Shown here: positions 1 through 64,000 of the stretch, one piece after another
Position numbering within the stretch: position 1 is the stretch's first letter
Layout: each line of letters opens with the position of its first letter
Notes under the pieces: generated by a model
What the model saw: the letters and a program-made list of their open reading frames with translations, nothing else
Databases searched by the model: none
Told to the model about the DNA's origin: nothing
Position numbers and translations under genes: made by a program
Assembly: GCA_038127535.1 (NCBI GenBank)
Contig: JAYPHU010000004.1
Span: 14,232-78,231 of the forward strand
Source of the DNA: Rhodospirillaceae bacterium
Lineage (GTDB): Bacteria; Pseudomonadota; Alphaproteobacteria; Rhodospirillales; UBA2165
DNA: 64,000 bases
Direction: 5' to 3'

Positions 1-2500
1 TATGAATGCCCTCCCACGCCGGAATGTATTTGTTGAGCGGCGGGCGTTCCGGATCCTGACCGTAACGCTTGAGGCTGGAACTCTCGAACTCGATCTTGCC
101 CGACTGGGTCTGCAACCCTTCCAGGAAGTCTTCGCCGTAGGAGCCCGGCAGCGGCTGCGGTTCGGGCACGTCTTTCTTCCGGCCCTCCGCAAACCATCGG
201 TAGGAAACCGGCGGGCGGGTTTTCTCCGGCTCCGGCGGTACCACGAAATAGCCCTTTTTCAGGAACTTCTCCCAGCTGATGTGCTTGGGCAGATCGGACG
301 CGTCGAACACCCGCTTCACCCAGTCGAGCTCGGTTAGGCCTTCGTTAAAATACGCGCCATGTCCAAGGCGCTTGCACACTTCGTGGAAGATCTGGAAGTC
401 GGACTTGGACTCGCCCAGCGGTTCGTGCGCCGGATGCTGAATGCCGATCACCCGGTGGTTCAATTGCCCCACCCAGTCGTAGCCGTAGCCGCCGGGATTG
501 GCCCATTCGCCGATATCCCAGCGCTCGAAATTGGTGCAGGCCGGCAGGATCACGTCGGCGAACTGCACTTCGCCCTCGTCCCAAATGGCCTGCGCGACCA
601 CGAACTCGAGATTTTCCGATTGGTACATTTTGACGTAGCGGTTGCTGTCCGGCTGGGTGCCGATATAGCTGCTGCCGTACTTGTACATCATCTTAATCTC
701 GGAATGGCCCGGCGCCGGATAGCGGACCGGGAAGAACTGCCCCTCGATCGAACGAATATCGATGGGATAACCCTCGGCCTCCCCGTCCATGATGGCTTCC
801 GCCATCTTGAGGCGCGGCACCGCCTGCAGGTTCGGGTTCATGCTGATCAGGTGCGGCATGCGCTGATAGAGATTGATCGCATTGGCGGAGTTCTGCAGAT
901 CGCCGGAGAACCCACCTTCCGCATAGCCGGGGAAGAAGAAGTTGTAATCAATCGGCGCACCGAACTGCAGATTACCGAAGTTAATCCCTTCCTTGCCCAG
1001 GCCCTGCATTGCCAAGAGGCAAATCATCGACCGGGCCCATTGCGCGCCGGTGGCGGACCGGCACGCGCCGCCAAGCGTCGTGCCCATACTGCCCGCGCCC
1101 AAGTAGGTTTTCTTCGTACCCCATTTACGAGCCAGCGCCCGGATATCGCGGGCCGGCACGCCGGTTTCCTCCGCCGCCCATTCCGGCGTGCGGGCCACAC
1201 CCTCTTCGTCTTCGCCCAGGATATATTCTTTCCACTTGTCAAAGCCGGTGGTCCGGGTCTCCACATACTCTTTGTCGTAGAGGTTCTCGGTGATCCAGAC
1301 GTAGGTGATCGCTTGAGCCAGCGCCGGGCTCGTCGATGGCCGGGGCGCCATCCACTTACCGCCCAGGAACGCCGCCGTCTCGTTCAAGTACGGATCAATG
1401 TGGATCATTTCGATCCCCAGCTCCTGCGCCCATTGCCGGCGGATTGTGCCCTCGAAGGAGCCATAGACGCCGTTGGTCACCTCCGGATCACTAGCCCAGA
1501 ACACGATCAGCTCGGCTTCCTGCAAACAGTCTTCCACCTGGCCGTAAATTTCCGCCGCGCCGTTGCGCATGGAATGGCCGTAGTGATGCATGGCGCCCCA
1601 GTACCAGCCTTCCCAGCTATCGGGATTCAGCATGGTCTGCGAGGCGCCGATGATATTGGTGAAGCGGTTATAGGCACTGATGTAATAGCCCACATTGCCC
1701 CAGGTATGGTGAGACGAGCGCGCTGCCAGGATCGCACCGGGACCATAAGTCCGATTGACCCGTTTGATCTCCGCCTCGACGATGTCCAGTGCTTTTTCCC
1801 AGGAAATCCGTTCGTAGCCGGACGTCCCCCGGTTTTGCGGATTGCGTTCCCCGTTCGGATCGAAATCCACTCGCTTCATCGGATAAAGATTACGCTTGCT
1901 GGAATAGACCAAGGATTTGGACGCCAGCCCGTGGGGTGAAATCGTGGTCTTGCGGGGCGGGGTGAATTTCTTGCCCCGGGCTTCGATGGTCCACGTGCCC
2001 GGATCGTCATCATCGAAGTCGATGGGCGTCATGCGGACGATTTTGCCGTCCTTCACATAGACAAAGACCGGTCCGCCGTTGGTGTTGTTGGCATAGCGGA
2101 CTTCGCCGTTGCCCACATCGGTGCCCCAGGACCAGCTCATCCGGCGGGACATGTGCACCGTCTCGGTGAACCAGCCGGTCAGATCGTCCGGCCCCATCAT
2201 CAGGATGTTGAAATTCTTGATGGCGTCGATCTGCGCCTGATAATCCAGCTTGGGCTTCAACAATTGGAGGGCTATGAACTCGTTCTTGAACGAGATCAGC
2301 ATGTCCGCATCGGGATTTACGCCCGATGTAGAGGTGACTTTGCCGTCCTGAAACTTGAAACAACGACCGATGGAGTCATCCGCCAGTTTAAACTGAACGG
2401 TAAAATTCCGTTCTTTAAGGCGCTCGGCAAACTTCGGATACCGCCACGCCGTGATCCGGAAAACCCATTGAAGCGCATAAAGAATAAATGAAAGCCGCAT
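1..2500 (-). CDS. Mo-bisPGD oxidoreductase large subunit, pyrogallol-phloroglucinol transhydroxylase (AthL)/resorcinol hydroxylase-like; 3' end lies beyond the window
   Basis: Hand translation from ATG at 2500 ([12 protein letters not shown]...), open to the left edge. Motifs [70 protein letters not shown] and [16 protein letters not shown] match the AthL family. Missing from the ORF track because there is no stop codon in the window. Confidence 0.9.
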
Positions 2501-2610
2501 GATAACCGACCCACTCTAAATTCATTAACTTATCCCATTGTCATATCACCCCGGCTTCCATCCGTCGACGCCGGGCAAAAAAATTTCCGGCTAGCGGAAA
2601 CGGCGGGCGT

Positions 2611-2997
2611 TTAGATTTCCCCCATTTCCGTCAACACCTCGTTGGCCCAGCTAAAGGCCGAGACGGCCGCCGGAATGCCGGCATAAACCGAGGCATGGAT
2701 GATGACTTCTTTGATGTCGTCCGGGGTCAGACCGTTGTTGATCGCGCCTTTGACATGCAGCTTGAACTCGTCCACCCGATTGAGGGCGATCAGGATCGAC
2801 AGCGTCAGTCGGCTCCGCATTTGTTTGTCCAAATTGGGCCGGGTCCAGACATCGCCCCAAGCGAACTTGGTCATGATATCCAGGAAGTCTTCGTTGAAGG
2901 CGTTCCGGTTTTTGTCCGACCGGTCCACATGGGCGTCGCCCAAAACTTCACGCCGCCGCGCCCGTCCGGCCTCCAGACTGTCTTTTTTATCGGTCAT
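2611..2997 (-). CDS. pcaC: 4-carboxymuconolactone decarboxylase
   Basis: G..RRREVLGDAHVDRS, AWGDVWTRPNL..MRS.LT, LHVKGAINNG, YAGIPAA; RBS AGGGAG. Confidence 0.85.
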   Translation of the reverse strand: MTDKKDSLEAGRARRREVLGDAHVDRSDKNRNAFNEDFLDIMTKFAWGDVWTRPNLDKQMRSRLTLSILIALNRVDEFKLHVKGAINNGLTPDDIKEVIIHASVYAGIPAAVSAFSWANEVLTEMGEI

Positions 2998-3157
2998 GGT
3001 TTACTCCCTTTTTGGTTGGGGCAATTGTCGAGTATAGGAGCGAATGCGGCAACCGGCTTGTGAGCTATGAAGCCCCCCTATTTCGGAGGAGATCGAGAAA
3101 CGCTATGCGTTTCGACGGTGGAGGTGGTGCTCGGATTTCTTTGGCCCATCCTAATTT

Positions 3158-3252
3158 GCGTCGCCCCCGAGTTGGCGTAAGCCAATTCTCGGGGGTCCAT
3201 TCAACGGCAGCTATGGTCTCCCGACAACTACTGCGCAGATCGGGGGTGACGC
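3158..3252. repeat. RIME/REP-like intergenic palindromic element
   Basis: Terminal inverted repeat GCGTCGCCCCCGA / TCGGGGGTGACGC, with an internal hairpin CCCCCGAG-TTGGC-GTAA-GCCAA-TT-CTCGGGGG. Confidence 0.6.
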
Positions 3253-3326
3253 TGGAATAGTATCCGTGGTCTGAGGCGAAAGCGCCTGATCTGGATGCCT
3301 TTTTGGTTGATTAGATGGGTCCACGG

Positions 3327-3367
3327 GTCATGCCCGGGTCAAGTCCGCGTGCAGGCTCGGGTATGAC
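3327..3367. repeat. REP-like palindrome (GTCATGCCCGGG...CTCGGGTATGAC)
   Basis: Imperfect inverted repeat resembling the GTCATGCCCGGG-TCAAG-CCCGGGCATGAC elements common in alphaproteobacteria (recalled). Confidence 0.55.
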
Positions 3368-3432
3368 GCATAAAAAAAATAGAGGTGGCCGTAACTACCT
3401 CTATTTTCAGCATCTAATTCTAAAATCGTGCG

Positions 3433-4383
3433 TCACCCCTGCGCGTTCATTTGGACTTCAAGGTCGTGGAGCGTTTTGTAGCAGTCCAGCACGTTAGCCA
3501 CGCTGGAGTTCGGCTCGCGGCCCTCGTCGATGGCGGCAAAGAACTCTCGATCCTGCAGTTCAATCCCGTCCATGGAAACATCGACGTTGGACACATCAAT
3601 GGGTTCGTCCTTGCCGTCCACTAAGTCGTCGTACAGCGCCTTGTAGGTGCCATTGTCGCAGATATAGCGGAAGAAAGACCCGATCGGCCCGTCATTATTG
3701 AACGACAGTGACAGGGTGCAAATCTTGCCAGACTCCGTCTTCAATTGGATCGACATATCCATGGCGATGCCCAGCTCAGGGTGCATCGGGCCCTGGACCG
3801 CCTGGGCGACCACGATGGGCTCGCCGCACTGATATCGGAATAGATCGACCGAGTGCGCCGCATGGTGCCAGAGCAGGTGATCGGTCCAGGACCGGGGGCC
3901 GCCGGCCGCGTTGATGTTCTTGCGGCGGAAGAAATAGGTCTGGATATCCATCTGTTGGATGTTCAGCTCACCCGCCTGAATCTTGTTGTGCACCCATTGG
4001 TGAGAAGGGTTGTAGCGTCGCGTGTGGCCAACCATGCAGGTCAGGCCGGTTTCCTGCTGCTTCTTGAGCACGGCTTCGGAGTCCGCCCAGCTATCGGCAA
4101 GCGGTATCTCCACTTCCACGTGCTTGCCGGCGTCCATACAGGCGATGGCCTGTTCGGAGTGCATCTGGGTTGGCGTACACAGGATCACCGCATCCACGCC
4201 CGGCTGGGCGATGGACTCGGCCAGGTCCGTGGTGACATGGCCGATGCCATACTTGTCGGCGATTTCCTGGCTCTGCTCCAATCGGCGGCCGCAGATCGAG
4301 ACGCATTCGACCCCGTCAATCCGGGCGATGCCGTCCAAGTGTTTCTGGCCAAACGCGCCGCCACCGGCGAGTGCTACTTTCAT
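3433..4383 (-). CDS. ligC: 4-carboxy-2-hydroxymuconate-6-semialdehyde dehydrogenase (Gfo/Idh/MocA)
   Basis: GAFGQKHLD, LCTPTQMH, VEIPLADS, GHTRRYNPSHQ, RSWTDHLLWHHAAH; directly downstream of ligAB. Confidence 0.93.
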   Translation of the reverse strand: MKVALAGGGAFGQKHLDGIARIDGVECVSICGRRLEQSQEIADKYGIGHVTTDLAESIAQPGVDAVILCTPTQMHSEQAIACMDAGKHVEVEIPLADSWADSEAVLKKQQETGLTCMVGHTRRYNPSHQWVHNKIQAGELNIQQMDIQTYFFRRKNINAAGGPRSWTDHLLWHHAAHSVDLFRYQCGEPIVVAQAVQGPMHPELGIAMDMSIQLKTESGKICTLSLSFNNDGPIGSFFRYICDNGTYKALYDDLVDGKDEPIDVSNVDVSMDGIELQDREFFAAIDEGREPNSSVANVLDCYKTLHDLEVQMNAQG

Positions 4384-4417
4384 GACTAATCTCCCCTCGT
4401 CTTTTCTCAGCGCTCTA

Positions 4418-5648
<1,231 letters not shown>

Positions 5649-5658
5649 TGCGTCCTCC

Positions 5659-6546
5659 TTAATCGTCCCAGTAGAGCCGCATGGGATTATCCACCAGCAG
5701 CCGCTGCTGTTGCGCCGCCTCGGGCGCGATCCGCGGAATATAGTCGACCAGCAGGCCGTCATCGGGTATGTGGGATTTCATGTTCGGGTGCGGCCAGTCG
5801 GTGCCCCAGATGGTGCGGTCGGGGAATTCCGCGACCAGCCGGCTGCTGAACGCCACCACATCATCATAGGGCGCCCCCGCCTTAGTCAGCCGTTCCGGGC
5901 AGGTCACCTTGGACCAGAAATTCTCGTTTTCCCGGAGCAGCTTGATGAATAGCTCGAACTCCGGCCCGTCCACCGGCTTGGTGACGTCCGGCCGCCCCAT
6001 ATGATCCACAACCACCGTGGTCGGCAGAGAGGTAAAGAAGTCATAAAGCTCCGGCAGTTCGGGGGCTTCGAAGTAAATCACGATATGCCAGCCCAGCGGC
6101 TTGATCCGCTCGGCAATGTTTCTCAGCGGTTCGCGCGGCAAGGAATCCACTAGCCGCTTGACGAAATTAAAGCGCACGCCGCGCACACCGGCCTCGTGCA
6201 GTTCCTGCAAACCCTCGTCGGTGATGCTTTCCTTTACCGTGGCGACACCCCGGGCCATGCCGTCCGACGCGTTCATGGCGTCGACCAGCGCCCGGTTGTC
6301 ATCGCCATGACAAGTCGCCTGAACGATTACGTTGCGGCTCAACCCCAAATAATCGCGGAGCTCGAATAGCTTTTCCTTCGGCGCATCGCATGGGGTGTAC
6401 TTCCGCTCCAGCGAATACGGGAAGACATCGCCGGGTCCAAACACATGACAGTGGCTGTCCACCGCGCCTGCCGGCGGGACATATTTGGGTTTGGACGGAT
6501 TGGGGTGGAACTCCAACCAATCTGGGTCCATTTGAAAGTCACTCAT
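5659..6546 (-). CDS. ligI: 2-pyrone-4,6-dicarboxylate lactonase
   Basis: DSHCHVFGP, RKYTPCDA, VQATCHG.DN, RGVRFNFVKRL, DHMGRP, WGTDWPHPN. Confidence 0.92.
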   Translation of the reverse strand: MSDFQMDPDWLEFHPNPSKPKYVPPAGAVDSHCHVFGPGDVFPYSLERKYTPCDAPKEKLFELRDYLGLSRNVIVQATCHGDDNRALVDAMNASDGMARGVATVKESITDEGLQELHEAGVRGVRFNFVKRLVDSLPREPLRNIAERIKPLGWHIVIYFEAPELPELYDFFTSLPTTVVVDHMGRPDVTKPVDGPEFELFIKLLRENENFWSKVTCPERLTKAGAPYDDVVAFSSRLVAEFPDRTIWGTDWPHPNMKSHIPDDGLLVDYIPRIAPEAAQQQRLLVDNPMRLYWDD

Positions 6547-6639
6547 GGTCAACTTTTCCTCCGCTGCCGGGATTTTAGACCCTGGATAAGGATTCGCAAT
6601 CAGCTATTCCGGCAGCTTTTTGTCGAGCTCATGTAAATA

Positions 6640-6657
6640 TACTCAGTATACTGAGTA
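6640..6657. promoter_or_regulatory. Perfect 18-bp palindrome TACTCAGTATACTGAGTA; probable operator of the lig operon
   Basis: Perfect inverted repeat about 95 bp upstream of ligI, in the divergent intergenic region. Confidence 0.7.
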
Positions 6658-6783
6658 AATCAAGTGGCCGGCTAGACTCCTCGTGAAATAGCGCAATTGA
6701 CGGAAATATTTCGCGCTCGGTAGTTTACCTGCGGCCCTCACCTGGTAAGGTTCAGTCTTCACATTCAACCATGGAGTTCTCCA

Positions 6784-7653
6784 ATGTTGAAAACATTCTT
6801 CAAGAGCGTTTCAGCCTCTGCATTTATGCTCATCGTCTTTTCCACGGCGGTGATGGCGGAAACGTTCGTCTTTACGGCGATCCCCGATCAGGACGAAACC
6901 AAGCTGAAAGCACGGTTCACCAAGATCGCAACCTACCTATCAAAAGAATTGGGCATCGACGTCAAATATATCCCTGTTAAGTCTTACTCGGCGGCCGTGA
7001 CCGCCTTCCGCAACAATCAAGTTCAGCTTGCCTGGTTCGGCGGACTGTCGGGCGTCCGCGCCCGCCATTTGGTGAAGGATTCACGGGCGATTGCTCAAGG
7101 CTTCGAAGACCCCAACTTCCAAACCTATTTCATTGCCCATGTCAGCACAGGCTTGAAAAAGTCAGCCAATCTCCCGACAGAGATTGCCGGCAAGACTTTC
7201 ACCTTCGGCTCCAAGGGCTCTACCTCGGGCCGGTTGATGCCGGAGTACCATGTCCGCCGGGTCTTCAATAAAACCCCGGACAAGGTTTTCAGCCGGGTCG
7301 GATATAGCGGCAATCATTCCAAAACCATCGCTTTGGTTCAGTCGGGCGCCTTCCAGGTTGGGGCCACGAACTACAAAGTCTGGAAGCGTGAACTCGCCGC
7401 GGGCAACATCGACACCAGCAAAGTCCAAGTCATCTGGGAAACCCCCGGTTATCCGGACTATAACTGGAGCATCCGGGGCGACGTGAACGCCAAGTTTGGC
7501 GCCGGTTTCTCTGACAAAGTCCAAAGCGCGTTGATCAACATGAAAGACCCTGATCTGTTGGCGGCGTTTCCCCGGAAATCGTTCATCAAAGCGACGAACA
7601 AGGATTTCCAACCGGTCCTGGATCTCGGGAAAGAGGTCGGCTTGATCGAGTAG
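6784..7653 (+). CDS. Putative selenate ABC transporter substrate-binding protein (PhnD fold)
   Basis: Signal peptide; FTAIPDQD, YSAAVTAFRNNQVQLAWFGGLSGV.AR, FTFGSKGSTSGRLMP, SGNHSKT, TPGYPDYNW are typical of the selenium-associated PhnD-like family; adjacent to senB/senA. Confidence 0.85.
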   Translation: MLKTFFKSVSASAFMLIVFSTAVMAETFVFTAIPDQDETKLKARFTKIATYLSKELGIDVKYIPVKSYSAAVTAFRNNQVQLAWFGGLSGVRARHLVKDSRAIAQGFEDPNFQTYFIAHVSTGLKKSANLPTEIAGKTFTFGSKGSTSGRLMPEYHVRRVFNKTPDKVFSRVGYSGNHSKTIALVQSGAFQVGATNYKVWKRELAAGNIDTSKVQVIWETPGYPDYNWSIRGDVNAKFGAGFSDKVQSALINMKDPDLLAAFPRKSFIKATNKDFQPVLDLGKEVGLIE

Positions 7654-7695
7654 TTTCGGGCCAACACCAACACCAGCCACGAACTGAGCCGTGAC

Positions 7696-8352
7696 ATGAC
7701 ACTGTTTGCCTTGGACAAGGCGACTGTTCGCTATGGCGAGCAGACGGTGCTGAGCGAAATTTCGCTCAGCATCGAACGGGGTGAGAAAATTTCCCTGATC
7801 GGCCAAAGCGGCGCCGGCAAGTCCACCCTCCTCACCCAACTGTATGAAAGCACCGATGCAGACATAGCCATTGTGCCGCAGGAACTCGGCCTCGTGCGCA
7901 CGCTCTCGGTCTTTCACAATGTCTATATGGGCCGGCTGCACCGCTACTCGACCTGCTACAATCTGATCAATCTGATCAAACCGCTGCAGGCGGAAAAGGA
8001 TCAGATCATTCCGATCCTGGAACAACTCGGCATGGAAGAGAAACTCTTCGCGCCGGTACACGAGCTCTCCGGCGGGCAGCAGCAGCGCACGGCAATCGGC
8101 CGCGCCATCTTTAAGGACAGCGCCACATTTTTCGGGGATGAGCCGGTCTCCGCCCTGGACGAGCACCAATCCCATATTGTCATGCAGGCCATCGTTGCCA
8201 ACCACGACACGGTTGTGCTGTCCATGCACGACGTGTCTCTGGCGCTGGAATATTCCGATCGGATCATCGGCCTGAAGGACGGCCAAAAGGTCATGGACCA
8301 ACCGACCAGCGGCATGAAAGCGTCTGACCTTGACGGCATCTATCGACAATAG
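7696..8352 (+). CDS. ABC transporter ATP-binding protein (PhnC-like)
   Basis: Walker A GQSGAGKST, signature LSGGQQQR, DEPVSALD, H-loop SMHD. Confidence 0.9.
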   Translation: MTLFALDKATVRYGEQTVLSEISLSIERGEKISLIGQSGAGKSTLLTQLYESTDADIAIVPQELGLVRTLSVFHNVYMGRLHRYSTCYNLINLIKPLQAEKDQIIPILEQLGMEEKLFAPVHELSGGQQQRTAIGRAIFKDSATFFGDEPVSALDEHQSHIVMQAIVANHDTVVLSMHDVSLALEYSDRIIGLKDGQKVMDQPTSGMKASDLDGIYRQ

Positions 8353-9856
8353 CGCGGCCTATCTGACGCCAACGCCCCGGCCGCTGTTGCGCGCCACCGG
8401 CGGATTTGTCGCCGTCGCCATCATCTTCCTGAATTTCGCCGATATCGAGATCACCACTTTGGACCCGTGGACCGAAGTTGGCAAAATGTTGATGGGCGTC
8501 GCCACCCCCGACTTCTTCGGCACGGGCGAACTTTGGACGGCCATCGTCAACACTCTCGCGTTCGCCATTCTGGGCGTGGCCCTCGGCAATTTCTGGGGCT
8601 TCCTGCTGGCCCTCGTGTTTCATTTCCGGATTGTGCGGCTGTTCTGTGCCTTCATCCGCTCCGTCCACGAGCTATTCTGGGCGTTGATCTTCCTGCAGAT
8701 GTTCGGGCTCACGGCGGTCACGGGCATTCTGGCGCTCGCCATCCCCTACGCCGGCATCTTCGCCAAAGTCTACGCCGAGATTCTGGAAGAGGCCGACCCG
8801 GAACCCTTGAAAACGTTGCCCCGCGGCACCACCAACTTTTCGGCCTTCTTGTTCGCCAAGCTGCCCGACGCCTGGGTGCATTTCCGCACCTATTCCCTCT
8901 ACCGTTTGGAATGCGGACTGCGCTCCAGTGCGGTGCTGGGATTCGTCGGCCTACCGACATTGGGATTTCACTTAGAGACAGTGTTCTCCGAAGGCCTCTA
9001 TTCCCAAGCGGCGGCGCTATTGATCCTGTTCTACATTATCATCGCGACCATCCGGAAATGGGTGCACACAAAGTTGGTGCCGCTCTATATCTTGATCGCC
9101 TTGATCGTCATCCCCTGGGGCCTGTCGGACATCAACATGACCAATCTGGTCCGGTTCCTCACCTCCGACATTCTGCCCCACCCGATTAGGACAGCCGAGG
9201 TCATCACGGTAGACACCTGGGCCGCCACTTGGGCCTGGTTCGTGAAAGTGTGTAACGACCAAGCCGTGCCGGGCATTATCGCGACGGTAATCCTGACCCA
9301 GATCGCCCTGGTCGGCGCGGGCGCGCTGACGCTTCTGTTCTATCCGTTGATCTCTCCCCTCTTCTTCCGGATCTTCGGCCGGACCATCGGCCATGTGTTT
9401 CTGGTGATCAGCCGCTCCACCCCGGAATACATTTTGGCGCTGATTTTCCTATTGCTCTGGGGGCCGTCCATGCTGCCGGCAATCCTGGCCCTGGCATTGC
9501 ACAATGGGGCGATCATTGGCCATCTGATGGGCCGGCATACGGAAGCGCTGCAGGTCCGGCCCGACAGACCGGCGGGGCTTAATCTATACGCCTATGAGAT
9601 CACGCCCCGCATCTATCCCCAGTTCCTGGCGTTTCTGTTTTACCGCTGGGAGATTATCATGCGGGAGACAGCGATCCTCGGCATTCTCGGGATCGCAACA
9701 CTCGGCTTCTACATCGACAGCGCCTTCGCCGATCTCCGCTATGATCGAGCCTTGGTGTTGATCCTGATCACGGCGTTGATGAATATCGGCATCGATGTCG
9801 CGTCCCGAACGATCCGCGCCCGGCTTCGGCTGCAGACGCGGGCCGATGTGGTGTGA
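8330..9856 (+). CDS. ABC transporter permease, double PhnE/PtxC domain
   Basis: Two repeats of the PhnE core (RSVHELFWAL...YRLECGLRSSAVLGFVG; RSTPEYILAL...YRWEIIMRETAILGILG); many TM segments. Confidence 0.88.
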   Translation: MTASIDNSAAYLTPTPRPLLRATGGFVAVAIIFLNFADIEITTLDPWTEVGKMLMGVATPDFFGTGELWTAIVNTLAFAILGVALGNFWGFLLALVFHFRIVRLFCAFIRSVHELFWALIFLQMFGLTAVTGILALAIPYAGIFAKVYAEILEEADPEPLKTLPRGTTNFSAFLFAKLPDAWVHFRTYSLYRLECGLRSSAVLGFVGLPTLGFHLETVFSEGLYSQAAALLILFYIIIATIRKWVHTKLVPLYILIALIVIPWGLSDINMTNLVRFLTSDILPHPIRTAEVITVDTWAATWAWFVKVCNDQAVPGIIATVILTQIALVGAGALTLLFYPLISPLFFRIFGRTIGHVFLVISRSTPEYILALIFLLLWGPSMLPAILALALHNGAIIGHLMGRHTEALQVRPDRPAGLNLYAYEITPRIYPQFLAFLFYRWEIIMRETAILGILGIATLGFYIDSAFADLRYDRALVLILITALMNIGIDVASRTIRARLRLQTRADVV

Positions 9857-9874
9857 CGCACGCTGGATGTGAGC

Positions 9875-9971
9875 CACCCTCCCCCGTGCATTGCGCGACC
9901 CCTCCCACGAGGGGAGGGGTGATCCGTTCTAATCCCCCCTCCCCTGGTGGGAGGAGGTCAGGGGGAGGGGG
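9875..9971. repeat. REP-like palindromic element between convergent permease and senB, overlapping the senB stop
   Basis: Hairpins ACCCCTCCC-ACGA-GGGGAGGGGT and CCCCCCTCCCCTGGTGGGAGGAGGTCAGGGGGAGGGGG. Confidence 0.65.
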
Positions 9972-10917
9972 AAAGCTCAACCAACGTCCCCAACGCCGCC
10001 TGTTCAGTCTCCGGCAGGAATAAATCCCGCCGGGCCGCGCATTGCTCTTCCAGCGTCTTCAGAAACGCCGGATCGTTCTCCGCGCGCAACAGCAATTTCC
10101 GCAGCTCCGCTTCGTCGCCCACGGGGAAGTATCCCCTATAGCCTTTGCCCAACAGACCGACATTTCCGTCAATCTTTGACGCGATCACCGGCAGGCCGGC
10201 GACGATAGCTTCCGACACCACGTTCGCGCCGCCTTCCGCTAGGGACGAAATGACCATGAGGTGTGAACGGGCGAATTCTTGGCGCACCCGCCAGCCGGGC
10301 ACTTCCCCTATCCAGTTGTAGCGGAGATTCCGTTTCATCTCCGCCAGTGCCTGTTTGTCGAAGCCTTTCTCCTCCGCCCCGCCCAAATGCCGCACGCGTA
10401 TGCGCGAGGTTTCCGGCAGGTCGCGGACGGCGAGCGCCGACCGGAACGGGTCCTTCACACTGCGCAGATGACCGATGACGCAGACATTGAAATGGCGTTC
10501 CGGTGGTTGTCTCGGTGACGGCAGTGGCTTGGCAGACTGATGAATGATCCGAATCTTGCGCCTGAGATGTCTCGGCGTCAGAGATTTCACCGTCTCGTTC
10601 AGTCCGATGAGGACATCCGCCAACTCCATGGACCGGAGAGTGATTTCGGGATGGGTCTGGATGAATTGATTGATGTCCGTGCCGGCTAGGCACAGGATCA
10701 ACGGCCGGTAAGGAGACAGCTTCTTGAAACGGACCACAGCCTCGGCCGAACGCCACGCATGGATGGCGATCATTAGGTCAGCGGCACGACCGTCATAAGT
10801 GCTCTGCGTGGTTACCTGGTGGCCAAGATTGCCGAGCAGTTTTGCCCAGCGGGCGGCCGTGGTCCCGTTTCCCGACTTGGCCCCCTTGTCAGCGGGCGTT
10901 ATTTGAATAATGTGCAA
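9958..10917 (-). CDS. senB: Selenoneine biosynthesis selenosugar synthase (GT-B glycosyltransferase)
   Basis: ITPA...SGNGTTAARWA, IAIHAWRSA, LAGTD, IHQSA, IGHLRSVKDP, SSLAEGGANVVSEA, IDGNVGLLG.GY.GYFPVGD. Start uncertain (TTG 10917 or ATG 10953). Confidence 0.88.
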   Translation of the reverse strand: MHIIQITPADKGAKSGNGTTAARWAKLLGNLGHQVTTQSTYDGRAADLMIAIHAWRSAEAVVRFKKLSPYRPLILCLAGTDINQFIQTHPEITLRSMELADVLIGLNETVKSLTPRHLRRKIRIIHQSAKPLPSPRQPPERHFNVCVIGHLRSVKDPFRSALAVRDLPETSRIRVRHLGGAEEKGFDKQALAEMKRNLRYNWIGEVPGWRVRQEFARSHLMVISSLAEGGANVVSEAIVAGLPVIASKIDGNVGLLGKGYRGYFPVGDEAELRKLLLRAENDPAFLKTLEEQCAARRDLFLPETEQAALGTLVELSPSP

Positions 10918-10973
10918 CAGGCTGGTTCCGGATAAATAGTCGCGCCGGCTCATTTGAACCAAGGATAGTCTAC

Positions 10974-12293
10974 ATGACCGCCATCGTCTCTTCCAAACAC
11001 CTGATGAACATGATGGAAGACGCCCACGCCCGCACCAAAGAGCTATTGAGCGGGTTGGACAGCGAGCAGCTTATGGGCCCGCGCCTACCCATCGTCAATC
11101 CGCTGATTTGGGAGATTGGCCACGTTGCCTGGTTTTCGGAGCAGTTCATCCTGCGCAAGCTCCATGGATATGAGCCGACCCTGGAAGACGGCGACGCCCT
11201 CTATGACTCCATCGACATTGAACACAGCGTGCGCTGGGACCTGCCACTGCTGCAGCTCAACGAATGCCTGAGTTATATCGACGAGATCAAAGGCAAGCTG
11301 TTCGACCGGTTACCCGACGGCGACGCGACCGAGGCCGACAGCTTCATCTATCAGTTCGCCACCTTTCACCACGACATGCACAACGAGGCGTATTCCTACA
11401 CCCGCCAGACCCTGGGCTATCCCAAGCCCGACTTCTCCGCCGCCAAGGACTTGTCGTTGGACAAGGATGATTTCGGCCCCTATCCCGGCGACGTGGAAAT
11501 ACCGGGTGGGACATTCATGCTAGGGTCACGCCGGGAAGACCCGTTCTCCTTCGATAATGAGAAATGGGCCCACAAAGTTTTTGTCCATCCGTTCCAGATT
11601 GCCAAGGCCCCGGTCACCAATGAAGAATTCATGGCCTTCGTCGAGGATGACGGCTACGCGCGGCGCGATCTCTGGCCCGATATTGGCTGGAGCTGGCGGA
11701 TGCAGGAGGGCGCGGTGCACCCGGTCTACTGGATCAAGGACGCGCCCGGAAAGTGGAAGATGCGCCGCTTTGATCAGATCATTGACTTGCCGCCGCACGA
11801 GCCGGTGATCCACGTTAATTGGTTCGAGGCAATGGCCTATTGCGAATGGGCCGGCCGCCGTCTGCCCACCGAAAACGAATGGGAGGTGGCCGCCGCCTCT
11901 GAACCTGACGGCGCCGGCTTCAGCCAAACCAAGCGCCGCTATCCCTGGGGCAATGATCCGGAGACCATCGGCCGCGCCAATCTGGACGGCCGCGGTCTGG
12001 GCTGTGTCGATGTGACCGCCTTTGCCGACGGCGACAGCGCCTGGGGCTGCCGTCAGATGATGGGCAATGTGTGGGAATGGACCAACAGTATGTTTGCCCC
12101 CTACCCTGGTTTCGTCGCCGACGCTTACCGGGAATATTCAGAGCCGGTGTTCTACACACGCAAGGTGCTCCGGGGCGGCGCCTGGGCGACGCGGAGCCGC
12201 ATGGTCACGAACATGCACCGCAATTTCTTTACCGAAGAACGCCGCGACGTGCTCGCCGGTTTCCGCACCTGCGCCCCTTACGACTGGACATAA
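10974..12293 (+). CDS. senA: Selenoneine synthase (EgtB-like non-heme iron enzyme; DinB + FGE-sulfatase domains)
   Basis: VNPLIWEIGHVAWFSE, LYDS..I.H..RWDLPL, FHHDMHNEA..YTRQ, FDNEKWAH, GNVWEWT, YREYSEP, LRGGAW, RNFF...R.D...GFRTC; adjacent to senB. Confidence 0.85.
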   Translation: MTAIVSSKHLMNMMEDAHARTKELLSGLDSEQLMGPRLPIVNPLIWEIGHVAWFSEQFILRKLHGYEPTLEDGDALYDSIDIEHSVRWDLPLLQLNECLSYIDEIKGKLFDRLPDGDATEADSFIYQFATFHHDMHNEAYSYTRQTLGYPKPDFSAAKDLSLDKDDFGPYPGDVEIPGGTFMLGSRREDPFSFDNEKWAHKVFVHPFQIAKAPVTNEEFMAFVEDDGYARRDLWPDIGWSWRMQEGAVHPVYWIKDAPGKWKMRRFDQIIDLPPHEPVIHVNWFEAMAYCEWAGRRLPTENEWEVAAASEPDGAGFSQTKRRYPWGNDPETIGRANLDGRGLGCVDVTAFADGDSAWGCRQMMGNVWEWTNSMFAPYPGFVADAYREYSEPVFYTRKVLRGGAWATRSRMVTNMHRNFFTEERRDVLAGFRTCAPYDWT

Positions 12294-12399
12294 TAATCCC
12301 GAGCCGACAGGGCTTGTGTTGACTGGTCTCAGCCTCTTTAAATAGTTCTGAAATAGGCGAAACGCCAATGGTTAACGCCTAAGGGAGGACGGCGGCAGA

Positions 12400-13944
12400 A
12401 TGATTACCCAACTCAGCGCATTGGATCGCGCCCGCAAGCTCTATGCGGACAATCCGGCCATTGTCGACCGGGAACGCAATTTCACCTGGGCCGAGCATGT
12501 GGACCGGGCGGAAAAGCTTGCCGGCGCGCTGCAGACCATGGGCGTCGGGCCAGGCGACCGGTTCGGGATCATCTGCGAAAACAGCTTCCGATATACAGAG
12601 CTTTTGCACGCCGGCTATTGGGGCGGGGCTATCCCGGTACCCATCAATCACCGCCTGGCGCCGCCTGAAATCCTGCACATTCTGGAAGATGCCGAATGCA
12701 AAGTCTTGGGCCTGGGCAAAGGCTTCCTGGGCATGATCGACGAAGATGAAATCGCACCCTGGCGGGACACGGCCTTCTATATCGGCCCGCAAGACGACAG
12801 CATCTCGCTCCCCCAATATGAAACCCTCCTCGCCGCCGCCGATCCGGCAGTGCCCCACGAAGTAGAAGAGGACGACCTGGCGCTGTTGCTCTATACGGGC
12901 GGCACCACCGGGCGCAGTAAGGGCGTGCAGCTCAGCCACAAGAACACCATCTCCAACGGCATGCAGATGGCGATCTGCATGCATGCTCACAGCCACGATA
13001 TTTACCTGCACGCCGCGCCCATGTTCCACGCGGCGGACCTGCTGGCCACAGCCTTCACCATCACCGGCGGCGCGCATGCATACCTGCCGGCCTTTACGCC
13101 GGTGGATATTTTGACCGCGATCCAGGATTATCGGGTTACCTGCACGATGATGGCGCCGACGATGATCATCATGTCGCTGACCGATAGTCTCTTTAGGAAC
13201 TTCGACACGTCGAGCCTGCGGCTCATGCTTTATGGCTCCTCGCCCATGGCGGCAGAGTGGGTGGCCAAGACCATGGAAGGCTTCCCCAATTCCGATATTG
13301 TCCAGGGCTATGGACTGACCGAGACGTCGCCGATCCTCACCTACCTGAATGCCCAGGAACACCGCGATGCGGTCGAGTCGGGCGATATTTCCGTGCTCCG
13401 CGCTGCCGGACGGCCACTGACCGCCACCGACATGAAGATCACTGACGACGATGGCAATGAACTTTCCTTAGGCGAGGTAGGCGAGGTGACCGTGCGCGGC
13501 CCACAGGTTTCCACCACGGGTTATCTCAACCGACCGGAGGAAACGGAGAGAGCTTTCCGGGACGGCTGGTTCCACACCGGTGACGTGGGCCGGATGGACA
13601 AGACCGGGCTGATGTATCTCATGGATCGCAAGAAGGACATGATTGTCTCCGGTGGAGAGAACATCTACACCTCAGAGGTGGAGGCGGCCCTCTATCAACA
13701 TCCGGACATCCAGGAGTGCGCGGTGGTCGGCGTGCCGGACGAGAAATTCGGCGAGGCCCTGTTTGCGGTTATCGTCGCCCGGGACGGCGCCAGCCTTTCC
13801 GATACGGATGTCATCAACCATTGCCGGGAACGGATCGGCGGATACAAAATTCCGAGGCGCATGGACTTCGTGGCTGAAATGCCGAAAAGCGCCATGGGCA
13901 AAATCTTGAAAAATGAACTCCGCCGCATCTACAGCGGTGAATAA
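12400..13944 (+). CDS. Acyl-CoA synthetase (AMP-binding, long-chain fatty acid-CoA ligase family)
   Basis: YTGGTTGRSKG, GYGLTET, GWFHTGD, DRKKDMIVSGGENIY, PKSAMGKILK. Confidence 0.9.
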   Translation: MITQLSALDRARKLYADNPAIVDRERNFTWAEHVDRAEKLAGALQTMGVGPGDRFGIICENSFRYTELLHAGYWGGAIPVPINHRLAPPEILHILEDAECKVLGLGKGFLGMIDEDEIAPWRDTAFYIGPQDDSISLPQYETLLAAADPAVPHEVEEDDLALLLYTGGTTGRSKGVQLSHKNTISNGMQMAICMHAHSHDIYLHAAPMFHAADLLATAFTITGGAHAYLPAFTPVDILTAIQDYRVTCTMMAPTMIIMSLTDSLFRNFDTSSLRLMLYGSSPMAAEWVAKTMEGFPNSDIVQGYGLTETSPILTYLNAQEHRDAVESGDISVLRAAGRPLTATDMKITDDDGNELSLGEVGEVTVRGPQVSTTGYLNRPEETERAFRDGWFHTGDVGRMDKTGLMYLMDRKKDMIVSGGENIYTSEVEAALYQHPDIQECAVVGVPDEKFGEALFAVIVARDGASLSDTDVINHCRERIGGYKIPRRMDFVAEMPKSAMGKILKNELRRIYSGE

Positions 13945-13968
13945 CCAAACCAGTCAGGGGTAAGAACT

Positions 13969-16293
13969 ATGGGCGTATTTGCAGTCGGACAACCGGTCAG
14001 CCGCACGGAGGACCCGCGACTTCTCACCGGCCGGGGGCTCTATATCAATGACCGTACCCTCCCCCGGGAGGCTCAGCTCTATATCCTGCGCTCGCCCCAC
14101 GCGCATGCCAAGATCAACGGGATCGACACAGCGGCGGCGGCGGCGGCGCCTGGCGTCCTGGCCGTCCTGACCGGCGAGGACCTGGCCAAGGAGAACTGGG
14201 GCACAACCAAGATCACCTTTCCGCAAAAGCGCCCAAACGGGGATCCCGCTTATCACGCCCCCCACCCCGGCCTGGTCAGGGACCGAGTGCGTTTCGTCGG
14301 CGACCATGTGGCCCTGGTGATCGCCGAGAGCCTGAACCAGGCAAAGGATGCGGCTGAGCTGGTCGAGGTAGACTATGAACCTCTTACCCCGGTCACGGTG
14401 ACCGCTGACGCCACCAAGGATGACACGCCGCGCATCTGGGACGATTGCGACAATAATATCGCCTATGTGGCCAAGCTGGGCGACGAAGAGGCCACCGACG
14501 CCGCCTTCGCCGAAGCCGATCATGTTGTCTCCCGCAAGTTTGTCATCAATCGCATCTCCGCCAACGCCATGGAAAACCGGGGCTGCATCGGCGAATACGA
14601 TGCGCGGGAGGACCGCTACATCCTCTATGCCGACCTGCAGACACCCCACAGCGCACGAACGATACTGTCCCAGGTGCTAAATGTGTCGGAACGACAAATC
14701 CAAGTGATTGCCGGCAATGTGGGCGGTGCGTTCGGCATGAAGGGCCCGATCTATCCGGAACACCGGCTGGTGCTCTGGGCTTCAAAGGTCGTCGGCCGGC
14801 CGGTCAAGTGGAACGCGGACCGAAGCGAGTCCCTGCAAAGCGACGAGCACGCGCGGGACAATGTCTCCGAGGCCTCCCTGGCGCTGAGCAAAACTGGCCA
14901 GTTCCTTGGTATCCGCGCCAATAACTTAGCCAGCCTGGGCGCGTACCTCTCGTCCGACCGGGGTATGCTGCCCACCTTCCAGAACATGGGCGTGATCGCC
15001 GGCACCTACACGACTAAAGCAATCTATGTGGAGGTCTCGGGCGTCTTCACCAATATGAACACGACTGCGCCCTTCCGGGGCGCAGGCCGGCCCGAGGCCG
15101 CCTACATCCTGGAACGGCTGATCGATCTGGCGGCGGCCGAGCTCAAGATGGACCGGACGGAGATCCGGCGCATGAATACGATCCCCGCCGACGCAATGCC
15201 CTACAAGACGGCGCTGATGTATACATATGACTGCGGAGAGTTTGAAAAGAACCTGGACCGCGTTATCGAGATGATCGATTACGCCGGTTTCGAAACCCGC
15301 CGCGAGGAAGCCCAAGGCCGCGGAAAGCTGCGTGGTCTCGGGATCACCAACACGATTGAGCGCGCCGCCTCGGTTTCCACGGAAACAGTGGAAGTGCGGT
15401 TTGACCCGGCCGGCGATGTGACCGTCCTTGCCGGATCCAAGGATCAGGGACAAAGCCACGACACCATGTATAAGATCCTGCTTGGGGAACACCTGGGCAT
15501 TGATTCCGATCGGGTCCGGCTGATCGACGGTGATACGGACAAGGTCTCATCCGGCGTGGGCACGTTCGGTTCCCGCTCCGCGGTGATGGGCGGGTCCGCC
15601 ATCAAGATCGCGTCGGGCAAGCTGATCGAGAAAGGCAAAACCATCGCCGCGCATATCCTCGAAGCCGCCGAGTCGGACATTGAGTTCGAGGGCGGACAAT
15701 TCAAGGTGGCCGGCACCGACAAGTCCGTCGATATCCACGACGTGGCCAAGGCCGCCTACAGTCCCGGCAAGATGCCGCCGGGCGTGGAGCACGGGTTCCA
15801 CGAGACCGGCGTGTTCAATCTGGATAAGCCGACCTTCCCCAACGGGGCGCACGCGGTGGAACTGGAGATCGATCCAGACACGGGCGAGACGGAGATTATC
15901 AATTACTGCGTGGTCGACGATGTTGGGAACGTGATCAACCCGTTGACCCTGAAGGGCCAAATCCATGGCGGCGTAGCCATGGGCGTGGGCCAGGCGCTGA
16001 TGGAAGACGTCGCCTACGACAAGGAAAGCGGGCAGTTGCTCAGCGGCTCCTTCATGGATTACGCCATGCCCCACGCGGACAATCTGTGCTACATCGCGGT
16101 GGAAAGCCAGCCGGTGCCGACGGACACCAACCCGCTCGGCGTTAAAGGCGCGGGCGAAGCCGGCACTGTGGGCGCCCTGCCGGCCGTCCTGAATGCGGTG
16201 GCCGATGCGCTGTCCCCCATCGGCATCGACGACATTCCGATGCCCGCTACGCCGGAGAAGATTTGGCGGGCTATTCAGGACGCCACGGCGTAA
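13969..16293 (+). CDS. Xanthine dehydrogenase family molybdopterin-binding large subunit (CoxL form II-like)
   Basis: R.EDPRLLTGRG, RSPHAHA, VGGAFGMK, PFRGAGRPEA, QGQSHDT, GTFGSRS, GQIHGG, KGAGEAG. Confidence 0.9.
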   Translation: MGVFAVGQPVSRTEDPRLLTGRGLYINDRTLPREAQLYILRSPHAHAKINGIDTAAAAAAPGVLAVLTGEDLAKENWGTTKITFPQKRPNGDPAYHAPHPGLVRDRVRFVGDHVALVIAESLNQAKDAAELVEVDYEPLTPVTVTADATKDDTPRIWDDCDNNIAYVAKLGDEEATDAAFAEADHVVSRKFVINRISANAMENRGCIGEYDAREDRYILYADLQTPHSARTILSQVLNVSERQIQVIAGNVGGAFGMKGPIYPEHRLVLWASKVVGRPVKWNADRSESLQSDEHARDNVSEASLALSKTGQFLGIRANNLASLGAYLSSDRGMLPTFQNMGVIAGTYTTKAIYVEVSGVFTNMNTTAPFRGAGRPEAAYILERLIDLAAAELKMDRTEIRRMNTIPADAMPYKTALMYTYDCGEFEKNLDRVIEMIDYAGFETRREEAQGRGKLRGLGITNTIERAASVSTETVEVRFDPAGDVTVLAGSKDQGQSHDTMYKILLGEHLGIDSDRVRLIDGDTDKVSSGVGTFGSRSAVMGGSAIKIASGKLIEKGKTIAAHILEAAESDIEFEGGQFKVAGTDKSVDIHDVAKAAYSPGKMPPGVEHGFHETGVFNLDKPTFPNGAHAVELEIDPDTGETEIINYCVVDDVGNVINPLTLKGQIHGGVAMGVGQALMEDVAYDKESGQLLSGSFMDYAMPHADNLCYIAVESQPVPTDTNPLGVKGAGEAGTVGALPAVLNAVADALSPIGIDDIPMPATPEKIWRAIQDATA

Positions 16294-16316
16294 AATGCCA
16301 TCAGGGAGTATTTCAC

Positions 16317-17921
16317 ATGGCTGACATCGATCTGGACAAATTCAGGCTCCGCAAGTTCGTCGAAAAACTCGACGACATGGGCGAGGTGCATCATCACGAC
16401 GAGCCCATAGACCTCTCCGATCTGTCTTCGGCCTACGAGATTAGCGACAAGGCTCTACTGTTCAAACAGGCCGGCCCGGAGAAGCTCGAACTGGTCGCCA
16501 ATGTGAACGGTAGCCGCAAGCGGGTCGCCGCCGCCTTGGGTGTTTCGGAAGAAGAGTCTTTGGCAGAATACCAGCGCCGGCTTGCCAATCCACAGCCGGT
16601 GGTCGAAATTCCCAATGACGAAGCGCCGTGCCGGCAGGTGGTGCTGACCGGCGACGATATTGATCTCACCAAGCTGCCCTTTCATGTGCAGCATCGATTT
16701 GACGGCAGCGCCTATCTGTCGTCGGGCATCGATTACACGGTCGATCCTAATACTGGCATCACAAACGTGGGTGCCCGGCGGCTGAGCCTCCGCAACAAAA
16801 CTAGCGCCGGCACCAATGTCACTGCACCGTCCGATTTGAAACGCATCTACCAGGGCTGCGTGGCGCGGGGCGAGAAACTGCCGATCAATTTCGCCATCGG
16901 CGGCCACCCGCTGGATTTCCTGGCGGCTGGCATGCGTGCCCCGGCGGATGAAATAACGCTGGTCGGCACGCTTCGTGGCGAGCCCGTGCCGCTGGTCAAG
17001 GGTCTCACCAACGATGTGCGGGTCCCGGCAGATGCGGAGATGATTCTCGAAGGCTATTTCGACGAACAAGGCTATATCGAGCCAGACGGTCCTTACGGCG
17101 AATATGTGGGCTATTACGGGCCGATGCATCTGGACCCGGTCTATCACGTCACCGCCATCACCATGCGCGAGGATGTGCTGCATCAAACCCTGCTGCACGG
17201 CGCAGGCTATAACCTCCAGCGCTGCGATTCTTCAAACCTTCTCTCCGTTCGTGGCGAAAATCAGGTCTATACCGTGCTCAAGAACGTCAATATCCAGGTC
17301 GTGGATGTCTATATACCGCCGGCCTCCGCCGAAGGACAGCACGTCCGCGTCTCGATCAAACAACAACGCCCGGGGCAAGCGCGCTCCGCCATCACCGCCT
17401 TGTTTGGCGCCATGTTCGGCGCGAAGCATGTCTTTGTCGTCGATGAGGACATCAACATCCGCGATGAACATCACTGGGAATGGGCCATGGTCTCCCGCTT
17501 CCAGGCCGACAAGGACATCATGGTGATGAACGGCATGGCCGGCATGCCCATGGACCCGTCTCTGGATCACGGTCTTTTCGGCGCGAAAGCGGGCTTTGAC
17601 ATGACACTCCCTCTTCACCGCCGCCATGAACTGGCGCTGACGCCGTCCGTGGCGCCCAAACTGACCGGGAGCGCCCGCTATCAGACGGTGGAGCAGGCCC
17701 TGGAAGAAGCCGGGCCGCTGTTCTTCTCCGATGTGATGGAGGCGCTGGGCAGCCGGGATGGCCGCGAGATTGCCGTTAAGCTTGATGAATTGCGAGCGAA
17801 TGGTAGACTAATGCGTGATTCGGATGGGCGCTATCTCATGGGTGACGCCCCGAAGGGATCGACTGGGCTATATGGTCCGCAGCGGGAAGACCCAAACAGA
17901 TACACAGGAACATCGCGATGA
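16317..17921 (+). CDS. UbiD family (prFMN-dependent) decarboxylase with C-terminal extension
   Basis: DIDLTKLP..H..DG..YLSSG, NVG.RR, VPADAEMILEG, DGPYGEYVGYY, VVDEDINI, PMDPS; start at ATG 16317 with RBS GGGAG. Confidence 0.88.
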   Translation: MADIDLDKFRLRKFVEKLDDMGEVHHHDEPIDLSDLSSAYEISDKALLFKQAGPEKLELVANVNGSRKRVAAALGVSEEESLAEYQRRLANPQPVVEIPNDEAPCRQVVLTGDDIDLTKLPFHVQHRFDGSAYLSSGIDYTVDPNTGITNVGARRLSLRNKTSAGTNVTAPSDLKRIYQGCVARGEKLPINFAIGGHPLDFLAAGMRAPADEITLVGTLRGEPVPLVKGLTNDVRVPADAEMILEGYFDEQGYIEPDGPYGEYVGYYGPMHLDPVYHVTAITMREDVLHQTLLHGAGYNLQRCDSSNLLSVRGENQVYTVLKNVNIQVVDVYIPPASAEGQHVRVSIKQQRPGQARSAITALFGAMFGAKHVFVVDEDINIRDEHHWEWAMVSRFQADKDIMVMNGMAGMPMDPSLDHGLFGAKAGFDMTLPLHRRHELALTPSVAPKLTGSARYQTVEQALEEAGPLFFSDVMEALGSRDGREIAVKLDELRANGRLMRDSDGRYLMGDAPKGSTGLYGPQREDPNRYTGTSR

Positions 17922-18937
17922 AATTCGGATTATTCGGCGGCGCAGTAGCCAAAAAAGACGCCGCTACCGCGGATAGTCAGGGTTATGGACATTTTATAGA
18001 TATGGTGCTGGAAGCGGAGGAATTGGGCTATGACAGCATCAGGCTAGTAGAACATCATTTCACTGGTGGCGGACAAGTCTCCGCTTCGCTCTCGCTCTTA
18101 ACCTACGTTGCCGCTCAAACTAAGCGAATTCGTCTAGGCACCGCAGTAACTGTATTACCTTGGCACAACCCAGTCTTGATTGCAGAGCAGACCGCTACTC
18201 TTGATCTTTTGTCGGGCGGCCGGCTCGACTTCGGTGTCGGTAAGGGCTACCGAGATATGGAATACAAAGGGTTTTGCATCCCCAAGGAAGAAGCAATGGA
18301 ACGTTATGAAGAATCCGTTGGGGTTATCCGCAAGGCCTGGACATCGGAAGATCGTTTTGATCATAACGGAAAGTACTGGCAGTTTGATGATATCGTAGTA
18401 GAACCGTCACCTATCCAAAAGCCGCATCCGCCACTTTGGTCAGCTGCTGGTACAAACGAATCTATCGCATACGTTGCAGAAACTGGCTTAAACGTGATGC
18501 TTGATCACTTCGCTTCGTTCGAACGCACCCAAGAACGTCTCAACGCCTGGACCCAAGCTTGCGCAAGGATCGGCCGGAACTTTGACCCGACGGAAGTGGC
18601 GTTGGCCCGCGGACTCACTATCACCAATTCCGAGAGCGATCTGAATGCGGCGCTGAAACAGCGCGATGAGCGCGTTAGTAAAATGATTGAAAAGTACGGA
18701 GCACTGCCCGGTCTCCAGAGAAATAAGCCCGAAAGTTATTCCGATCGCGGCCTGGACATGGATGATGCCGCTCTGATCGGCACGCCCGAGATAATTGTGG
18801 AGAGGCTACGCGTTCTGCAGAAAATGGGTTTTGAACACATTCTAATTTTGTTGCCTGATGATCGTGAATCTATCCGCATTTTCGCAAATGAGGTGATGCC
18901 GGAGTTCCAAGACATGAAAGCCGCTGCCGCCGAGTAA
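17918..18937 (+). CDS. LLM-class flavin-dependent oxidoreductase
   Basis: AEELGYD..LVEHHF, TKRIRLGTAV, DLLSGGRLDFGVGKGY, P.P.QKPHPPLW; ATGA overlap with ubiD. Confidence 0.9.
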   Translation: MKFGLFGGAVAKKDAATADSQGYGHFIDMVLEAEELGYDSIRLVEHHFTGGGQVSASLSLLTYVAAQTKRIRLGTAVTVLPWHNPVLIAEQTATLDLLSGGRLDFGVGKGYRDMEYKGFCIPKEEAMERYEESVGVIRKAWTSEDRFDHNGKYWQFDDIVVEPSPIQKPHPPLWSAAGTNESIAYVAETGLNVMLDHFASFERTQERLNAWTQACARIGRNFDPTEVALARGLTITNSESDLNAALKQRDERVSKMIEKYGALPGLQRNKPESYSDRGLDMDDAALIGTPEIIVERLRVLQKMGFEHILILLPDDRESIRIFANEVMPEFQDMKAAAAE

Positions 18938-19147
18938 GCTCTGTCAAACGACCACCGTGAAATCATGACGCATGGTGGTATGGTTTTTGTTCAGACCAAG
19001 CCAATCCCTCGCTTCTTTCCCGCTTCGGGACACCCGGGGTTCCTTATCGCCCTAAGAGAGCCAGCCGGCCAGAATCAATGGTGTGGAATTTCGTAGTCCT
19101 GATCATGAGCTGCCACCGAGGCAATCTTGGCGCTTTCCAAACCCTGA

Positions 19148-19711
19148 TCAAACGTGTCGAAAACTTTCCGCGCCTGCAAGGAAACGGTATGGTCGTTTGG
19201 CTGTGCGTGGCAGCTCGGCCATGCGCCTGGTTTCATAGGGTTCCACAGTGCGATCCCGCACCCGCTTCTCCATGGTGGCATAGGCTTCGCCGACTTCGTT
19301 CAACGCTCGCTGCCAGGTAATGACATACCTGATCGCCCTTACGAGAAGCGACGGAGTGAGCTCATTTTTGTCGAGAAAGTCAGCAGCGCCTGCGGCGGAG
19401 GCCTGCCTGTCCAATTCCGAGCTACCGAAACCCGTCAGAAAAATCACCGGCATATTCGGCACGATTTCCCGGAGATCCTTTAATACATCCAGGCCACTTT
19501 CTCTGCTCGGGTCGTGGTCGAGAAGGCAGACGTCAAAATAGAGATCACCGCATTGAACCAATCCCTCGGTTCCGGACCTCGCCCACACCACTTCATAGTC
19601 TGAGACGGAATCGCCCCTCAGCATCCTTTCGACCAACAAGGCATCACTCTCGTCGTCATCAATCACGGGGACCTTGATTGGAAATGCTGAATATTGCTCG
19701 CTGGTACTCAT
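19148..19711 (-). pseudogene. Response-regulator receiver domain plus coiled-coil; probably a truncated hybrid sensor
   Basis: VIDDDE, FDVCLLDH, PVIFLTG, AADFLDK..L....L.RAIRY, then EKRVRDRT.E linker and no kinase domain. Confidence 0.6.
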
Positions 19712-19848
19712 ACCATCTCTGATTGGTCTTGTTCCCAACACACCGCAACGATGGCAATCCATCCCCAAGAGCGGTGACGGCCTCCGGCAGTAGTCCTAGC
19801 ACTGGCTTCAACCGCAATTACGTTCTGGGATACCTTTAGAGCAATTGA

Positions 19849-19864
19849 TGTGATCCGGATCACA
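19849..19864. promoter_or_regulatory. Perfect CRP-type site TGTGA-TCCGGA-TCACA
   Basis: Exact TGTGA-N6-TCACA, fully palindromic, in the AT-rich divergent intergenic region. Confidence 0.7.
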
Positions 19865-19983
19865 AAAAAATAGTTATCCCCGAAAATATTCGTAACTTAT
19901 TGAATTATCGAAATAAAATATAGCATTGTAACGATCTCCGTAATGTCGGAGCCTAGTGAAAATTTCAAACTGAGAGGGTCCAG

Positions 19984-21165
19984 ATGTTCACGGCCACCAA
20001 AGACAAGCCGCTGCAAACCACCACGACCGGCGCCTTGCCGCGCCCGAGCTGGTTCACCGAGAACCTACGCGGCGTCCCGCTCTCCACCGGACTCGCCCGA
20101 AGCGCCTACCGGGAACAGCATTTTGACTGCCTCGCCTGTCATGTAGCGGCCCAACAGAAGGCCGGCATCGACATTCTGGTGGACGGAGACACTCGGCTGG
20201 ATGACGACGTGGCGGGACGGAGCTGGGTTAGCTACGCCTATGAACGGATCGACGGGATCGGTGAACCTCAGGTGGCCGTTCAACCCTACGCCGCCATGGC
20301 CGAAAAGGGCCCCGGCGATTACATCTGGGAAGTGATCGAGACCCGGCTCACCCCCGACGTGGAAGGCCCAATCGGCAAAACCGAGCTGCAGCTTGACCGC
20401 GCCTGGAAGGCGGTCGCCGCAATGACCGAGAAGCCGGTGAAGGTCGGTTCCATCTCCGCTCAAGTGGTTAGCCACATGGTCAACAACAAGCACTACTCCG
20501 ATCAGCGGGACTTGTTGCTGGCGCTCTCCGAAGCTCTCAATGCGGAGTACCACGCCCTGGCCGATGCCGGCGCACCCATGGTGCAGATTGAGGAGCCGTC
20601 GATCCATCAATCCATGCAAGTGCCCGGCCAGGAAGTCTCCGCCGAACAGTATGTGGAGGCGTTCAACATCGAGGTGAAGGGTCTGCGCGAGAAGACCGAG
20701 GTCTGGTGCCACACCTGCTGGGGCTCACCCGGCGCGCAGAAAATGTTCCCGGCCAGCGCCTCCTATGAGAAGGCGCTGCCCTATCTTGATCAATTGGACG
20801 TGGATGTGATCACGCTGGAGGGAGCGTCCAACAACGGCATGGATTTTGAGCATTACGGCTCAATGATTTCCAAGGACAAAAAGATCGCCGTCGGGGTGAT
20901 CAGTCACCGCACCCTACAGATCGAACGCCCGGAAGAAGTTGCCGATCTGATCCGTAAAGCGCTTAAGTATATCGAGCCGGAGCGGCTGATCCTCTCCAGC
21001 GACTGCGGCTTCGGTCGCCAAGCCGCCAGCCGCATGCACGCCTTCTACAAGATGGTGTCCATGGTGCGGGGCGCGAACATGGTCCGCAAAGAGCTCGGCC
21101 TGGACGAGGTCTACGTCCCCGCCGCCGATCCCGGCATCTCCATGGTGCCGTTGGCCGAGGGGTAG
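19984..21165 (+). CDS. Cobalamin-independent methionine synthase II-like protein (MetE catalytic domain only)
   Basis: TTTGALPRPSW, QQKAGIDILVDG, VQIEEP, Zn ligands WCHTCWG...LE...SSDCGFG. Confidence 0.85.
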   Translation: MFTATKDKPLQTTTTGALPRPSWFTENLRGVPLSTGLARSAYREQHFDCLACHVAAQQKAGIDILVDGDTRLDDDVAGRSWVSYAYERIDGIGEPQVAVQPYAAMAEKGPGDYIWEVIETRLTPDVEGPIGKTELQLDRAWKAVAAMTEKPVKVGSISAQVVSHMVNNKHYSDQRDLLLALSEALNAEYHALADAGAPMVQIEEPSIHQSMQVPGQEVSAEQYVEAFNIEVKGLREKTEVWCHTCWGSPGAQKMFPASASYEKALPYLDQLDVDVITLEGASNNGMDFEHYGSMISKDKKIAVGVISHRTLQIERPEEVADLIRKALKYIEPERLILSSDCGFGRQAASRMHAFYKMVSMVRGANMVRKELGLDEVYVPAADPGISMVPLAEG

Positions 21166-21171
21166 GCTCTC

Positions 21172-22371
21172 CTACACCTCGAAGATTTTCTGCGGGACCT
21201 TGTGGATGCTTTCGCCGGGGCCGTTGCCGCCGATGATGTAGTTGTCGCAGATCCACGAGTGAATGTTCGCCGTGTTGTAGTTCGGATGGCAGACGATGTT
21301 CATGTTCTCTTCGATGGTCATCGTCTCATCGAAGCGGATCAACGGCCGTTCCACCAGATCGTAGCCCTGACCGTGGCAATAGAGCCGTTCTTCTTCGGGT
21401 CGGCCGTTATCCTTCATGAACTTGTTGAAGGCGTGCCAGATATCGGCACAGGGCGTGCCGGGCTTCAACAAATCCAAAGTGAAGCGTTGCGCCTCCAGGG
21501 TGAACGCGTGCTCGTCATGGGATTCTTGCGGTGCTTTGCCGACGCAGATTGAGCGGCCGATCTCAGTGAAGAAGCCGCCGGCGCCGTTATTCTCCACCAG
21601 CATGTTGAACATATCCCCTTCCTTGATCACTCGGTTCTGATTGTGCCGGGGACCAAGCGCCGCCGGCTGGCCAGGCGTATAGGACTGGCAGAGATAAATC
21701 CCCTGCTCGCTGCCCAGGTTGTGGCCGACGTGCAGCGCGATGGCGGCGACGTCCGAGTCCTTCATGCCCGGCTTGATCTCCTTGATCACCGCTTCCATCG
21801 CGGCGTCCTGCTGAGCGGCCGTTCCCTTGATGAATTCGATCTCTTCCTCGCTTTTAATCACCTTGATCTGATCCATCATTTCCGACGCTTCCACATACGT
21901 TGCGTTGGGGAATTGGCGCTTCACGTAATCCACCAGCGCGAAAGACATCTGGTAGGTGCCGACCAGGCCGATGGTGCCGTTTTTAAAGGGCTCCAGCGCT
22001 TTGCAGGCGAGTTCCGGATCGTAGTCGCGGGTGTACGGCGCGGATTCATATGACGGCGTCGCCAGCATCCGCTTCGTGCCCCGGTGGAACCCGTCGCCGC
22101 CCTTGGGGTCCAATTCCCGGTCCATGCCGTGAGGGCCCTGGTTCACCTGGGTCATGAAGTCGTCCTTGGGGAACACGATGGTCACCGGATAGCCGTTAGT
22201 GGCCGGCAGGTCGGAGACGTACTTGGTATAGCCGCCCATGTAATCGTTGTTGTTCTGCATCAACAGAACATCGATGCCTTCTTTCTCCATGCCGGCACGG
22301 ATGGCGGCCCAGCGGCGCTCCATCTCCGCGTCGGAAATCGGTTTGTTCAGGCGTTCAGACATTTGGGCCAT
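21172..22371 (-). CDS. M24 (pita-bread fold) family protein, creatinase/prolidase-like with altered metal site
   Basis: IS.AEMERRW..IR..M...GIDVL, IKSEEEI, FTEIGRS, HGQGYDLVERP. Confidence 0.8.
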   Translation of the reverse strand: MAQMSERLNKPISDAEMERRWAAIRAGMEKEGIDVLLMQNNNDYMGGYTKYVSDLPATNGYPVTIVFPKDDFMTQVNQGPHGMDRELDPKGGDGFHRGTKRMLATPSYESAPYTRDYDPELACKALEPFKNGTIGLVGTYQMSFALVDYVKRQFPNATYVEASEMMDQIKVIKSEEEIEFIKGTAAQQDAAMEAVIKEIKPGMKDSDVAAIALHVGHNLGSEQGIYLCQSYTPGQPAALGPRHNQNRVIKEGDMFNMLVENNGAGGFFTEIGRSICVGKAPQESHDEHAFTLEAQRFTLDLLKPGTPCADIWHAFNKFMKDNGRPEEERLYCHGQGYDLVERPLIRFDETMTIEENMNIVCHPNYNTANIHSWICDNYIIGGNGPGESIHKVPQKIFEV

Positions 22372-22399
22372 GGTTTTCTCCTCCGGCGGCGGGCCGCGC

Positions 22400-23341
22400 T
22401 TAGCGCTCGACCACGTTAATCATGTTCTCAGGTTTACCGTCCACCCAGGCTCGAAGGTTAGGTTCGATGACGGTCAGAATGCGTTCGGCATACATATCGC
22501 TACGCCCGCCGACAAAGGGCGTGATGAATACATTGTCCATGTCCCATAGCGGCGAGTCGTCGGGTAGCGGCGATTCCTCAAAGACATCCAAGCCGGCGGC
22601 CGCGATCTTACCCTCATTCAGGGCGGCGATCAGCGCATCCTCGTCGACGACACCACCGCGCGCCACGTTGATCAGACACGCGTCGGGCTTCATCGCATCA
22701 AAGACGTCGGCGTTGATAATCTTGTGGGTTTCCTCGCTGTAAGGAACCAAAGCCACTAGGAAATCCGCGTCGGCCAGAGCTTCAGCCATATTGTCACGGG
22801 CGAAGACTTTGTTGATGCCGGGCACCGGCCGATCGGTGCGGGAAATGCCATAGACCGTCATGCCCAGAGCCTTGAACACGCCCGCCATATGTTCGCCGAT
22901 GGCGCCGAGCCCCAGGATGGCGACCGTTCTTGTGTCCAGCACCCTGGGCAGGAAACGGTCCCACACATGCTCTTCCTGGTTTTTGGTCAGCCGGCGCACC
23001 TGGCGATAAAGCGCCAGCATGTGCATCAGAGTGATCTCGGTCATTTGGGGACCGTGAATGCCGCGCCCATTGGTCAGAACAATATCCGTGCGGCCGCCCA
23101 ACGGTTCGACCAGATGATCAGTGCCGGTTATATTGCACTGCATCCATTTGAGGTTTTTCGCCCCGGCGGCCATCTCGGCGGTCAGCCAGCGGCCGATGGA
23201 TATGATAACTTCCGTCTCGGGTATATGGGGAGCGACTTCATCGCCATCGGTGGCGTAGGTGAAGTCCACGTCCGGAAAACTGGGTTCCAGGAAATTCTGG
23301 TATTTCTGGTATTCGTTATCGACGACGAGGACCTTGGTCAT
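22400..23341 (-). CDS. D-2-hydroxyacid dehydrogenase
   Basis: ILGLGAIG, LINVARGGVVDE, LDVFEESPLP..SPLW, ITPFVGG (the usual catalytic His of TPH is Phe here). Confidence 0.85.
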   Translation of the reverse strand: MTKVLVVDNEYQKYQNFLEPSFPDVDFTYATDGDEVAPHIPETEVIISIGRWLTAEMAAGAKNLKWMQCNITGTDHLVEPLGGRTDIVLTNGRGIHGPQMTEITLMHMLALYRQVRRLTKNQEEHVWDRFLPRVLDTRTVAILGLGAIGEHMAGVFKALGMTVYGISRTDRPVPGINKVFARDNMAEALADADFLVALVPYSEETHKIINADVFDAMKPDACLINVARGGVVDEDALIAALNEGKIAAAGLDVFEESPLPDDSPLWDMDNVFITPFVGGRSDMYAERILTVIEPNLRAWVDGKPENMINVVER

Positions 23342-23456
23342 CTCTCCCCTGCATTCCTTTATTGTGGGGGCAGTCTACTGAGCGGGATTGGGGCGTGGCA
23401 AGGCAATAGAGGCGGCGAACTTGCCGCCGAATGTGGATTGGGCGTATCCTCTCTTG

Positions 23457-23741
23457 ATGCGCTTGATCCTTCTCACCACATTTCTGCTTTTTGCGCTTAT
23501 GCCGGCTGCGCGGGCGAGCGACACATGCACTTGCCAGTATTTCGGCCAGCACCTGAAACTCGGCACCACGATCTGTATGAAATCCTGGAAAGGCCAGCGC
23601 ATCGCCACCTGAGGCATGACCCTCAACAATACCGCCTGGAAGATCAGTGACACGCCGTACGATCAGGTCGCCGCCAAGTCGCCGGCGCGCGATAACGCAT
23701 CGGTGGCGGTCGCCACCCTCGAAAAGCTTCTGAACAAATAA
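23457..23741 (+). CDS. Small secreted Cys-rich protein with in-frame TGA (23610-23612); selenoprotein candidate or pseudogene
   Basis: Signal peptide MRLILL...ARA, CTC..C, then IAT-TGA-GMTLNNTAWKI continuing in frame to TAA 23739-23741. Confidence 0.5.
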
Positions 23742-23750
23742 AAAATGAAA

Positions 23751-24110
23751 CTAGGGCGCAGCAACGACGCGGCTATAGGCGGCGCTGCCCCCCGGATGCA
23801 TATCAGCGAGGCTCCAAGTATCGTCCTGTCGTGCCAAAAGCCAATTTGTGTCTTCCAGACCGTCCGCGCTCTCGAATTCATGGAAGATGACATGCCGGGG
23901 CGCGCCTTCCGCCGCCAGATACCGCCGCACCCGGGCAAGAACCGCCACTTTTTCACAGGCCGGCAGGTATTCGGTGACAAACCAGATATTAAAAGCCTGG
24001 GCGTTTTGGGCCGCTAGACCAAACCGGTCAGAATGGATCACCGGGGCAAAGCCGGGTACACCGCCGGCAAGTTCGGGACCGGTCCAGGACAGCGTATACC
24101 GGTCGGGCCG
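23751..24110 (-). pseudogene. C-terminal remnant of an EthD/DUF4286-like alpha+beta barrel protein
   Basis: AFNIWFVTEYLP...VRRYLAAEGAPRHVIFHEFES; no credible start; 5' part overlapped by the receiver-domain ORF. Confidence 0.4.
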
Positions 24111-24487
24111 CCGAACACATTCGGATTACTGAAGGCGACGTCTACGATGGTGCAGACGTTGAAGGGCTTGGTGATGTAGCCGTCAAATCCGGCCTTTAGG
24201 TCCCGTTCGATGTCGAATGGCATGGCCGCCGCCGTCAGTGCCACGACGGGGATGTCCTTGGTGGTGAGATCGGCGCGCAACTGATCCAGAATTTCGTAGC
24301 CGTCGCAGTCGATCAACTTGAGATCAAGGAAGATCAAATCGGGATGGACCTTGCTGGCGTGCTCGAGCGCGGCTTCCGCACCGCTGACACAGGAAAGATT
24401 AACGGGATGCGCCCCGAGCACCTCTTCCATCAACAGAATATTGGTCTCGTCGTCCTCAACGTAGAGGATGTTTCGTTTCTCGGTTAT
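24038..24487 (-). pseudogene. Single receiver-domain response regulator, degenerate start and end
   Basis: ILYVEDD..N, PDLIFLD..L...DGYE, IPVVALTA.AM..D, AGFDGYITKPF. ATA stands where an ATG is expected; the C-terminus runs into the upstream-gene remnant. Confidence 0.6.
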
Positions 24488-24651
24488 TGAGTGGCCGCCC
24501 TTGTCGTCCGTTTGCCGATGGATAGACCTTACCGGCGGAACGGAACATGGGCATAAAGGCGCGGTGACACGCACATGGACGGATGTAACAAAGCCCAAAC
24601 TTTTTATGTCGAAAGCTTGATTACGGGCGGGAATCAACGTGAAAATACGCC

Positions 24652-25851
24652 ATGTCCCGCGATAAATTGAACTTTCTGTTTCTCAATATCGGTCATCTCT
24701 ACGACCACTACTTCGTTTTGATCTTTGCGACGGTGGCGGCGCTGACGCTCGCCAGTGAATGGAATATGAGCTACGCGGCGCTGATTCCCTACGCCACACC
24801 AGGCTTTATCGCCTTCGGCATGTTTGCCGTGCCGGTCGGCTGGATGGCCGACAAGTGGGATCGGCGGCACATGATGACGGTCTTTTTTATCGGCATCGGC
24901 GCAAGTGCCATGGCCACCGCCGCCGCAGAGTCGCCCCTGCAAATCGGCATCGGGCTCTTTTGCATCGGCACCTTCGCCGCCATCTATCACCCGGTCGGCC
25001 TCGCCCTTGTCGTGGAAGGCCAGACCAAGACCGGCGTGATTCTGGCGGTCAACGGCATCTGGGGCAATTTCGGCGTCGGCGTCGCGGCGATGGCGACCGG
25101 CATCCTGATAGATTTGGCGGGTTGGCGGGCGGCTTTTCTGGTTCCGGGCGCCCTATCCATCGCCACGGGACTCCTCTACGCGGTGTTTGTCAGCCGTGAC
25201 CCTGGAACGACGACTACGACAGACAAGAAAACCAAACCCTCCCTCGCCGGCGTTGAACGCCGCACGATCATTCATATCTTCGCCGTGATCTTTTTCTCCA
25301 CGGCCGTGGGCGGTCTGGCATTTCAAAGCACAACATTTGCGCTGCCGAAAATCTTCGACGAACGCCTAAGCGATATAGCCGGCACAGCCACCCTGGTCGG
25401 GACCTTCGCCTTTCTCGTTTTCACGGTCGCCGCCATCGCACAGTTGATCGTTGGTTATTTCACCGACCGCTATTCGGTGCGATGGGTGTTCGGTGCCTTG
25501 GCCGTCACGCAAGCTATATTCTACCTGGCCATGCAGGATCTGACCGGTTGGCCGGCGTTGATTGTCTCGGTCATCGTAATGATGGCCGTGTTTGGCCAAA
25601 TCCCCATCAACGACGTGCTGGTCGGACGTATCTCTACCGAGGAATGGCGCAGCCGCGTATTCGCCTTCCGCTATCTGGTGACCTTCACGGCTATGGCGTC
25701 CACCTTGCCGATCATCGCCTGGCTTCACGCCACATGGGGATTCACCGCCCTGTTCGGCGTGCTGGCCGCCGCGGCGACGGCCATGCTCTGCGCCGTGGTG
25801 ACCCTGCCGGGCTCTACCGTAATCACCGGAAAACCGGCGCCTGCGGAGTAA
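24652..25851 (+). CDS. MFS transporter
   Basis: About 12 hydrophobic segments; GWMADKWDRR, AAIYHPVG, GYFTDRY. Confidence 0.9.
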   Translation: MSRDKLNFLFLNIGHLYDHYFVLIFATVAALTLASEWNMSYAALIPYATPGFIAFGMFAVPVGWMADKWDRRHMMTVFFIGIGASAMATAAAESPLQIGIGLFCIGTFAAIYHPVGLALVVEGQTKTGVILAVNGIWGNFGVGVAAMATGILIDLAGWRAAFLVPGALSIATGLLYAVFVSRDPGTTTTTDKKTKPSLAGVERRTIIHIFAVIFFSTAVGGLAFQSTTFALPKIFDERLSDIAGTATLVGTFAFLVFTVAAIAQLIVGYFTDRYSVRWVFGALAVTQAIFYLAMQDLTGWPALIVSVIVMMAVFGQIPINDVLVGRISTEEWRSRVFAFRYLVTFTAMASTLPIIAWLHATWGFTALFGVLAAAATAMLCAVVTLPGSTVITGKPAPAE

Positions 25852-25854
25852 ATC

Positions 25855-27072
25855 CTAGAAGTAAGCCTCTCCCGGTCCGACGGTCGGTTCCCAATCGCAA
25901 TCGCCGAAGGGACCATCGCCGCCGTTCTTCACATAGGCGATCCGATCCTTGTTCGTTTTGCCTTCCACCATAGCCCGGTAAAGCCAGTCGACGATGTAGT
26001 GGTGGCAGTCTAGCCCGCCCAAGTTCGGAATGCCCCAGAGTGGGTGGAACTGATCTTCAATCACCCACATTTCCTTGTTCGTTGTCAGGTCTTGGTAGAC
26101 CTCGATCGCGTCTTCCAGCGGACACAAGGGATCGAACTCCCCGGTCACCAGCAGCGTCGGGCACTGCACTTTGTCCATATAGCCCTTCACCGTCATCTTT
26201 TCCGCCATGGCGTCGAATTCTTCTTCATCCTCCATGCCGGCCATGTACATGAACACCTGCTTAAAGCGCGGCGAGGATTGGGAGAAAATCGTGTTGTTCG
26301 GGTTGAAGCAGGCCACACCGCTGGCCAGGGCCGCCGGCCGGTGGTCATAGCTGGCGAGACGCAAGGACCAATAACTGCCCATGCTGACGCCGTAGACCCC
26401 GATCTTGTCGGAATCGATTTCTTCACGATTCTGCAGATAGTCCATCACCGCCGCGCCGGCGCGTTCGTAATTGTCGCCGACGGCCCGGATTTTCTGGATG
26501 TTGGAATTACCCTGGCCCGGCCCGTCCATGGAGAGGATATGCATGCCCCGGTTGATGGCCGGGTTGTTCATCACCTTGGGGAACGCCTCTTTCGTCTGAT
26601 CCATACCGGGCACATAGATCACGCAGGGCGCCTTGCGCCGGTCGGGCAGGAGGTGCAGCAGGCACGAGATAGTCTTGCCGTCATCGAAGGGCACCTCGAC
26701 CCGCTCGATCGGATAGGGCGCGGTCTCCGACCGCCGGTCGACCATCTCATTCAGCTTGGCGTAGGTGCTCAGCTTGACCGGGTTATCATCGTAAAAGATC
26801 GGGTGCTGAGACATGCGATAGGCTTCGATCGCATGGTCGTAATGCTCGGTCGCCGTGGCATTGAAGCCTTGCGCCTGGGCCTGTTTACCCAAAGCCTCAT
26901 CATGCTCTGCCTTTTGCCGCCACATTTTCGGCAGCATTCGGTAGTTGTGGGCGCGTTTCGGTGTCTCCCAATCGTCCCTTTCAAAGTTCTGCACGCGGCC
27001 CCGCATGTTAAGCGCAAGGTCCAGCATCCATTGCTGATTGTCGCGGCGTGTTCTGAGATTATTGACCGGCAT
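25855..27072 (-). CDS. Alpha/beta hydrolase, 2,6-dihydroxypseudooxynicotine hydrolase/FrsA-like
   Basis: PGMDQTKE, DGPGQG, nucleophile GVSMG, GEFDPLCP, QFH. Confidence 0.8.
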   Translation of the reverse strand: MPVNNLRTRRDNQQWMLDLALNMRGRVQNFERDDWETPKRAHNYRMLPKMWRQKAEHDEALGKQAQAQGFNATATEHYDHAIEAYRMSQHPIFYDDNPVKLSTYAKLNEMVDRRSETAPYPIERVEVPFDDGKTISCLLHLLPDRRKAPCVIYVPGMDQTKEAFPKVMNNPAINRGMHILSMDGPGQGNSNIQKIRAVGDNYERAGAAVMDYLQNREEIDSDKIGVYGVSMGSYWSLRLASYDHRPAALASGVACFNPNNTIFSQSSPRFKQVFMYMAGMEDEEEFDAMAEKMTVKGYMDKVQCPTLLVTGEFDPLCPLEDAIEVYQDLTTNKEMWVIEDQFHPLWGIPNLGGLDCHHYIVDWLYRAMVEGKTNKDRIAYVKNGGDGPFGDCDWEPTVGPGEAYF

Positions 27073-27309
27073 CTAGGCCTCCCCTGTGGTGTGTATGCAT
27101 GTTGGTCCGGACGAGATTGATCCCCAAATTCTGCCGGTTTACTGCGGGTTTTCAAGCAGCAATTGAATCAACATTAAGGAGAGCATCGTCCGGGACTATC
27201 GATTTCGGATACCCATAATGCAAACCGATCTGCGACTCGTCTACATATGATGAAACTCAAAAATATCTCTGTGTAAGTGAACGAACGGGAAAAACGAGGG
27301 CTCTTTGCG

Positions 27310-27540
27310 ATGTCTAGGTTAAAAACTGTTGCCATGATGGCCATAGGGGCCGTTTTGGCGTCCGCATTTCTGTTGCCGGCAATCGGCGCGCACGCCGCCA
27401 AGGCGATGGCCGCAGCTTTGAAGGGCAAGGTATCAAATTATCTCAGGGGCCTGAACTACGGTGAATGGACGAACTGGATCAAAACTGTCGACGGCGTGAA
27501 GCAGCAGCTCAACCGCCGGGTGGAAGTCATTTTCAAATAA
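27310..27540 (+). pseudogene. Signal peptide fused to the extreme C-terminus of an OmpA-like domain (internal deletion remnant)
   Basis: Hydrophobic N-terminus, then YGE....KT.DGVKQQLNRRVEVIFK, matching the OmpA_C terminal NRRVE motif. Confidence 0.5.
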
Positions 27541-27561
27541 CAGACTTCCAGCGAACACTGG

Positions 27562-27598
27562 AAAAGGCCTCGTCCCACCGGCGAGGCCTTTTTCTTTT
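27562..27598 (+). terminator. Rho-independent terminator, probably bidirectional
   Basis: AAAAGGCCTCG-loop-CGAGGCCTTTTT followed by more T; lies between convergent genes. Confidence 0.8.
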
Positions 27599-27639
27599 CT
27601 GCATATTTTGAGCGCTGCCCGGCCCGAAAGATGCCGAGA

Positions 27640-28764
27640 CTAGGCAAACTCCCGGCGGATGGCCTCGGAATTCTCGCCGATCGCCGGCACGCGGCCCAGC
27701 CGATCCAACGGTTCCCCCCGGACCTTGGCGGGCGGCGCTGGGATATCAGCTGGGCCAGTCTCTGTGTCCACGGTCACCCGGCGGAGATCACCGTGATTGG
27801 AGAGCCCCTCGATGGAGTTCACTCGGCCGAACGCGATCCGCACCGCCGAGAGCTTCTCCGCTAGCTCCGACGCCGTGTGCATTTTGAAGACCTCGGCGAT
27901 GTCCCGTTCCAGATCGGGCAAGTTAGCCACGCGGGAGATATTATCTTTATAAGGCCCCTCTTCAGCCAACTCCGGCCGCTCCAAAATATCCTTTGCAAAG
28001 ACCGCCCATTCCCGATTGTTCTGAACGGAAATGACAATCTTTTCACCGTCCCGGGTCTCAAAAAACGTGTATGGCGCGACGGATGGATGCCTGAGACCCA
28101 CCCGCCCTGGGGCCCTGCCGCCATAGTCCTGATGCAGCAGCGGCACCGCCATCCAGTCCGCCATGCCGTCGAACAAAGAACACGACAGCCCCTTCCCTTC
28201 GCCCGTCTGTTCCCGCTCCAACAAGGCCAGCAGGATCGCAGAGTGCGAGTACATACCGGCGGCAATGTCGCAGACTGAAACGCCCACCCGGCCCGGCTCC
28301 TGCGGTGAGCCGGTGATAGACGCCAATCCGGTCTCCGCCTGGACCAGCATGTCATAGGCCTTCATGTCCCGGGACGGCCCGTCCTCCGCATAGCCGGAAA
28401 TATCGCAAGTGATCAGCCGTGGGTATTGCGCGCGTAGTTCGTCGGAGTCGAACCCAGCCCTGGCCGCGGCGCCGGGCGCCAGGTTCTGCACGAACACATC
28501 CGCCTTCGCGATCATCCGGTTCAGTAAAGCCTTGTCGTCCGAATTCTTGATATCCAGCACCATGGACTCCTTGCCCCGGTTGAGCCAGACGAAGTAGCTG
28601 CTTCCCCCGTGGACCACATCGTCATAGCCCCGGGCGAAATCGCCGACATCCCGTTCAATCTTGATCACCCGCGCGCCGGCGTCGGCCAGCCGCGACGTGC
28701 AATAGGGCGCAGCGACCGCCTGTTCCAACGCGATGACGAGCACATTTTCCAGGGGCAATCCCAT
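27640..28764 (-). CDS. CaiB/BaiF family III CoA-transferase (itaconate CoA-transferase-like)
   Basis: LEQAVAAPYCT.RLAD.GARVIKIER..GDFARGYD, WLNRGKES, KAYD.LVQAE.G, DIAAGMY. Confidence 0.88.
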   Translation of the reverse strand: MGLPLENVLVIALEQAVAAPYCTSRLADAGARVIKIERDVGDFARGYDDVVHGGSSYFVWLNRGKESMVLDIKNSDDKALLNRMIAKADVFVQNLAPGAAARAGFDSDELRAQYPRLITCDISGYAEDGPSRDMKAYDMLVQAETGLASITGSPQEPGRVGVSVCDIAAGMYSHSAILLALLEREQTGEGKGLSCSLFDGMADWMAVPLLHQDYGGRAPGRVGLRHPSVAPYTFFETRDGEKIVISVQNNREWAVFAKDILERPELAEEGPYKDNISRVANLPDLERDIAEVFKMHTASELAEKLSAVRIAFGRVNSIEGLSNHGDLRRVTVDTETGPADIPAPPAKVRGEPLDRLGRVPAIGENSEAIRREFA

Positions 28765-28822
28765 GAGTGGTCCGTTTTTTTAGTGTACCTGGGCCATTAC
28801 CACTAATAAAGTGCTGCGCGTT

Positions 28823-29680
28823 ATGAAAGCGGAAAATATCAAGCCTCGGCGCTGCCTCCTCTACATGCCCGCCTCTCGTCTGGAGATCTATCCCAAGGCG
28901 GTGGCCAGCGGCGCGGACGTGGTATGCGTCGATTTGGAAGACGCCACAGCCGATGACGCCAAAGACGCCGTCCGGGCTGAGACCATCGCGCATTTCGCCG
29001 AGGATAAACCCGGTGGCACCGTCGAGCGTACCGTCCGGATCAACGGGCTGCGGACGCGGGAAGGCTTGGCGGACCTGATTGCGCTGGCCGAGGCCCCTGC
29101 CGCGCCGGACGGTATCCTGATCCCAAAGGTCAAGGCGGCGGAAGAAATTCGCATCGCGAGGGATATCCTGGCCCCGGTCCATCCCGATCTGAAGTTCCAC
29201 ATCCAGATCGAGACCAATGACGGGCTGAAGAACGCGCACGAAATCGCCAAGGCCAGTCACAAAGTGGCCTCATTGGTCTTCGGCGGGTTTGATATGAGCG
29301 CGTCCTTGCGGGTCGAGCCGGGCTGGGACGCGCTGCTCTATGCGCGCCAGTCCCTGGTTCACACAGCGGCCCGCGCCAATATCGATTTGTTGGACATGCC
29401 GTTCTTCGGCCTGGACGATCCGGATGGATTGGCCGCTGAGACCACTCGCGCGCGGGACATCGGATTTACCGGCAAATGCGCAATCCACCCCAAGCAGGTG
29501 GAGATTATCAACACCGCCTTCACCCCAGACGCCGACGAGGTCGCCCGCGCCAAGGACCTGATCGCCAAGTTCGAGGCACGGGATCAGGCCTTCACCATCA
29601 TCGACGGGGTGATCATGGAGAAGCCCGTGGTCGAACGGCTCTACCGGACCATCGCCATCGCCGACAGGCTCCAGGACTAA
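28823..29680 (+). CDS. CitE/HpcH family CoA-ester lyase (citramalyl-CoA lyase-like)
   Basis: RRCLLYMPA, VDLEDA, VRING, IPKV, QIET..G, GFTGKCAIHPKQ. Confidence 0.88.
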   Translation: MKAENIKPRRCLLYMPASRLEIYPKAVASGADVVCVDLEDATADDAKDAVRAETIAHFAEDKPGGTVERTVRINGLRTREGLADLIALAEAPAAPDGILIPKVKAAEEIRIARDILAPVHPDLKFHIQIETNDGLKNAHEIAKASHKVASLVFGGFDMSASLRVEPGWDALLYARQSLVHTAARANIDLLDMPFFGLDDPDGLAAETTRARDIGFTGKCAIHPKQVEIINTAFTPDADEVARAKDLIAKFEARDQAFTIIDGVIMEKPVVERLYRTIAIADRLQD

Positions 29681-29692
29681 GGCCGCGCGTTC

Positions 29693-30445
29693 ATGGCCAA
29701 ACTTCACATTCGACAGGGCGGATCCGGCGATACGCTTTATGTGCTCCTTCACGGATTGAGCTGCACCGGAAGCGTCTGGCGGGATGTCGCGGCGTTAATA
29801 GAGCGGGATAATGCCGGGCGCTGGATTGCCCCCGACATGCGCGGCCATGGCCAGTCGGAGTGGGAGACTCAGTATGGCACCGGCCAGCACGCGGCGGACT
29901 TGGCGCCGCTCCTCAAGGACGAAGACAAAATCCGCATCATCGGCCATTCCATGGGTTCGCTCATCGGCCTGGCCTTGGCGTCGGGCATTTTCGGCGTAAA
30001 GATTCAGTCCCTGGCCGGCATCGGCACCAAATGCCGTTGGCCGCAGGAGGAACGGGAGAAGCTGAATGCGTTGGCCGCCAAGCCATCACGCTGGTTCGAA
30101 TCCCAAGCCGACGCCATCCGGCGCTATCTCTTGGTCTCGGGGCTCAAAGGGCTGATTGAGCCCGGCGATGAGAGGCTGGCCGGGACAGTTGTCGAAGGTC
30201 CCGACGGCTGGCGGCTAGCGGCGGACCCGATGATCCTGACCACCGGCGGCCCGCCGGAAGGCCTCTACGCCGCCGCCGTGCACGCTACCAAGGTGCAGCT
30301 CGCGTGCGGTGAGACCGATAATATTGTCACCATCGAGGAATTGCGGGCATTGGATCCCAATGCCCACTTATTTGCCGGCCGGGGTCACAGTGTTCACGTG
30401 GAAGACCCGGAAGCCGTGTGGGCCTTCGCCTGCTCCGTCGGATAG
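29693..30445 (+). CDS. Alpha/beta fold hydrolase
   Basis: LLHG, PDMRGHG, GHSMG, GETD, GHSVHVEDP. Confidence 0.85.
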   Translation: MAKLHIRQGGSGDTLYVLLHGLSCTGSVWRDVAALIERDNAGRWIAPDMRGHGQSEWETQYGTGQHAADLAPLLKDEDKIRIIGHSMGSLIGLALASGIFGVKIQSLAGIGTKCRWPQEEREKLNALAAKPSRWFESQADAIRRYLLVSGLKGLIEPGDERLAGTVVEGPDGWRLAADPMILTTGGPPEGLYAAAVHATKVQLACGETDNIVTIEELRALDPNAHLFAGRGHSVHVEDPEAVWAFACSVG

Positions 30446-30451
30446 ACCCCG

Positions 30452-31066
30452 CTATTGGGGTTTGGCGAAGAACGTCTCTTTCATCGACGCCCGATCATTG
30501 AAGTCGCCCCACCATTTGGCCAGCGCCGGATGGCCCCCTTCCCGTCCCAGGTCGGGAAAGTGGAAATACAGATACCCCAGTCCCGTGCCGACCGCGATTT
30601 GGCCGATGGTCAGCGGCCCGGTCAGGTCATCAACCTGAGCATCCAAAGCCTTCAACGCCGCCTTGATCTTCACCATCTGCGCCTCGACCGGTGCGGCCAG
30701 TTGATGTTCTTCCGGACGGTTGGCCTCAAACGCCGCAATAAACACCGCATCCCCCATCCCGTCGCCCAGGGCCTGCTGACGCAACGCGGTCCAGCGGGCC
30801 GGACCTTCCGCCGGAATGAGTTTCGTCCCATCATGGAGCGTATCCAGGTACTCGCAGATCACCGGCGAATCATAGAGTTCCGTTCCATCTTCCAACAAAA
30901 GTGTCGGTATCTTGCCCAGTGGATTGTGCGGGGTCACCTGTTCGACCATCGCCTCGAAAGTCGGCAAAGGTACTAGCTCAATCTGATCCATGAGCCCGGT
31001 CTCCAGGGCCATCACCCGGACCTTGCGGACGAAGGGCGAGGCAGGGCGAAAGTACATTTTCATCAT
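30452..31066 (-). CDS. Glutathione S-transferase family protein
   Basis: SPFVRKV, NPLGKIPTL, LYDSPVICEYLD. Confidence 0.9.
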   Translation of the reverse strand: MMKMYFRPASPFVRKVRVMALETGLMDQIELVPLPTFEAMVEQVTPHNPLGKIPTLLLEDGTELYDSPVICEYLDTLHDGTKLIPAEGPARWTALRQQALGDGMGDAVFIAAFEANRPEEHQLAAPVEAQMVKIKAALKALDAQVDDLTGPLTIGQIAVGTGLGYLYFHFPDLGREGGHPALAKWWGDFNDRASMKETFFAKPQ

Positions 31067-31071
31067 AGGTT

Positions 31072-34000
31072 TTACTCCGCGGCGTCAGCCCGGACGGGCG
31101 CTGCCGATTGCAGTTGCTGAAGAAGGCGCTGGCGGTCCTGCTGATAGGATTCTACGGCCTGCTGTTTGATATGGCCGAAGCCGCGAATGGTCATCGGCAG
31201 CGCCGCCAATTGCAGCGCGGCCTCATATGTCTCGAGCGTCAAGTCCTTGACCACCCCGTCCATCATGGAGCCGTACTCGCCGATCAGGCTGCGCTCAAGC
31301 TTGCGGTCTGCCAATCGGCCGAACGGGTCGAGGATCGAGCCCCGCAGGAACTTGAACCTGGCAAGGATTTTGAGTGCGGATTCCATCCAGCCGCCGTAGT
31401 CGATCTTGCGCGGGTGACCGGTCACCGGATCCTTGGGCGACAGGATTGGCGGGGCGAAATGGAACCTCAGCTTGTAGTCGCCGTCAAATTGTATGGCGAG
31501 TTTTCCCCGATAGGCCGGATCGGTGTAGAGCCGCGCCACCTCGTATTCATCCTTGTACGCCATCAATTTATAGAGCGAGTGCGCCACGGCTTCTTCCAGG
31601 TCCCGGCGGCCCGGCGAAACTATCGCCTCCGCCGCCCTAACCTGTTCGACGGCGGCGGCGTATTTTTTGGCGTAGGCCGCGTTTTGATACGCCAACAGAT
31701 CAGCCACCCGCCGGGCGATAAAGTCATCCAAAGATCCGTCAGTTTGTTCGATGGATGCCGTCCCGCTGGTCAGGTGGGCAATCCGCGCCGGCTCGGCCGC
31801 CGCCAGCCGCCCCCAGGAAAACGCCCGCTTGTTGGCCTCTACCGCCACACCGTTCAGCTCAATGGCGGCGAGGATCGAGTCGAGCGATAGCGGAATTAGC
31901 TCCTTTTGGAAGGCATAGCCCATCTGGAAAATGTTGGAGGTGATGCTGTCGCCCATCAGCTTGGTCGCCAGGACGGTGGCGTCAATGAATTCCACCCGGT
32001 CCCGGCTCAGCTTCGCCTGGATCACGTCGATATAGCTGCCGGACGAAATGGGCATGTCCGGGTTCTCGGCAAAAGCGGCGATCGGCACCAGATGATCGTT
32101 GATAAGTGCCCGGGTGCGCTCCCCGCTCATCGTGTTCACCGCTTCCTTGCCGGCGGCGACCACCATATCAAAGCCAAGGATTAGATCGGCAAGGCCCGTA
32201 CTGGTGCGCGTACCCAGCACCGTCCCTCGATCAGCCGACAAACGCACATGGCTCATCACCGCGCCGTTCTTTTGCGACAGGCCGGTCTGATCGAGGACCG
32301 AGACCCCGATCCCGTCTCGATCCGCCGCCGTGCCCAGGATCGCGCCGGCTGTCACCACACCGGTGCCGCCGATCCCGGTCAGTAGCATATTGTAGGACCC
32401 AGTGATGGGCCGGCGTTCCGGTTCCGGCAACCCCGCTGCTGGGTCATCGAGTTCGACCTTGGGAGGCTCCCCCTTACGCACGCGCCCGCCTTCCACGGTG
32501 ACAAAGCTCGGACAGAATCCCTCCAGACAGGTGAAGTCCTTATTGCAGGAAGATTGATCTACTTCGCGCTTGCGCCCGAGCTCCGTTTCCAACGGCCGCA
32601 CCGCCACACAGTTGGAGACCGTGCTGCAATCGCCGCAGCCCTCGCACACCGCCTCGTTGATGAACACCCGCTTGGCCGGATCGGGAAACAGCCCCCGTTT
32701 GCGCCGCCGGCGTTTCTCCGCTGCGCAGGTTTGATCATAAATGATGGCGGTGATGCCCTTTTCTTCCCGGAACTCGAGTTGAAGGGCTTCCAGCTCTTTC
32801 CGGTGATGGATTTCCGTGCCGGGGGCCCATTTGGTGCCGGAAGGGTACTTGTCGGGCTCGTCAGAGACCAAGGCGATGCGGCGCACCCCTTCCGACCAAA
32901 GCTGCTGGCTGATGTGCCAGGGCATCAGATCGCCGTCCATGGGCTGACCGCCGGTCAGCGCCACTGCGTCATTATAGAGAACCTTGTAGGTCATATTGAC
33001 GCCGGAGGCACAAGCCGCGCGCACCGCCATCAGCCCGGAATGGAAATAGGTGCCGTCGCCGATATTCTGAAAGACATGCTCTTCAGAGGTAAACGGCGAC
33101 TGGCCGATCCAGGTCCCTCCTTCCGCGCCCATATGAGTATAGGCCTCTGTCCGCCGGTCCATATAGACCGCCATAGTGTGACAGCCGATGCCCGCGAGCG
33201 CCCGGCTGCCGTCCGGCACTTTGGTGGAGCTGTTGTGCGGACACCCGGCGCAGAACCAGGGCGACCGTTCGGGCGGCGCTGCCGGCAGGTTGGATGACGT
33301 CGTCCGCGCTTCCAGCTTGGCCGCCGCCGCTGTGAGGCAGGTTTCCTCCGCCTCGTCCAGAAACCTGCCGGCGATTATCTGGGCGACGATGCTGCCCGAC
33401 AGTTCCCCATATTCCGGGACCAGCGGCCTGCCTTGTTCATCCCACTTGCCGAAGAGGCGCGGCCGATCGCTTTCCGGCAGATCATAGAGAACGCGCGCCA
33501 GCTGATCTTCCATCACATTACGCTTTTCCTCGACCACCAGGATTTCATCGAAGCCCTGCGCCCAATCCTTAATCCGTGTCGGCTCCAGCGGCCAGGGCAT
33601 GGCGACTTTGTAGACGGCGATGCCCAGCTCTTCCCGCTCCGCGTCGCTGAGATTTAGCTCCTCAAACGCCTGACACACATTAAGCCAGCCCTTGCCGGCG
33701 GCGACAATGCCCAGGCGCTTTTTGGCCGCCGGATGACTGATCCTGTCGAGGCCGTTTGCCAGGACGAAGGCCTGGGCGGCCTTGAGCTTTACCGAGATCA
33801 GCCGTTGTTCCTGCACCAGCGGCGCATCCGGCCAGCGGATATGCACACCGCCCTCCGGAAACTCGAACTCCGGCAGCAGCGGATTGATCCGGTCAATGTT
33901 GAGGGAGACCGACGCCGCGCTTTCGATAATGTCGCCGGCGCATTTAAAACCCGACCACGCGCCGGAGAAGCGCGACATGGCGATGCCGTAGATGGCGTAG

Positions 34001-34545
34001 TCCAGATACTCCTGCACGCTGGCGGGATAGAGGATCGGGATCATCGCCGCGATCAGCGCCTGTTCAGATTGATGGGCCGTGGTCGATGACTTCGCCCCAT
34101 GATCATCGCCGGCAAGCGCCAGCACCCCGCCGTTCGGCGAACTGCCGGCCAGATTGCCGTGCTTCAGCGCATCGCCGGAGCGGTCGACGCCGGGCCCCTT
34201 GCCGTACCAATAGGCGAACACCCCGTCATAGTTGGCGCCTTGCCACATGCCGACTTGTTGGGTGCCCCAGCAGGCGGTCGCCGCCATGTCTTCGTTGACC
34301 CCGGCCTGAAACTTGATGTGGTGGGCATCTAGAAACTTTTGCGCGGACCAGAGCGCGGAGTCATATCCCCCGACCGGCGAACCGCGATAGCCGGTGATAT
34401 AGCCGGCCGTGTTCAACCCACGAGCCAAATCCCGGCGGCGCTGCACCAGTGGCGCGCGCACCAGGGCCTGAGTGCCCGTCAGGAACGCATGCTCCGCCTC
34501 AAATTCATACTTGGCGTCGAGGGTGATGTCTTGTCCGCCGTCCAC
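31072..34545 (-). CDS. Indolepyruvate:ferredoxin oxidoreductase family protein (fused alpha/beta)
   Basis: LTGTQAL, GYRGSP.G, NED.AAT, WYGKGPG.DR, FCAGCPHN, GDGTYFHSG, CEGCGDC, CNKD..C..G.CPSF, GIGGTG, YKDEYEVARL. Confidence 0.93.
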   Translation of the reverse strand: MDGGQDITLDAKYEFEAEHAFLTGTQALVRAPLVQRRRDLARGLNTAGYITGYRGSPVGGYDSALWSAQKFLDAHHIKFQAGVNEDMAATACWGTQQVGMWQGANYDGVFAYWYGKGPGVDRSGDALKHGNLAGSSPNGGVLALAGDDHGAKSSTTAHQSEQALIAAMIPILYPASVQEYLDYAIYGIAMSRFSGAWSGFKCAGDIIESAASVSLNIDRINPLLPEFEFPEGGVHIRWPDAPLVQEQRLISVKLKAAQAFVLANGLDRISHPAAKKRLGIVAAGKGWLNVCQAFEELNLSDAEREELGIAVYKVAMPWPLEPTRIKDWAQGFDEILVVEEKRNVMEDQLARVLYDLPESDRPRLFGKWDEQGRPLVPEYGELSGSIVAQIIAGRFLDEAEETCLTAAAAKLEARTTSSNLPAAPPERSPWFCAGCPHNSSTKVPDGSRALAGIGCHTMAVYMDRRTEAYTHMGAEGGTWIGQSPFTSEEHVFQNIGDGTYFHSGLMAVRAACASGVNMTYKVLYNDAVALTGGQPMDGDLMPWHISQQLWSEGVRRIALVSDEPDKYPSGTKWAPGTEIHHRKELEALQLEFREEKGITAIIYDQTCAAEKRRRRKRGLFPDPAKRVFINEAVCEGCGDCSTVSNCVAVRPLETELGRKREVDQSSCNKDFTCLEGFCPSFVTVEGGRVRKGEPPKVELDDPAAGLPEPERRPITGSYNMLLTGIGGTGVVTAGAILGTAADRDGIGVSVLDQTGLSQKNGAVMSHVRLSADRGTVLGTRTSTGLADLILGFDMVVAAGKEAVNTMSGERTRALINDHLVPIAAFAENPDMPISSGSYIDVIQAKLSRDRVEFIDATVLATKLMGDSITSNIFQMGYAFQKELIPLSLDSILAAIELNGVAVEANKRAFSWGRLAAAEPARIAHLTSGTASIEQTDGSLDDFIARRVADLLAYQNAAYAKKYAAAVEQVRAAEAIVSPGRRDLEEAVAHSLYKLMAYKDEYEVARLYTDPAYRGKLAIQFDGDYKLRFHFAPPILSPKDPVTGHPRKIDYGGWMESALKILARFKFLRGSILDPFGRLADRKLERSLIGEYGSMMDGVVKDLTLETYEAALQLAALPMTIRGFGHIKQQAVESYQQDRQRLLQQLQSAAPVRADAAE

Positions 34546-34609
34546 TTAAAGCTTCTCTCCTAAATCCGAACCGGCATTAAACCTTTTATGATTAAGCCAA
34601 TCAATTCGC

Positions 34610-35506
34610 CTAAGCGAGGGGTAGATCGGCCGGTGGCGCCTCTGCCTTTTGTTCTCGATAGATCAAATAGAGCCCGCTGGCGACGATCACGGCTGCGCCG
34701 GTCCAGACGTAAGCGTCGGGCACATCGCCCCAAATCAGATAGCCGAACATCACCGCCCAGATCATCACCGTATATTCAAATGGCGCGACCAGGCCCACCG
34801 GGGCGACCACGAAGGCATGGGTCATAAAGACGTAGCCGAACAACGTGAACACCGCCATTGCCGCGAACAGCCAGATGTCTTCGTTCGCCAAGGGCGCCCA
34901 GCCGGGGATCGCGTTGATGGTCGCCACCACGGTCATCCCCACCATCAGGAAGAACACGATCTGAAACGTGGTCTCCGTCTCCCTGAGCCAGCGCGCGGTC
35001 AGATTGATTCCCGCAAAGGCCAGCCCGGCAACCACGGCAAACAAGGCGACCGGATCAAAAAACCCCGCGCCGGGCCGAAGCGCGATCACAACACCAATGA
35101 AGCCAACAATCACTGCCGCCCAGCGCTGTGGCCCCACTTTCTCCTTGAACAGCGGCACCGCCAACGCCGTGGTGGCGAAGGTCGAGCCGAAGATGATCAC
35201 GGTGACATCGGCTAACGGCATATCCTGCAGCGCGCGGAACATCATCATCGGGCCCAGAAAGCCGACCATCAGCCGCAAACAATGCCCCCAAGGCCGCTGC
35301 GTCTTGAATTCGGACATCCGGCCTGCATAGACACCCCAGGCAATCAACATGGCGGAAATAAACCAGCCCCGGACGGCAATCACCTGCGCCGGCGAATAGT
35401 CGGACGTCACCAGCCATTTGCCAGTGGCGTCAACCGCGCCCATGCCGATCATGCCCAGTACCATATAAAAGACGCCGGCGAGCTTATGTTGTCCGAGGCT
35501 GCTCAT
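34610..35506 (-). CDS. DMT/EamA family transporter
   Basis: About 10 TM segments; E.VG..RW.AV..GF.GV...LRP; APFEY. Confidence 0.88.
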   Translation of the reverse strand: MSSLGQHKLAGVFYMVLGMIGMGAVDATGKWLVTSDYSPAQVIAVRGWFISAMLIAWGVYAGRMSEFKTQRPWGHCLRLMVGFLGPMMMFRALQDMPLADVTVIIFGSTFATTALAVPLFKEKVGPQRWAAVIVGFIGVVIALRPGAGFFDPVALFAVVAGLAFAGINLTARWLRETETTFQIVFFLMVGMTVVATINAIPGWAPLANEDIWLFAAMAVFTLFGYVFMTHAFVVAPVGLVAPFEYTVMIWAVMFGYLIWGDVPDAYVWTGAAVIVASGLYLIYREQKAEAPPADLPLA

Positions 35507-35629
35507 GGGGCGGAGTTAAACCCTCCGCCGTGTCCCGTCAAACCGGGATCGCAGCGCCCGGCTCTTGACTTATCCGCCCAAGATTTGGATATGGTGCGGA
35601 AATCTCGGTATCAATCAGGAGTGTGTCTC

Positions 35630-36112
35630 ATGCCGGACGGCAATATTTCATTTTCCTTCGGCCATTTCCTCGTCTTCACCGACGATATGGACGGCACGGT
35701 GAAATGGTATGGCGACGTGTTGGGCATGAAGCCCGGTCCCATACCCGACTTTCAGGTGCCGGTGACTTGGCTGTATCTCGGCGATCAGCCGCTGCTGCAT
35801 GTGGTCCAGTGGGAGGATGACCGGGGCGTGGACGAAGCTTATGTGGGAAAAGTGAACCGCGAGGTGGTCTCCGGCGGCGGGCGCATCGACCATATCGCCT
35901 TTGACGCGACGGGTCTGACGGATGTGCTGGCGCGCCTGGACAGTCTCGGCATCGACTATATTGAGCGCCGGGTCGACATTAACAGCCGTTATCAGCTCTT
36001 TTTCCACGATCCGAATGGCATCAAGGTGGAACTGGATTTCTCGGCCGATGAAGCAGGCGACCGCAAACCGCCGGCCATGTTCGAGGAACTGGCCGCCGAA
36101 ATGAGCTCATGA
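35630..36112 (+). CDS. VOC/glyoxalase family protein
   Basis: HFLV.TDD....WY.DVLG, WLYLGD..LLH, IDHIAF, QLFFHDPNGIKVEL; RBS AGGAG. Confidence 0.85.
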   Translation: MPDGNISFSFGHFLVFTDDMDGTVKWYGDVLGMKPGPIPDFQVPVTWLYLGDQPLLHVVQWEDDRGVDEAYVGKVNREVVSGGGRIDHIAFDATGLTDVLARLDSLGIDYIERRVDINSRYQLFFHDPNGIKVELDFSADEAGDRKPPAMFEELAAEMSS

Positions 36113-36621
36113 AGCTCCATATCGGCGGAGAGGAAATTAAAGACGGCTGGAGCATTCTCAACATCCAGGAAGGACCCGGCGTCGACTATCTCGGCACCTG
36201 TACTGACCTTAGCCAATTCAGCGACAATTCCATCGAGGCGATCTACGCGTCCCATGTATTTGAACATTTGGGCTATCGGGATGAGCTGCCCCGAACCCTG
36301 GCGGAATGTTACCGGGTACTGGAATCCGAAGGGCAGCTAATGATCAGCGTGCCCAACTTCGGTCTCCTCTGTCAGCTGTTCGTCGCAGAGGGGCTTGAGC
36401 TCACACAGCGGTTCAAGCTGATGCGCATCATCTTCGGCGGCCAGCAGGACGACTTCGATTTTCATAAAGTCGGCTTGATCGAGGATTTCCTGCGCAACGA
36501 TCTGGGCAAGCTTGGGTTTTCACTCATCGAGCGGGTCGAGGAATTTAATCTGTTCAATGACTCCAGTAGCCAGCGATTGGGTCCCCATCTCATTAGCCTC
36601 AACATGATCGCCACCAAATAA
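36109..36621 (+). CDS. Class I SAM-dependent methyltransferase-like protein
   Basis: KLHIGG, F.DNS..AIYASHVFEH, L.ECYRVL...G.L.ISVP; ATGA overlap with VOC gene. Confidence 0.75.
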   Translation: MKLHIGGEEIKDGWSILNIQEGPGVDYLGTCTDLSQFSDNSIEAIYASHVFEHLGYRDELPRTLAECYRVLESEGQLMISVPNFGLLCQLFVAEGLELTQRFKLMRIIFGGQQDDFDFHKVGLIEDFLRNDLGKLGFSLIERVEEFNLFNDSSSQRLGPHLISLNMIATK

Positions 36622-36699
36622 CGCTCAAGAGTCGTTTGAGGTTCAGCCTCCCGGCTGGTTTAATTCATTTAAACAACTTTGAATTCTCGGGAGGGAACC

Positions 36700-38397
36700 A
36701 TGTCGCCTGACGCGTCGAGCCCGTCCGTCCATCCGGACCTGGACCGCCATCAAAAATCCATGCAGTCGCAGGTGTTCACCCTGAACGGCCATATCCACTG
36801 TGCCTTCGGCTATTCGGTTGTGAACTGCACCCTGATCGAGGGTGAGGATAGCTGCATCCTGGTTGACACCATGACCAGCGAGGAAACGGCCGAAAAAGCA
36901 GCGGAGGAATTCCGCAAGCTCACCGACAAGCCGATCACCACGGTAATCTACACTCACTTTCATGCCGACCATGTGAGCGGCACCGGCGCGTTTGTTTCCG
37001 AGGACGACGTTAAATCCGGCAAAGTGCAGATCATTGGCCAGGAAGAGCTGACCGATCACGTGATGCGGGACGTGGGCCTAATCGCGCCGCTGTTGGGCCG
37101 GCGCGCCATGTATCAGTTCGGCATGCGTCTGCCGGTCAGCGACGAAGGCACGGTCGGCGCCGGTCTGGGCCCGCCCCAACGCCCCGGTCAGCGGACCTTT
37201 ATGCCGCCGACCACCACCTTCGACAAAGTCTACAAGGGCGAAGTCGGCGGGGTGAAGTTCGAGGTTCATCTGACCCCGTCGGAGACCGAAGATCAGTGCT
37301 GCGTCTGGCTGCCGGATGAAAAGGTCCTGCTGTCTGCAGACGCGGTCTATGAATCCTTCCCCAACGTCTATGCGCTGCGCGGCACCCGCTTCCGCAACCC
37401 CATGGTCTGGGCCCAGGGCGTCGATTCATTGCGTGGGTTCGGGGCGGATACGCTGATCCCCCACCACGGCCGGCCCGTGGAAGGAGCGGAAAAGATCGAA
37501 CAGCTTCTCACCGACTATCGGGACGCCATTCAATTCGTGCACGACCAGACGCTGCGCTACATGAACCTGGGCTACCGGCCGGACGAGATCAAAGAAGTCG
37601 TCCAAATGCCCGATCGCCTGAAGGACCACCCTTGGCTTGGGGAATTCTACGGCTCCTACAAGCATGCCATCCCGGCCATCTATGCCGGCTATATCGGCTG
37701 GTACCAGGGCGACCCGATTGATCTCGACCCGACCCCGTGGACCGAGAAAGCCACCCGCTACGTAGACATGATGGGCGGGCGGAGCGTCGTCATGGCGGCG
37801 GCGCGAACCGCGCTAGACGACGGTGATGAGCAATGGGCCTCGGAGCTACTCACCTGGGTCATCCGCAGCAATCTGGATGACCAGGAAGCCCGCGAACTGA
37901 AGGCTGACGCGCTGCGCCGCTGGGCCTACCAGCAAAAGAACGCCACGTGGCGCAACTGGGGCCTGACCGCCTCCATGGAAACCGCCGGCAAACTGGATCT
38001 GGCCGGCGGCGGCATGGTGCTGGGCTCCCCGGATCAGGTCAAAAGCTTCCCGCTTGAAGGCATCATGCAGATCATGACCGTGCGCCTAAAAGCGGAAGAG
38101 GCCTGGGATACTCATATCCGGGTTGCGTTCGAGACGACGGACACGAAAGAAGCTTGCGCCCTGGAAATCCGCCGGGGCGTCTGCCAGTTCTTTAGCGATC
38201 CGCCGGCGGAGCGGGACGGGACCCTGACCTTCGGCCGGCCCTTCCTGATGCAATGGCTGTTCGGCAAAACCACCGTGGATGACGCGATTAAGGACGGCGC
38301 CGTCACGGTTGATGGCGATGCGGCCCAAGTGAGCGAGTTCATCAGTAAGTTCGAACCCTTTAACCAAGCGGTCAACGTGGCCATCGCAACGCGCTAA
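36700..38397 (+). CDS. Alkyl/aryl-sulfatase (SdsA1-type MBL fold, dimerization and SCP2 domains)
   Basis: YTHFHADH, PSET.D, FPNVYALRGT.FR, PHHGRP, HDQTLR.MN.G, EFYG, Y.GWY.G.P. Confidence 0.88.
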   Translation: MSPDASSPSVHPDLDRHQKSMQSQVFTLNGHIHCAFGYSVVNCTLIEGEDSCILVDTMTSEETAEKAAEEFRKLTDKPITTVIYTHFHADHVSGTGAFVSEDDVKSGKVQIIGQEELTDHVMRDVGLIAPLLGRRAMYQFGMRLPVSDEGTVGAGLGPPQRPGQRTFMPPTTTFDKVYKGEVGGVKFEVHLTPSETEDQCCVWLPDEKVLLSADAVYESFPNVYALRGTRFRNPMVWAQGVDSLRGFGADTLIPHHGRPVEGAEKIEQLLTDYRDAIQFVHDQTLRYMNLGYRPDEIKEVVQMPDRLKDHPWLGEFYGSYKHAIPAIYAGYIGWYQGDPIDLDPTPWTEKATRYVDMMGGRSVVMAAARTALDDGDEQWASELLTWVIRSNLDDQEARELKADALRRWAYQQKNATWRNWGLTASMETAGKLDLAGGGMVLGSPDQVKSFPLEGIMQIMTVRLKAEEAWDTHIRVAFETTDTKEACALEIRRGVCQFFSDPPAERDGTLTFGRPFLMQWLFGKTTVDDAIKDGAVTVDGDAAQVSEFISKFEPFNQAVNVAIATR

Positions 38398-38414
38398 CAC
38401 CGGGAGGAAAACAC

Positions 38415-39230
38415 ATGTTGGAACTCTATCATCACGGCTCCTCTGTCTGTGCCGCCAAGGTGCGCATGTATATGGCTGAGAAGGACCTGGACTGGACCGG
38501 CCACTATATCGACATCCTGAAAGGCGATCAGTTCACCCCGGAATACATGAAGCTCAATCCGAAGGCCGTGGTGCCGACCCTGATCCACGACGGCGAGATA
38601 ATTTGCGATTCCACGGTGATCTGCGAGTACATCGAAAATGTCTTCACGGAGAAGCCGCTGCGGCCTGCTGATCCACTGGAGATCACCCGGGTGATGTATT
38701 GGACAAAGGCCGTCGATGAGGCCCTGCACCCGGCCTGCGGCTTCGTCACGTTCCTGACCTGTCATCGGCATATCGTGTTGCGCCTGGGCGAGGAAGGGGT
38801 GGAGAAGTTCCTGAACTCCACTCCCGCCCTCTCCGTTACCGCCGACTGGCATGAAACAAAGAAATCCATTGTGCGGCTGGGCTTCGAGGCCGAGGGCGCC
38901 GAGGCCAAGCTGAAACTCTATGATCTCTACCTTCACAAGATGGAAGAGGTCCTACAGGATCACGACTGGCTGGCCGGCGACAACTTCACCTTCGCCGACA
39001 TCGCCATGACGCCGTACGTTAACCGGCTGGATATGCTGTCGTTAACCCCGATGTGGGAGAACGGCCGCCTGCCCAAAGTCACCGAGTGGTTTGAGCGGAT
39101 CAAAGCCCGGCCCAGCTTTAAGCCGATGCTGCTGGACTGGTGCCCGGAAGATTTGACCAACGATCTCAAGACCTTCGGTGGTCAAAGCTGGCCGGAAGTC
39201 GCCAAGCTCCTGGACATCCAAACCAACTAA
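38415..39230 (+). CDS. Glutathione S-transferase, LigF/PcpC/GDAP1-like with long helical insertion
   Basis: SVCAAKVR, LNPKAVVPTL.HDG, DSTVICEY, LRPADP, WTK.VDE, FADIA. Confidence 0.85.
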   Translation: MLELYHHGSSVCAAKVRMYMAEKDLDWTGHYIDILKGDQFTPEYMKLNPKAVVPTLIHDGEIICDSTVICEYIENVFTEKPLRPADPLEITRVMYWTKAVDEALHPACGFVTFLTCHRHIVLRLGEEGVEKFLNSTPALSVTADWHETKKSIVRLGFEAEGAEAKLKLYDLYLHKMEEVLQDHDWLAGDNFTFADIAMTPYVNRLDMLSLTPMWENGRLPKVTEWFERIKARPSFKPMLLDWCPEDLTNDLKTFGGQSWPEVAKLLDIQTN

Positions 39231-39255
39231 AGCGCGTCGATCCTGACCCGTGAGA

Positions 39256-39278
39256 CAGCCATATGCCCCATATGGCTG
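39256..39278. other. 10-bp perfect hairpin CAGCCATATG-CCC-CATATGGCTG after the GST gene (terminator or operator)
   Basis: Perfect inverted repeat; no clear poly-T tail. Confidence 0.4.
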
Positions 39279-39333
39279 CTCGCGTACTTGTTAGTGGCCT
39301 CACGTTGACAGGAAATCCACGATTGTTAGCGTT

Positions 39334-40256
39334 ACGAACAATTGCGCTACATTACACAAGGCAGAGCAAATGGTCGGCGGCGGCGCAAGGGGCGTATTGA
39401 TCACCTCGCCCGTCGCAGGATCCGATAAAGTTAAACGATTACAGAATCTTAACAATAATGCTGACAATTTTATGATTGTTGCTGACAATTTGGATGGATT
39501 GCAGGCGATCGAAAATTCCTCTTGGGACGATAGCGGCGAGATGACGGTGCTAGTCGATATTGATGTCGGCATGCAGCGTACCGGCAGCAATGATCCGGCG
39601 CAAATCGTCGCCCTCGCCTCCTATCTGTCGGAGAGCGAAATTTTCACCTACGGCGGCGTGCAAGCCTATTCCGGCCGGGTCCAGCATATCGAGGATTACG
39701 CCGAACGCCGGCGCGTCTATCGGGAACAAATGGCGTTTCTTGCCGATATTGTGAAAACGTTTGAAGACGCTGGGTTTCCGCTGGAAATTATCTCCGGCGG
39801 CGGCACGGGCACCCACTTTAAAGACCAGGACTGGGGCTCTTTACGGAATTGCAGGCAGGCTCCTTCATTTTCATGGATGTGGAGTACAATACAGTGGACC
39901 TGGCAAACGGTCCGGGCAACCCCTTTGAGACCGCCTTGTTTATCCAATGCTCGATCGTCAAGAATAATGCGGACAATTTCGTCACGATTGACGGCGGATT
40001 TAAATGCTTCGCCACGGATGGCCCGAAACCGGAGGTTTTCTGCGAAAATCTTCCAGACGCGACCTATGACCGGTTCGGCGACAAACACGGGAAGATCAAT
40101 CTGGGCAGCGGTAATTATAAGCCAACTCTCGGCGAGACAATTACGCTGATCACACCGCACTGCGACCCGACGGTAAACCTGCACAATTACTATCACGGGG
40201 TACGAGGCGATACGTTGATTGAGATTTTACCCATTGATGCACGCGGTGTTCTATAG
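39334..40256 (+). pseudogene. DSD1/D-threonine aldolase family PLP enzyme, 5'-truncated and frameshifted
   Basis: CATL..AE.M..GG..GVLITSP, DVGMQRTG, GVQAYSG, SGGGTGT in one frame; QAGSFIFMD, D.G.K, HCDPTVNL, IDARG in another (shift near 39830-39850). The N-terminal RPHxK lysine region is absent. Confidence 0.8.
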
Positions 40257-40373
40257 GGTTTTCCGAAGGTAGCTCGTTGAAAACAATGAAATTTTTCTTC
40301 TGGAATTCGTCGTTTCAGCCCTTAAATTAACAATAGATCCGCAAATGTTGCATTCAGTTCGGGACCACCGATC

Positions 40374-40735
40374 ATGCCCCGCATCCTGCTCGTGGACGAC
40401 GATCAAAACTTTGTCGAAATAGTCCAGGCTTTGCTGGAAGCCGACGGCCACGAGGTGACGCCTGAGGAAGACGGCGAGCAGGCTTTAACAGCTCTGGAAA
40501 ACGCCGAATTCGATTTGATGATTACGGATATCATCATGCCTAAGATCGAGGCATTGAGCTAATCCGTAAAAGCAAAGCGATCTATCCAAGCATAGGCATT
40601 CTCGCCATCTCGGCACGGGATAAGTATTCCCCGATCCACCTGACCAACGCCAAGAATTTCGTCGCTGATGAGGTGATTCCCAGAACGATCGATCCCGCCG
40701 GCTTTATCCAGGCAGTCTTCCAATTGGTGGGCTAG
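40374..40735 (+). pseudogene. Receiver-domain response regulator with a frameshift near 40550
   Basis: RILLVDDD...FDLMITDIIMPKIE then stop; a shifted frame continues GIELIR...ILAIS...to TAG 40735. Confidence 0.75.
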
Positions 40736-40738
40736 CCT

Positions 40739-41638
40739 TTAATTTTCAGAATCCTCGGCTTTACGGCCCAGGGCTGTGTAGACAATCGCCACCAGCACCA
40801 ATGCAACGCCGAAAAACTGCCACGGCGTCAGAATCTGGCCCAGGAACACCACGCCGATGATCAGGCTGGCGAGTGGTTCGAAATTCATCAACAGCCCCGC
40901 CTTCACTGCACCGATCCTGGAGACCGCCACGAACATGCCGATGATGGCAAAGCTATAGAACACCCCGGTGCTGAGAAAGACTGTCCAGCCCGTTGATCCT
41001 TCGGGCAAATGGAACTCTCCAGCGATGAGATCCATGACGATGTAAACCAGCGCGCCCGAGCACAGCATGTAAAAGCTCACCGGCCGGGAGTCCTGCCCAC
41101 GGATCAACCGGTTCATCAGCACCAACATGGTGGCGAACAGCATAGCAGCCGCTGTCGCCATGGCGATACCGATAAGATCAAGGCTGAGCCCGATCACATC
41201 CAGGGCGAACGCGAGGCCGATAAACGCCAGCACAAGCGCGGTGATCAGCCGGCCGGTCAGTTTCTCCTGCCCCATGGCCCAGGCGCCGAGACCCGTGAGG
41301 ATCGGATACAAGTAGAATGTCACCACCGCCAAACCCACCGGGATGTATTGGATCGCGCCCAACAGCCCATAGGAATAGCTGGCCAGGATCAGGCCCATCC
41401 CCATGGCGATGAGCTTTACCCGGCGCGGCAAATTCATCTCCACCCGCCAAAGCTTGAGGATAAGCCCCAGCGCGATGGCCGCCAGCGTTGTCCGATACGT
41501 CAAAGCGGATAAAGGATTGGCGCCGTATTCATAGGCGACCGAGGCCAGCGAAGTATTGATGGCGAAGCTGATGGCCACACAGACGGTGAGGATGGAGCCG
41601 AACAATTGGGTTCGGGACGGAGATATCGCCTCGTTCAC
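40739..41638 (-). CDS. DMT/EamA family transporter
   Basis: About 10 TM segments; YLYP, IGA.KAGLLMNFEP. Confidence 0.85.
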   Translation of the reverse strand: MNEAISPSRTQLFGSILTVCVAISFAINTSLASVAYEYGANPLSALTYRTTLAAIALGLILKLWRVEMNLPRRVKLIAMGMGLILASYSYGLLGAIQYIPVGLAVVTFYLYPILTGLGAWAMGQEKLTGRLITALVLAFIGLAFALDVIGLSLDLIGIAMATAAAMLFATMLVLMNRLIRGQDSRPVSFYMLCSGALVYIVMDLIAGEFHLPEGSTGWTVFLSTGVFYSFAIIGMFVAVSRIGAVKAGLLMNFEPLASLIIGVVFLGQILTPWQFFGVALVLVAIVYTALGRKAEDSEN

Positions 41639-41653
41639 GCGGGGCTCAACCGA

Positions 41654-42430
<777 letters not shown>

Positions 42431-42569
42431 TCTGCAGGGTCCTTAACAAACTGACGCGATCTTCTTGAATGGATCGGGCCCGGTCAAGGGGCGCGCCCGA
42501 TCTCTCACTCAATGTTTGAAGATTGGGACGTCAAAGGCCAAACTACGGCCACATTTGAGAGAGGGTTCC

Positions 42570-43130
42570 ATGTCCAGATTAAAGCTACTCGAGTATGACG
42601 AAATGACGCCGGAGCAGCAAAAGCTCCACGACGAAATCCTGTCCGGCCCCCGCAGCCGGATCGGCGGGCCGATGAACGGCTGGTTCCGGAGTCCGGAGCT
42701 GGGCTCCCTCATCCAGAAGTTCGGGGCATATTGCCGCTATCACACGACATTGGACCCCAAATTGTCGGAGCTCGCCATCCTCGTGGTCGCCAAAGACTGG
42801 CGTCAGCCGGTGGAATGGGCGGCGCACAAGCCCATCGCGCTGGATCAGGGTCTGGACCCGGCCATCCCCGAGGCCATCCTCGCCGGCGAGCGGCCCCAGT
42901 TTAACTCAAAGGAAGAGGAAGCCGTCTATGAAGTGGCGAACGAGGTGCTGACCACTAAGAAGCTGTCGGAGGCCACTTACAAACGCGCCTTGGATATCTT
43001 TGGTGAAAATACCCTGTTCGAACTGACCGCCATCATCAGCTATTACCTCTGCATCGCTTTGCAGATGAACTGTTTCGCCGTCAGTGTGGCCGAAGGCGTG
43101 GAGAACGCCTTCTCCGACGACGAGGGCTAG
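42570..43130 (+). CDS. Carboxymuconolactone decarboxylase/AhpD-like family protein
   Basis: MTPEQ....I.SGPR...GGP...W.RSP, ELAIL, EW.AH...A...G, IISYY. Confidence 0.8.
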   Translation: MSRLKLLEYDEMTPEQQKLHDEILSGPRSRIGGPMNGWFRSPELGSLIQKFGAYCRYHTTLDPKLSELAILVVAKDWRQPVEWAAHKPIALDQGLDPAIPEAILAGERPQFNSKEEEAVYEVANEVLTTKKLSEATYKRALDIFGENTLFELTAIISYYLCIALQMNCFAVSVAEGVENAFSDDEG

Positions 43131-43137
43131 CCGCTCC

Positions 43138-43611
43138 ATGACGCATCCGGGATATATCGATCGCTGTTACCAGGATATCGATCTGGACAAGGTGGAGCGG
43201 GTCGATGGCTACAAAGTGACCAAGGAAGACACGATCTCCTTTGCCGAAATGTGGGACCAAATGGATTTCCACATCGACGAGGAAAAGGCCAAGGGCTCGG
43301 CTCATGGCGCCTTGATCGCGCCGGGCACCATGACCCTAGCGATCCGGATCAAGCTGCTGCAGAGCCAAGGGATCAACCGGCGCGTCCTGGCCTCCGGCGG
43401 TTATGACGAAATCCGCTTCGCCAAGCCGCTCTATGTCGGGGACACGGTCCATTTGGAAACCAAGTGCGTTGACAAGCGGCTCTCCAGATCCAAGCCGGGG
43501 ATCGGCGTCTGCCGGCTGTATTCGGAAATGTTCAATCAGAACAATGAGCCGGTGCTGACCATGTTCGACACGATCCTGGTGGAGGTCGACCCGGCGCGCC
43601 CGGCGGAATAA
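43138..43611 (+). CDS. MaoC/hotdog-fold dehydratase
   Basis: I.FA..WD...FHIDEE.A, GALIAPG..T, EIRF.KPLYVGD. Confidence 0.82.
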   Translation: MTHPGYIDRCYQDIDLDKVERVDGYKVTKEDTISFAEMWDQMDFHIDEEKAKGSAHGALIAPGTMTLAIRIKLLQSQGINRRVLASGGYDEIRFAKPLYVGDTVHLETKCVDKRLSRSKPGIGVCRLYSEMFNQNNEPVLTMFDTILVEVDPARPAE

Positions 43612-43714
43612 TCCCGCGAAAACAAACCCGCGTGAGGCCGGGCATCCGGGCTTGGATCAGCGGCCCGCGCCCGCTACAGTTCACATAACGCAACAACACT
43701 TTAGGAGGCAAAAA

Positions 43715-44113
43715 ATGGCTGGACCGGATATGGATTGGGCTGGATTGGTGGAGATGTGCACCGACAAGGGGCTCTTGGCGAAGAAAATGTACGTGGTGTT
43801 CACTTCACCGACTAACGGGCTGGGCCCGGTCATGGAAAATGTGGAGGAACATCTGGCCTTTCAGCATGAGCTACAGAACCGGGGCATTATGTTCGGCGCA
43901 GGGCCGTTCGCCGATGATGCGGAGCAGGATTGGGAAGGCGAAGGCATGGTCATCATTCGCGCCGACAGTCTGGAAGAAGCCACCAAGATCGCCGAGAGCG
44001 ATCCCATGCATTCCAGCGGCGCACGGAGCTTCCGCATCCGGCCCTGGCTACTGAACGAAGGCAAGGTGACCATCGAGCTCACCTTCTCCGACAAGGGTAT
44101 GAAGGTTATCTAG
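43715..44113 (+). CDS. YciI family protein
   Basis: EHLAFQ..L...G..FGAGP, GMVIIRA.SLEEA..IAE.DP.H..G.R....PW; RBS AGGAGG. Confidence 0.85.
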   Translation: MAGPDMDWAGLVEMCTDKGLLAKKMYVVFTSPTNGLGPVMENVEEHLAFQHELQNRGIMFGAGPFADDAEQDWEGEGMVIIRADSLEEATKIAESDPMHSSGARSFRIRPWLLNEGKVTIELTFSDKGMKVI

Positions 44114-44123
44114 GGTCCGGGCC

Positions 44124-45107
44124 CTAAGGCCGGTAAATTACGTTCCCTGAGGTTTTCCGCGCCTCCAGGTCGATATGTGCCTGGCGGGCGTCTTTCAACG
44201 CGTATTCGCCGCCGATTTCGATCTTGACGATGCCGCGGCCGACCAGGTCCATGACCTTGTTCGCCCCGGTTTCCAGTTCCTCGCGGTTGCGCACATGGTT
44301 GTGCATCGACGTCCGCTGGAAATAGAGCGAGCCCTTGTGCATCAGATCGAACGGATCGACCATGGGGAAATTGCCGGACGCATTGCCGTAGCCGATCAGG
44401 AACCCCCGTTCCGCCAGACAATCAAGAGAGCCGGCGTAGGTCGCCGCGCCGACGCCGTCATAAACCACCGGCACACCGACCCCGTCGGTGATCTCGCGTA
44501 CCCGTTTGGTGAAATCCTCTTCGCTGTAGTTGATCGTGTGATCGCAGCCGTATTTCTTGGCGATCTCCGCCTTCGCGTTAGAACCCACGGTGCCGATCAC
44601 GGTTGCGCCTAAATGCTTTGCCCATTGCACCATGAACAGCCCGACGCCGCCGGCCGCCGCTTGGATGAGGATCGTCTCGCCGGCCTTCACATCGTATGAC
44701 TGGCGGAGAAGATAATTGGCTGTTAGCCCTTTCACCATCATCGCCGCGCCGTCCTCGAAGGAAATTTCGTCCGGCAATTTGACCACGAACTCCGCCGGGA
44801 TCAGCCGGGCCTGCGCGTAGGATCCCATGGGGCCAGTGCCATAGGCCACCCGGTCGCCGGCTTTGACGTGGCTGACGTTTTCGCCCACGGCCTCGATCAC
44901 GCCGGACCCGTCGCCGCCGATGATCGCTGGAAACTTGTCGCCGGGAATTTTGTAGGAGCCGGTACGGTGATAGGTGTCTCGAAAGTTCAGGCTCATGGCC
45001 TCGTGGCGGAGGCGCACTTCGTCCGGCCCCGGTTCGCCGACCTCGATATCCTCCCATTGCAGGACGTCGGGGCCTCCGTATTCGTGAATGACGATTGCTT
45101 TGGTCAT
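44124..45107 (-). CDS. qor: NADPH:quinone oxidoreductase (MDR family)
   Basis: YGGPDVL, LNF.D.Y.R.G.Y, KGLTA.YL, AAAGGVG, VVYDGVG, YGNASG, AH.DLEARKT.G. Confidence 0.88.
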   Translation of the reverse strand: MTKAIVIHEYGGPDVLQWEDIEVGEPGPDEVRLRHEAMSLNFRDTYHRTGSYKIPGDKFPAIIGGDGSGVIEAVGENVSHVKAGDRVAYGTGPMGSYAQARLIPAEFVVKLPDEISFEDGAAMMVKGLTANYLLRQSYDVKAGETILIQAAAGGVGLFMVQWAKHLGATVIGTVGSNAKAEIAKKYGCDHTINYSEEDFTKRVREITDGVGVPVVYDGVGAATYAGSLDCLAERGFLIGYGNASGNFPMVDPFDLMHKGSLYFQRTSMHNHVRNREELETGANKVMDLVGRGIVKIEIGGEYALKDARQAHIDLEARKTSGNVIYRP

Positions 45108-45244
45108 GATTTCCCTGTGTTTATGTAGCGGCAACGTCCCTTGAACTTACTCAGCCAGCTTCCAGCGCTCAACCTCCGATCCCGCCTAGGAGTTGAAAAT
45201 TCCGCGATCCCGCCGCACAATCATCGCCAACAAAGGAAACCGCG

Positions 45245-46168
45245 ATGATCAAGGTAAGAGACGTCCTCTACGCCCGCTTCCGGGCGCCGGACCTGGACAA
45301 GATGGAGACCTTCCTGACCGATTTCGGCCTGACCCGGTCGGCCCGGACGGAGACCGCGCTCTATATGCGCGGGACCGATCCCCATCATCATGCGCATATT
45401 ACCGAGTTGGGGGACGAGCCCGCCTTTATCGGCTTTGCCTTCGAAGCCAACAGCGAAGACGACCTGGCCGCGATCGCCCAAGCCGAAGGTGCATCAGACG
45501 TCGAAGAGATCAAGGAGCCCGGCGGCGGTAAACGGGTACGCCTGACGGACCCGGACGGCTTTCAGGTGGAGATCGTCCACGGCATCGAAAAACCCGCGCC
45601 CCAGCCCTTGATCAACCACTACGAAAGCAACTACGGCAGCAACCGGCAGCGGCGGGGCGAACTGGTCCGGCTGACACGCGGGTCCGCCCAATGCAAACGG
45701 TTGGGGCACGTGGTACTGAACATCACCGACTTCAAAACCACCGACACGTTTTACAAATCCCATTTCGGCATGGTGAGTTCCGATGAGCTGACCAACGACG
45801 AGGGCGAGGTCATCATGGCCTTCAACCGAGTCGACCGGGGCCAGGAATTCGTCGATCACCACACGCTGCTAACGGTGCCAATGGAGAATGCCGGCCTCGG
45901 CCATATCGCTTTCGAGGTGGAGGATGTGAACGCCGTCTATCTGGGCCACGAGCACTTGTTGGAACAGGGCTACAAACATTCCTGGGGGATCGGTCGGCAT
46001 ATCCTAGGCTCGCAAATCTTCGACTATTGGTTCGACCCGTATGACTTCCGGGTGGAACACTGGACCGATGGAGATCTGTTGAACGAAGACTCGCCCATGG
46101 GCACCATGCACGCCTCGGAAGCGCTCGAAGTCCAGTGGGGCAGCTCAGCGGCCAGCCGCCGCACCTAA
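45245..46168 (+). CDS. Two-domain VOC extradiol dioxygenase, 2,4,5-trihydroxytoluene oxygenase-like
   Basis: APDLD..E.FL.DFG, DPDGF.VE.VHG, RLGHVV, DHHT, H.AFEV, WGIGRH.LGSQIFDYW.DP....VEHWTDGD. Confidence 0.8.
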   Translation: MIKVRDVLYARFRAPDLDKMETFLTDFGLTRSARTETALYMRGTDPHHHAHITELGDEPAFIGFAFEANSEDDLAAIAQAEGASDVEEIKEPGGGKRVRLTDPDGFQVEIVHGIEKPAPQPLINHYESNYGSNRQRRGELVRLTRGSAQCKRLGHVVLNITDFKTTDTFYKSHFGMVSSDELTNDEGEVIMAFNRVDRGQEFVDHHTLLTVPMENAGLGHIAFEVEDVNAVYLGHEHLLEQGYKHSWGIGRHILGSQIFDYWFDPYDFRVEHWTDGDLLNEDSPMGTMHASEALEVQWGSSAASRRT

Positions 46169-46172
46169 GCGA

Positions 46173-47132
46173 TCACCGCGTGCGGCCCGGCCCGTCCAGG
46201 CCGACGTCTTCCAAATGCCCGAATAATTCCCGCAGTTTAGCCACATCAGCCTCCGGCAAGGGCGGTTTTAGGATCGACGCGAGATTGGGGGCCAGGTGAT
46301 CCGGATTGCCGGTGCCGAACAAGATCACATCCGCGCCCGGTTGATGGCGCACATACCGGTAGCAGGCGTCGATCACGCTTTCCGCGCCGCCCTCGTGCAA
46401 CAGGAACCCCAGCGGGTCATTGGCATCCACCTTGGCCGGATCAAGATCGCCCTTTTCAATCAGCTCCGCCACGTCGCCTTGGAGACGGCCCGGCACGCTG
46501 AACAGACTGCGCACCGCAAACATGATCTGCGTGCCGATCTCCAGTTCCATCGTTTTCGGAAACACCCGGCTCTCAGCACTTTGGTTCATTAAGGAATAGG
46601 CGAGCATCACAACGTCGAAGCAATTGTCCTCGAACGCGCGCTGCAGCATGTCGTGGCTGGGATCGATCTGGGCATATTCGCTCGCCGCCAAGTGCCGTAG
46701 CTTGCCTTTTTCTTTTTCCTTCAGGAGCGCCGGCACCACCTCGTCGATCACCCGGTCGTAAGTCTTAAGACTCAGTCCGTGGACATGGAATATATCCACA
46801 TAGTCAGTGTCCAGCTTACGGAGCGAGTCGTCTAGCCCATCCAGGATATCCTGCGCATCGAAATTGTTGCCGCCCCACACCGCGTGATGCTTGGTGGAGA
46901 TCACCACGGAATCCCGGGGCACCGCCTTAATCGCGTCGCCGACGATTTCCTCTGTGCCGTAGGAGCTCGCCGTGTCCAGCATGTTGACTCCCAGGTCCAT
47001 GGCCTGGCGCACAAGGGCCACCGAATGGCCGTGGCTTTTGCCCTGCGCCTGGCCTAGCCGCGAGCCGCCGCCGCAGCCCAAACCGGCCACGCTGACCTTC
47101 AATCCCGTCCGTCCGAGGGTGATGTAATCCAT
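46173..47132 (-). CDS. Aldo/keto reductase
   Basis: LGRTGLKVS..GLG, DTA..YGTE, ISTK, SL.KL.TDYVD..HVH. Confidence 0.88.
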   Translation of the reverse strand: MDYITLGRTGLKVSVAGLGCGGGSRLGQAQGKSHGHSVALVRQAMDLGVNMLDTASSYGTEEIVGDAIKAVPRDSVVISTKHHAVWGGNNFDAQDILDGLDDSLRKLDTDYVDIFHVHGLSLKTYDRVIDEVVPALLKEKEKGKLRHLAASEYAQIDPSHDMLQRAFEDNCFDVVMLAYSLMNQSAESRVFPKTMELEIGTQIMFAVRSLFSVPGRLQGDVAELIEKGDLDPAKVDANDPLGFLLHEGGAESVIDACYRYVRHQPGADVILFGTGNPDHLAPNLASILKPPLPEADVAKLRELFGHLEDVGLDGPGRTR

Positions 47133-47245
47133 ATGCTTTTGCGCCCATTTCCCGCCGCTGTCGGTCAGGCTTAGCGCCTGGATTCAGTCGCGGCAAGGCC
47201 GTAGGATATTTGGTAACGACCAATACCAAATCGGGGAGGAACATC

Positions 47246-47776
47246 ATGGTAGAGAAAATCCGGCGGCTGGTGACCGGCCACAATGACGACGGCCAATCGG
47301 TCTTTATCTTCAACGGCGACGCGACGGCGGTAAAGGAAATGGAGTCCATGCCGGGCCTGGCGCTGACCGACCTGTGGGTTACCAACGGCGCGCCGGCCGA
47401 CAATACCGGCAGTGTGGACGCCGCCGACCGACCCGTGGTGTTAGAGCCCCCGGCCCACGGCACGATCTTCCGCATTGTCGAGTTTCCGCCCGATTCCGCC
47501 TGGCGGGATTCGGCGGACGCCATGGAGGCGTTTGAATCCATCGGCGCTGGCCACGCCAAGGACACCGCCACGGATGATCCGATGATGCACAAGACCGCGA
47601 CAGTGGATTACCTGATCGTCCTCAAGGGGGAGATTTGGGCCATCCTGGAAACCGAAGAGGTCTGCCTCAAACAGGGCGACGTGATGATCCAGCGGGGCAC
47701 TAACCATTCCTGGAGCGTGCGCACGGAAGAGCCCTGCCTGCTGGCCGCCATCCTGGTAAACGCCGACCCGGTTTAA
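47246..47776 (+). CDS. Cupin domain protein
   Basis: RRLVTGH...G.S, MHKT.TVDY..VL.GE, GDV.IQRGTNH.W. Confidence 0.88.
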   Translation: MVEKIRRLVTGHNDDGQSVFIFNGDATAVKEMESMPGLALTDLWVTNGAPADNTGSVDAADRPVVLEPPAHGTIFRIVEFPPDSAWRDSADAMEAFESIGAGHAKDTATDDPMMHKTATVDYLIVLKGEIWAILETEEVCLKQGDVMIQRGTNHSWSVRTEEPCLLAAILVNADPV

Positions 47777-47780
47777 TTTC

Positions 47781-49310
47781 GTGAACCTTGCCGCACTCTT
47801 GGAGAAAGCCGCCCGCACCTGGGGCGACCGCCCTGCCCTGGCGCTGGGCGGCAGCATGGTCTTCGACTATGCGGGGACTGCGGCGCGGGTGGGACGGTTG
47901 GCCGGCGGCTTGCGGGACAGCCTCGGCCTGGCGCCCGGCGACCGGGTGGCCATCGCCATGAAGAACTGCCCGGCCTATAGCGACGTGTTGTTCGCCGCCT
48001 GGCACGTGGGCTGCACCGCGGTCCCCATGAACGCCAAGCTGCACGAAAACGAGTTCGCCTACATGATGGAACATTCGGGCGCGAAAGTCTGCTTTGTCAC
48101 CAGCGACCTGGCGGAGACCATTCACGCGGCGGCGGAAAAAGCCGGTACTGGCGTGCGCATCATCGACGCCGCCAGCAAAGACTATCAGGCGCTCTCCTCC
48201 TCGGACGGCATTTCTTTGCAAGACGTTTCCCCCGACGACGTGGCCTGGCTGTTTTACACCAGCGGCACCACCGGCCGGCCCAAGGGCGCCATGCTGACCC
48301 ACCGCAACCTCCTCATGATGACCGTCGGCTACTACGGCGACGTAGATTTGGTAGGCCCTGGCGAGACGTTCCTGCATGCCGCGCCCATGTCCCATGGCTC
48401 CGGGCTTTACATCCTGCCCTATGTGGCCAAGGGTGCATGCCAGTTGATCCCGGAAAGCGGCGGGTTTGATCCGGCGGAGGTGTTGGAGCTGTTCCGCGCC
48501 TATCCGGATGTGGGCTGCTTCTTCGCCCCGACCATGGTCACTAGACTGATCAACGCGCCGCAGATCGGCGACTACCGCCCGGCAGACCTCAAGACCATCG
48601 TCTATGGCGGCGGGCCCATGTATGCGGAAGACTGCCTGAAAGCCCTCGACATCCTGGGGCCCAAGCTGGTGCAGATTTACGGCCAGGGTGAATCGCCCAT
48701 GACCATCACCGCGCTCAGCCGGGACGCCCATTCGAACACCGCTCATCCCCGCTATCTGGAACGCCTGGCCTCCGTCGGCACGGCGCGAACGGATTTGGAA
48801 GTGCGGATCACGGACGAGGACGATAACCCGCTCCCCGCCGGGGAGATCGGCGAGGTCTGCGTCCGGGGCGACGTGGTCATGCGCGGCTATTGGGACAACC
48901 CGGACGCCAGCACCGAAAGCCTCAAGGGCGGCTGGCTGCACACCGGCGATATGGGCGTGCTCGACGCGGACGGGTTCCTGACCCTGAAAGACCGATCCAA
49001 GGACGTGATCATCTCCGGCGGCTCCAACATCTATCCGCGCGAGGTGGAAGAGGTCCTGTTGCGCCACCCGGATGTGCTGGAAGTTTCCGTCGTCGGCGAA
49101 CCTCATGCCGATTGGGGGGAGGCCGTGATCGCGTTCGTCGTGCCCCGGCCCGGCGGTGATCCGGCGGAGGCCGAGCTGGATCAGCTTTGCCTCGACAATA
49201 TCGCCCGGTTCAAACGGCCCAAGGCCTACCACCTGATCGACGCTCTGCCGAAGAACAATTACGGCAAGGTGCTGAAGACCGAACTTCGGGCGAGGCTGGC
49301 GGAGAAGTAG
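47781..49310 (+). CDS. Acyl-CoA synthetase (AMP-binding)
   Basis: YTSGTTGRPKG, IYGQGESP, GWLHTGD, DRSKDVIISGGSNIYPREVE, PKNNYGKVLK. Confidence 0.9.
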   Translation: MNLAALLEKAARTWGDRPALALGGSMVFDYAGTAARVGRLAGGLRDSLGLAPGDRVAIAMKNCPAYSDVLFAAWHVGCTAVPMNAKLHENEFAYMMEHSGAKVCFVTSDLAETIHAAAEKAGTGVRIIDAASKDYQALSSSDGISLQDVSPDDVAWLFYTSGTTGRPKGAMLTHRNLLMMTVGYYGDVDLVGPGETFLHAAPMSHGSGLYILPYVAKGACQLIPESGGFDPAEVLELFRAYPDVGCFFAPTMVTRLINAPQIGDYRPADLKTIVYGGGPMYAEDCLKALDILGPKLVQIYGQGESPMTITALSRDAHSNTAHPRYLERLASVGTARTDLEVRITDEDDNPLPAGEIGEVCVRGDVVMRGYWDNPDASTESLKGGWLHTGDMGVLDADGFLTLKDRSKDVIISGGSNIYPREVEEVLLRHPDVLEVSVVGEPHADWGEAVIAFVVPRPGGDPAEAELDQLCLDNIARFKRPKAYHLIDALPKNNYGKVLKTELRARLAEK

Positions 49311-49407
49311 GCTGCAAATATCGCCAATTTTCTTCGGGCCGACTCACCAAATGTTAACGAGTCTCCTCTAGGGTGTGATTATCCCCTTCACCCAGGAGAT
49401 ACGCGAT

Positions 49408-49557
49408 ATGTTTCTAGATTACCGATGGGATTCTGCGTCCAAAATGTGGATTGTCGTGGATACCCGGACCAACCAGCTTGTTTCCTCACACTGGACGGCC
49501 AACGAGGCCATCGATTTGATTATGCGTCTGGAGGTCGAGAAAGACCAAGCGGCATAA
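49408..49557 (+). CDS. Small hypothetical protein (49 aa)
   Basis: Strong RBS AGGAGA before ATG 49408; followed by a terminator. Confidence 0.55.
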   Translation: MFLDYRWDSASKMWIVVDTRTNQLVSSHWTANEAIDLIMRLEVEKDQAA

Positions 49558-49588
49558 AACGGCGCTCCTCCGTTACGCCCGGACGCAC

Positions 49589-49629
49589 AACCGGCCTCAC
49601 CGGCTCCCCCTCGGTGAGGCCGGTTTTCT
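49589..49629 (+). terminator. Rho-independent terminator
   Basis: AACCGGCCTCACCG-loop-CGGTGAGGCCGGTT-TTCT. Confidence 0.8.
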
Positions 49630-49653
49630 ATTGGGGGGATGGGTATCTACCCC

Positions 49654-50940
49654 CTACCCCTCATTAATCCCGGCGTAGCGGCGGAGGCGGATGTCGGCCT
49701 GTTCCTTGTGGCCAGCGAAGCCTTCCAGGGCGCAGAGGCGCGAGCAGTATTTGCCGATCTCCACCGAGGCTTCCTCGCTCACCTTTTGATAGGTGTGGGT
49801 CTTGATGAACTTGCCGACCCAGAGCCCGCCCGTGTAGCGCCCGGCGGTCTTGGTGGGCAGCGTGTGGTTGGTGCCGATCACCTTGTCGCCGTAGGAAACG
49901 TTGGTCTCCGGGCCCAGGAACAGCGCGCCGTAATTGGTCATGTTTGTGAGGAAGTAATCCGGGTCCTTGGTCATGACCTGCACGTGTTCGGAGGCGATCT
50001 CGTCGGCCACCTGCACCATCTCTTCATAAGAATCGCAAACGATCACCTGGCCATAGGTCTTCCACGCCTCCCCGGCGACTTCCGCCGTCGGCAGGATGGT
50101 CAACTGGCGCTCCACCTCTTTCATGGTTTCTTCCGCCAGGGCCTCGGAATTGGTCAGCAGCACCGCCGGGCTGGTCGGCCCGTGTTCCGCCTGACCCAAT
50201 AGGTCAGCAGCGCACAATTCACCGTCCACGGTCTCGTCAGCGATGATGAGGGTCTCGGTCGGGCCGGCCAGCAGATCGATGCCTACCCGGCCGAACAATT
50301 GGCGCTTTGCTTCCGCCACATAAGCGTTGCCCGGTCCGACTAGCATGTCGACCGGTGCAATCTCGTCCGTCCCCAACGCCATGGCGCCCATGGCCTGAAC
50401 GCCGCCCAAGCAATAAATCTCGTCCGCGCCGGCCAGGTCCTGGGCGACGATGATCGCCGGGCTCGGCTTGCCCTCGTAAGGCGGTGCGCAGGCGATGATC
50501 CGTTTGACGCCGGCCACTTTGGCGGTGACCACGCTCATATGGGCGGAAGCGACCATCGGGTACTTGCCGCCGGGCACATAGCAGCCGACGGAGTTCACCG
50601 GGATGTTTTTGTGGCCGAGGATCACGCCGGGATAGGTTTCCTCCTCCACATCCAACAGGGCGGCCTTTTGGATTTCCGCGAAGTTGCGGATTTGCGCCTG
50701 GGCGAACTTGATGTCCTCGATATTTTGTTCGGTGATCTGATCATAGCAGGCGTCGATCTCTTCCCGGCTTAGGTGGAATTTTTCCGGCGCCCAGCCGTCG
50801 AACTTCTCGGAATAATCCCGGAGCGCCGCATCGCCGCGCGCCTTGATGTCGTCGAGAATGCCCTCCACGGTCTGGCGCACCTGCGCCTCCGCCGTGTCTT
50901 TTTCCGTCTGAGAAACGCCTTCCTTGAGCCACCGCGCCAT
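49654..50940 (-). CDS. hisD: Histidinol dehydrogenase family paralog (HpsN/sulfopropanediol dehydrogenase-related)
   Basis: [55 protein letters not shown]; not in a his operon. Confidence 0.8.
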
Positions 50941-51101
50941 GATCTCCTCCACTCTTCGAAACGTGTGTGTCTGTTCGGTGATGAATACGGTTTCGCCTCG
51001 GATTCTTCAAGCCGCTAACGGGTATTTGATCCGGCGGTGTGGCGTTTACACCGACCGAAACACTTGCTACGGAGAAAACAGATATTGCGGGGAGGCGGCA
51101 G

Positions 51102-51866
51102 ATGACCGATCAGATCGACACCAAGAAAATTACCGCGGCGGTGGACTTTTCCGGCCGGGTGGCGCTGGTGACCGGCGCGGGCAAAGGCCTGGGCCGCGCC
51201 ACAGCCCTGGCGCTGGCCGAAGCCGGCGCGCAGGTGATCGGCGTGTCCCGGACCGAGGATGATCTGAAGGAGCTCCAATCCCACTTTACGGAGAGGATCG
51301 AGTATTGGGTCGAAGACGTGCTGGCAGAGGACCTTTACCCCCGGATCGAGGCTCTGCCCAGGCTCGATATCTTCGCCGCCTGCGCCGGGGCTAACCGACC
51401 GCTGCCCATCATCGAACTGACCACCGAAGACATCAACTGGCTGATCGCACTGAACGTCACCGCCGTGTTTCGGGGCGCTCAAAGCGCGGCGCGGGCCATG
51501 CTGAAAAACAAGTCTGGCGCGATCGTCATCATGTCATCCCAGATGGGCCATATCGGCGCGCCTAACCGGACGCTCTATTGCACCACCAAGCATGGGGTGG
51601 AGGGGCTGACCAAGTCGCTGGCGGTGGAGCTGGCCCCCGACGGCATCCGGGTCAACTCGGTCGCGCCGACATTTATCGACACGCCCATGACCCGGCCCAT
51701 GTTCGAAAACAAGCAGTTCAAGGAGACGGTGTTGCACAACATAGCGCTTGGGCGCCTGGGCACGCTGGAAGACGTAGCGGCGGCGGTCGTATTCCTCGCC
51801 TCTGACAACGCAGCGATGATCACCGGGGATAGTCTGAAAGTGGATGGCGGCTGGACCGCCTGGTAG
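51102..51866 (+). CDS. SDR oxidoreductase (HpsO-like)
   Basis: VTGAGKGLG, SSQMGH, YCTTKH, APTFI.TPMT, VDGGWTA. Confidence 0.88.
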   Translation: MTDQIDTKKITAAVDFSGRVALVTGAGKGLGRATALALAEAGAQVIGVSRTEDDLKELQSHFTERIEYWVEDVLAEDLYPRIEALPRLDIFAACAGANRPLPIIELTTEDINWLIALNVTAVFRGAQSAARAMLKNKSGAIVIMSSQMGHIGAPNRTLYCTTKHGVEGLTKSLAVELAPDGIRVNSVAPTFIDTPMTRPMFENKQFKETVLHNIALGRLGTLEDVAAAVVFLASDNAAMITGDSLKVDGGWTAW

Positions 51867-51888
51867 GTCTCGTCAACTTAGGCCAAAA

Positions 51889-52159
51889 CTAGACCGCAAG
51901 GGGTTCCATGATCTTCGCGAGTTCCAATGACGAATCGCTTAATTTGTTGAGCTTAATCTTGCCGAGATTTCGATCCAGTTTGACCAAGCTGGAACGGAGA
52001 TACGCAATTTCGTCGCCCAGAAGATCAATATTTTCCCGGAAAGTCTCGATGGACTCTCTCTGGTTGGCCAGGGCCACTTACATTTTTCGAACGGAGCGCC
52101 GAAAGCGGCGGAATTGATATTTCTTTTTTGTGCTCTTGCGGCAGTTCGAGAACCGTCAT
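51889..52159 (-). pseudogene. Degenerate small coiled-coil ORF
   Basis: Coiled-coil-like 62-aa segment preceded by an in-frame TAA and an out-of-frame ATG at 52159. Confidence 0.25.
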
Positions 52160-52420
52160 GGGCAATCTCGCTTATTACATTTTGTTACATTGGGACATAT
52201 TTTATGACGTTCAGCCTGGTGAGGCTCCGGAACCTGGGCAACGAAAAACTATAAAAATTTTGTGATTTTTCTCGATTTTCCTCAGACTCATCAACGAGCC
52301 GCGAAGTTTCAGGCGAGCCAATGAAACCTGAGATAGACATAGTGGGAGTTTCCCCCATATTTGAGACTTTGTGATTTGGGCTAAACTCGAATCACACTCT
52401 TGCATTTTCGGGACAAATCG

Positions 52421-52884
52421 ATGAGTGACACGGACCCTGAAGCGGAAATCATTCCATCTCCCTTGGGTGAGCAAACCCAACAGGAATTGGGCCAAATCTA
52501 TCACGATTCCACCCGCACCTCACTATTCACCAAAGGCATTCAGTGGCGGACGGTAGGCTCGACCCTGATCCTCTTCGTTGTGGTGATTGCGCTGGCTAAA
52601 TTCGTCTCCCAAGCGGGAGACTTCATCCGCATCCTCAAAGTCGCGATCATCCTGGCGACTATGGGCGCGATATTCATGCTGGTGATCTTACAGTTTTGGC
52701 AGCATGCCGAGGGTCAGAAAATTCGCGCGGTGGAAAAAATTATTCCAGCCTGTTCCGGGAAATTCGCAAGAAGAAGTCCGGGCTGGAGGCCAACGTCCAT
52801 AGCTATATTCTGGTGACATTTATGATTTTGGTACTCCTGGCCGGCGCCTTTGTCACCCTCAGCGCCATCGACAAGAACAGCTAG
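52421..52884 (+). pseudogene. Small membrane protein, frameshifted at an A6 run (52734-52739)
   Basis: First frame gives two TM helices to KIRAVEK; a second frame continues NYSSLFREIR...HSYILVTFMILV (third TM). Confidence 0.6.
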
Positions 52885-52888
52885 GCGC

Positions 52889-54244
52889 TCACATGGTCAG
52901 ATGGCGGGCGGTGATCACCACGATCCCGACCACGGTCACCCCAACAAGGAACAGCGGTGGCGACCAGCGCCAGCCGATGACATGACTGGGCACGCCTGTG
53001 ACCCGGGCCATAAACAGCGTGGTGCCGGAAAACGGTGAGATCATGGTGCACATGCCCCAGCAGCCGAGGTACGTCAGCCCGACAATCCAATCTGTTAATC
53101 CTAAGGCTTCCGGCGGGAAGATGGCGCTCAGCGAAATCACCAGAATGACCGGATGCAGACCTGCCAGACTGGTCACCGTAAATGTGATGATCAGCAGGAT
53201 CAGCTTGGCGTCCGCCCACGGCACCAGGGCATTCAACCCCGCGCTCAAATCCGCCGAGGGCAAAATGTGGGAAACGCCGACCCCGAACATGGTGGCCGCG
53301 CCGAACATCATGGTCTCGTTGCGTAGGCGGGGCAGGCCGGTGACCACGCCCTTCGCCAGACCGGTCAGACTAATCCCTTCCAGCGTCAATCGGTCCGATT
53401 GCATTTTGTACCAGAGAAGCGCGAACGGCGGTGCGACAATACCCAGCGTGATCGGGATGGAAACCAGCAGTATTTCCGCCGGCGTCACCACCAGGAAAAT
53501 CAGCGCCAGCAGAATCACCGAGGCCAGTAATGTGGCGCGGCCGTCAAACGCCGGCGGGCCGTCCGCCACCCGGCGGCTGCCCCGGCGTAGGAACAGCCGG
53601 TCGAATATCCAGGCGGCAAGAATCACCAGTACCGCCATCAAGAAGCCCGTCGGCGCCAGCTCGCCCCAGCTGAGGCTGGGCAGCGCCACCAGCACAACGA
53701 CCATGCCGATATAGAAGGGTGACCAGCAGGACGCACTGGTGAAGCCCTGCATCAACGCCACCGACAGCCGGCGTTTCTGTACCGGGTCTTCCTGTTTTTC
53801 CAGCACGGTGGTCAATAGGCTCAGCCCGGCCAGATTGAGAACCGTCCCCAGAAAATGCGCGCCGAACGCCAGATAAAGGAAGCGCTTGCCCGGCGTCTGC
53901 TCAACAATATAGGTGCGGACCGACTGCAGGGACGGACTCCGCTCCACCGGGTATTTCAGCCAGGAAATGGCGAAGAATAGCAGAAGGAAGAGACTGGCCC
54001 GGGCGGTGCCGTCGACAATGATGGCCCGCCATTCCCCGGAAACAGCGGCGCTGATTAGCGCGATGCCGATCATCACCAGCCCGGCAATCTTTTGCCCCCG
54101 CGGCAAGTCCACGAACTGCAAAATCAAAAACAGGATGATCAAGCCCGAAAGCACCGGTCGCAGCTCCGGTCCATAGACGAACGCGCTAATGACGGTCAAA
54201 ACCGAAATCGCTATGTAAATCCAGGCGGAAACCGGATTACGCAT
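52889..54244 (-). CDS. Polytopic membrane protein, probable secondary transporter
   Basis: About 12 TM segments; GF..A..WSPF, G.HP, SPFSG motifs. Confidence 0.7.
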   Translation of the reverse strand: MRNPVSAWIYIAISVLTVISAFVYGPELRPVLSGLIILFLILQFVDLPRGQKIAGLVMIGIALISAAVSGEWRAIIVDGTARASLFLLLFFAISWLKYPVERSPSLQSVRTYIVEQTPGKRFLYLAFGAHFLGTVLNLAGLSLLTTVLEKQEDPVQKRRLSVALMQGFTSASCWSPFYIGMVVVLVALPSLSWGELAPTGFLMAVLVILAAWIFDRLFLRRGSRRVADGPPAFDGRATLLASVILLALIFLVVTPAEILLVSIPITLGIVAPPFALLWYKMQSDRLTLEGISLTGLAKGVVTGLPRLRNETMMFGAATMFGVGVSHILPSADLSAGLNALVPWADAKLILLIITFTVTSLAGLHPVILVISLSAIFPPEALGLTDWIVGLTYLGCWGMCTMISPFSGTTLFMARVTGVPSHVIGWRWSPPLFLVGVTVVGIVVITARHLTM

Positions 54245-54331
54245 ATCTGCCGCGTCTTAGGGTTATGGAAATAGCTGTCTCGGGACGGATCATTTTGATG
54301 GGGCCGGGATTGCAGAGGCGGGCATTGTCAT

Positions 54332-54354
54332 GTTTGATCTCGGGAAGATCAAAC
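54332..54354. promoter_or_regulatory. Inverted repeat GTTTGATCT-N5-AGATCAAAC in a divergent promoter region
   Basis: 9-bp perfect arms between the divergent transporter and aldolase genes. Confidence 0.45.
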
Positions 54355-54385
54355 CAATTGACCCTAGCACACGGGAGCCACCGCC

Positions 54386-55105
54386 ATGATTGATCCGCGC
54401 ACGGAATTCGACCAGCTCGTCGCCGCCAACCGCATTCTCGCCCGGGAGGATGTCGTCGACTCCTTTGGCCATGTGAGCCTGCGTCATCCGGATGATCCGC
54501 ACCACTACGTAATGTCCCGGTCCCGCGCGCCGGAGCTGGTGGCATTCGATGACTTCATGGAGTTCGAACTGGACGGCGAGGTTGTCAACGACGATGGCCG
54601 CATGCCCTATGGCGAACGCATGATCCACGGGGCGATCTTTGAAGCCCGGCCGGAAATCAACGCAGTTATCCACAACCATGCGCTGGAAGTGCTGCCCTTT
54701 ACCATCACCGAGAACACGCTCAAGCCGGTGGTGCACACGGGCTCGGTCATCGGAGAAAATATTCCGCTCTGGGATATCCGGGATAAATTCGGCGAGAACA
54801 CGGACATGCTGGTCCGCACCATGGAGCAGGGCCGCGATCTCTGTTCCACCATGGACGGCAATCAGTGTGCGCTGATGCGGGGCCACGGCGCCGTGGTCGC
54901 CGGGCGGACCTTGAAAGAGGCGGTGATCACCGCGATCTATCTGCAGATCAACGCCAAGGTCCAAACAATCGCCATGGGTATGGGAACGCCGCAGCCGCTC
55001 TCCAAAGGAGAGATCGACGGCTGCGCTGCAGTGCAGTTTTCCCCCTTGGGCGCCGATCGCATGTGGGAGCATTTCTGCATCCGCGCCGGCGTGGAACCCT
55101 GCTAA
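54386..55105 (+). CDS. Class II aldolase/adducin family protein
   Basis: ANRILA....DSFGHVS.R, ER.IH..I..ARP...AVIH.H, LMRGHG. Confidence 0.88.
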   Translation: MIDPRTEFDQLVAANRILAREDVVDSFGHVSLRHPDDPHHYVMSRSRAPELVAFDDFMEFELDGEVVNDDGRMPYGERMIHGAIFEARPEINAVIHNHALEVLPFTITENTLKPVVHTGSVIGENIPLWDIRDKFGENTDMLVRTMEQGRDLCSTMDGNQCALMRGHGAVVAGRTLKEAVITAIYLQINAKVQTIAMGMGTPQPLSKGEIDGCAAVQFSPLGADRMWEHFCIRAGVEPC

Positions 55106-55115
55106 GGCTCGGGCG

Positions 55116-55853
55116 TTAGCCCCTTAGGCGGGACCGCAAACCCTCATCAGCCGCGTAATATGCCTCTTCCGGTGATTGGCCCGCTCTGATCGCGGCGAGG
55201 CCCCAGGCCACGTCCGCATGATACCCCTCTCCGTCCCGGCTAACAGACGCGCCGGCCAAAGCGGCCGAGAGAATCTTCGCCGTCTCTTCGATTTCGTCCG
55301 GCCCGGCCACATTATAGAGCACCCCGAAGGTCGCCGCGCCCAGATAGCCGATAGGACCGGCATCAGCTACCTCCGCCACCAGCTTTTCGGCAACGGCGAT
55401 CAATAACCCGTCATGCACGGCAATCCCATGCGTGATGCGAAGGCTTTCCATATCCCGAAGCCCCAATAGAAGCAGCGTGCTGGGATCGCCCGTCTGCTCC
55501 ACATGATTGGCCGCTTGGCGAAGGGATCGGAAGAACGCGCGGCGGCTCGCCACCGGTAAAAACGAATCCTGGTCCGCCGCCTCCAGCAAATGCCCTTCCC
55601 GCTGCCGCGCCACATTCAGGTCCCAACGCAACGCATCCATCTCGTGGAACAGCAGGGTCATGGCTTCCTCGACCTTGCGCGTGAACTCGGCCCTCGGTAC
55701 GCCCATCACAAACGTGGCGTCCTTGATCTGCTCTTCGGTTCTCGGCTTAGGCTTCGCCCGCTCCCGTCCGGAATGGGCGTAGCCCCCCTGTTGATCGGCA
55801 GCACGCCGGTCTGTGATACTGCGATATCGTTGTACGCCGCCGACTTCGGCCAT
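55116..55853 (-). CDS. Degenerate GGDEF-domain protein
   Basis: AD.D..LPV.SRRAF, HG...D..L, GYLGAATFGV in place of GGDEF, AAD. Confidence 0.65.
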   Translation of the reverse strand: MAEVGGVQRYRSITDRRAADQQGGYAHSGRERAKPKPRTEEQIKDATFVMGVPRAEFTRKVEEAMTLLFHEMDALRWDLNVARQREGHLLEAADQDSFLPVASRRAFFRSLRQAANHVEQTGDPSTLLLLGLRDMESLRITHGIAVHDGLLIAVAEKLVAEVADAGPIGYLGAATFGVLYNVAGPDEIEETAKILSAALAGASVSRDGEGYHADVAWGLAAIRAGQSPEEAYYAADEGLRSRLRG

Positions 55854-55947
55854 AGGGGATCGTCCGTTGTTCGGGGTTCGTTAGGCTAGCATGGATAGTC
55901 TAGCACCGCCAAATGGCGCATAGGAGTCGGATAAAGCCCTGACCTGA

Positions 55948-57489
55948 TCAGATGCTGCGCGAGCGGCCTTCCCAGTATTCTTCCCGAATCGCGTTCTTTT
56001 GGATTTTGCCCACGGCGGTTTTCGGCAGGCTGTCGACGAACTTGATCATCCGGGGCCGCTTGTGCCGGGCCATCCGGTCTGCGCAGAACGCGATCAGCTC
56101 TTCTTCGGTGGCTTGTTGTCCGGCCGCCAGCATCACATGGGCCGCCGGCAGCTCGCCCCAATGATCATCAGGAATGCCGAATACGGCGCATTCGTTAACG
56201 GCGTCATGCTGATAGAGAACGCCTTCGATCTCCGTCGGATATACGTTCTCCCCGCCTGAGATGATCATGTCCTTGGACCGGTCCACCAGGAACAGAAACC
56301 CTTCCTCATCCAGGTAGCCCACGTCGCCCGTCCTGATCCAGCCGTCGGCGGTAAACGCCGCCTCAGTCTCCTTCGGTTGTTTGTAGTAATGCATCATTAC
56401 GTTGGTGCCCCGGGACGCGACCTCGCCGATCTCGCCTGCCGGCAACGGCTGGTCATCGGCCCCGAGGATCGTCAGATCCAGGTCCGAGTACGCCTTGCCG
56501 ACGCTTTCCGGCTTTTCCAGGTTTGCCGCCACCGGGCGGACGGTCAGATTGCCGGCCTCGGTCTGGCCATACTGTTCCTGCCAAGTGACATTAGGCAGGA
56601 TTTCCATCTGCCGGCGCAGCTGGGCCTCGCTAGTCGGCGACGCGCCGAAATTCATATAACGCAGGGTCTTTAGCTGTTCCTTGGAGAACTCCGGATGACT
56701 GATGATGCCGTTGATCTGGGTCGGCACCATAAACGCCGCCGTGATCCCGTGCTTTTCACAAAGTCCCATAAACACTTTGGGGTCCCAGGCCGGCATCAAC
56801 ACACAGGTCAGTCCCATCAGAATGCCTGTCTGCATCCAAATCTGCAGCCCGGCAATATGAAACAGCGGTGAAGAGCAGCAGATGATATCGGTCTCTTGGA
56901 TATCCATCTCCCGCGCGGCGCGGACCGAGCCGATCACCCGGGACGCATGACTGACCACCGCACCTTTGGGAAAGCCCGTGGTGCCGCCCGTATAGGTGAT
57001 GCAGTAGGCGTCGGTCTCGGCAATCTCTACCTCCGGCTTGCCGTCCGGCGCATCGTCGAGGAAATCCTCATAGGTTTCCATCCCCTCGCCCGTGGCCTCA
57101 CCACCGAACACGATGACCCGATTCAGGACCGGCGAATCTTCCCTGATCGCGAGCACATTCTCCAATAGATCAGCGTGAACAAAGATGGCCTCGACGTCCG
57201 TCCGGTTGATAACGGCGGCCAGTTCCTCCGGCGAAAACCGCGCCGACATATGGGCCAGGACACTACCGGACTTGGCCGCGCCGAAAAAGATTTCGAGATA
57301 GTTGAGCTGATTGGCGGACATGATCGCCACATTGTGCCCCCGGGCGAGGTCCGCGTTGATCAGCGCATTGGCAAACCGATTGGCGCGGGCGTCTAGCTCT
57401 CCGTAGCTGAATTGCGCGTCTCCACAGATCACGGCCGGCTTGTCCGGCGCGCTGGCGGCCGCGTTTTCCAGGATATCTCCGGTAAGCAT
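55948..57489 (-). CDS. Acyl/aryl-CoA ligase (AMP-binding)
   Basis: YTGGTTGFPKG, YGQTE, GWIRTGD, DRSKDMIISGGENVYP, PKTAVGKI. Confidence 0.9.
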   Translation of the reverse strand: MLTGDILENAAASAPDKPAVICGDAQFSYGELDARANRFANALINADLARGHNVAIMSANQLNYLEIFFGAAKSGSVLAHMSARFSPEELAAVINRTDVEAIFVHADLLENVLAIREDSPVLNRVIVFGGEATGEGMETYEDFLDDAPDGKPEVEIAETDAYCITYTGGTTGFPKGAVVSHASRVIGSVRAAREMDIQETDIICCSSPLFHIAGLQIWMQTGILMGLTCVLMPAWDPKVFMGLCEKHGITAAFMVPTQINGIISHPEFSKEQLKTLRYMNFGASPTSEAQLRRQMEILPNVTWQEQYGQTEAGNLTVRPVAANLEKPESVGKAYSDLDLTILGADDQPLPAGEIGEVASRGTNVMMHYYKQPKETEAAFTADGWIRTGDVGYLDEEGFLFLVDRSKDMIISGGENVYPTEIEGVLYQHDAVNECAVFGIPDDHWGELPAAHVMLAAGQQATEEELIAFCADRMARHKRPRMIKFVDSLPKTAVGKIQKNAIREEYWEGRSRSI

Positions 57490-57605
57490 ACTGTCTCCCT
57501 GACCCGATTGTTCGGTACCCGAACAGATTGTGGACATTACCTTTGTGTCTCTCTAGCATTCAAGATAAATCCCGATGGAAGAACAAGACCGAAGCCGAGG
57601 GCCTT

Positions 57606-58628
57606 TTGAGTTTCAACATCAAAATCAGGGGTAAGGACGCCACCGTCGCCGTGGAGATGGGCCGAACAATTTTGGAGTCCGCGCACGCTCAAGGCGTTGA
57701 TTATCCCCACGGCTGCCGGTCCGGCAATTGCGGCGCCTGCAAATCCTTCCTGCTCAGCGGTGAAGTGGAAATGTCGCCCCGCTCAAAATTCGCGCTGACC
57801 GACGAGGAGGAACAGCGGGGCCTGATTCTGGCCTGCCGGTCGGTGCCCTGGTCCGACTGCGAGATCGAGCCCGCCAGCCGGGACGAGTTCGTCATGCTGG
57901 CAAGCCGGCGGATGACCTGCAGGGTGGCCGCGCTGGAAGACGCCACCCACGACATCAAGATTGTCCGGCTCGATGTGGAGTCCGGCGGGCCCTACGACTT
58001 CTATGCTGGCCAGTACGCGGAGATCACCTTCCCCGGACAGCCGGCACGGGACTTCTCCATGGCCAACCGGCCCGACGACGAGGTGCTGGAATTTCATATA
58101 AGGCTGGTCCCCGGCGGCTCGGTCTCCCCCTATGTCGCGAATGATCTCAAAGTCGGCGACGAAGTGGCGCTGAAAGGCCCGTTCGGCGCGGCCTATTACC
58201 GCGACACCCATGCCGGACCGATCATCGCGGCGGCCGGCGGTTCGGGCCTGGCCCCCATCAAGTCGATCACTGAGACCGCACTTCGAGGCGGCGCGCGACA
58301 AGATATCCTCCTTTATTTCGGTGTCCGGGACGAACAGGACATCTATCTGGAAGATCACTTCACGCGGCTGGCGGAGGATCACCCCAACCTCAATTTCATC
58401 CCGGTCCTGTCCGAGCCCTCCGGCGAGACGGACCGGCGGACCGGCTTCCTCGCCGACGCCATGGCTGCCGACTTTTCCGATTTGGACGGGTTCAAGGCCT
58501 ACCTTGCGGGCCCACCTATAATGGTGGAAACATCGGTAGAGAAACTGAAAGCGCTGGACCTCCGAGATCGGGACTGCCATGCCGACGCCTTCTATACGGA
58601 GGCGGAGAAAGCGGCGCTGAACGACTAG
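57606..58628 (+). CDS. 2Fe-2S ferredoxin:NAD(P)H reductase (oxygenase reductase component, N-terminal 2Fe-2S)
   Basis: CRSGNCGACK...LAC, AGQY, RDFSMAN, GGSGLAP, YFGVR, YLAGPP.M, DAFY; start probably TTG 57606. Confidence 0.88.
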   Translation: MSFNIKIRGKDATVAVEMGRTILESAHAQGVDYPHGCRSGNCGACKSFLLSGEVEMSPRSKFALTDEEEQRGLILACRSVPWSDCEIEPASRDEFVMLASRRMTCRVAALEDATHDIKIVRLDVESGGPYDFYAGQYAEITFPGQPARDFSMANRPDDEVLEFHIRLVPGGSVSPYVANDLKVGDEVALKGPFGAAYYRDTHAGPIIAAAGGSGLAPIKSITETALRGGARQDILLYFGVRDEQDIYLEDHFTRLAEDHPNLNFIPVLSEPSGETDRRTGFLADAMAADFSDLDGFKAYLAGPPIMVETSVEKLKALDLRDRDCHADAFYTEAEKAALND

Positions 58629-58644
58629 ACCAAGGGAGAGAGAC

Positions 58645-59592
58645 GTGAGCGAACAGCATCTGGCGCGACGGGCCGCCATTGTCACCGGCGGCGGCCGGGG
58701 CATCGGCAAGGCGATCTGCGAGAACCTCTCCCAAGCGGGAGCCTCCGTCATCGTCGCCGACAATGGCAGCGCTATTGATGGGGAGCCTGAAAAGCCCAAC
58801 ATTGCAGAGACCGTCGTCGAAAGCCTGCCCAGCGAGGCTGTTGCCTTTACCGAGAGCGTGGCCTCGCCGGAAGCCGCGAAGGCCATGGTTCAACTCGCAT
58901 GCGACACATTCGGCGGCATCGATATCGTCATCAACTGCGCGGCGATCCTTCGCGATGGGCTGGTGTTCAAGGGCGCGCCCGAGGACTGGGACACGGTCAT
59001 CCGCAACAACCTGTCGGCCGCCTATTACCTGATTAATGCGGCGACGCCGGTGATACGCCAGCAGTTCAAGGACGGCCGCGGCAGCGGCGAGGCGTACAAT
59101 TGGGGGCGGATCGTCAATATCGGCTCCACCGCCGGCCTTTATGGCAATTTCGGCCAGGCCAACTACGGCAGCGCCAAGGCCGGCCTGTTCGCCCTGACCC
59201 GGATCGCCGCCATGGAAATGATCCGCTCCAACGTTACCGCCAACCTGATCGCGCCCTTCGCTCACTCACGGGTGACCGACATGATCCAGCCGGCCAATGA
59301 CGAGCAGGCGGAATACAAGGCCCGCGCCAAGAAAGTTACCCCCGATCATGTCGCCACCGCCGTGGGCTATCTCTGTTCCGACCGGGCGGCGGACGTGACC
59401 GGCCAGGTGTTCGGTGTCCGAGGCCGCGAGGTGTTTGTCTTCTCCCAGCCTCGCCCGCTGGCGACCGTCAGCCGGCCGGACGAGGATTGGACGGTGGAGG
59501 CCCTCGCCGAAGCCGTGGATGCGGACCTTAAATCAAAATTCACTGACTTGGCGACCGACCTGGAAGCCTTTAATACTGATCCCATCGTTTAG
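58645..59592 (+). CDS. SDR oxidoreductase (3-hydroxyacyl-CoA dehydrogenase/MFE-2-like)
   Basis: VTGGGRGIG, AILRD, GNFGQANYGSAKAG, IAPFA.SR. Confidence 0.88.
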   Translation: MSEQHLARRAAIVTGGGRGIGKAICENLSQAGASVIVADNGSAIDGEPEKPNIAETVVESLPSEAVAFTESVASPEAAKAMVQLACDTFGGIDIVINCAAILRDGLVFKGAPEDWDTVIRNNLSAAYYLINAATPVIRQQFKDGRGSGEAYNWGRIVNIGSTAGLYGNFGQANYGSAKAGLFALTRIAAMEMIRSNVTANLIAPFAHSRVTDMIQPANDEQAEYKARAKKVTPDHVATAVGYLCSDRAADVTGQVFGVRGREVFVFSQPRPLATVSRPDEDWTVEALAEAVDADLKSKFTDLATDLEAFNTDPIV

Positions 59593-59601
59593 GAGGATCG
59601 G

Positions 59602-60318
59602 GTGACAGAAGTTCAACAGGTCGAAACCGTCGAACAATGGCGGGAGATGCCGGAAGAATACAAAGAGGCGTGCTGCAAGCTGGTGATCAGCCACGCGATC
59701 AATGAGCTATACGGCTCCCGCGTCTATGACGAACCGGCCATTTCCTGGGCGCCGAACCCTTACGCCAAGTGGATGGTCTGCCGGGTGGTGATGGAGGAAT
59801 ACGGCCACCATTACCGGTTCTTTGAGCTGGGCGTGGAGATGGGCATCCCGGAAGAGGCCATGCTGCCTGAGATGACTGAGAAGTCGCCGCTTTCCATCAT
59901 GGATTTGGAGCTCACCACCTGGGAAGAGTTCTGCACCATCAAGATGATTGGTGATCTGGGAGAAATCCTGCAGGTAGAGGACTTGGTGCAGGGATCGTTC
60001 CACCCGTTGCGCAACCTCGCCCGCATGACCATGCCGGAGGAGCATTTTCACAGCGAGTTCGGCGAGAACTTCTGCGCCGATATTTGTCAGGAGCCGGGCG
60101 GCAAGGAAAAGATTCAGGCCGCTATCGACCTGATTTTTCCGCACATGCCGGCCTTCTTTGGCCGGTCGGGGTCGGAGAACAATGAAATTTATCGCAAATG
60201 GGGCCTCAAGAAGCGCACCAACGAAGACATGCGCGAAGATTATGTGGCCCGCGCCAAGACTGTCGTCGAACGGCTGGGCCTGACCCTGCCTGAGGTCGAT
60301 CTGAGCGCCTACGGCTAG
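59602..60318 (+). CDS. Ferritin-like diiron protein, PaaA/BoxB (ring-epoxidase) family, stand-alone
   Basis: MPEEY, NELYG, WAP, EEYGH, W...D, EEHFH..FG, FG, WGLKKRTNE.MR; all six diiron-ligand positions appear to be present. Confidence 0.8.
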   Translation: MTEVQQVETVEQWREMPEEYKEACCKLVISHAINELYGSRVYDEPAISWAPNPYAKWMVCRVVMEEYGHHYRFFELGVEMGIPEEAMLPEMTEKSPLSIMDLELTTWEEFCTIKMIGDLGEILQVEDLVQGSFHPLRNLARMTMPEEHFHSEFGENFCADICQEPGGKEKIQAAIDLIFPHMPAFFGRSGSENNEIYRKWGLKKRTNEDMREDYVARAKTVVERLGLTLPEVDLSAYG

Positions 60319-60337
60319 GACCAAGGAGAGTAAGCAC

Positions 60338-61195
60338 ATGAAAATTTGCCGCTACGACGATGACCGGTTGGGACTGGTGCAGGATGATCAGGTCCTGGAT
60401 GTCACTGATGCGCTGAAAGCCATTCCGCCGGTGACTTGGCCGGCGCCGTTGGGGGACGCCTTAATTGCCAACCTGCCCGCGGTCATAGCGGAGATTGAGC
60501 GGCTCGCGCCCAATACATCGTCCAAGCCCTTGGCCGACGTGGCGCTGAAAGCGCCGGTGGCCAATCCGTCCAAGATCATGGGCGCGCCGATCAATTATCA
60601 AAAGCACATCGACGAAAGCAAAGTGGATGACGGCATCGTCTCCAAACGGGATATCAGTCATATCTCCGATTGGGGCATGTTCCTCAAAGCCAACAGCTCC
60701 CTGGTCGGGGCGAGCGACGGTGTGGCGCTGCGTTTTACGGATGCGCGGAACGACCACGAGATGGAGTTGGCTGTGATCATCGGTAAGACCGGCACCAATA
60801 TCTCCGTCGAAAATGCGAACGACTATATCGCCGGCTATGCGATTGGCTTGGACATGACCACCCGCGGCCCGGAACTGCAGAGCTTCCGCAAGTCCGCCGA
60901 CACCTATTCGGTGCTGGGTCCGTGGCTGGTGACCACGGACGAGATTAAGGATCACAACGCGCTGGACCTGAAAATCTCGGTCAACGGCGAGGTTCGTCAG
61001 GATTCCAACACGGCTGATCTTGTCTACAACGTGGAAAAGCTGATCGAGTATACCTCCGAGCGCTATACACTTTATCCCGGCGACATCATCATGACCGGAA
61101 CGCCGGACGGCGTCGGCCCCGTGGTCGCCGGCGACTTGATGCACTGCGAGTTGGAAGGCGTTGGGGTGATGGATGTGACGGTGCGCAACGCCTAA
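60338..61195 (+). CDS. Fumarylacetoacetate hydrolase family protein
   Basis: PSKI.GAP.NY..H, FLKA.SS, DHEMEL, D.T.RG, RKS.DT...GPW, PGDII.TGTP.GV. Confidence 0.9.
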   Translation: MKICRYDDDRLGLVQDDQVLDVTDALKAIPPVTWPAPLGDALIANLPAVIAEIERLAPNTSSKPLADVALKAPVANPSKIMGAPINYQKHIDESKVDDGIVSKRDISHISDWGMFLKANSSLVGASDGVALRFTDARNDHEMELAVIIGKTGTNISVENANDYIAGYAIGLDMTTRGPELQSFRKSADTYSVLGPWLVTTDEIKDHNALDLKISVNGEVRQDSNTADLVYNVEKLIEYTSERYTLYPGDIIMTGTPDGVGPVVAGDLMHCELEGVGVMDVTVRNA

Positions 61196-61304
61196 TGCGG
61201 TCCCGATGGTGGGAAAATACGGCACGTCCTTCCAGTTTAACTTGACTTCATTTCAGTTTCGAGATCGGCTAATCGCCCTAAGCTTCAACGTGGGAGTAAA
61301 GCTC

Positions 61305-62048
61305 ATGAAATCAGTCTTAATCGGCGTACTCGTCGCCGGTCTCGCCTTCAGCGCACACGCGGGCCAATCGGTCACCTACAAAGTCGATGGCAAGGACTAT
61401 GAAGGCTATATGGCCAAAGCGTCCGGCACATCCAAAGGCCTGGTCCTCATCATCCACGATTGGGACGGTGTCGATAAATATGAAGAGACCCGCGCCGAGA
61501 TGCTGGCCAAGCTGGGCTACGACGCGTTTGCCGTTGATTTGTTCGGTAAAGGCAACCGGCCGCAGGAAGTGAAAGCCAAGCGGGCGCTGACCGGCAGCCT
61601 GTACAAAAACCGCGACCTGATGCGGAAACTGCTGGTTGGCGGTCTTGAGACCGCGCGTAAATCCAGCTCCGGTAAGACCGTGGTGATGGGTTATTGCTTC
61701 GGCGGCGCCGCCGCGCTTGAAATGGCGCGTTCGGTCAAAGCCTCGAACATCGCCGGCTACGCCACCTTCCACGGTGGACTGTCCACACCCAAGGGCCAAA
61801 GCTATCCCGATGGTACGCCGCCGATTTTGGTCGCCCATGGTGGCGCCGACACGGCGATCACCATAGATCACGTGGCCACGCTCTCCAAGGAACTGGAAGC
61901 CAAGAAGATCAAGTATCAGATCGAGGTCTATTCGGGCGCCCCGCACGCCTTCACCGTCATCGGCTCCGGCCGTTACCGAAAGGTCGCCGACGAGCAATCC
62001 TGGTCGGCATTTCAGGACTTCCTGAACACCAATCTGCCCGGCAGCTAA
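61305..62048 (+). CDS. Dienelactone hydrolase family protein with signal peptide
   Basis: HDWDG, GYCFGG, FHG.L, HG.AD, YSGAPHAF; start ATG 61305 with RBS GGAG. Confidence 0.88.
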   Translation: MKSVLIGVLVAGLAFSAHAGQSVTYKVDGKDYEGYMAKASGTSKGLVLIIHDWDGVDKYEETRAEMLAKLGYDAFAVDLFGKGNRPQEVKAKRALTGSLYKNRDLMRKLLVGGLETARKSSSGKTVVMGYCFGGAAALEMARSVKASNIAGYATFHGGLSTPKGQSYPDGTPPILVAHGGADTAITIDHVATLSKELEAKKIKYQIEVYSGAPHAFTVIGSGRYRKVADEQSWSAFQDFLNTNLPGS

Positions 62049-62073
62049 GCCGAGGGAAGATTTAAGAATGGTG

Positions 62074-62108
62074 GGCCGGGTGCGGCTGCGTCCCCGGCCT
62101 TTTCTTTT
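62074..62108 (+). terminator. Rho-independent terminator
   Basis: GGCCGGG-loop-CCCGGCC-TTTTCTTTT. Confidence 0.65.
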
Positions 62109-62197
62109 GTACGTTATGCATGAGCCGTTCGGTTTGACCAATCCGCCAACGTCTCCATAATCGTGGCATAAACAAGTAACAGGGAAGGAAAAGCGGC

Positions 62198-63178
62198 ATG
62201 TCCCCCGTCATCGACGTTCACACACATATGCTCAACGACAAATGGCTTGAGACCATCCTCAAGCATGGCGGTGACTATAGTCTGAAGGAGCTCGGCGGCC
62301 AGCGGGTCGTCCATTATGAAGGCGCGCCGTTCATGACCCTGATGGACGGCATGTTTGACTATGCCGAACGCATCCGCGCCATGGATGCCGCCGGGGTGGA
62401 TATCGCTATTGTGTCCCTCACCTGCCCGAGCGTCTATTGGGGCGGCGAAGAGATCAGCGTCGCCACCGCCCAGATGATGAACGACGACATGGCGGAACAG
62501 CAGGAAACATACCCGGACCGCATCCGATTTTTCGCCACCTTGCCCTGGCAGTATCCGGACGCGGCGATTGCTGAGCTGAACCGGGCCAAGGGCAAAGGAG
62601 CTGTCGGCGTGTTTGTTTCCGCCAGCGTCACCGGCATGTCTCTCACCAATCCGCTGTTCGCCCCGATCTGGCAGGCCATCGACGAGAACGATCTGCCGGT
62701 TCTGGTCCATCCCGGCGCGCCCCCCGGCGTGGGCGAGATGGATATGGGGAAATATAACCTGGCCTTCTCCGTCGGCTTTATGTTCGACACGACATTGGCC
62801 GTCGCGCGGATGATCTATGATGGTTTCTTCGACCGCTATCAAAACGTGGACATCATCGCGTGTCATGCCGGCGGCGCGCTGCCCTATCTGCAAGGCCGGT
62901 TCGACACCGCCTTCGACAATATGCCGCCGTGCCGGGACGTGATCACGGAGCACCCCAGCACCTATTATGAGCGACTGTATTTCGACTCCATCGCCTACAC
63001 CCAGGAAGCGCTGGAACTGTGCTTCCATGTCTCCGGCGAGGACCGGCTCCTCTACGGCTCCGACTATCCCCACAATGTGGGCGACATGCCCGGCTGTCTG
63101 GCGCGGGTGGACGCCCTGCCCCAAGGCGTGCGGGCCAAGGTGCGGGGCGGCAATGCTCAGCGCCTGTTCAAGCTATAA
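62198..63178 (+). CDS. Amidohydrolase_2 family protein (ACMSD-like decarboxylase/hydratase)
   Basis: IDVHTH, R...MD..GVD, VLVHP, HAGG.LP...GR, YGSDYPH. Confidence 0.87.
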   Translation: MSPVIDVHTHMLNDKWLETILKHGGDYSLKELGGQRVVHYEGAPFMTLMDGMFDYAERIRAMDAAGVDIAIVSLTCPSVYWGGEEISVATAQMMNDDMAEQQETYPDRIRFFATLPWQYPDAAIAELNRAKGKGAVGVFVSASVTGMSLTNPLFAPIWQAIDENDLPVLVHPGAPPGVGEMDMGKYNLAFSVGFMFDTTLAVARMIYDGFFDRYQNVDIIACHAGGALPYLQGRFDTAFDNMPPCRDVITEHPSTYYERLYFDSIAYTQEALELCFHVSGEDRLLYGSDYPHNVGDMPGCLARVDALPQGVRAKVRGGNAQRLFKL

Positions 63179-63189
63179 GGCCCGGACCG

Positions 63190-63849
63190 ATGGCTGATCC
63201 CGCCGTTGACCGTTTGCTAAAGATCGATAGTGGCGCCGTCTCTGACGCCATGGATTCGATCGGCCTGTGGGGCACGGTGAACGAGATCAAACCCGTCGCG
63301 CCCACCAAGCGCATAGCGGGACGCGTGCAGACGGTCAAACTGGGCCCGGTCACCGATCAGGTGCAGCCGTCGCACCTATGTTCCGAAGCCGTGGATGCTG
63401 CCCAACCGGGCGACGTCATCGTGGTGGAAAACCGGGTGCGCCCGGACGCCGGCGGCTGGGGCGGCATTCTGTCCGCGGCGGCCGCTACCAAGGGCCTGGC
63501 CGGCACCATCATCGACGGCGCGGCGCGGGACGCGGATGAGAGTCTGGAAATGGGCTATCCGGTGTTCGCCACCTCGTTCATCACCTCGACGGCGCGGGGA
63601 CGCATCTCCGAACACGCCTGGAACGTGCCGATCATAATGGGCCGGGTGCATGTCGAGCCGGGCGATCTGGTCATCGCCGACAATTCGGGCGTGGTCTTTA
63701 TCCCGCAATCCCGGGAAGACGAGGTGATCGCCAAAGCCGAAGCCATCGCCGCCAAGGAAGCCGCCATGGCCGAAGCGGTCAAAGCCGGCAAGCCGGTCTC
63801 CCAGGTGATGAGCGGCGACTACGAGAACATGCTGAAGTCGGACGACTAG
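63190..63849 (+). CDS. RraA-like HMG/CHA aldolase family protein (LigK-related)
   Basis: AVSDAMD, AG...TV, WGG.L...A...G..G..IDG..RD, V.PGD.V.AD..GVV. Confidence 0.82.
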   Translation: MADPAVDRLLKIDSGAVSDAMDSIGLWGTVNEIKPVAPTKRIAGRVQTVKLGPVTDQVQPSHLCSEAVDAAQPGDVIVVENRVRPDAGGWGGILSAAAATKGLAGTIIDGAARDADESLEMGYPVFATSFITSTARGRISEHAWNVPIIMGRVHVEPGDLVIADNSGVVFIPQSREDEVIAKAEAIAAKEAAMAEAVKAGKPVSQVMSGDYENMLKSDD

Positions 63850-63853
63850 CCGG

Positions 63854-64000
63854 TCACAGCCCGGTCTTCACGTCCTTCTCTTCGGATTTCATCTCCAGCC
63901 CGGCGCCAGCCGCTTCTTCCAGAAGCAGCGTGGCGAAATCCTCTTCCAGATGACCCCGGCCGATGATGGCCTGCACGCATTCGCGCGCAGCCGCCGTGAC
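63854..64000 (-). CDS. C-terminal end of a gene entering from the right, possibly 3-hydroxyisobutyrate dehydrogenase family
   Basis: Open frame VTAAARECVQAIIGRGHLEEDFATLLLEEAAGAGLEMKSEEKDVKTGL-stop; the family call is from memory of similar C-termini. Confidence 0.45.
   Translation of the reverse strand, partial: VTAAARECVQAIIGRGHLEEDFATLLLEEAAGAGLEMKSEEKDVKTGL

Follow-up and report, generated by a model that had tools for sequence, protein, structure and literature searches.

A stand-alone PaaA/BoxB-family diiron protein encoded with a reductase and a short-chain dehydrogenase, and its possible role in forming gentisate from aromatic acids

Known oxygenases and the layout of the locus

Diiron oxygenation of aromatic CoA esters is described for the phenylacetyl-CoA 1,2-epoxidase PaaABC(D)E of E. 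coli and Pseudomonas (PDB 3pvr, 3pw8, 4iit), followed by PaaG, PaaZ and PaaFHJ, and for the benzoyl-CoA 2,3-epoxidase BoxAB of Azoarcus/Aromatoleum (PDB 3pm5). Benzoate 1,2-dioxygenase, BenABC, is a Rieske oxygenase that acts on the free acid and is paired with a dehydrogenase, BenD, which re-aromatises the dihydroxylated, dearomatised intermediate. CoA esters can also be hydroxylated by enzymes of the PhgABC/SdgABC type, whose hydroxylase is a flavoprotein. In the available excerpts of two reports, PhgABC of Brevibacillus turns 4-hydroxybenzoate into its CoA ester, hydroxylates it with a 1,2-shift and hydrolyses the thioester, and both PhgABC and the salicylate system SdgABC of Streptomyces run from the CoA ester through gentisyl-CoA to gentisate and its 1,2-dioxygenase (PMC7862547, PMC11848710). 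According to the excerpt of the second report, the hydroxylase is a single gene, active alone in E. coli (PMC11848710).

Here, we analyzed a locus encoding a short relative of the diiron subunits. The window is the whole stretch of 64,000 nucleotides from a Rhodospirillaceae bacterium, and the genes of interest are as follows.

55948..57537, minus strand: AMP-forming acyl-CoA ligase, divergent (Pfam AMP-binding, 258 bits, and AMP-binding_C)
57538..57605: divergent intergenic region between ligase and reductase, 68 bp (from the sequence)
57606..58628, plus strand: Fer2-FAD-NAD reductase (Pfam order Fer2, FAD_binding_6, NAD_binding_1)
58645..59592, plus strand: short-chain dehydrogenase (SDR), 315 aa, NAD-type (Pfam adh_short)
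59602..60318, plus strand: PaaA-family diiron protein, 238 aa (PF05138, PaaA_PaaC, 78.8 bits, cut-off 28.5)
60338..61195, plus strand: FAH-family hydrolase (Pfam FAA_hydrolase, 177 bits)
61206..62048, plus strand: dienelactone-hydrolase (DLH)-family alpha/beta hydrolase (Pfam DLH, 133 bits)
62198..63178, plus strand: Amidohydrolase_2 protein of the ACMSD / LigW decarboxylase kind (Pfam Amidohydro_2, 134 bits)

The tight run of reductase, SDR, 238-aa ferritin-like protein and FAH hydrolase with a divergent CoA ligase had been noted in a preliminary description; the ORF listing of the window returned these genes at the same positions and Pfam confirmed their families. Spacing was 9-19 bp from the reductase through the DLH-family gene that follows the FAH gene. 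Because this closely packed run includes the DLH-family gene, the right end adopted earlier, 61195, truncates the unit. A terminator-like hairpin (62084-62099) lies 3′ of this gene at chance level, and the Amidohydrolase_2 gene, which is possibly a separate transcription unit, begins after a gap of 149 bp that contains a promoter-like site (62134-62161). The reductase ORF is open from 57528; a TTG start at 57606 gives 340 aa, which fits because the homologues have about 342 aa. A promoter-like site at 57531-57559 on the plus strand was no more than chance would give (4 sites against 2.4 expected).

For comparison, we used 43 related loci from species genomes and 23 orthologous loci fetched from an even class-level sample of 401 genomes, 31 of which had a homologue of the diiron protein. 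The ligase/reductase gap is occupied by a MarR gene in 12 of the related and 17 of the orthologous loci.

The diiron protein, the reductase and the dehydrogenase

The 238-aa protein belongs to the PaaA/BoxB diiron family, stands alone and has an intact metal site. As the preliminary description had stated, all ligand positions are kept: the six iron ligands of PaaA aligned with identical residues (E35, E66, H69, D118, E147 and H150), which were invariant or nearly so among 42 homologues. The PaaA-like and BoxB-like segments (MPEEY, WAP, KKRTN, SFHPL...EEHFH, FFG...GLK) are also legible in the translation. An AlphaFold2 model (pLDDT 96.1) matched PaaA (TMq 0.87), SSO1313 (0.82) and BoxB (about 0.7) as its top folds. 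The protein thus shares PF05138, the ferritin-like fold and the iron ligands with PaaA, but it is only about 25% identical, has 238 instead of 309 aa without the C-terminal 70 residues of PaaA, and carries V62 and Y42 in place of the PaaA lysine bridge (K68, E49). It scored 81.7 bits against the PaaA equivalog model (cut-off 280), and a quick tree of 76 rows separated its clade (SH-aLRT 100) from canonical PaaA (98). BoxB, likewise a diiron subunit without PaaB/C-like partners, acts on a benzoyl-type CoA ester and has the same ligand pattern (E, ExxH, D, ExxH), but it is much longer (about 470 aa) and its sequence matched at just E 0.013. Another short stand-alone PaaA-like protein (235 aa) with this fold is SSO1313 of Sulfolobus solfataricus (phmmer E 1.8e-8, 21% identity), which comes from structural genomics (PDB 4mud) and is labelled 'ring oxidation complex-like'. 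We found no published characterisation or biochemical data on any member of the class to which the 238-aa protein belongs.

The window's own genome is 98.7% complete. Besides a true BoxB, which like a BoxC is encoded away from the locus, the diiron protein was its sole PF05138 protein above the cut-off. In this genome PaaB had no match, and neither PaaC nor PaaD had one above the cut-off (best PaaD-like match 48.6 bits against 108). The stand-alone PaaA/BoxB-family architecture proposed in the preliminary description was supported both by the tree and by the search for Paa partners elsewhere.

The reductase had been described as having the DmpP/NahAa-type domain order, and Pfam and NCBIfam agreed in giving the BenC/MmoC order, which is not that of BoxA and is opposite to that of the Paa reductase PaaE. 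Its best NCBIfam models were BenC (192 bits) and MmoC (179 bits), both below cut-off; the PaaE model covered the FNR part only, and the model of BoxA, a 4Fe-4S/FNR protein unlike this Fer2-type enzyme, gave 34.6 bits (cut-off 459). It is thus of the NAD(P)H:ferredoxin type, with a plant-type 2Fe-2S domain ahead of the FAD and NAD domains, and is the predicted electron donor of the diiron protein. In 38 of the 43 related loci and in all 23 orthologous ones its gene immediately precedes the diiron or SDR gene; therefore, the arrangement is not due to chance.

The closest solved relative of the SDR was the (3R)-hydroxyacyl-CoA dehydrogenase 2et6 (1.8e-67, 231 bits; next match 1.8e-39), and its translation contains TGGGRGIG and YGSAK, with strand 2 ending in Asp (VADNG). 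It appears to be of the MFE-2 / (3R)-hydroxyacyl-CoA dehydrogenase kind. The SDR gene was present in 29 related and 22 orthologous loci, in the latter between the reductase and diiron genes with an overlap or 13-bp spacing. Judged by this position and by family resemblance, the SDR seems to take part in the oxygenase step itself as an integral third component, and not to be the downstream enzyme that it had been taken for.

Linkage to gentisate dioxygenase and a proposed route

The predicted synteny of reductase, SDR and CoA-activating enzyme was conserved across loci, and a further gene joined it. In 18 of the 23 orthologous loci, gentisate 1,2-dioxygenase is encoded directly downstream of the diiron gene; it is a genuine member of its family (TIGR02272, 549 bits, cut-off 442; PDB 2d40, 2e-119). 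Gentisate dioxygenase was also present in 10 of the 43 related loci, and gene spacing is operon-like where it is carried. The window has no adjacent copy. In its family the dioxygenase is encoded elsewhere in the genome, here above cut-off on another contig (C26:34004-35020) with no adjoining FAH gene. Dioxygenases above cut-off occurred in 39 of the 43 carrier genomes. However, this co-occurrence is confounded by kinship, since 14 of the 15 genomes that represent the window's family in an order sample had a dioxygenase-like gene (E<=1e-120), with or without the diiron gene, which six of the 15 had.

The window's FAH protein was closest to the maleylpyruvate hydrolase 6jvv among solved structures (2.1e-56, 194.6 bits, residues 1-282; next 150 bits). 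It is probably a maleylpyruvate (or fumarylpyruvate) hydrolase that completes the gentisate pathway, which disagrees with its earlier assignment as a C-C hydrolase on a CoA-ester route. Together with the dioxygenase that adjoins the diiron gene in most orthologous loci, this suggested that ring cleavage most likely takes place on free gentisate. An FAH gene was found in 30 of the 43 related loci. In window-like loci the orthologue, 66-97% identical, immediately follows the diiron gene; across three locus types, the FAH proteins share only 31-37% identity and differ in their best solved relatives, and thus FAH may not catalyse the same step everywhere.

The divergent ligase, which probably activates the aromatic acid substrate, scored 471 bits against NCBIfam PRK06187 (cut-off 476). 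Its orthologue was present in 28 of the 43 related loci. Fourteen of the 23 orthologous loci had a CoA-activating gene within 9 kb (seven AMP-forming, seven of the unrelated ADP-forming type), and searches with two queries, AMP- and ADP-forming, found none in the other nine. An ADP-forming acyl-CoA synthetase often substitutes where the AMP ligase is absent, and this replacement by an unrelated enzyme argues for a CoA-ester substrate of the diiron protein.

We assign a probability of about 0.55 to the following reading as a whole. The ligase and a three-part aryl-CoA oxygenase (reductase, SDR and diiron protein) would produce gentisyl-CoA, which then enters the gentisate pathway; the diiron protein would be the catalytic component and represent a widespread, uncharacterised class of PaaA/BoxB-family diiron oxygenases without PaaB, PaaC and PaaD. 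Aromatic-acid-CoA would probably be converted to gentisate by a previously undescribed route, for which we infer both substrate and chemistry. The ligase, or elsewhere the ADP-forming acyl-CoA synthetase, would form the CoA thioester of a benzoate-type aromatic acid. Electrons would pass from NAD(P)H through the Fer2-FAD-NAD reductase to the diiron centre, which would oxygenate the ring of the CoA ester, perhaps to an epoxide or dihydrodiol. In the resulting, probably dearomatised intermediate, the MFE-2-like SDR might then oxidise the hydroxyl on ring C2, which is beta to the thioester, whereupon the ring would re-aromatise to give gentisyl-CoA. After thioester hydrolysis, gentisate would be opened by the 1,2-dioxygenase encoded on the other contig, and maleylpyruvate would be hydrolysed by the operon's FAH enzyme. 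For thioester hydrolysis the DLH-family protein is a candidate; its best solved relatives were dienelactone hydrolases (5e-21) and its gene occurred in only two of the 43 related loci. No thioesterase was identified for this step, which counts against the gentisate scheme. The window's lack of an adjacent dioxygenase and the nine orthologous loci in which the two queries found no CoA-activating gene weigh in the same direction, as does the block of loci without SDR and dioxygenase described below.

The proposed route follows the same logic as PhgABC and SdgABC, but it would rely on three proteins, namely the diiron protein, its reductase and the SDR, in place of the single-gene hydroxylase of those systems. 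With PaaABC(D)E it would share probably a CoA-ester substrate and the use of NAD(P)H as reductant via an iron-sulfur flavoprotein, although gentisate-pathway genes stand in place of PaaG, PaaZ and PaaFHJ. With BenABC and BenD it would share a BenC-like reductase and the pairing with a re-aromatising dehydrogenase; it differs in having a diiron oxygenase, a dehydrogenase of the hydroxyacyl-CoA kind and probably a CoA ester instead of a free acid.

Alternative reactions and minor observations

A simpler reaction might be direct aromatic hydroxylation, in which the diiron protein and reductase, acting like the known single-gene hydroxylases but with a diiron centre, take a hydroxylated benzoyl-CoA straight to gentisyl-CoA (salicylyl-CoA at C5, 3-hydroxybenzoyl-CoA at C6, or 4-hydroxybenzoyl-CoA at C1 with acyl migration) and the SDR is accessory or unrelated. 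The linked genes for gentisate dioxygenase and for CoA activation suit it equally, CoA-dependent routes from hydroxybenzoate to gentisate are described in the available excerpts (PMC7862547, PMC11848710), and aromatic hydroxylation needs no SDR, whose proposed role comes from family resemblance only. Moreover, plain benzoate may not be the substrate, as benzoyl-CoA is already served by BoxB and BoxC in this genome. We nevertheless consider it unlikely: an SDR kept between the reductase and diiron genes in 22 of 23 loci is hard to explain if it is uninvolved, and PaaA and BoxB, the two relatives that have been characterised, epoxidise the ring rather than hydroxylate it, according to the excerpt available (PMC4498308).

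The scheme of the preliminary description, Box/Paa-like dearomatisation with the epoxide opened without a ring-cleaving dioxygenase, seemed improbable. There, the SDR would act on a ring-opened or hydrated 3-hydroxyacyl-CoA, FAH would cleave a C-C bond of a diketo intermediate, and the adjoining gentisate dioxygenase would belong to another branch. The PaaA/BoxB ancestry, an SDR of the beta-oxidation (MFE-2) kind, the frequency of nearby FAH genes and a window without dioxygenase are all consistent with it. So is a 12-locus Defluviicoccus-like block without SDR or dioxygenase, where the reductase-diiron pair adjoins a molybdenum hydroxylase, an enoyl-CoA hydratase and a thiolase-like gene. However, it leaves a genuine dioxygenase in the same operon-like run in 18 of 23 loci and a FAH protein nearest to an enzyme that acts on the dioxygenase product, and a crotonase-type ring opener (BoxC or PaaG/PaaZ-like) is absent from the conserved gene set. 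Least probable, in our view, is oxygenation of a side chain, that is, hydroxylation or desaturation of an arylpropionyl-CoA or alicyclic acyl-CoA at its beta carbon, after which the SDR would form a 3-oxoacyl-CoA and a hydrolase or thiolase would free a benzoate-type acid for the gentisate pathway. Although the relatives of the ligase and SDR fit this reaction and distant paralogous diiron-reductase pairs adjoin ligase and thiolase-like genes, hydratase and thiolase are absent from the conserved set of orthologous loci, ordinary beta-oxidation achieves the same without O2, and the ring is the target of the known relatives.

The best solved relatives of the ligase were FadD5, a feruloyl-CoA synthetase, FadD13 and 4-coumarate-CoA ligase, and a benzoate-CoA-ligase-type chain was absent from the best 60 listed. 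A ligase of this kind counts against a benzoate-type substrate. The Amidohydrolase_2 protein was closest to ACMSD (1.4e-39), then to LigW, IDCase and gamma-resorcylate decarboxylase. Its gene was found in 12 of the 43 related loci at 77-98% identity and is a conserved neighbour in window-like loci.

Gene cluster and diiron protein

The cluster analyzed here combines a CoA ligase gene with a divergent run of genes that includes a short PaaA-family protein, referred to below as the diiron protein.

Genes of the cluster (window coordinates, strand, product and basis of assignment)
55948-57537, minus strand: AMP-forming acyl-CoA ligase (ORF and profile search)
57606-58628, plus strand: reductase with the domain order Fer2, FAD_binding_6, NAD_binding_1 (Pfam)
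58645-59592, plus strand: 315-aa short-chain dehydrogenase, SDR (profile search)
59602-60318, plus strand: 238-aa PF05138 (PaaA_PaaC) protein, the diiron protein (Pfam)
60338-61195, plus strand: FAH-family hydrolase (profile search)
61206-62048, plus strand: dienelactone-hydrolase-family (DLH) protein (profile search)
62198-63178, plus strand: Amidohydrolase_2 protein, preceded by a 149-bp gap

The five plus-strand genes from the reductase to the DLH gene are separated by 9-19 bp. The gap between the DLH and Amidohydrolase_2 genes contains a terminator-like hairpin and a promoter-like site, and promoter and terminator scans found such sites at chance level in this region. The preliminary description had started the reductase at 57606, in agreement with the lengths of its homologues, and the metal-ligand and PaaA- or BoxB-like motifs that it quoted for the diiron protein were all legible in the translation.

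Near-identical DNA to window positions 55948-63178 was found in estuary, marine and biofilm metagenomes from several studies. Six short contigs (117-264 nt, 0-3 mismatches) of one marine poly(A) RNA library also matched the cluster, covering parts of the reductase, the diiron/FAH junction (60192-60363), the DLH gene and the 3′ genes. They are not proof of expression: DNA carry-over is possible and contigs give no expression levels. Further catabolic genes flank the cluster at 44124-51866 and 63019-63849, encoding a Zn-dependent alcohol dehydrogenase, a two-domain glyoxalase-fold (extradiol-dioxygenase-like) protein, an aldo/keto reductase, a cupin, a second AMP-forming ligase, a histidinol-dehydrogenase-family protein and a second SDR. 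An RraA-like aldolase gene lies downstream of the cluster and a class II aldolase-like gene at 54386-55105. A 451-aa ORF at 52889-54244 on the minus strand had no Pfam or NCBIfam match and was conserved in place in two related loci, L006 and L007, with 93% and 56% identity.

The diiron protein scored 78.8 bits on PF05138 (gathering cut-off 28.5) and missed the cut-off of the PaaA equivalog TIGR02156 (81.7 versus 280 bits). By sequence, its best solved relatives were PaaA (1.6e-14), SSO1313, which is a 235-aa protein of Sulfolobus (1.8e-8), and BoxB (0.013). An AlphaFold2 model built with 42 homologues as input (pLDDT 96.1) had the four-helix-bundle fold of the ferritin-like superfamily. It resembled PaaA most closely (Foldseek E 1e-9, TMq 0.87), followed by SSO1313 (0.82), PaaC (about 0.77) and BoxB (about 0.7). 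The six diiron ligands E35, E66, H69, D118, E147 and H150 were identical to E42, E72, H75, D126, E155 and H158 of E. coli PaaA, and these positions were kept across the 42 homologues. Excerpts of a study of PaaA describe a lysine bridge near the metal site, joining Lys68 with Glu49, Glu72 and Asp126 (PMC4498308). In our alignment this bridge is absent from the diiron protein, where V62 replaces K68 and Y42 replaces E49. In addition, F108 of PaaA, which the same excerpts describe, is replaced by M100, and the alignment lacks the last ~70 residues of PaaA. The KxRTN segment is common to both proteins. A homodimer prediction of the diiron protein gave a score of 0.14, which speaks neither way.

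Relation to Paa, Box and other diiron systems

To our knowledge, PaaABCE and BoxAB are the only characterised diiron aryl-CoA ring oxygenases among the relatives of this protein. Both feed a non-oxygenolytic, hydrolytic ring opening of CoA esters. The position of the diiron protein was examined in a quick maximum-likelihood IQ-TREE tree of 76 rows: the window protein with nine close homologues, 63 cluster representatives (215-335 aa), PaaA and PaaC from E. coli, and BoxB from the window's own genome, 11 fragmentary or chimeric rows having been removed beforehand. The protein had been proposed to stand apart from canonical PaaA, and the tree bore this out, with SH-aLRT support of 100 for the window clade and 98 for the PaaA clade. 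The window clade was also separate from PaaC and BoxB. Many other PaaA-like lineages of ~240 aa appeared in the same tree, equally uncharacterised.

The absence of Paa partner genes, noted earlier for the window, also held in the whole genome (G000; 3.53 Mb, 98.7% complete). PaaB was unmatched there, the diiron protein and BoxB were the only proteins over the PF05138 cut-off, and the best match to the PaaD model reached 48.6 bits, under the cut-off of 108. PaaE carries its FNR part first and its 2Fe-2S domain last, whereas Fer2 comes first in the window reductase; the PaaE model aligned with the FNR part only (117.8 bits, cut-off 420.8).

BoxB is a protein of ~470 aa, and the BoxB model was absent among the NCBIfam matches of the 238-aa diiron protein at E≤0.01. 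The window reductase also differs from the 4Fe-4S reductase BoxA, on whose model it scored 34.6 bits (cut-off 459), and no BoxA over the cut-off was found in the whole genome. The best match to the BoxA model in the genome was this same reductase, at ~34 bits and in the FNR part only. Contig C13 encodes, at positions 8405-13205 (locus L118), a true BoxC (934 bits) and a true BoxB (797 bits), with the gene for an AMP-forming ligase after them.

Likeness to the methane, phenol and toluene monooxygenases was limited to the reductase (MmoC model 178.7 bits, cut-off 500), whereas the oxygenase matched PF05138 only, with no Phenol_Hydrox-type match. No MmoB/DmpM-type effector gene was found in the window. 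In the full-text literature outside subscription journals and supplements, we found no stand-alone short PaaA-like oxygenase or diiron route to gentisate, and publication elsewhere is possible. The system is a real and conserved variant of the PaaA/BoxB oxygenase family, new in its architecture and apparently not characterised before.

Of 1510 candidates from a word-indexed protein search with the diiron protein, 1324 reached E≤0.001. The best 120 of these 1324 matches were 63-99% identical and 196-246 aa long, and were unnamed or labelled PaaA or 'phenylacetic acid catabolic protein', an annotation that would wrongly predict phenylacetate catabolism. When representatives at 50% identity were searched exhaustively, 400 matched at E≤0.001 and 28 also at E≤1e-30. 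Across an even class-wide sample, homologues at E≤1e-40 were present in 31 of 401 genomes and 23 of 308 genera, a tally that takes in one genome flagged unpublished (G481). In the order of the window, the gene was found in seven of 201 genomes, all from one family. Carriers include many marine and wastewater lineages and some Betaproteobacteria. Being so common, the system may contribute to aromatic-acid turnover to an extent not recognised so far.

Gene neighborhood and the link to gentisate

We compared the neighborhoods of 43 loci taken from species genomes. All 43 named records are metagenome-assembled genomes, for the most part marine Rhodospirillaceae-like and other alphaproteobacterial ones. 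They also include some Defluviicoccus, with a few Betaproteobacteria and a single Chloroflexota, and several of the contigs end early. Neighbors were counted by tblastn with at least 50% query coverage, because gene calling by codon usage misses genes under different codon usage (as in L097 and L102). The search patterns for these loci derived from the window protein. Because of this bias, 30 regions from the even class sample were added, at least three of them, to judge by their length, contigs already in the 43-locus set. The class-sample loci with a diiron protein 56-73% identical to that of the window form a set of 23 orthologous loci.

Neighbors of the diiron gene (number of loci)
43 loci: reductase 38; FAH 30; SDR 29; AMP ligase 28; Amidohydrolase_2 12; MarR 12; molybdenum hydroxylase large subunit 12; enoyl-CoA hydratase 12; thiolase-like 11; gentisate 1,2-dioxygenase 10; DLH 2
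23 orthologous loci: reductase 23; SDR 22; gentisate dioxygenase directly downstream 18; MarR 17; 179-aa protein 16; AMP ligase 7

The preliminary description had asked whether a ligase-reductase-SDR-diiron-FAH order is conserved. The reductase and SDR were kept (23/23 and 22/23). The AMP-forming ligase was present in seven of the 23 and in 28 of the 43 loci, and an FAH gene in 30 of the 43 loci. Three arrangements were recognized. The window type has the ligase and, divergently, reductase-SDR-diiron-FAH-(DLH)-Amidohydrolase_2. The Defluviicoccus-like type has no SDR, and adjoins genes for a molybdenum hydroxylase, a hydratase and a thiolase-like protein. The third has a ligase and MarR gene and, divergently, reductase-SDR-diiron-dioxygenase-179-aa protein; genes for an MFS transporter and an FAH-family protein lie nearby. 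Judging from the counts in the 23 loci, the third arrangement is the common form and the window type is a variant of one family.

In dioxygenase-bearing loci, spacing was operon-like. The downstream bicupin, assessed in one example, is a true gentisate 1,2-dioxygenase (TIGR02272 549 bits, cut-off 442; PDB 2d40 2e-119). We consider that the trio of reductase, SDR and diiron genes most likely supplies the gentisate pathway, with a probability of roughly 0.55. In this reading, an aryl-CoA would be oxygenated to gentisyl-CoA, and gentisate would then be passed to the dioxygenase, coupling CoA-ester oxygenation to a classical dioxygenase pathway. Co-occurrence carries little weight here, because it largely follows kinship: a gentisate dioxygenase over the cut-off was found in 39 of the 43 carrier genomes, and in the order sample a dioxygenase-like gene (E≤1e-120) was present in 14 of 15 genomes of the window's family, compared with six of 15 for the diiron gene. 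We therefore relied on adjacency.

The window itself contains no gentisate dioxygenase. The genome encodes one at positions 34004-35020 of contig C26 (487 bits). The genes beside it encode an MFS transporter, a sulfatase and a UbiX-like flavoprotein, and none of its neighbors is an FAH gene. The best solved relative of the window FAH protein was a maleylpyruvate hydrolase (6jvv; 2.1e-56, 194.6 bits, full length; next 150 bits). Its best NCBIfam model was under the cut-off, giving no curated assignment, and the genome has ~10 further FAH paralogues. The C26 dioxygenase and the window FAH protein would make a split gentisate pathway in this genome. Several results, the lack of an adjacent dioxygenase gene in the window among them, count against a role in gentisate supply. 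Identity among the FAH genes of the three locus types is only 31-37% and their best solved relatives differ, 12 of the 43 loci lack both the SDR and the dioxygenase, no thioesterase was identified, and two queries found no CoA-activating gene in nine of the 23 orthologous loci.

In the other 14 of these 23 loci, a CoA-activating gene of either of two types lies within 9 kb. The window ligase is an ordinary AMP-forming enzyme, closest to FadD5, feruloyl-CoA synthetase, FadD13 and 4-coumarate-CoA ligases. In seven loci, all without the AMP-forming ligase, an ADP-forming acyl-CoA synthetase (domains CoA_binding_2, Succ_CoA_lig and Ligase_CoA_2; one match partial) occurs in or beside the operon. 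That unrelated enzymes replace each other for CoA activation speaks well, though indirectly, for a CoA ester as the substrate. A TRAP transporter upstream in several loci fits carboxylic-acid uptake. The nearest solved relative of the SDR was the (3R)-hydroxyacyl-CoA dehydrogenase of yeast MFE-2 (2et6, 1.8e-67; next 1.8e-39). This kinship of the SDR and the KxRTN segment that the diiron protein has in common with PaaA lend further indirect support to a CoA-ester substrate. The SDR has the glycine-rich and YxxxK motifs, and an Asp in its sequence suggests a preference for NAD over NADP.

Ring carbon 2 is the beta carbon of a benzoyl-type CoA ester, so an SDR of this kind could oxidise a hydroxyl at that position. 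For this reason we propose that the diiron enzyme would form an oxygenated, dearomatised CoA ester, an epoxide and then, after water addition, a hydroxy-diene, which the SDR would re-aromatise to gentisyl-CoA. The main rival is that a hydroxybenzoyl-CoA is hydroxylated directly, the SDR doing something else. The known CoA-dependent routes from 4-hydroxybenzoate (PhgABC, Brevibacillus) and salicylate (SdgABC, Streptomyces) use, according to excerpts of the papers, a hydroxylase encoded by one gene, which functions on its own in E. coli (PMC7862547, PMC11848710). The present system has a diiron protein, a separate reductase and an SDR instead.

In its most specific form, the proposal of SDR re-aromatisation describes a third, single-subunit diiron aryl-CoA oxygenase that, with a dedicated beta-hydroxyacyl-CoA-type dehydrogenase, converts benzoyl-CoA to gentisyl-CoA via an epoxide. 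We regard this form as rather unlikely. The net dihydroxylation would proceed by epoxidation, water addition and dehydrogenative re-aromatisation. A route from benzoyl-CoA to gentisate was reportedly described decades ago in a thermophilic Bacillus and in haloarchaea, and the genes considered here would, if benzoyl-CoA is the substrate, supply those missing from it. On the broader reading of gentisate supply, the system would be simpler than PaaABCE or BoxAB, built from a single catalytic subunit, a BenC-type reductase and a dehydrogenase, and the small, soluble-looking enzyme set could serve in making gentisate-type compounds.

Companion protein and variant loci

In 16 of the 23 orthologous loci, the gene that follows the gentisate dioxygenase or diiron gene encodes an Ala-rich helical protein of ~179 aa (for example L042:8710-9249, L041:8709-9248 and L032:6075-6605). 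It has the conserved segments GAAAVAAAR, RVAAGAA and LFAGGRWPLG. Neither Pfam nor NCBIfam gave a match, even at E 5. In the Atlas it matched only hypothetical clusters, and its AlphaFold2 model (pLDDT 74.9) had no Foldseek match at E≤0.001. With a protein from a related locus as query, no match was found in the genome of the window. The best VIA-align match of the model, to an Rhs immunity protein (Z 9.1), was in the chance range for helical bundles.

In the SDR-less loci, which are Defluviicoccus-like and related (L013-L016, L019, L021, L023, L025, L029, L031, L045 and L046), the reductase-diiron pair is convergent to genes for a three-subunit molybdenum hydroxylase, an enoyl-CoA hydratase, a thiolase-like protein and a 396-aa protein that matches nothing in Pfam. 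In a fourth variant (L012, L017, L030 and L034), four genes come after the diiron gene. They encode a 413-aa protein that Pfam does not match, a 201-aa protein of the glyoxalase/dioxygenase fold, a 94-aa protein that matches MmoB/DmpM weakly (E 0.037) and an OsmC-like protein.

More distant diiron paralogues, 26-31% identical, were found at L111-L117 (genomes G609, G522, G369, G471, G300 and G292). An AMP-forming ligase and a thiolase-like gene lay alongside in three of these loci, and a reductase match lay beside the diiron gene in five of seven, downstream and not upstream. These loci suggest that two-component PaaA-like acyl-CoA oxygenases form a broader group, as yet uncharacterised.
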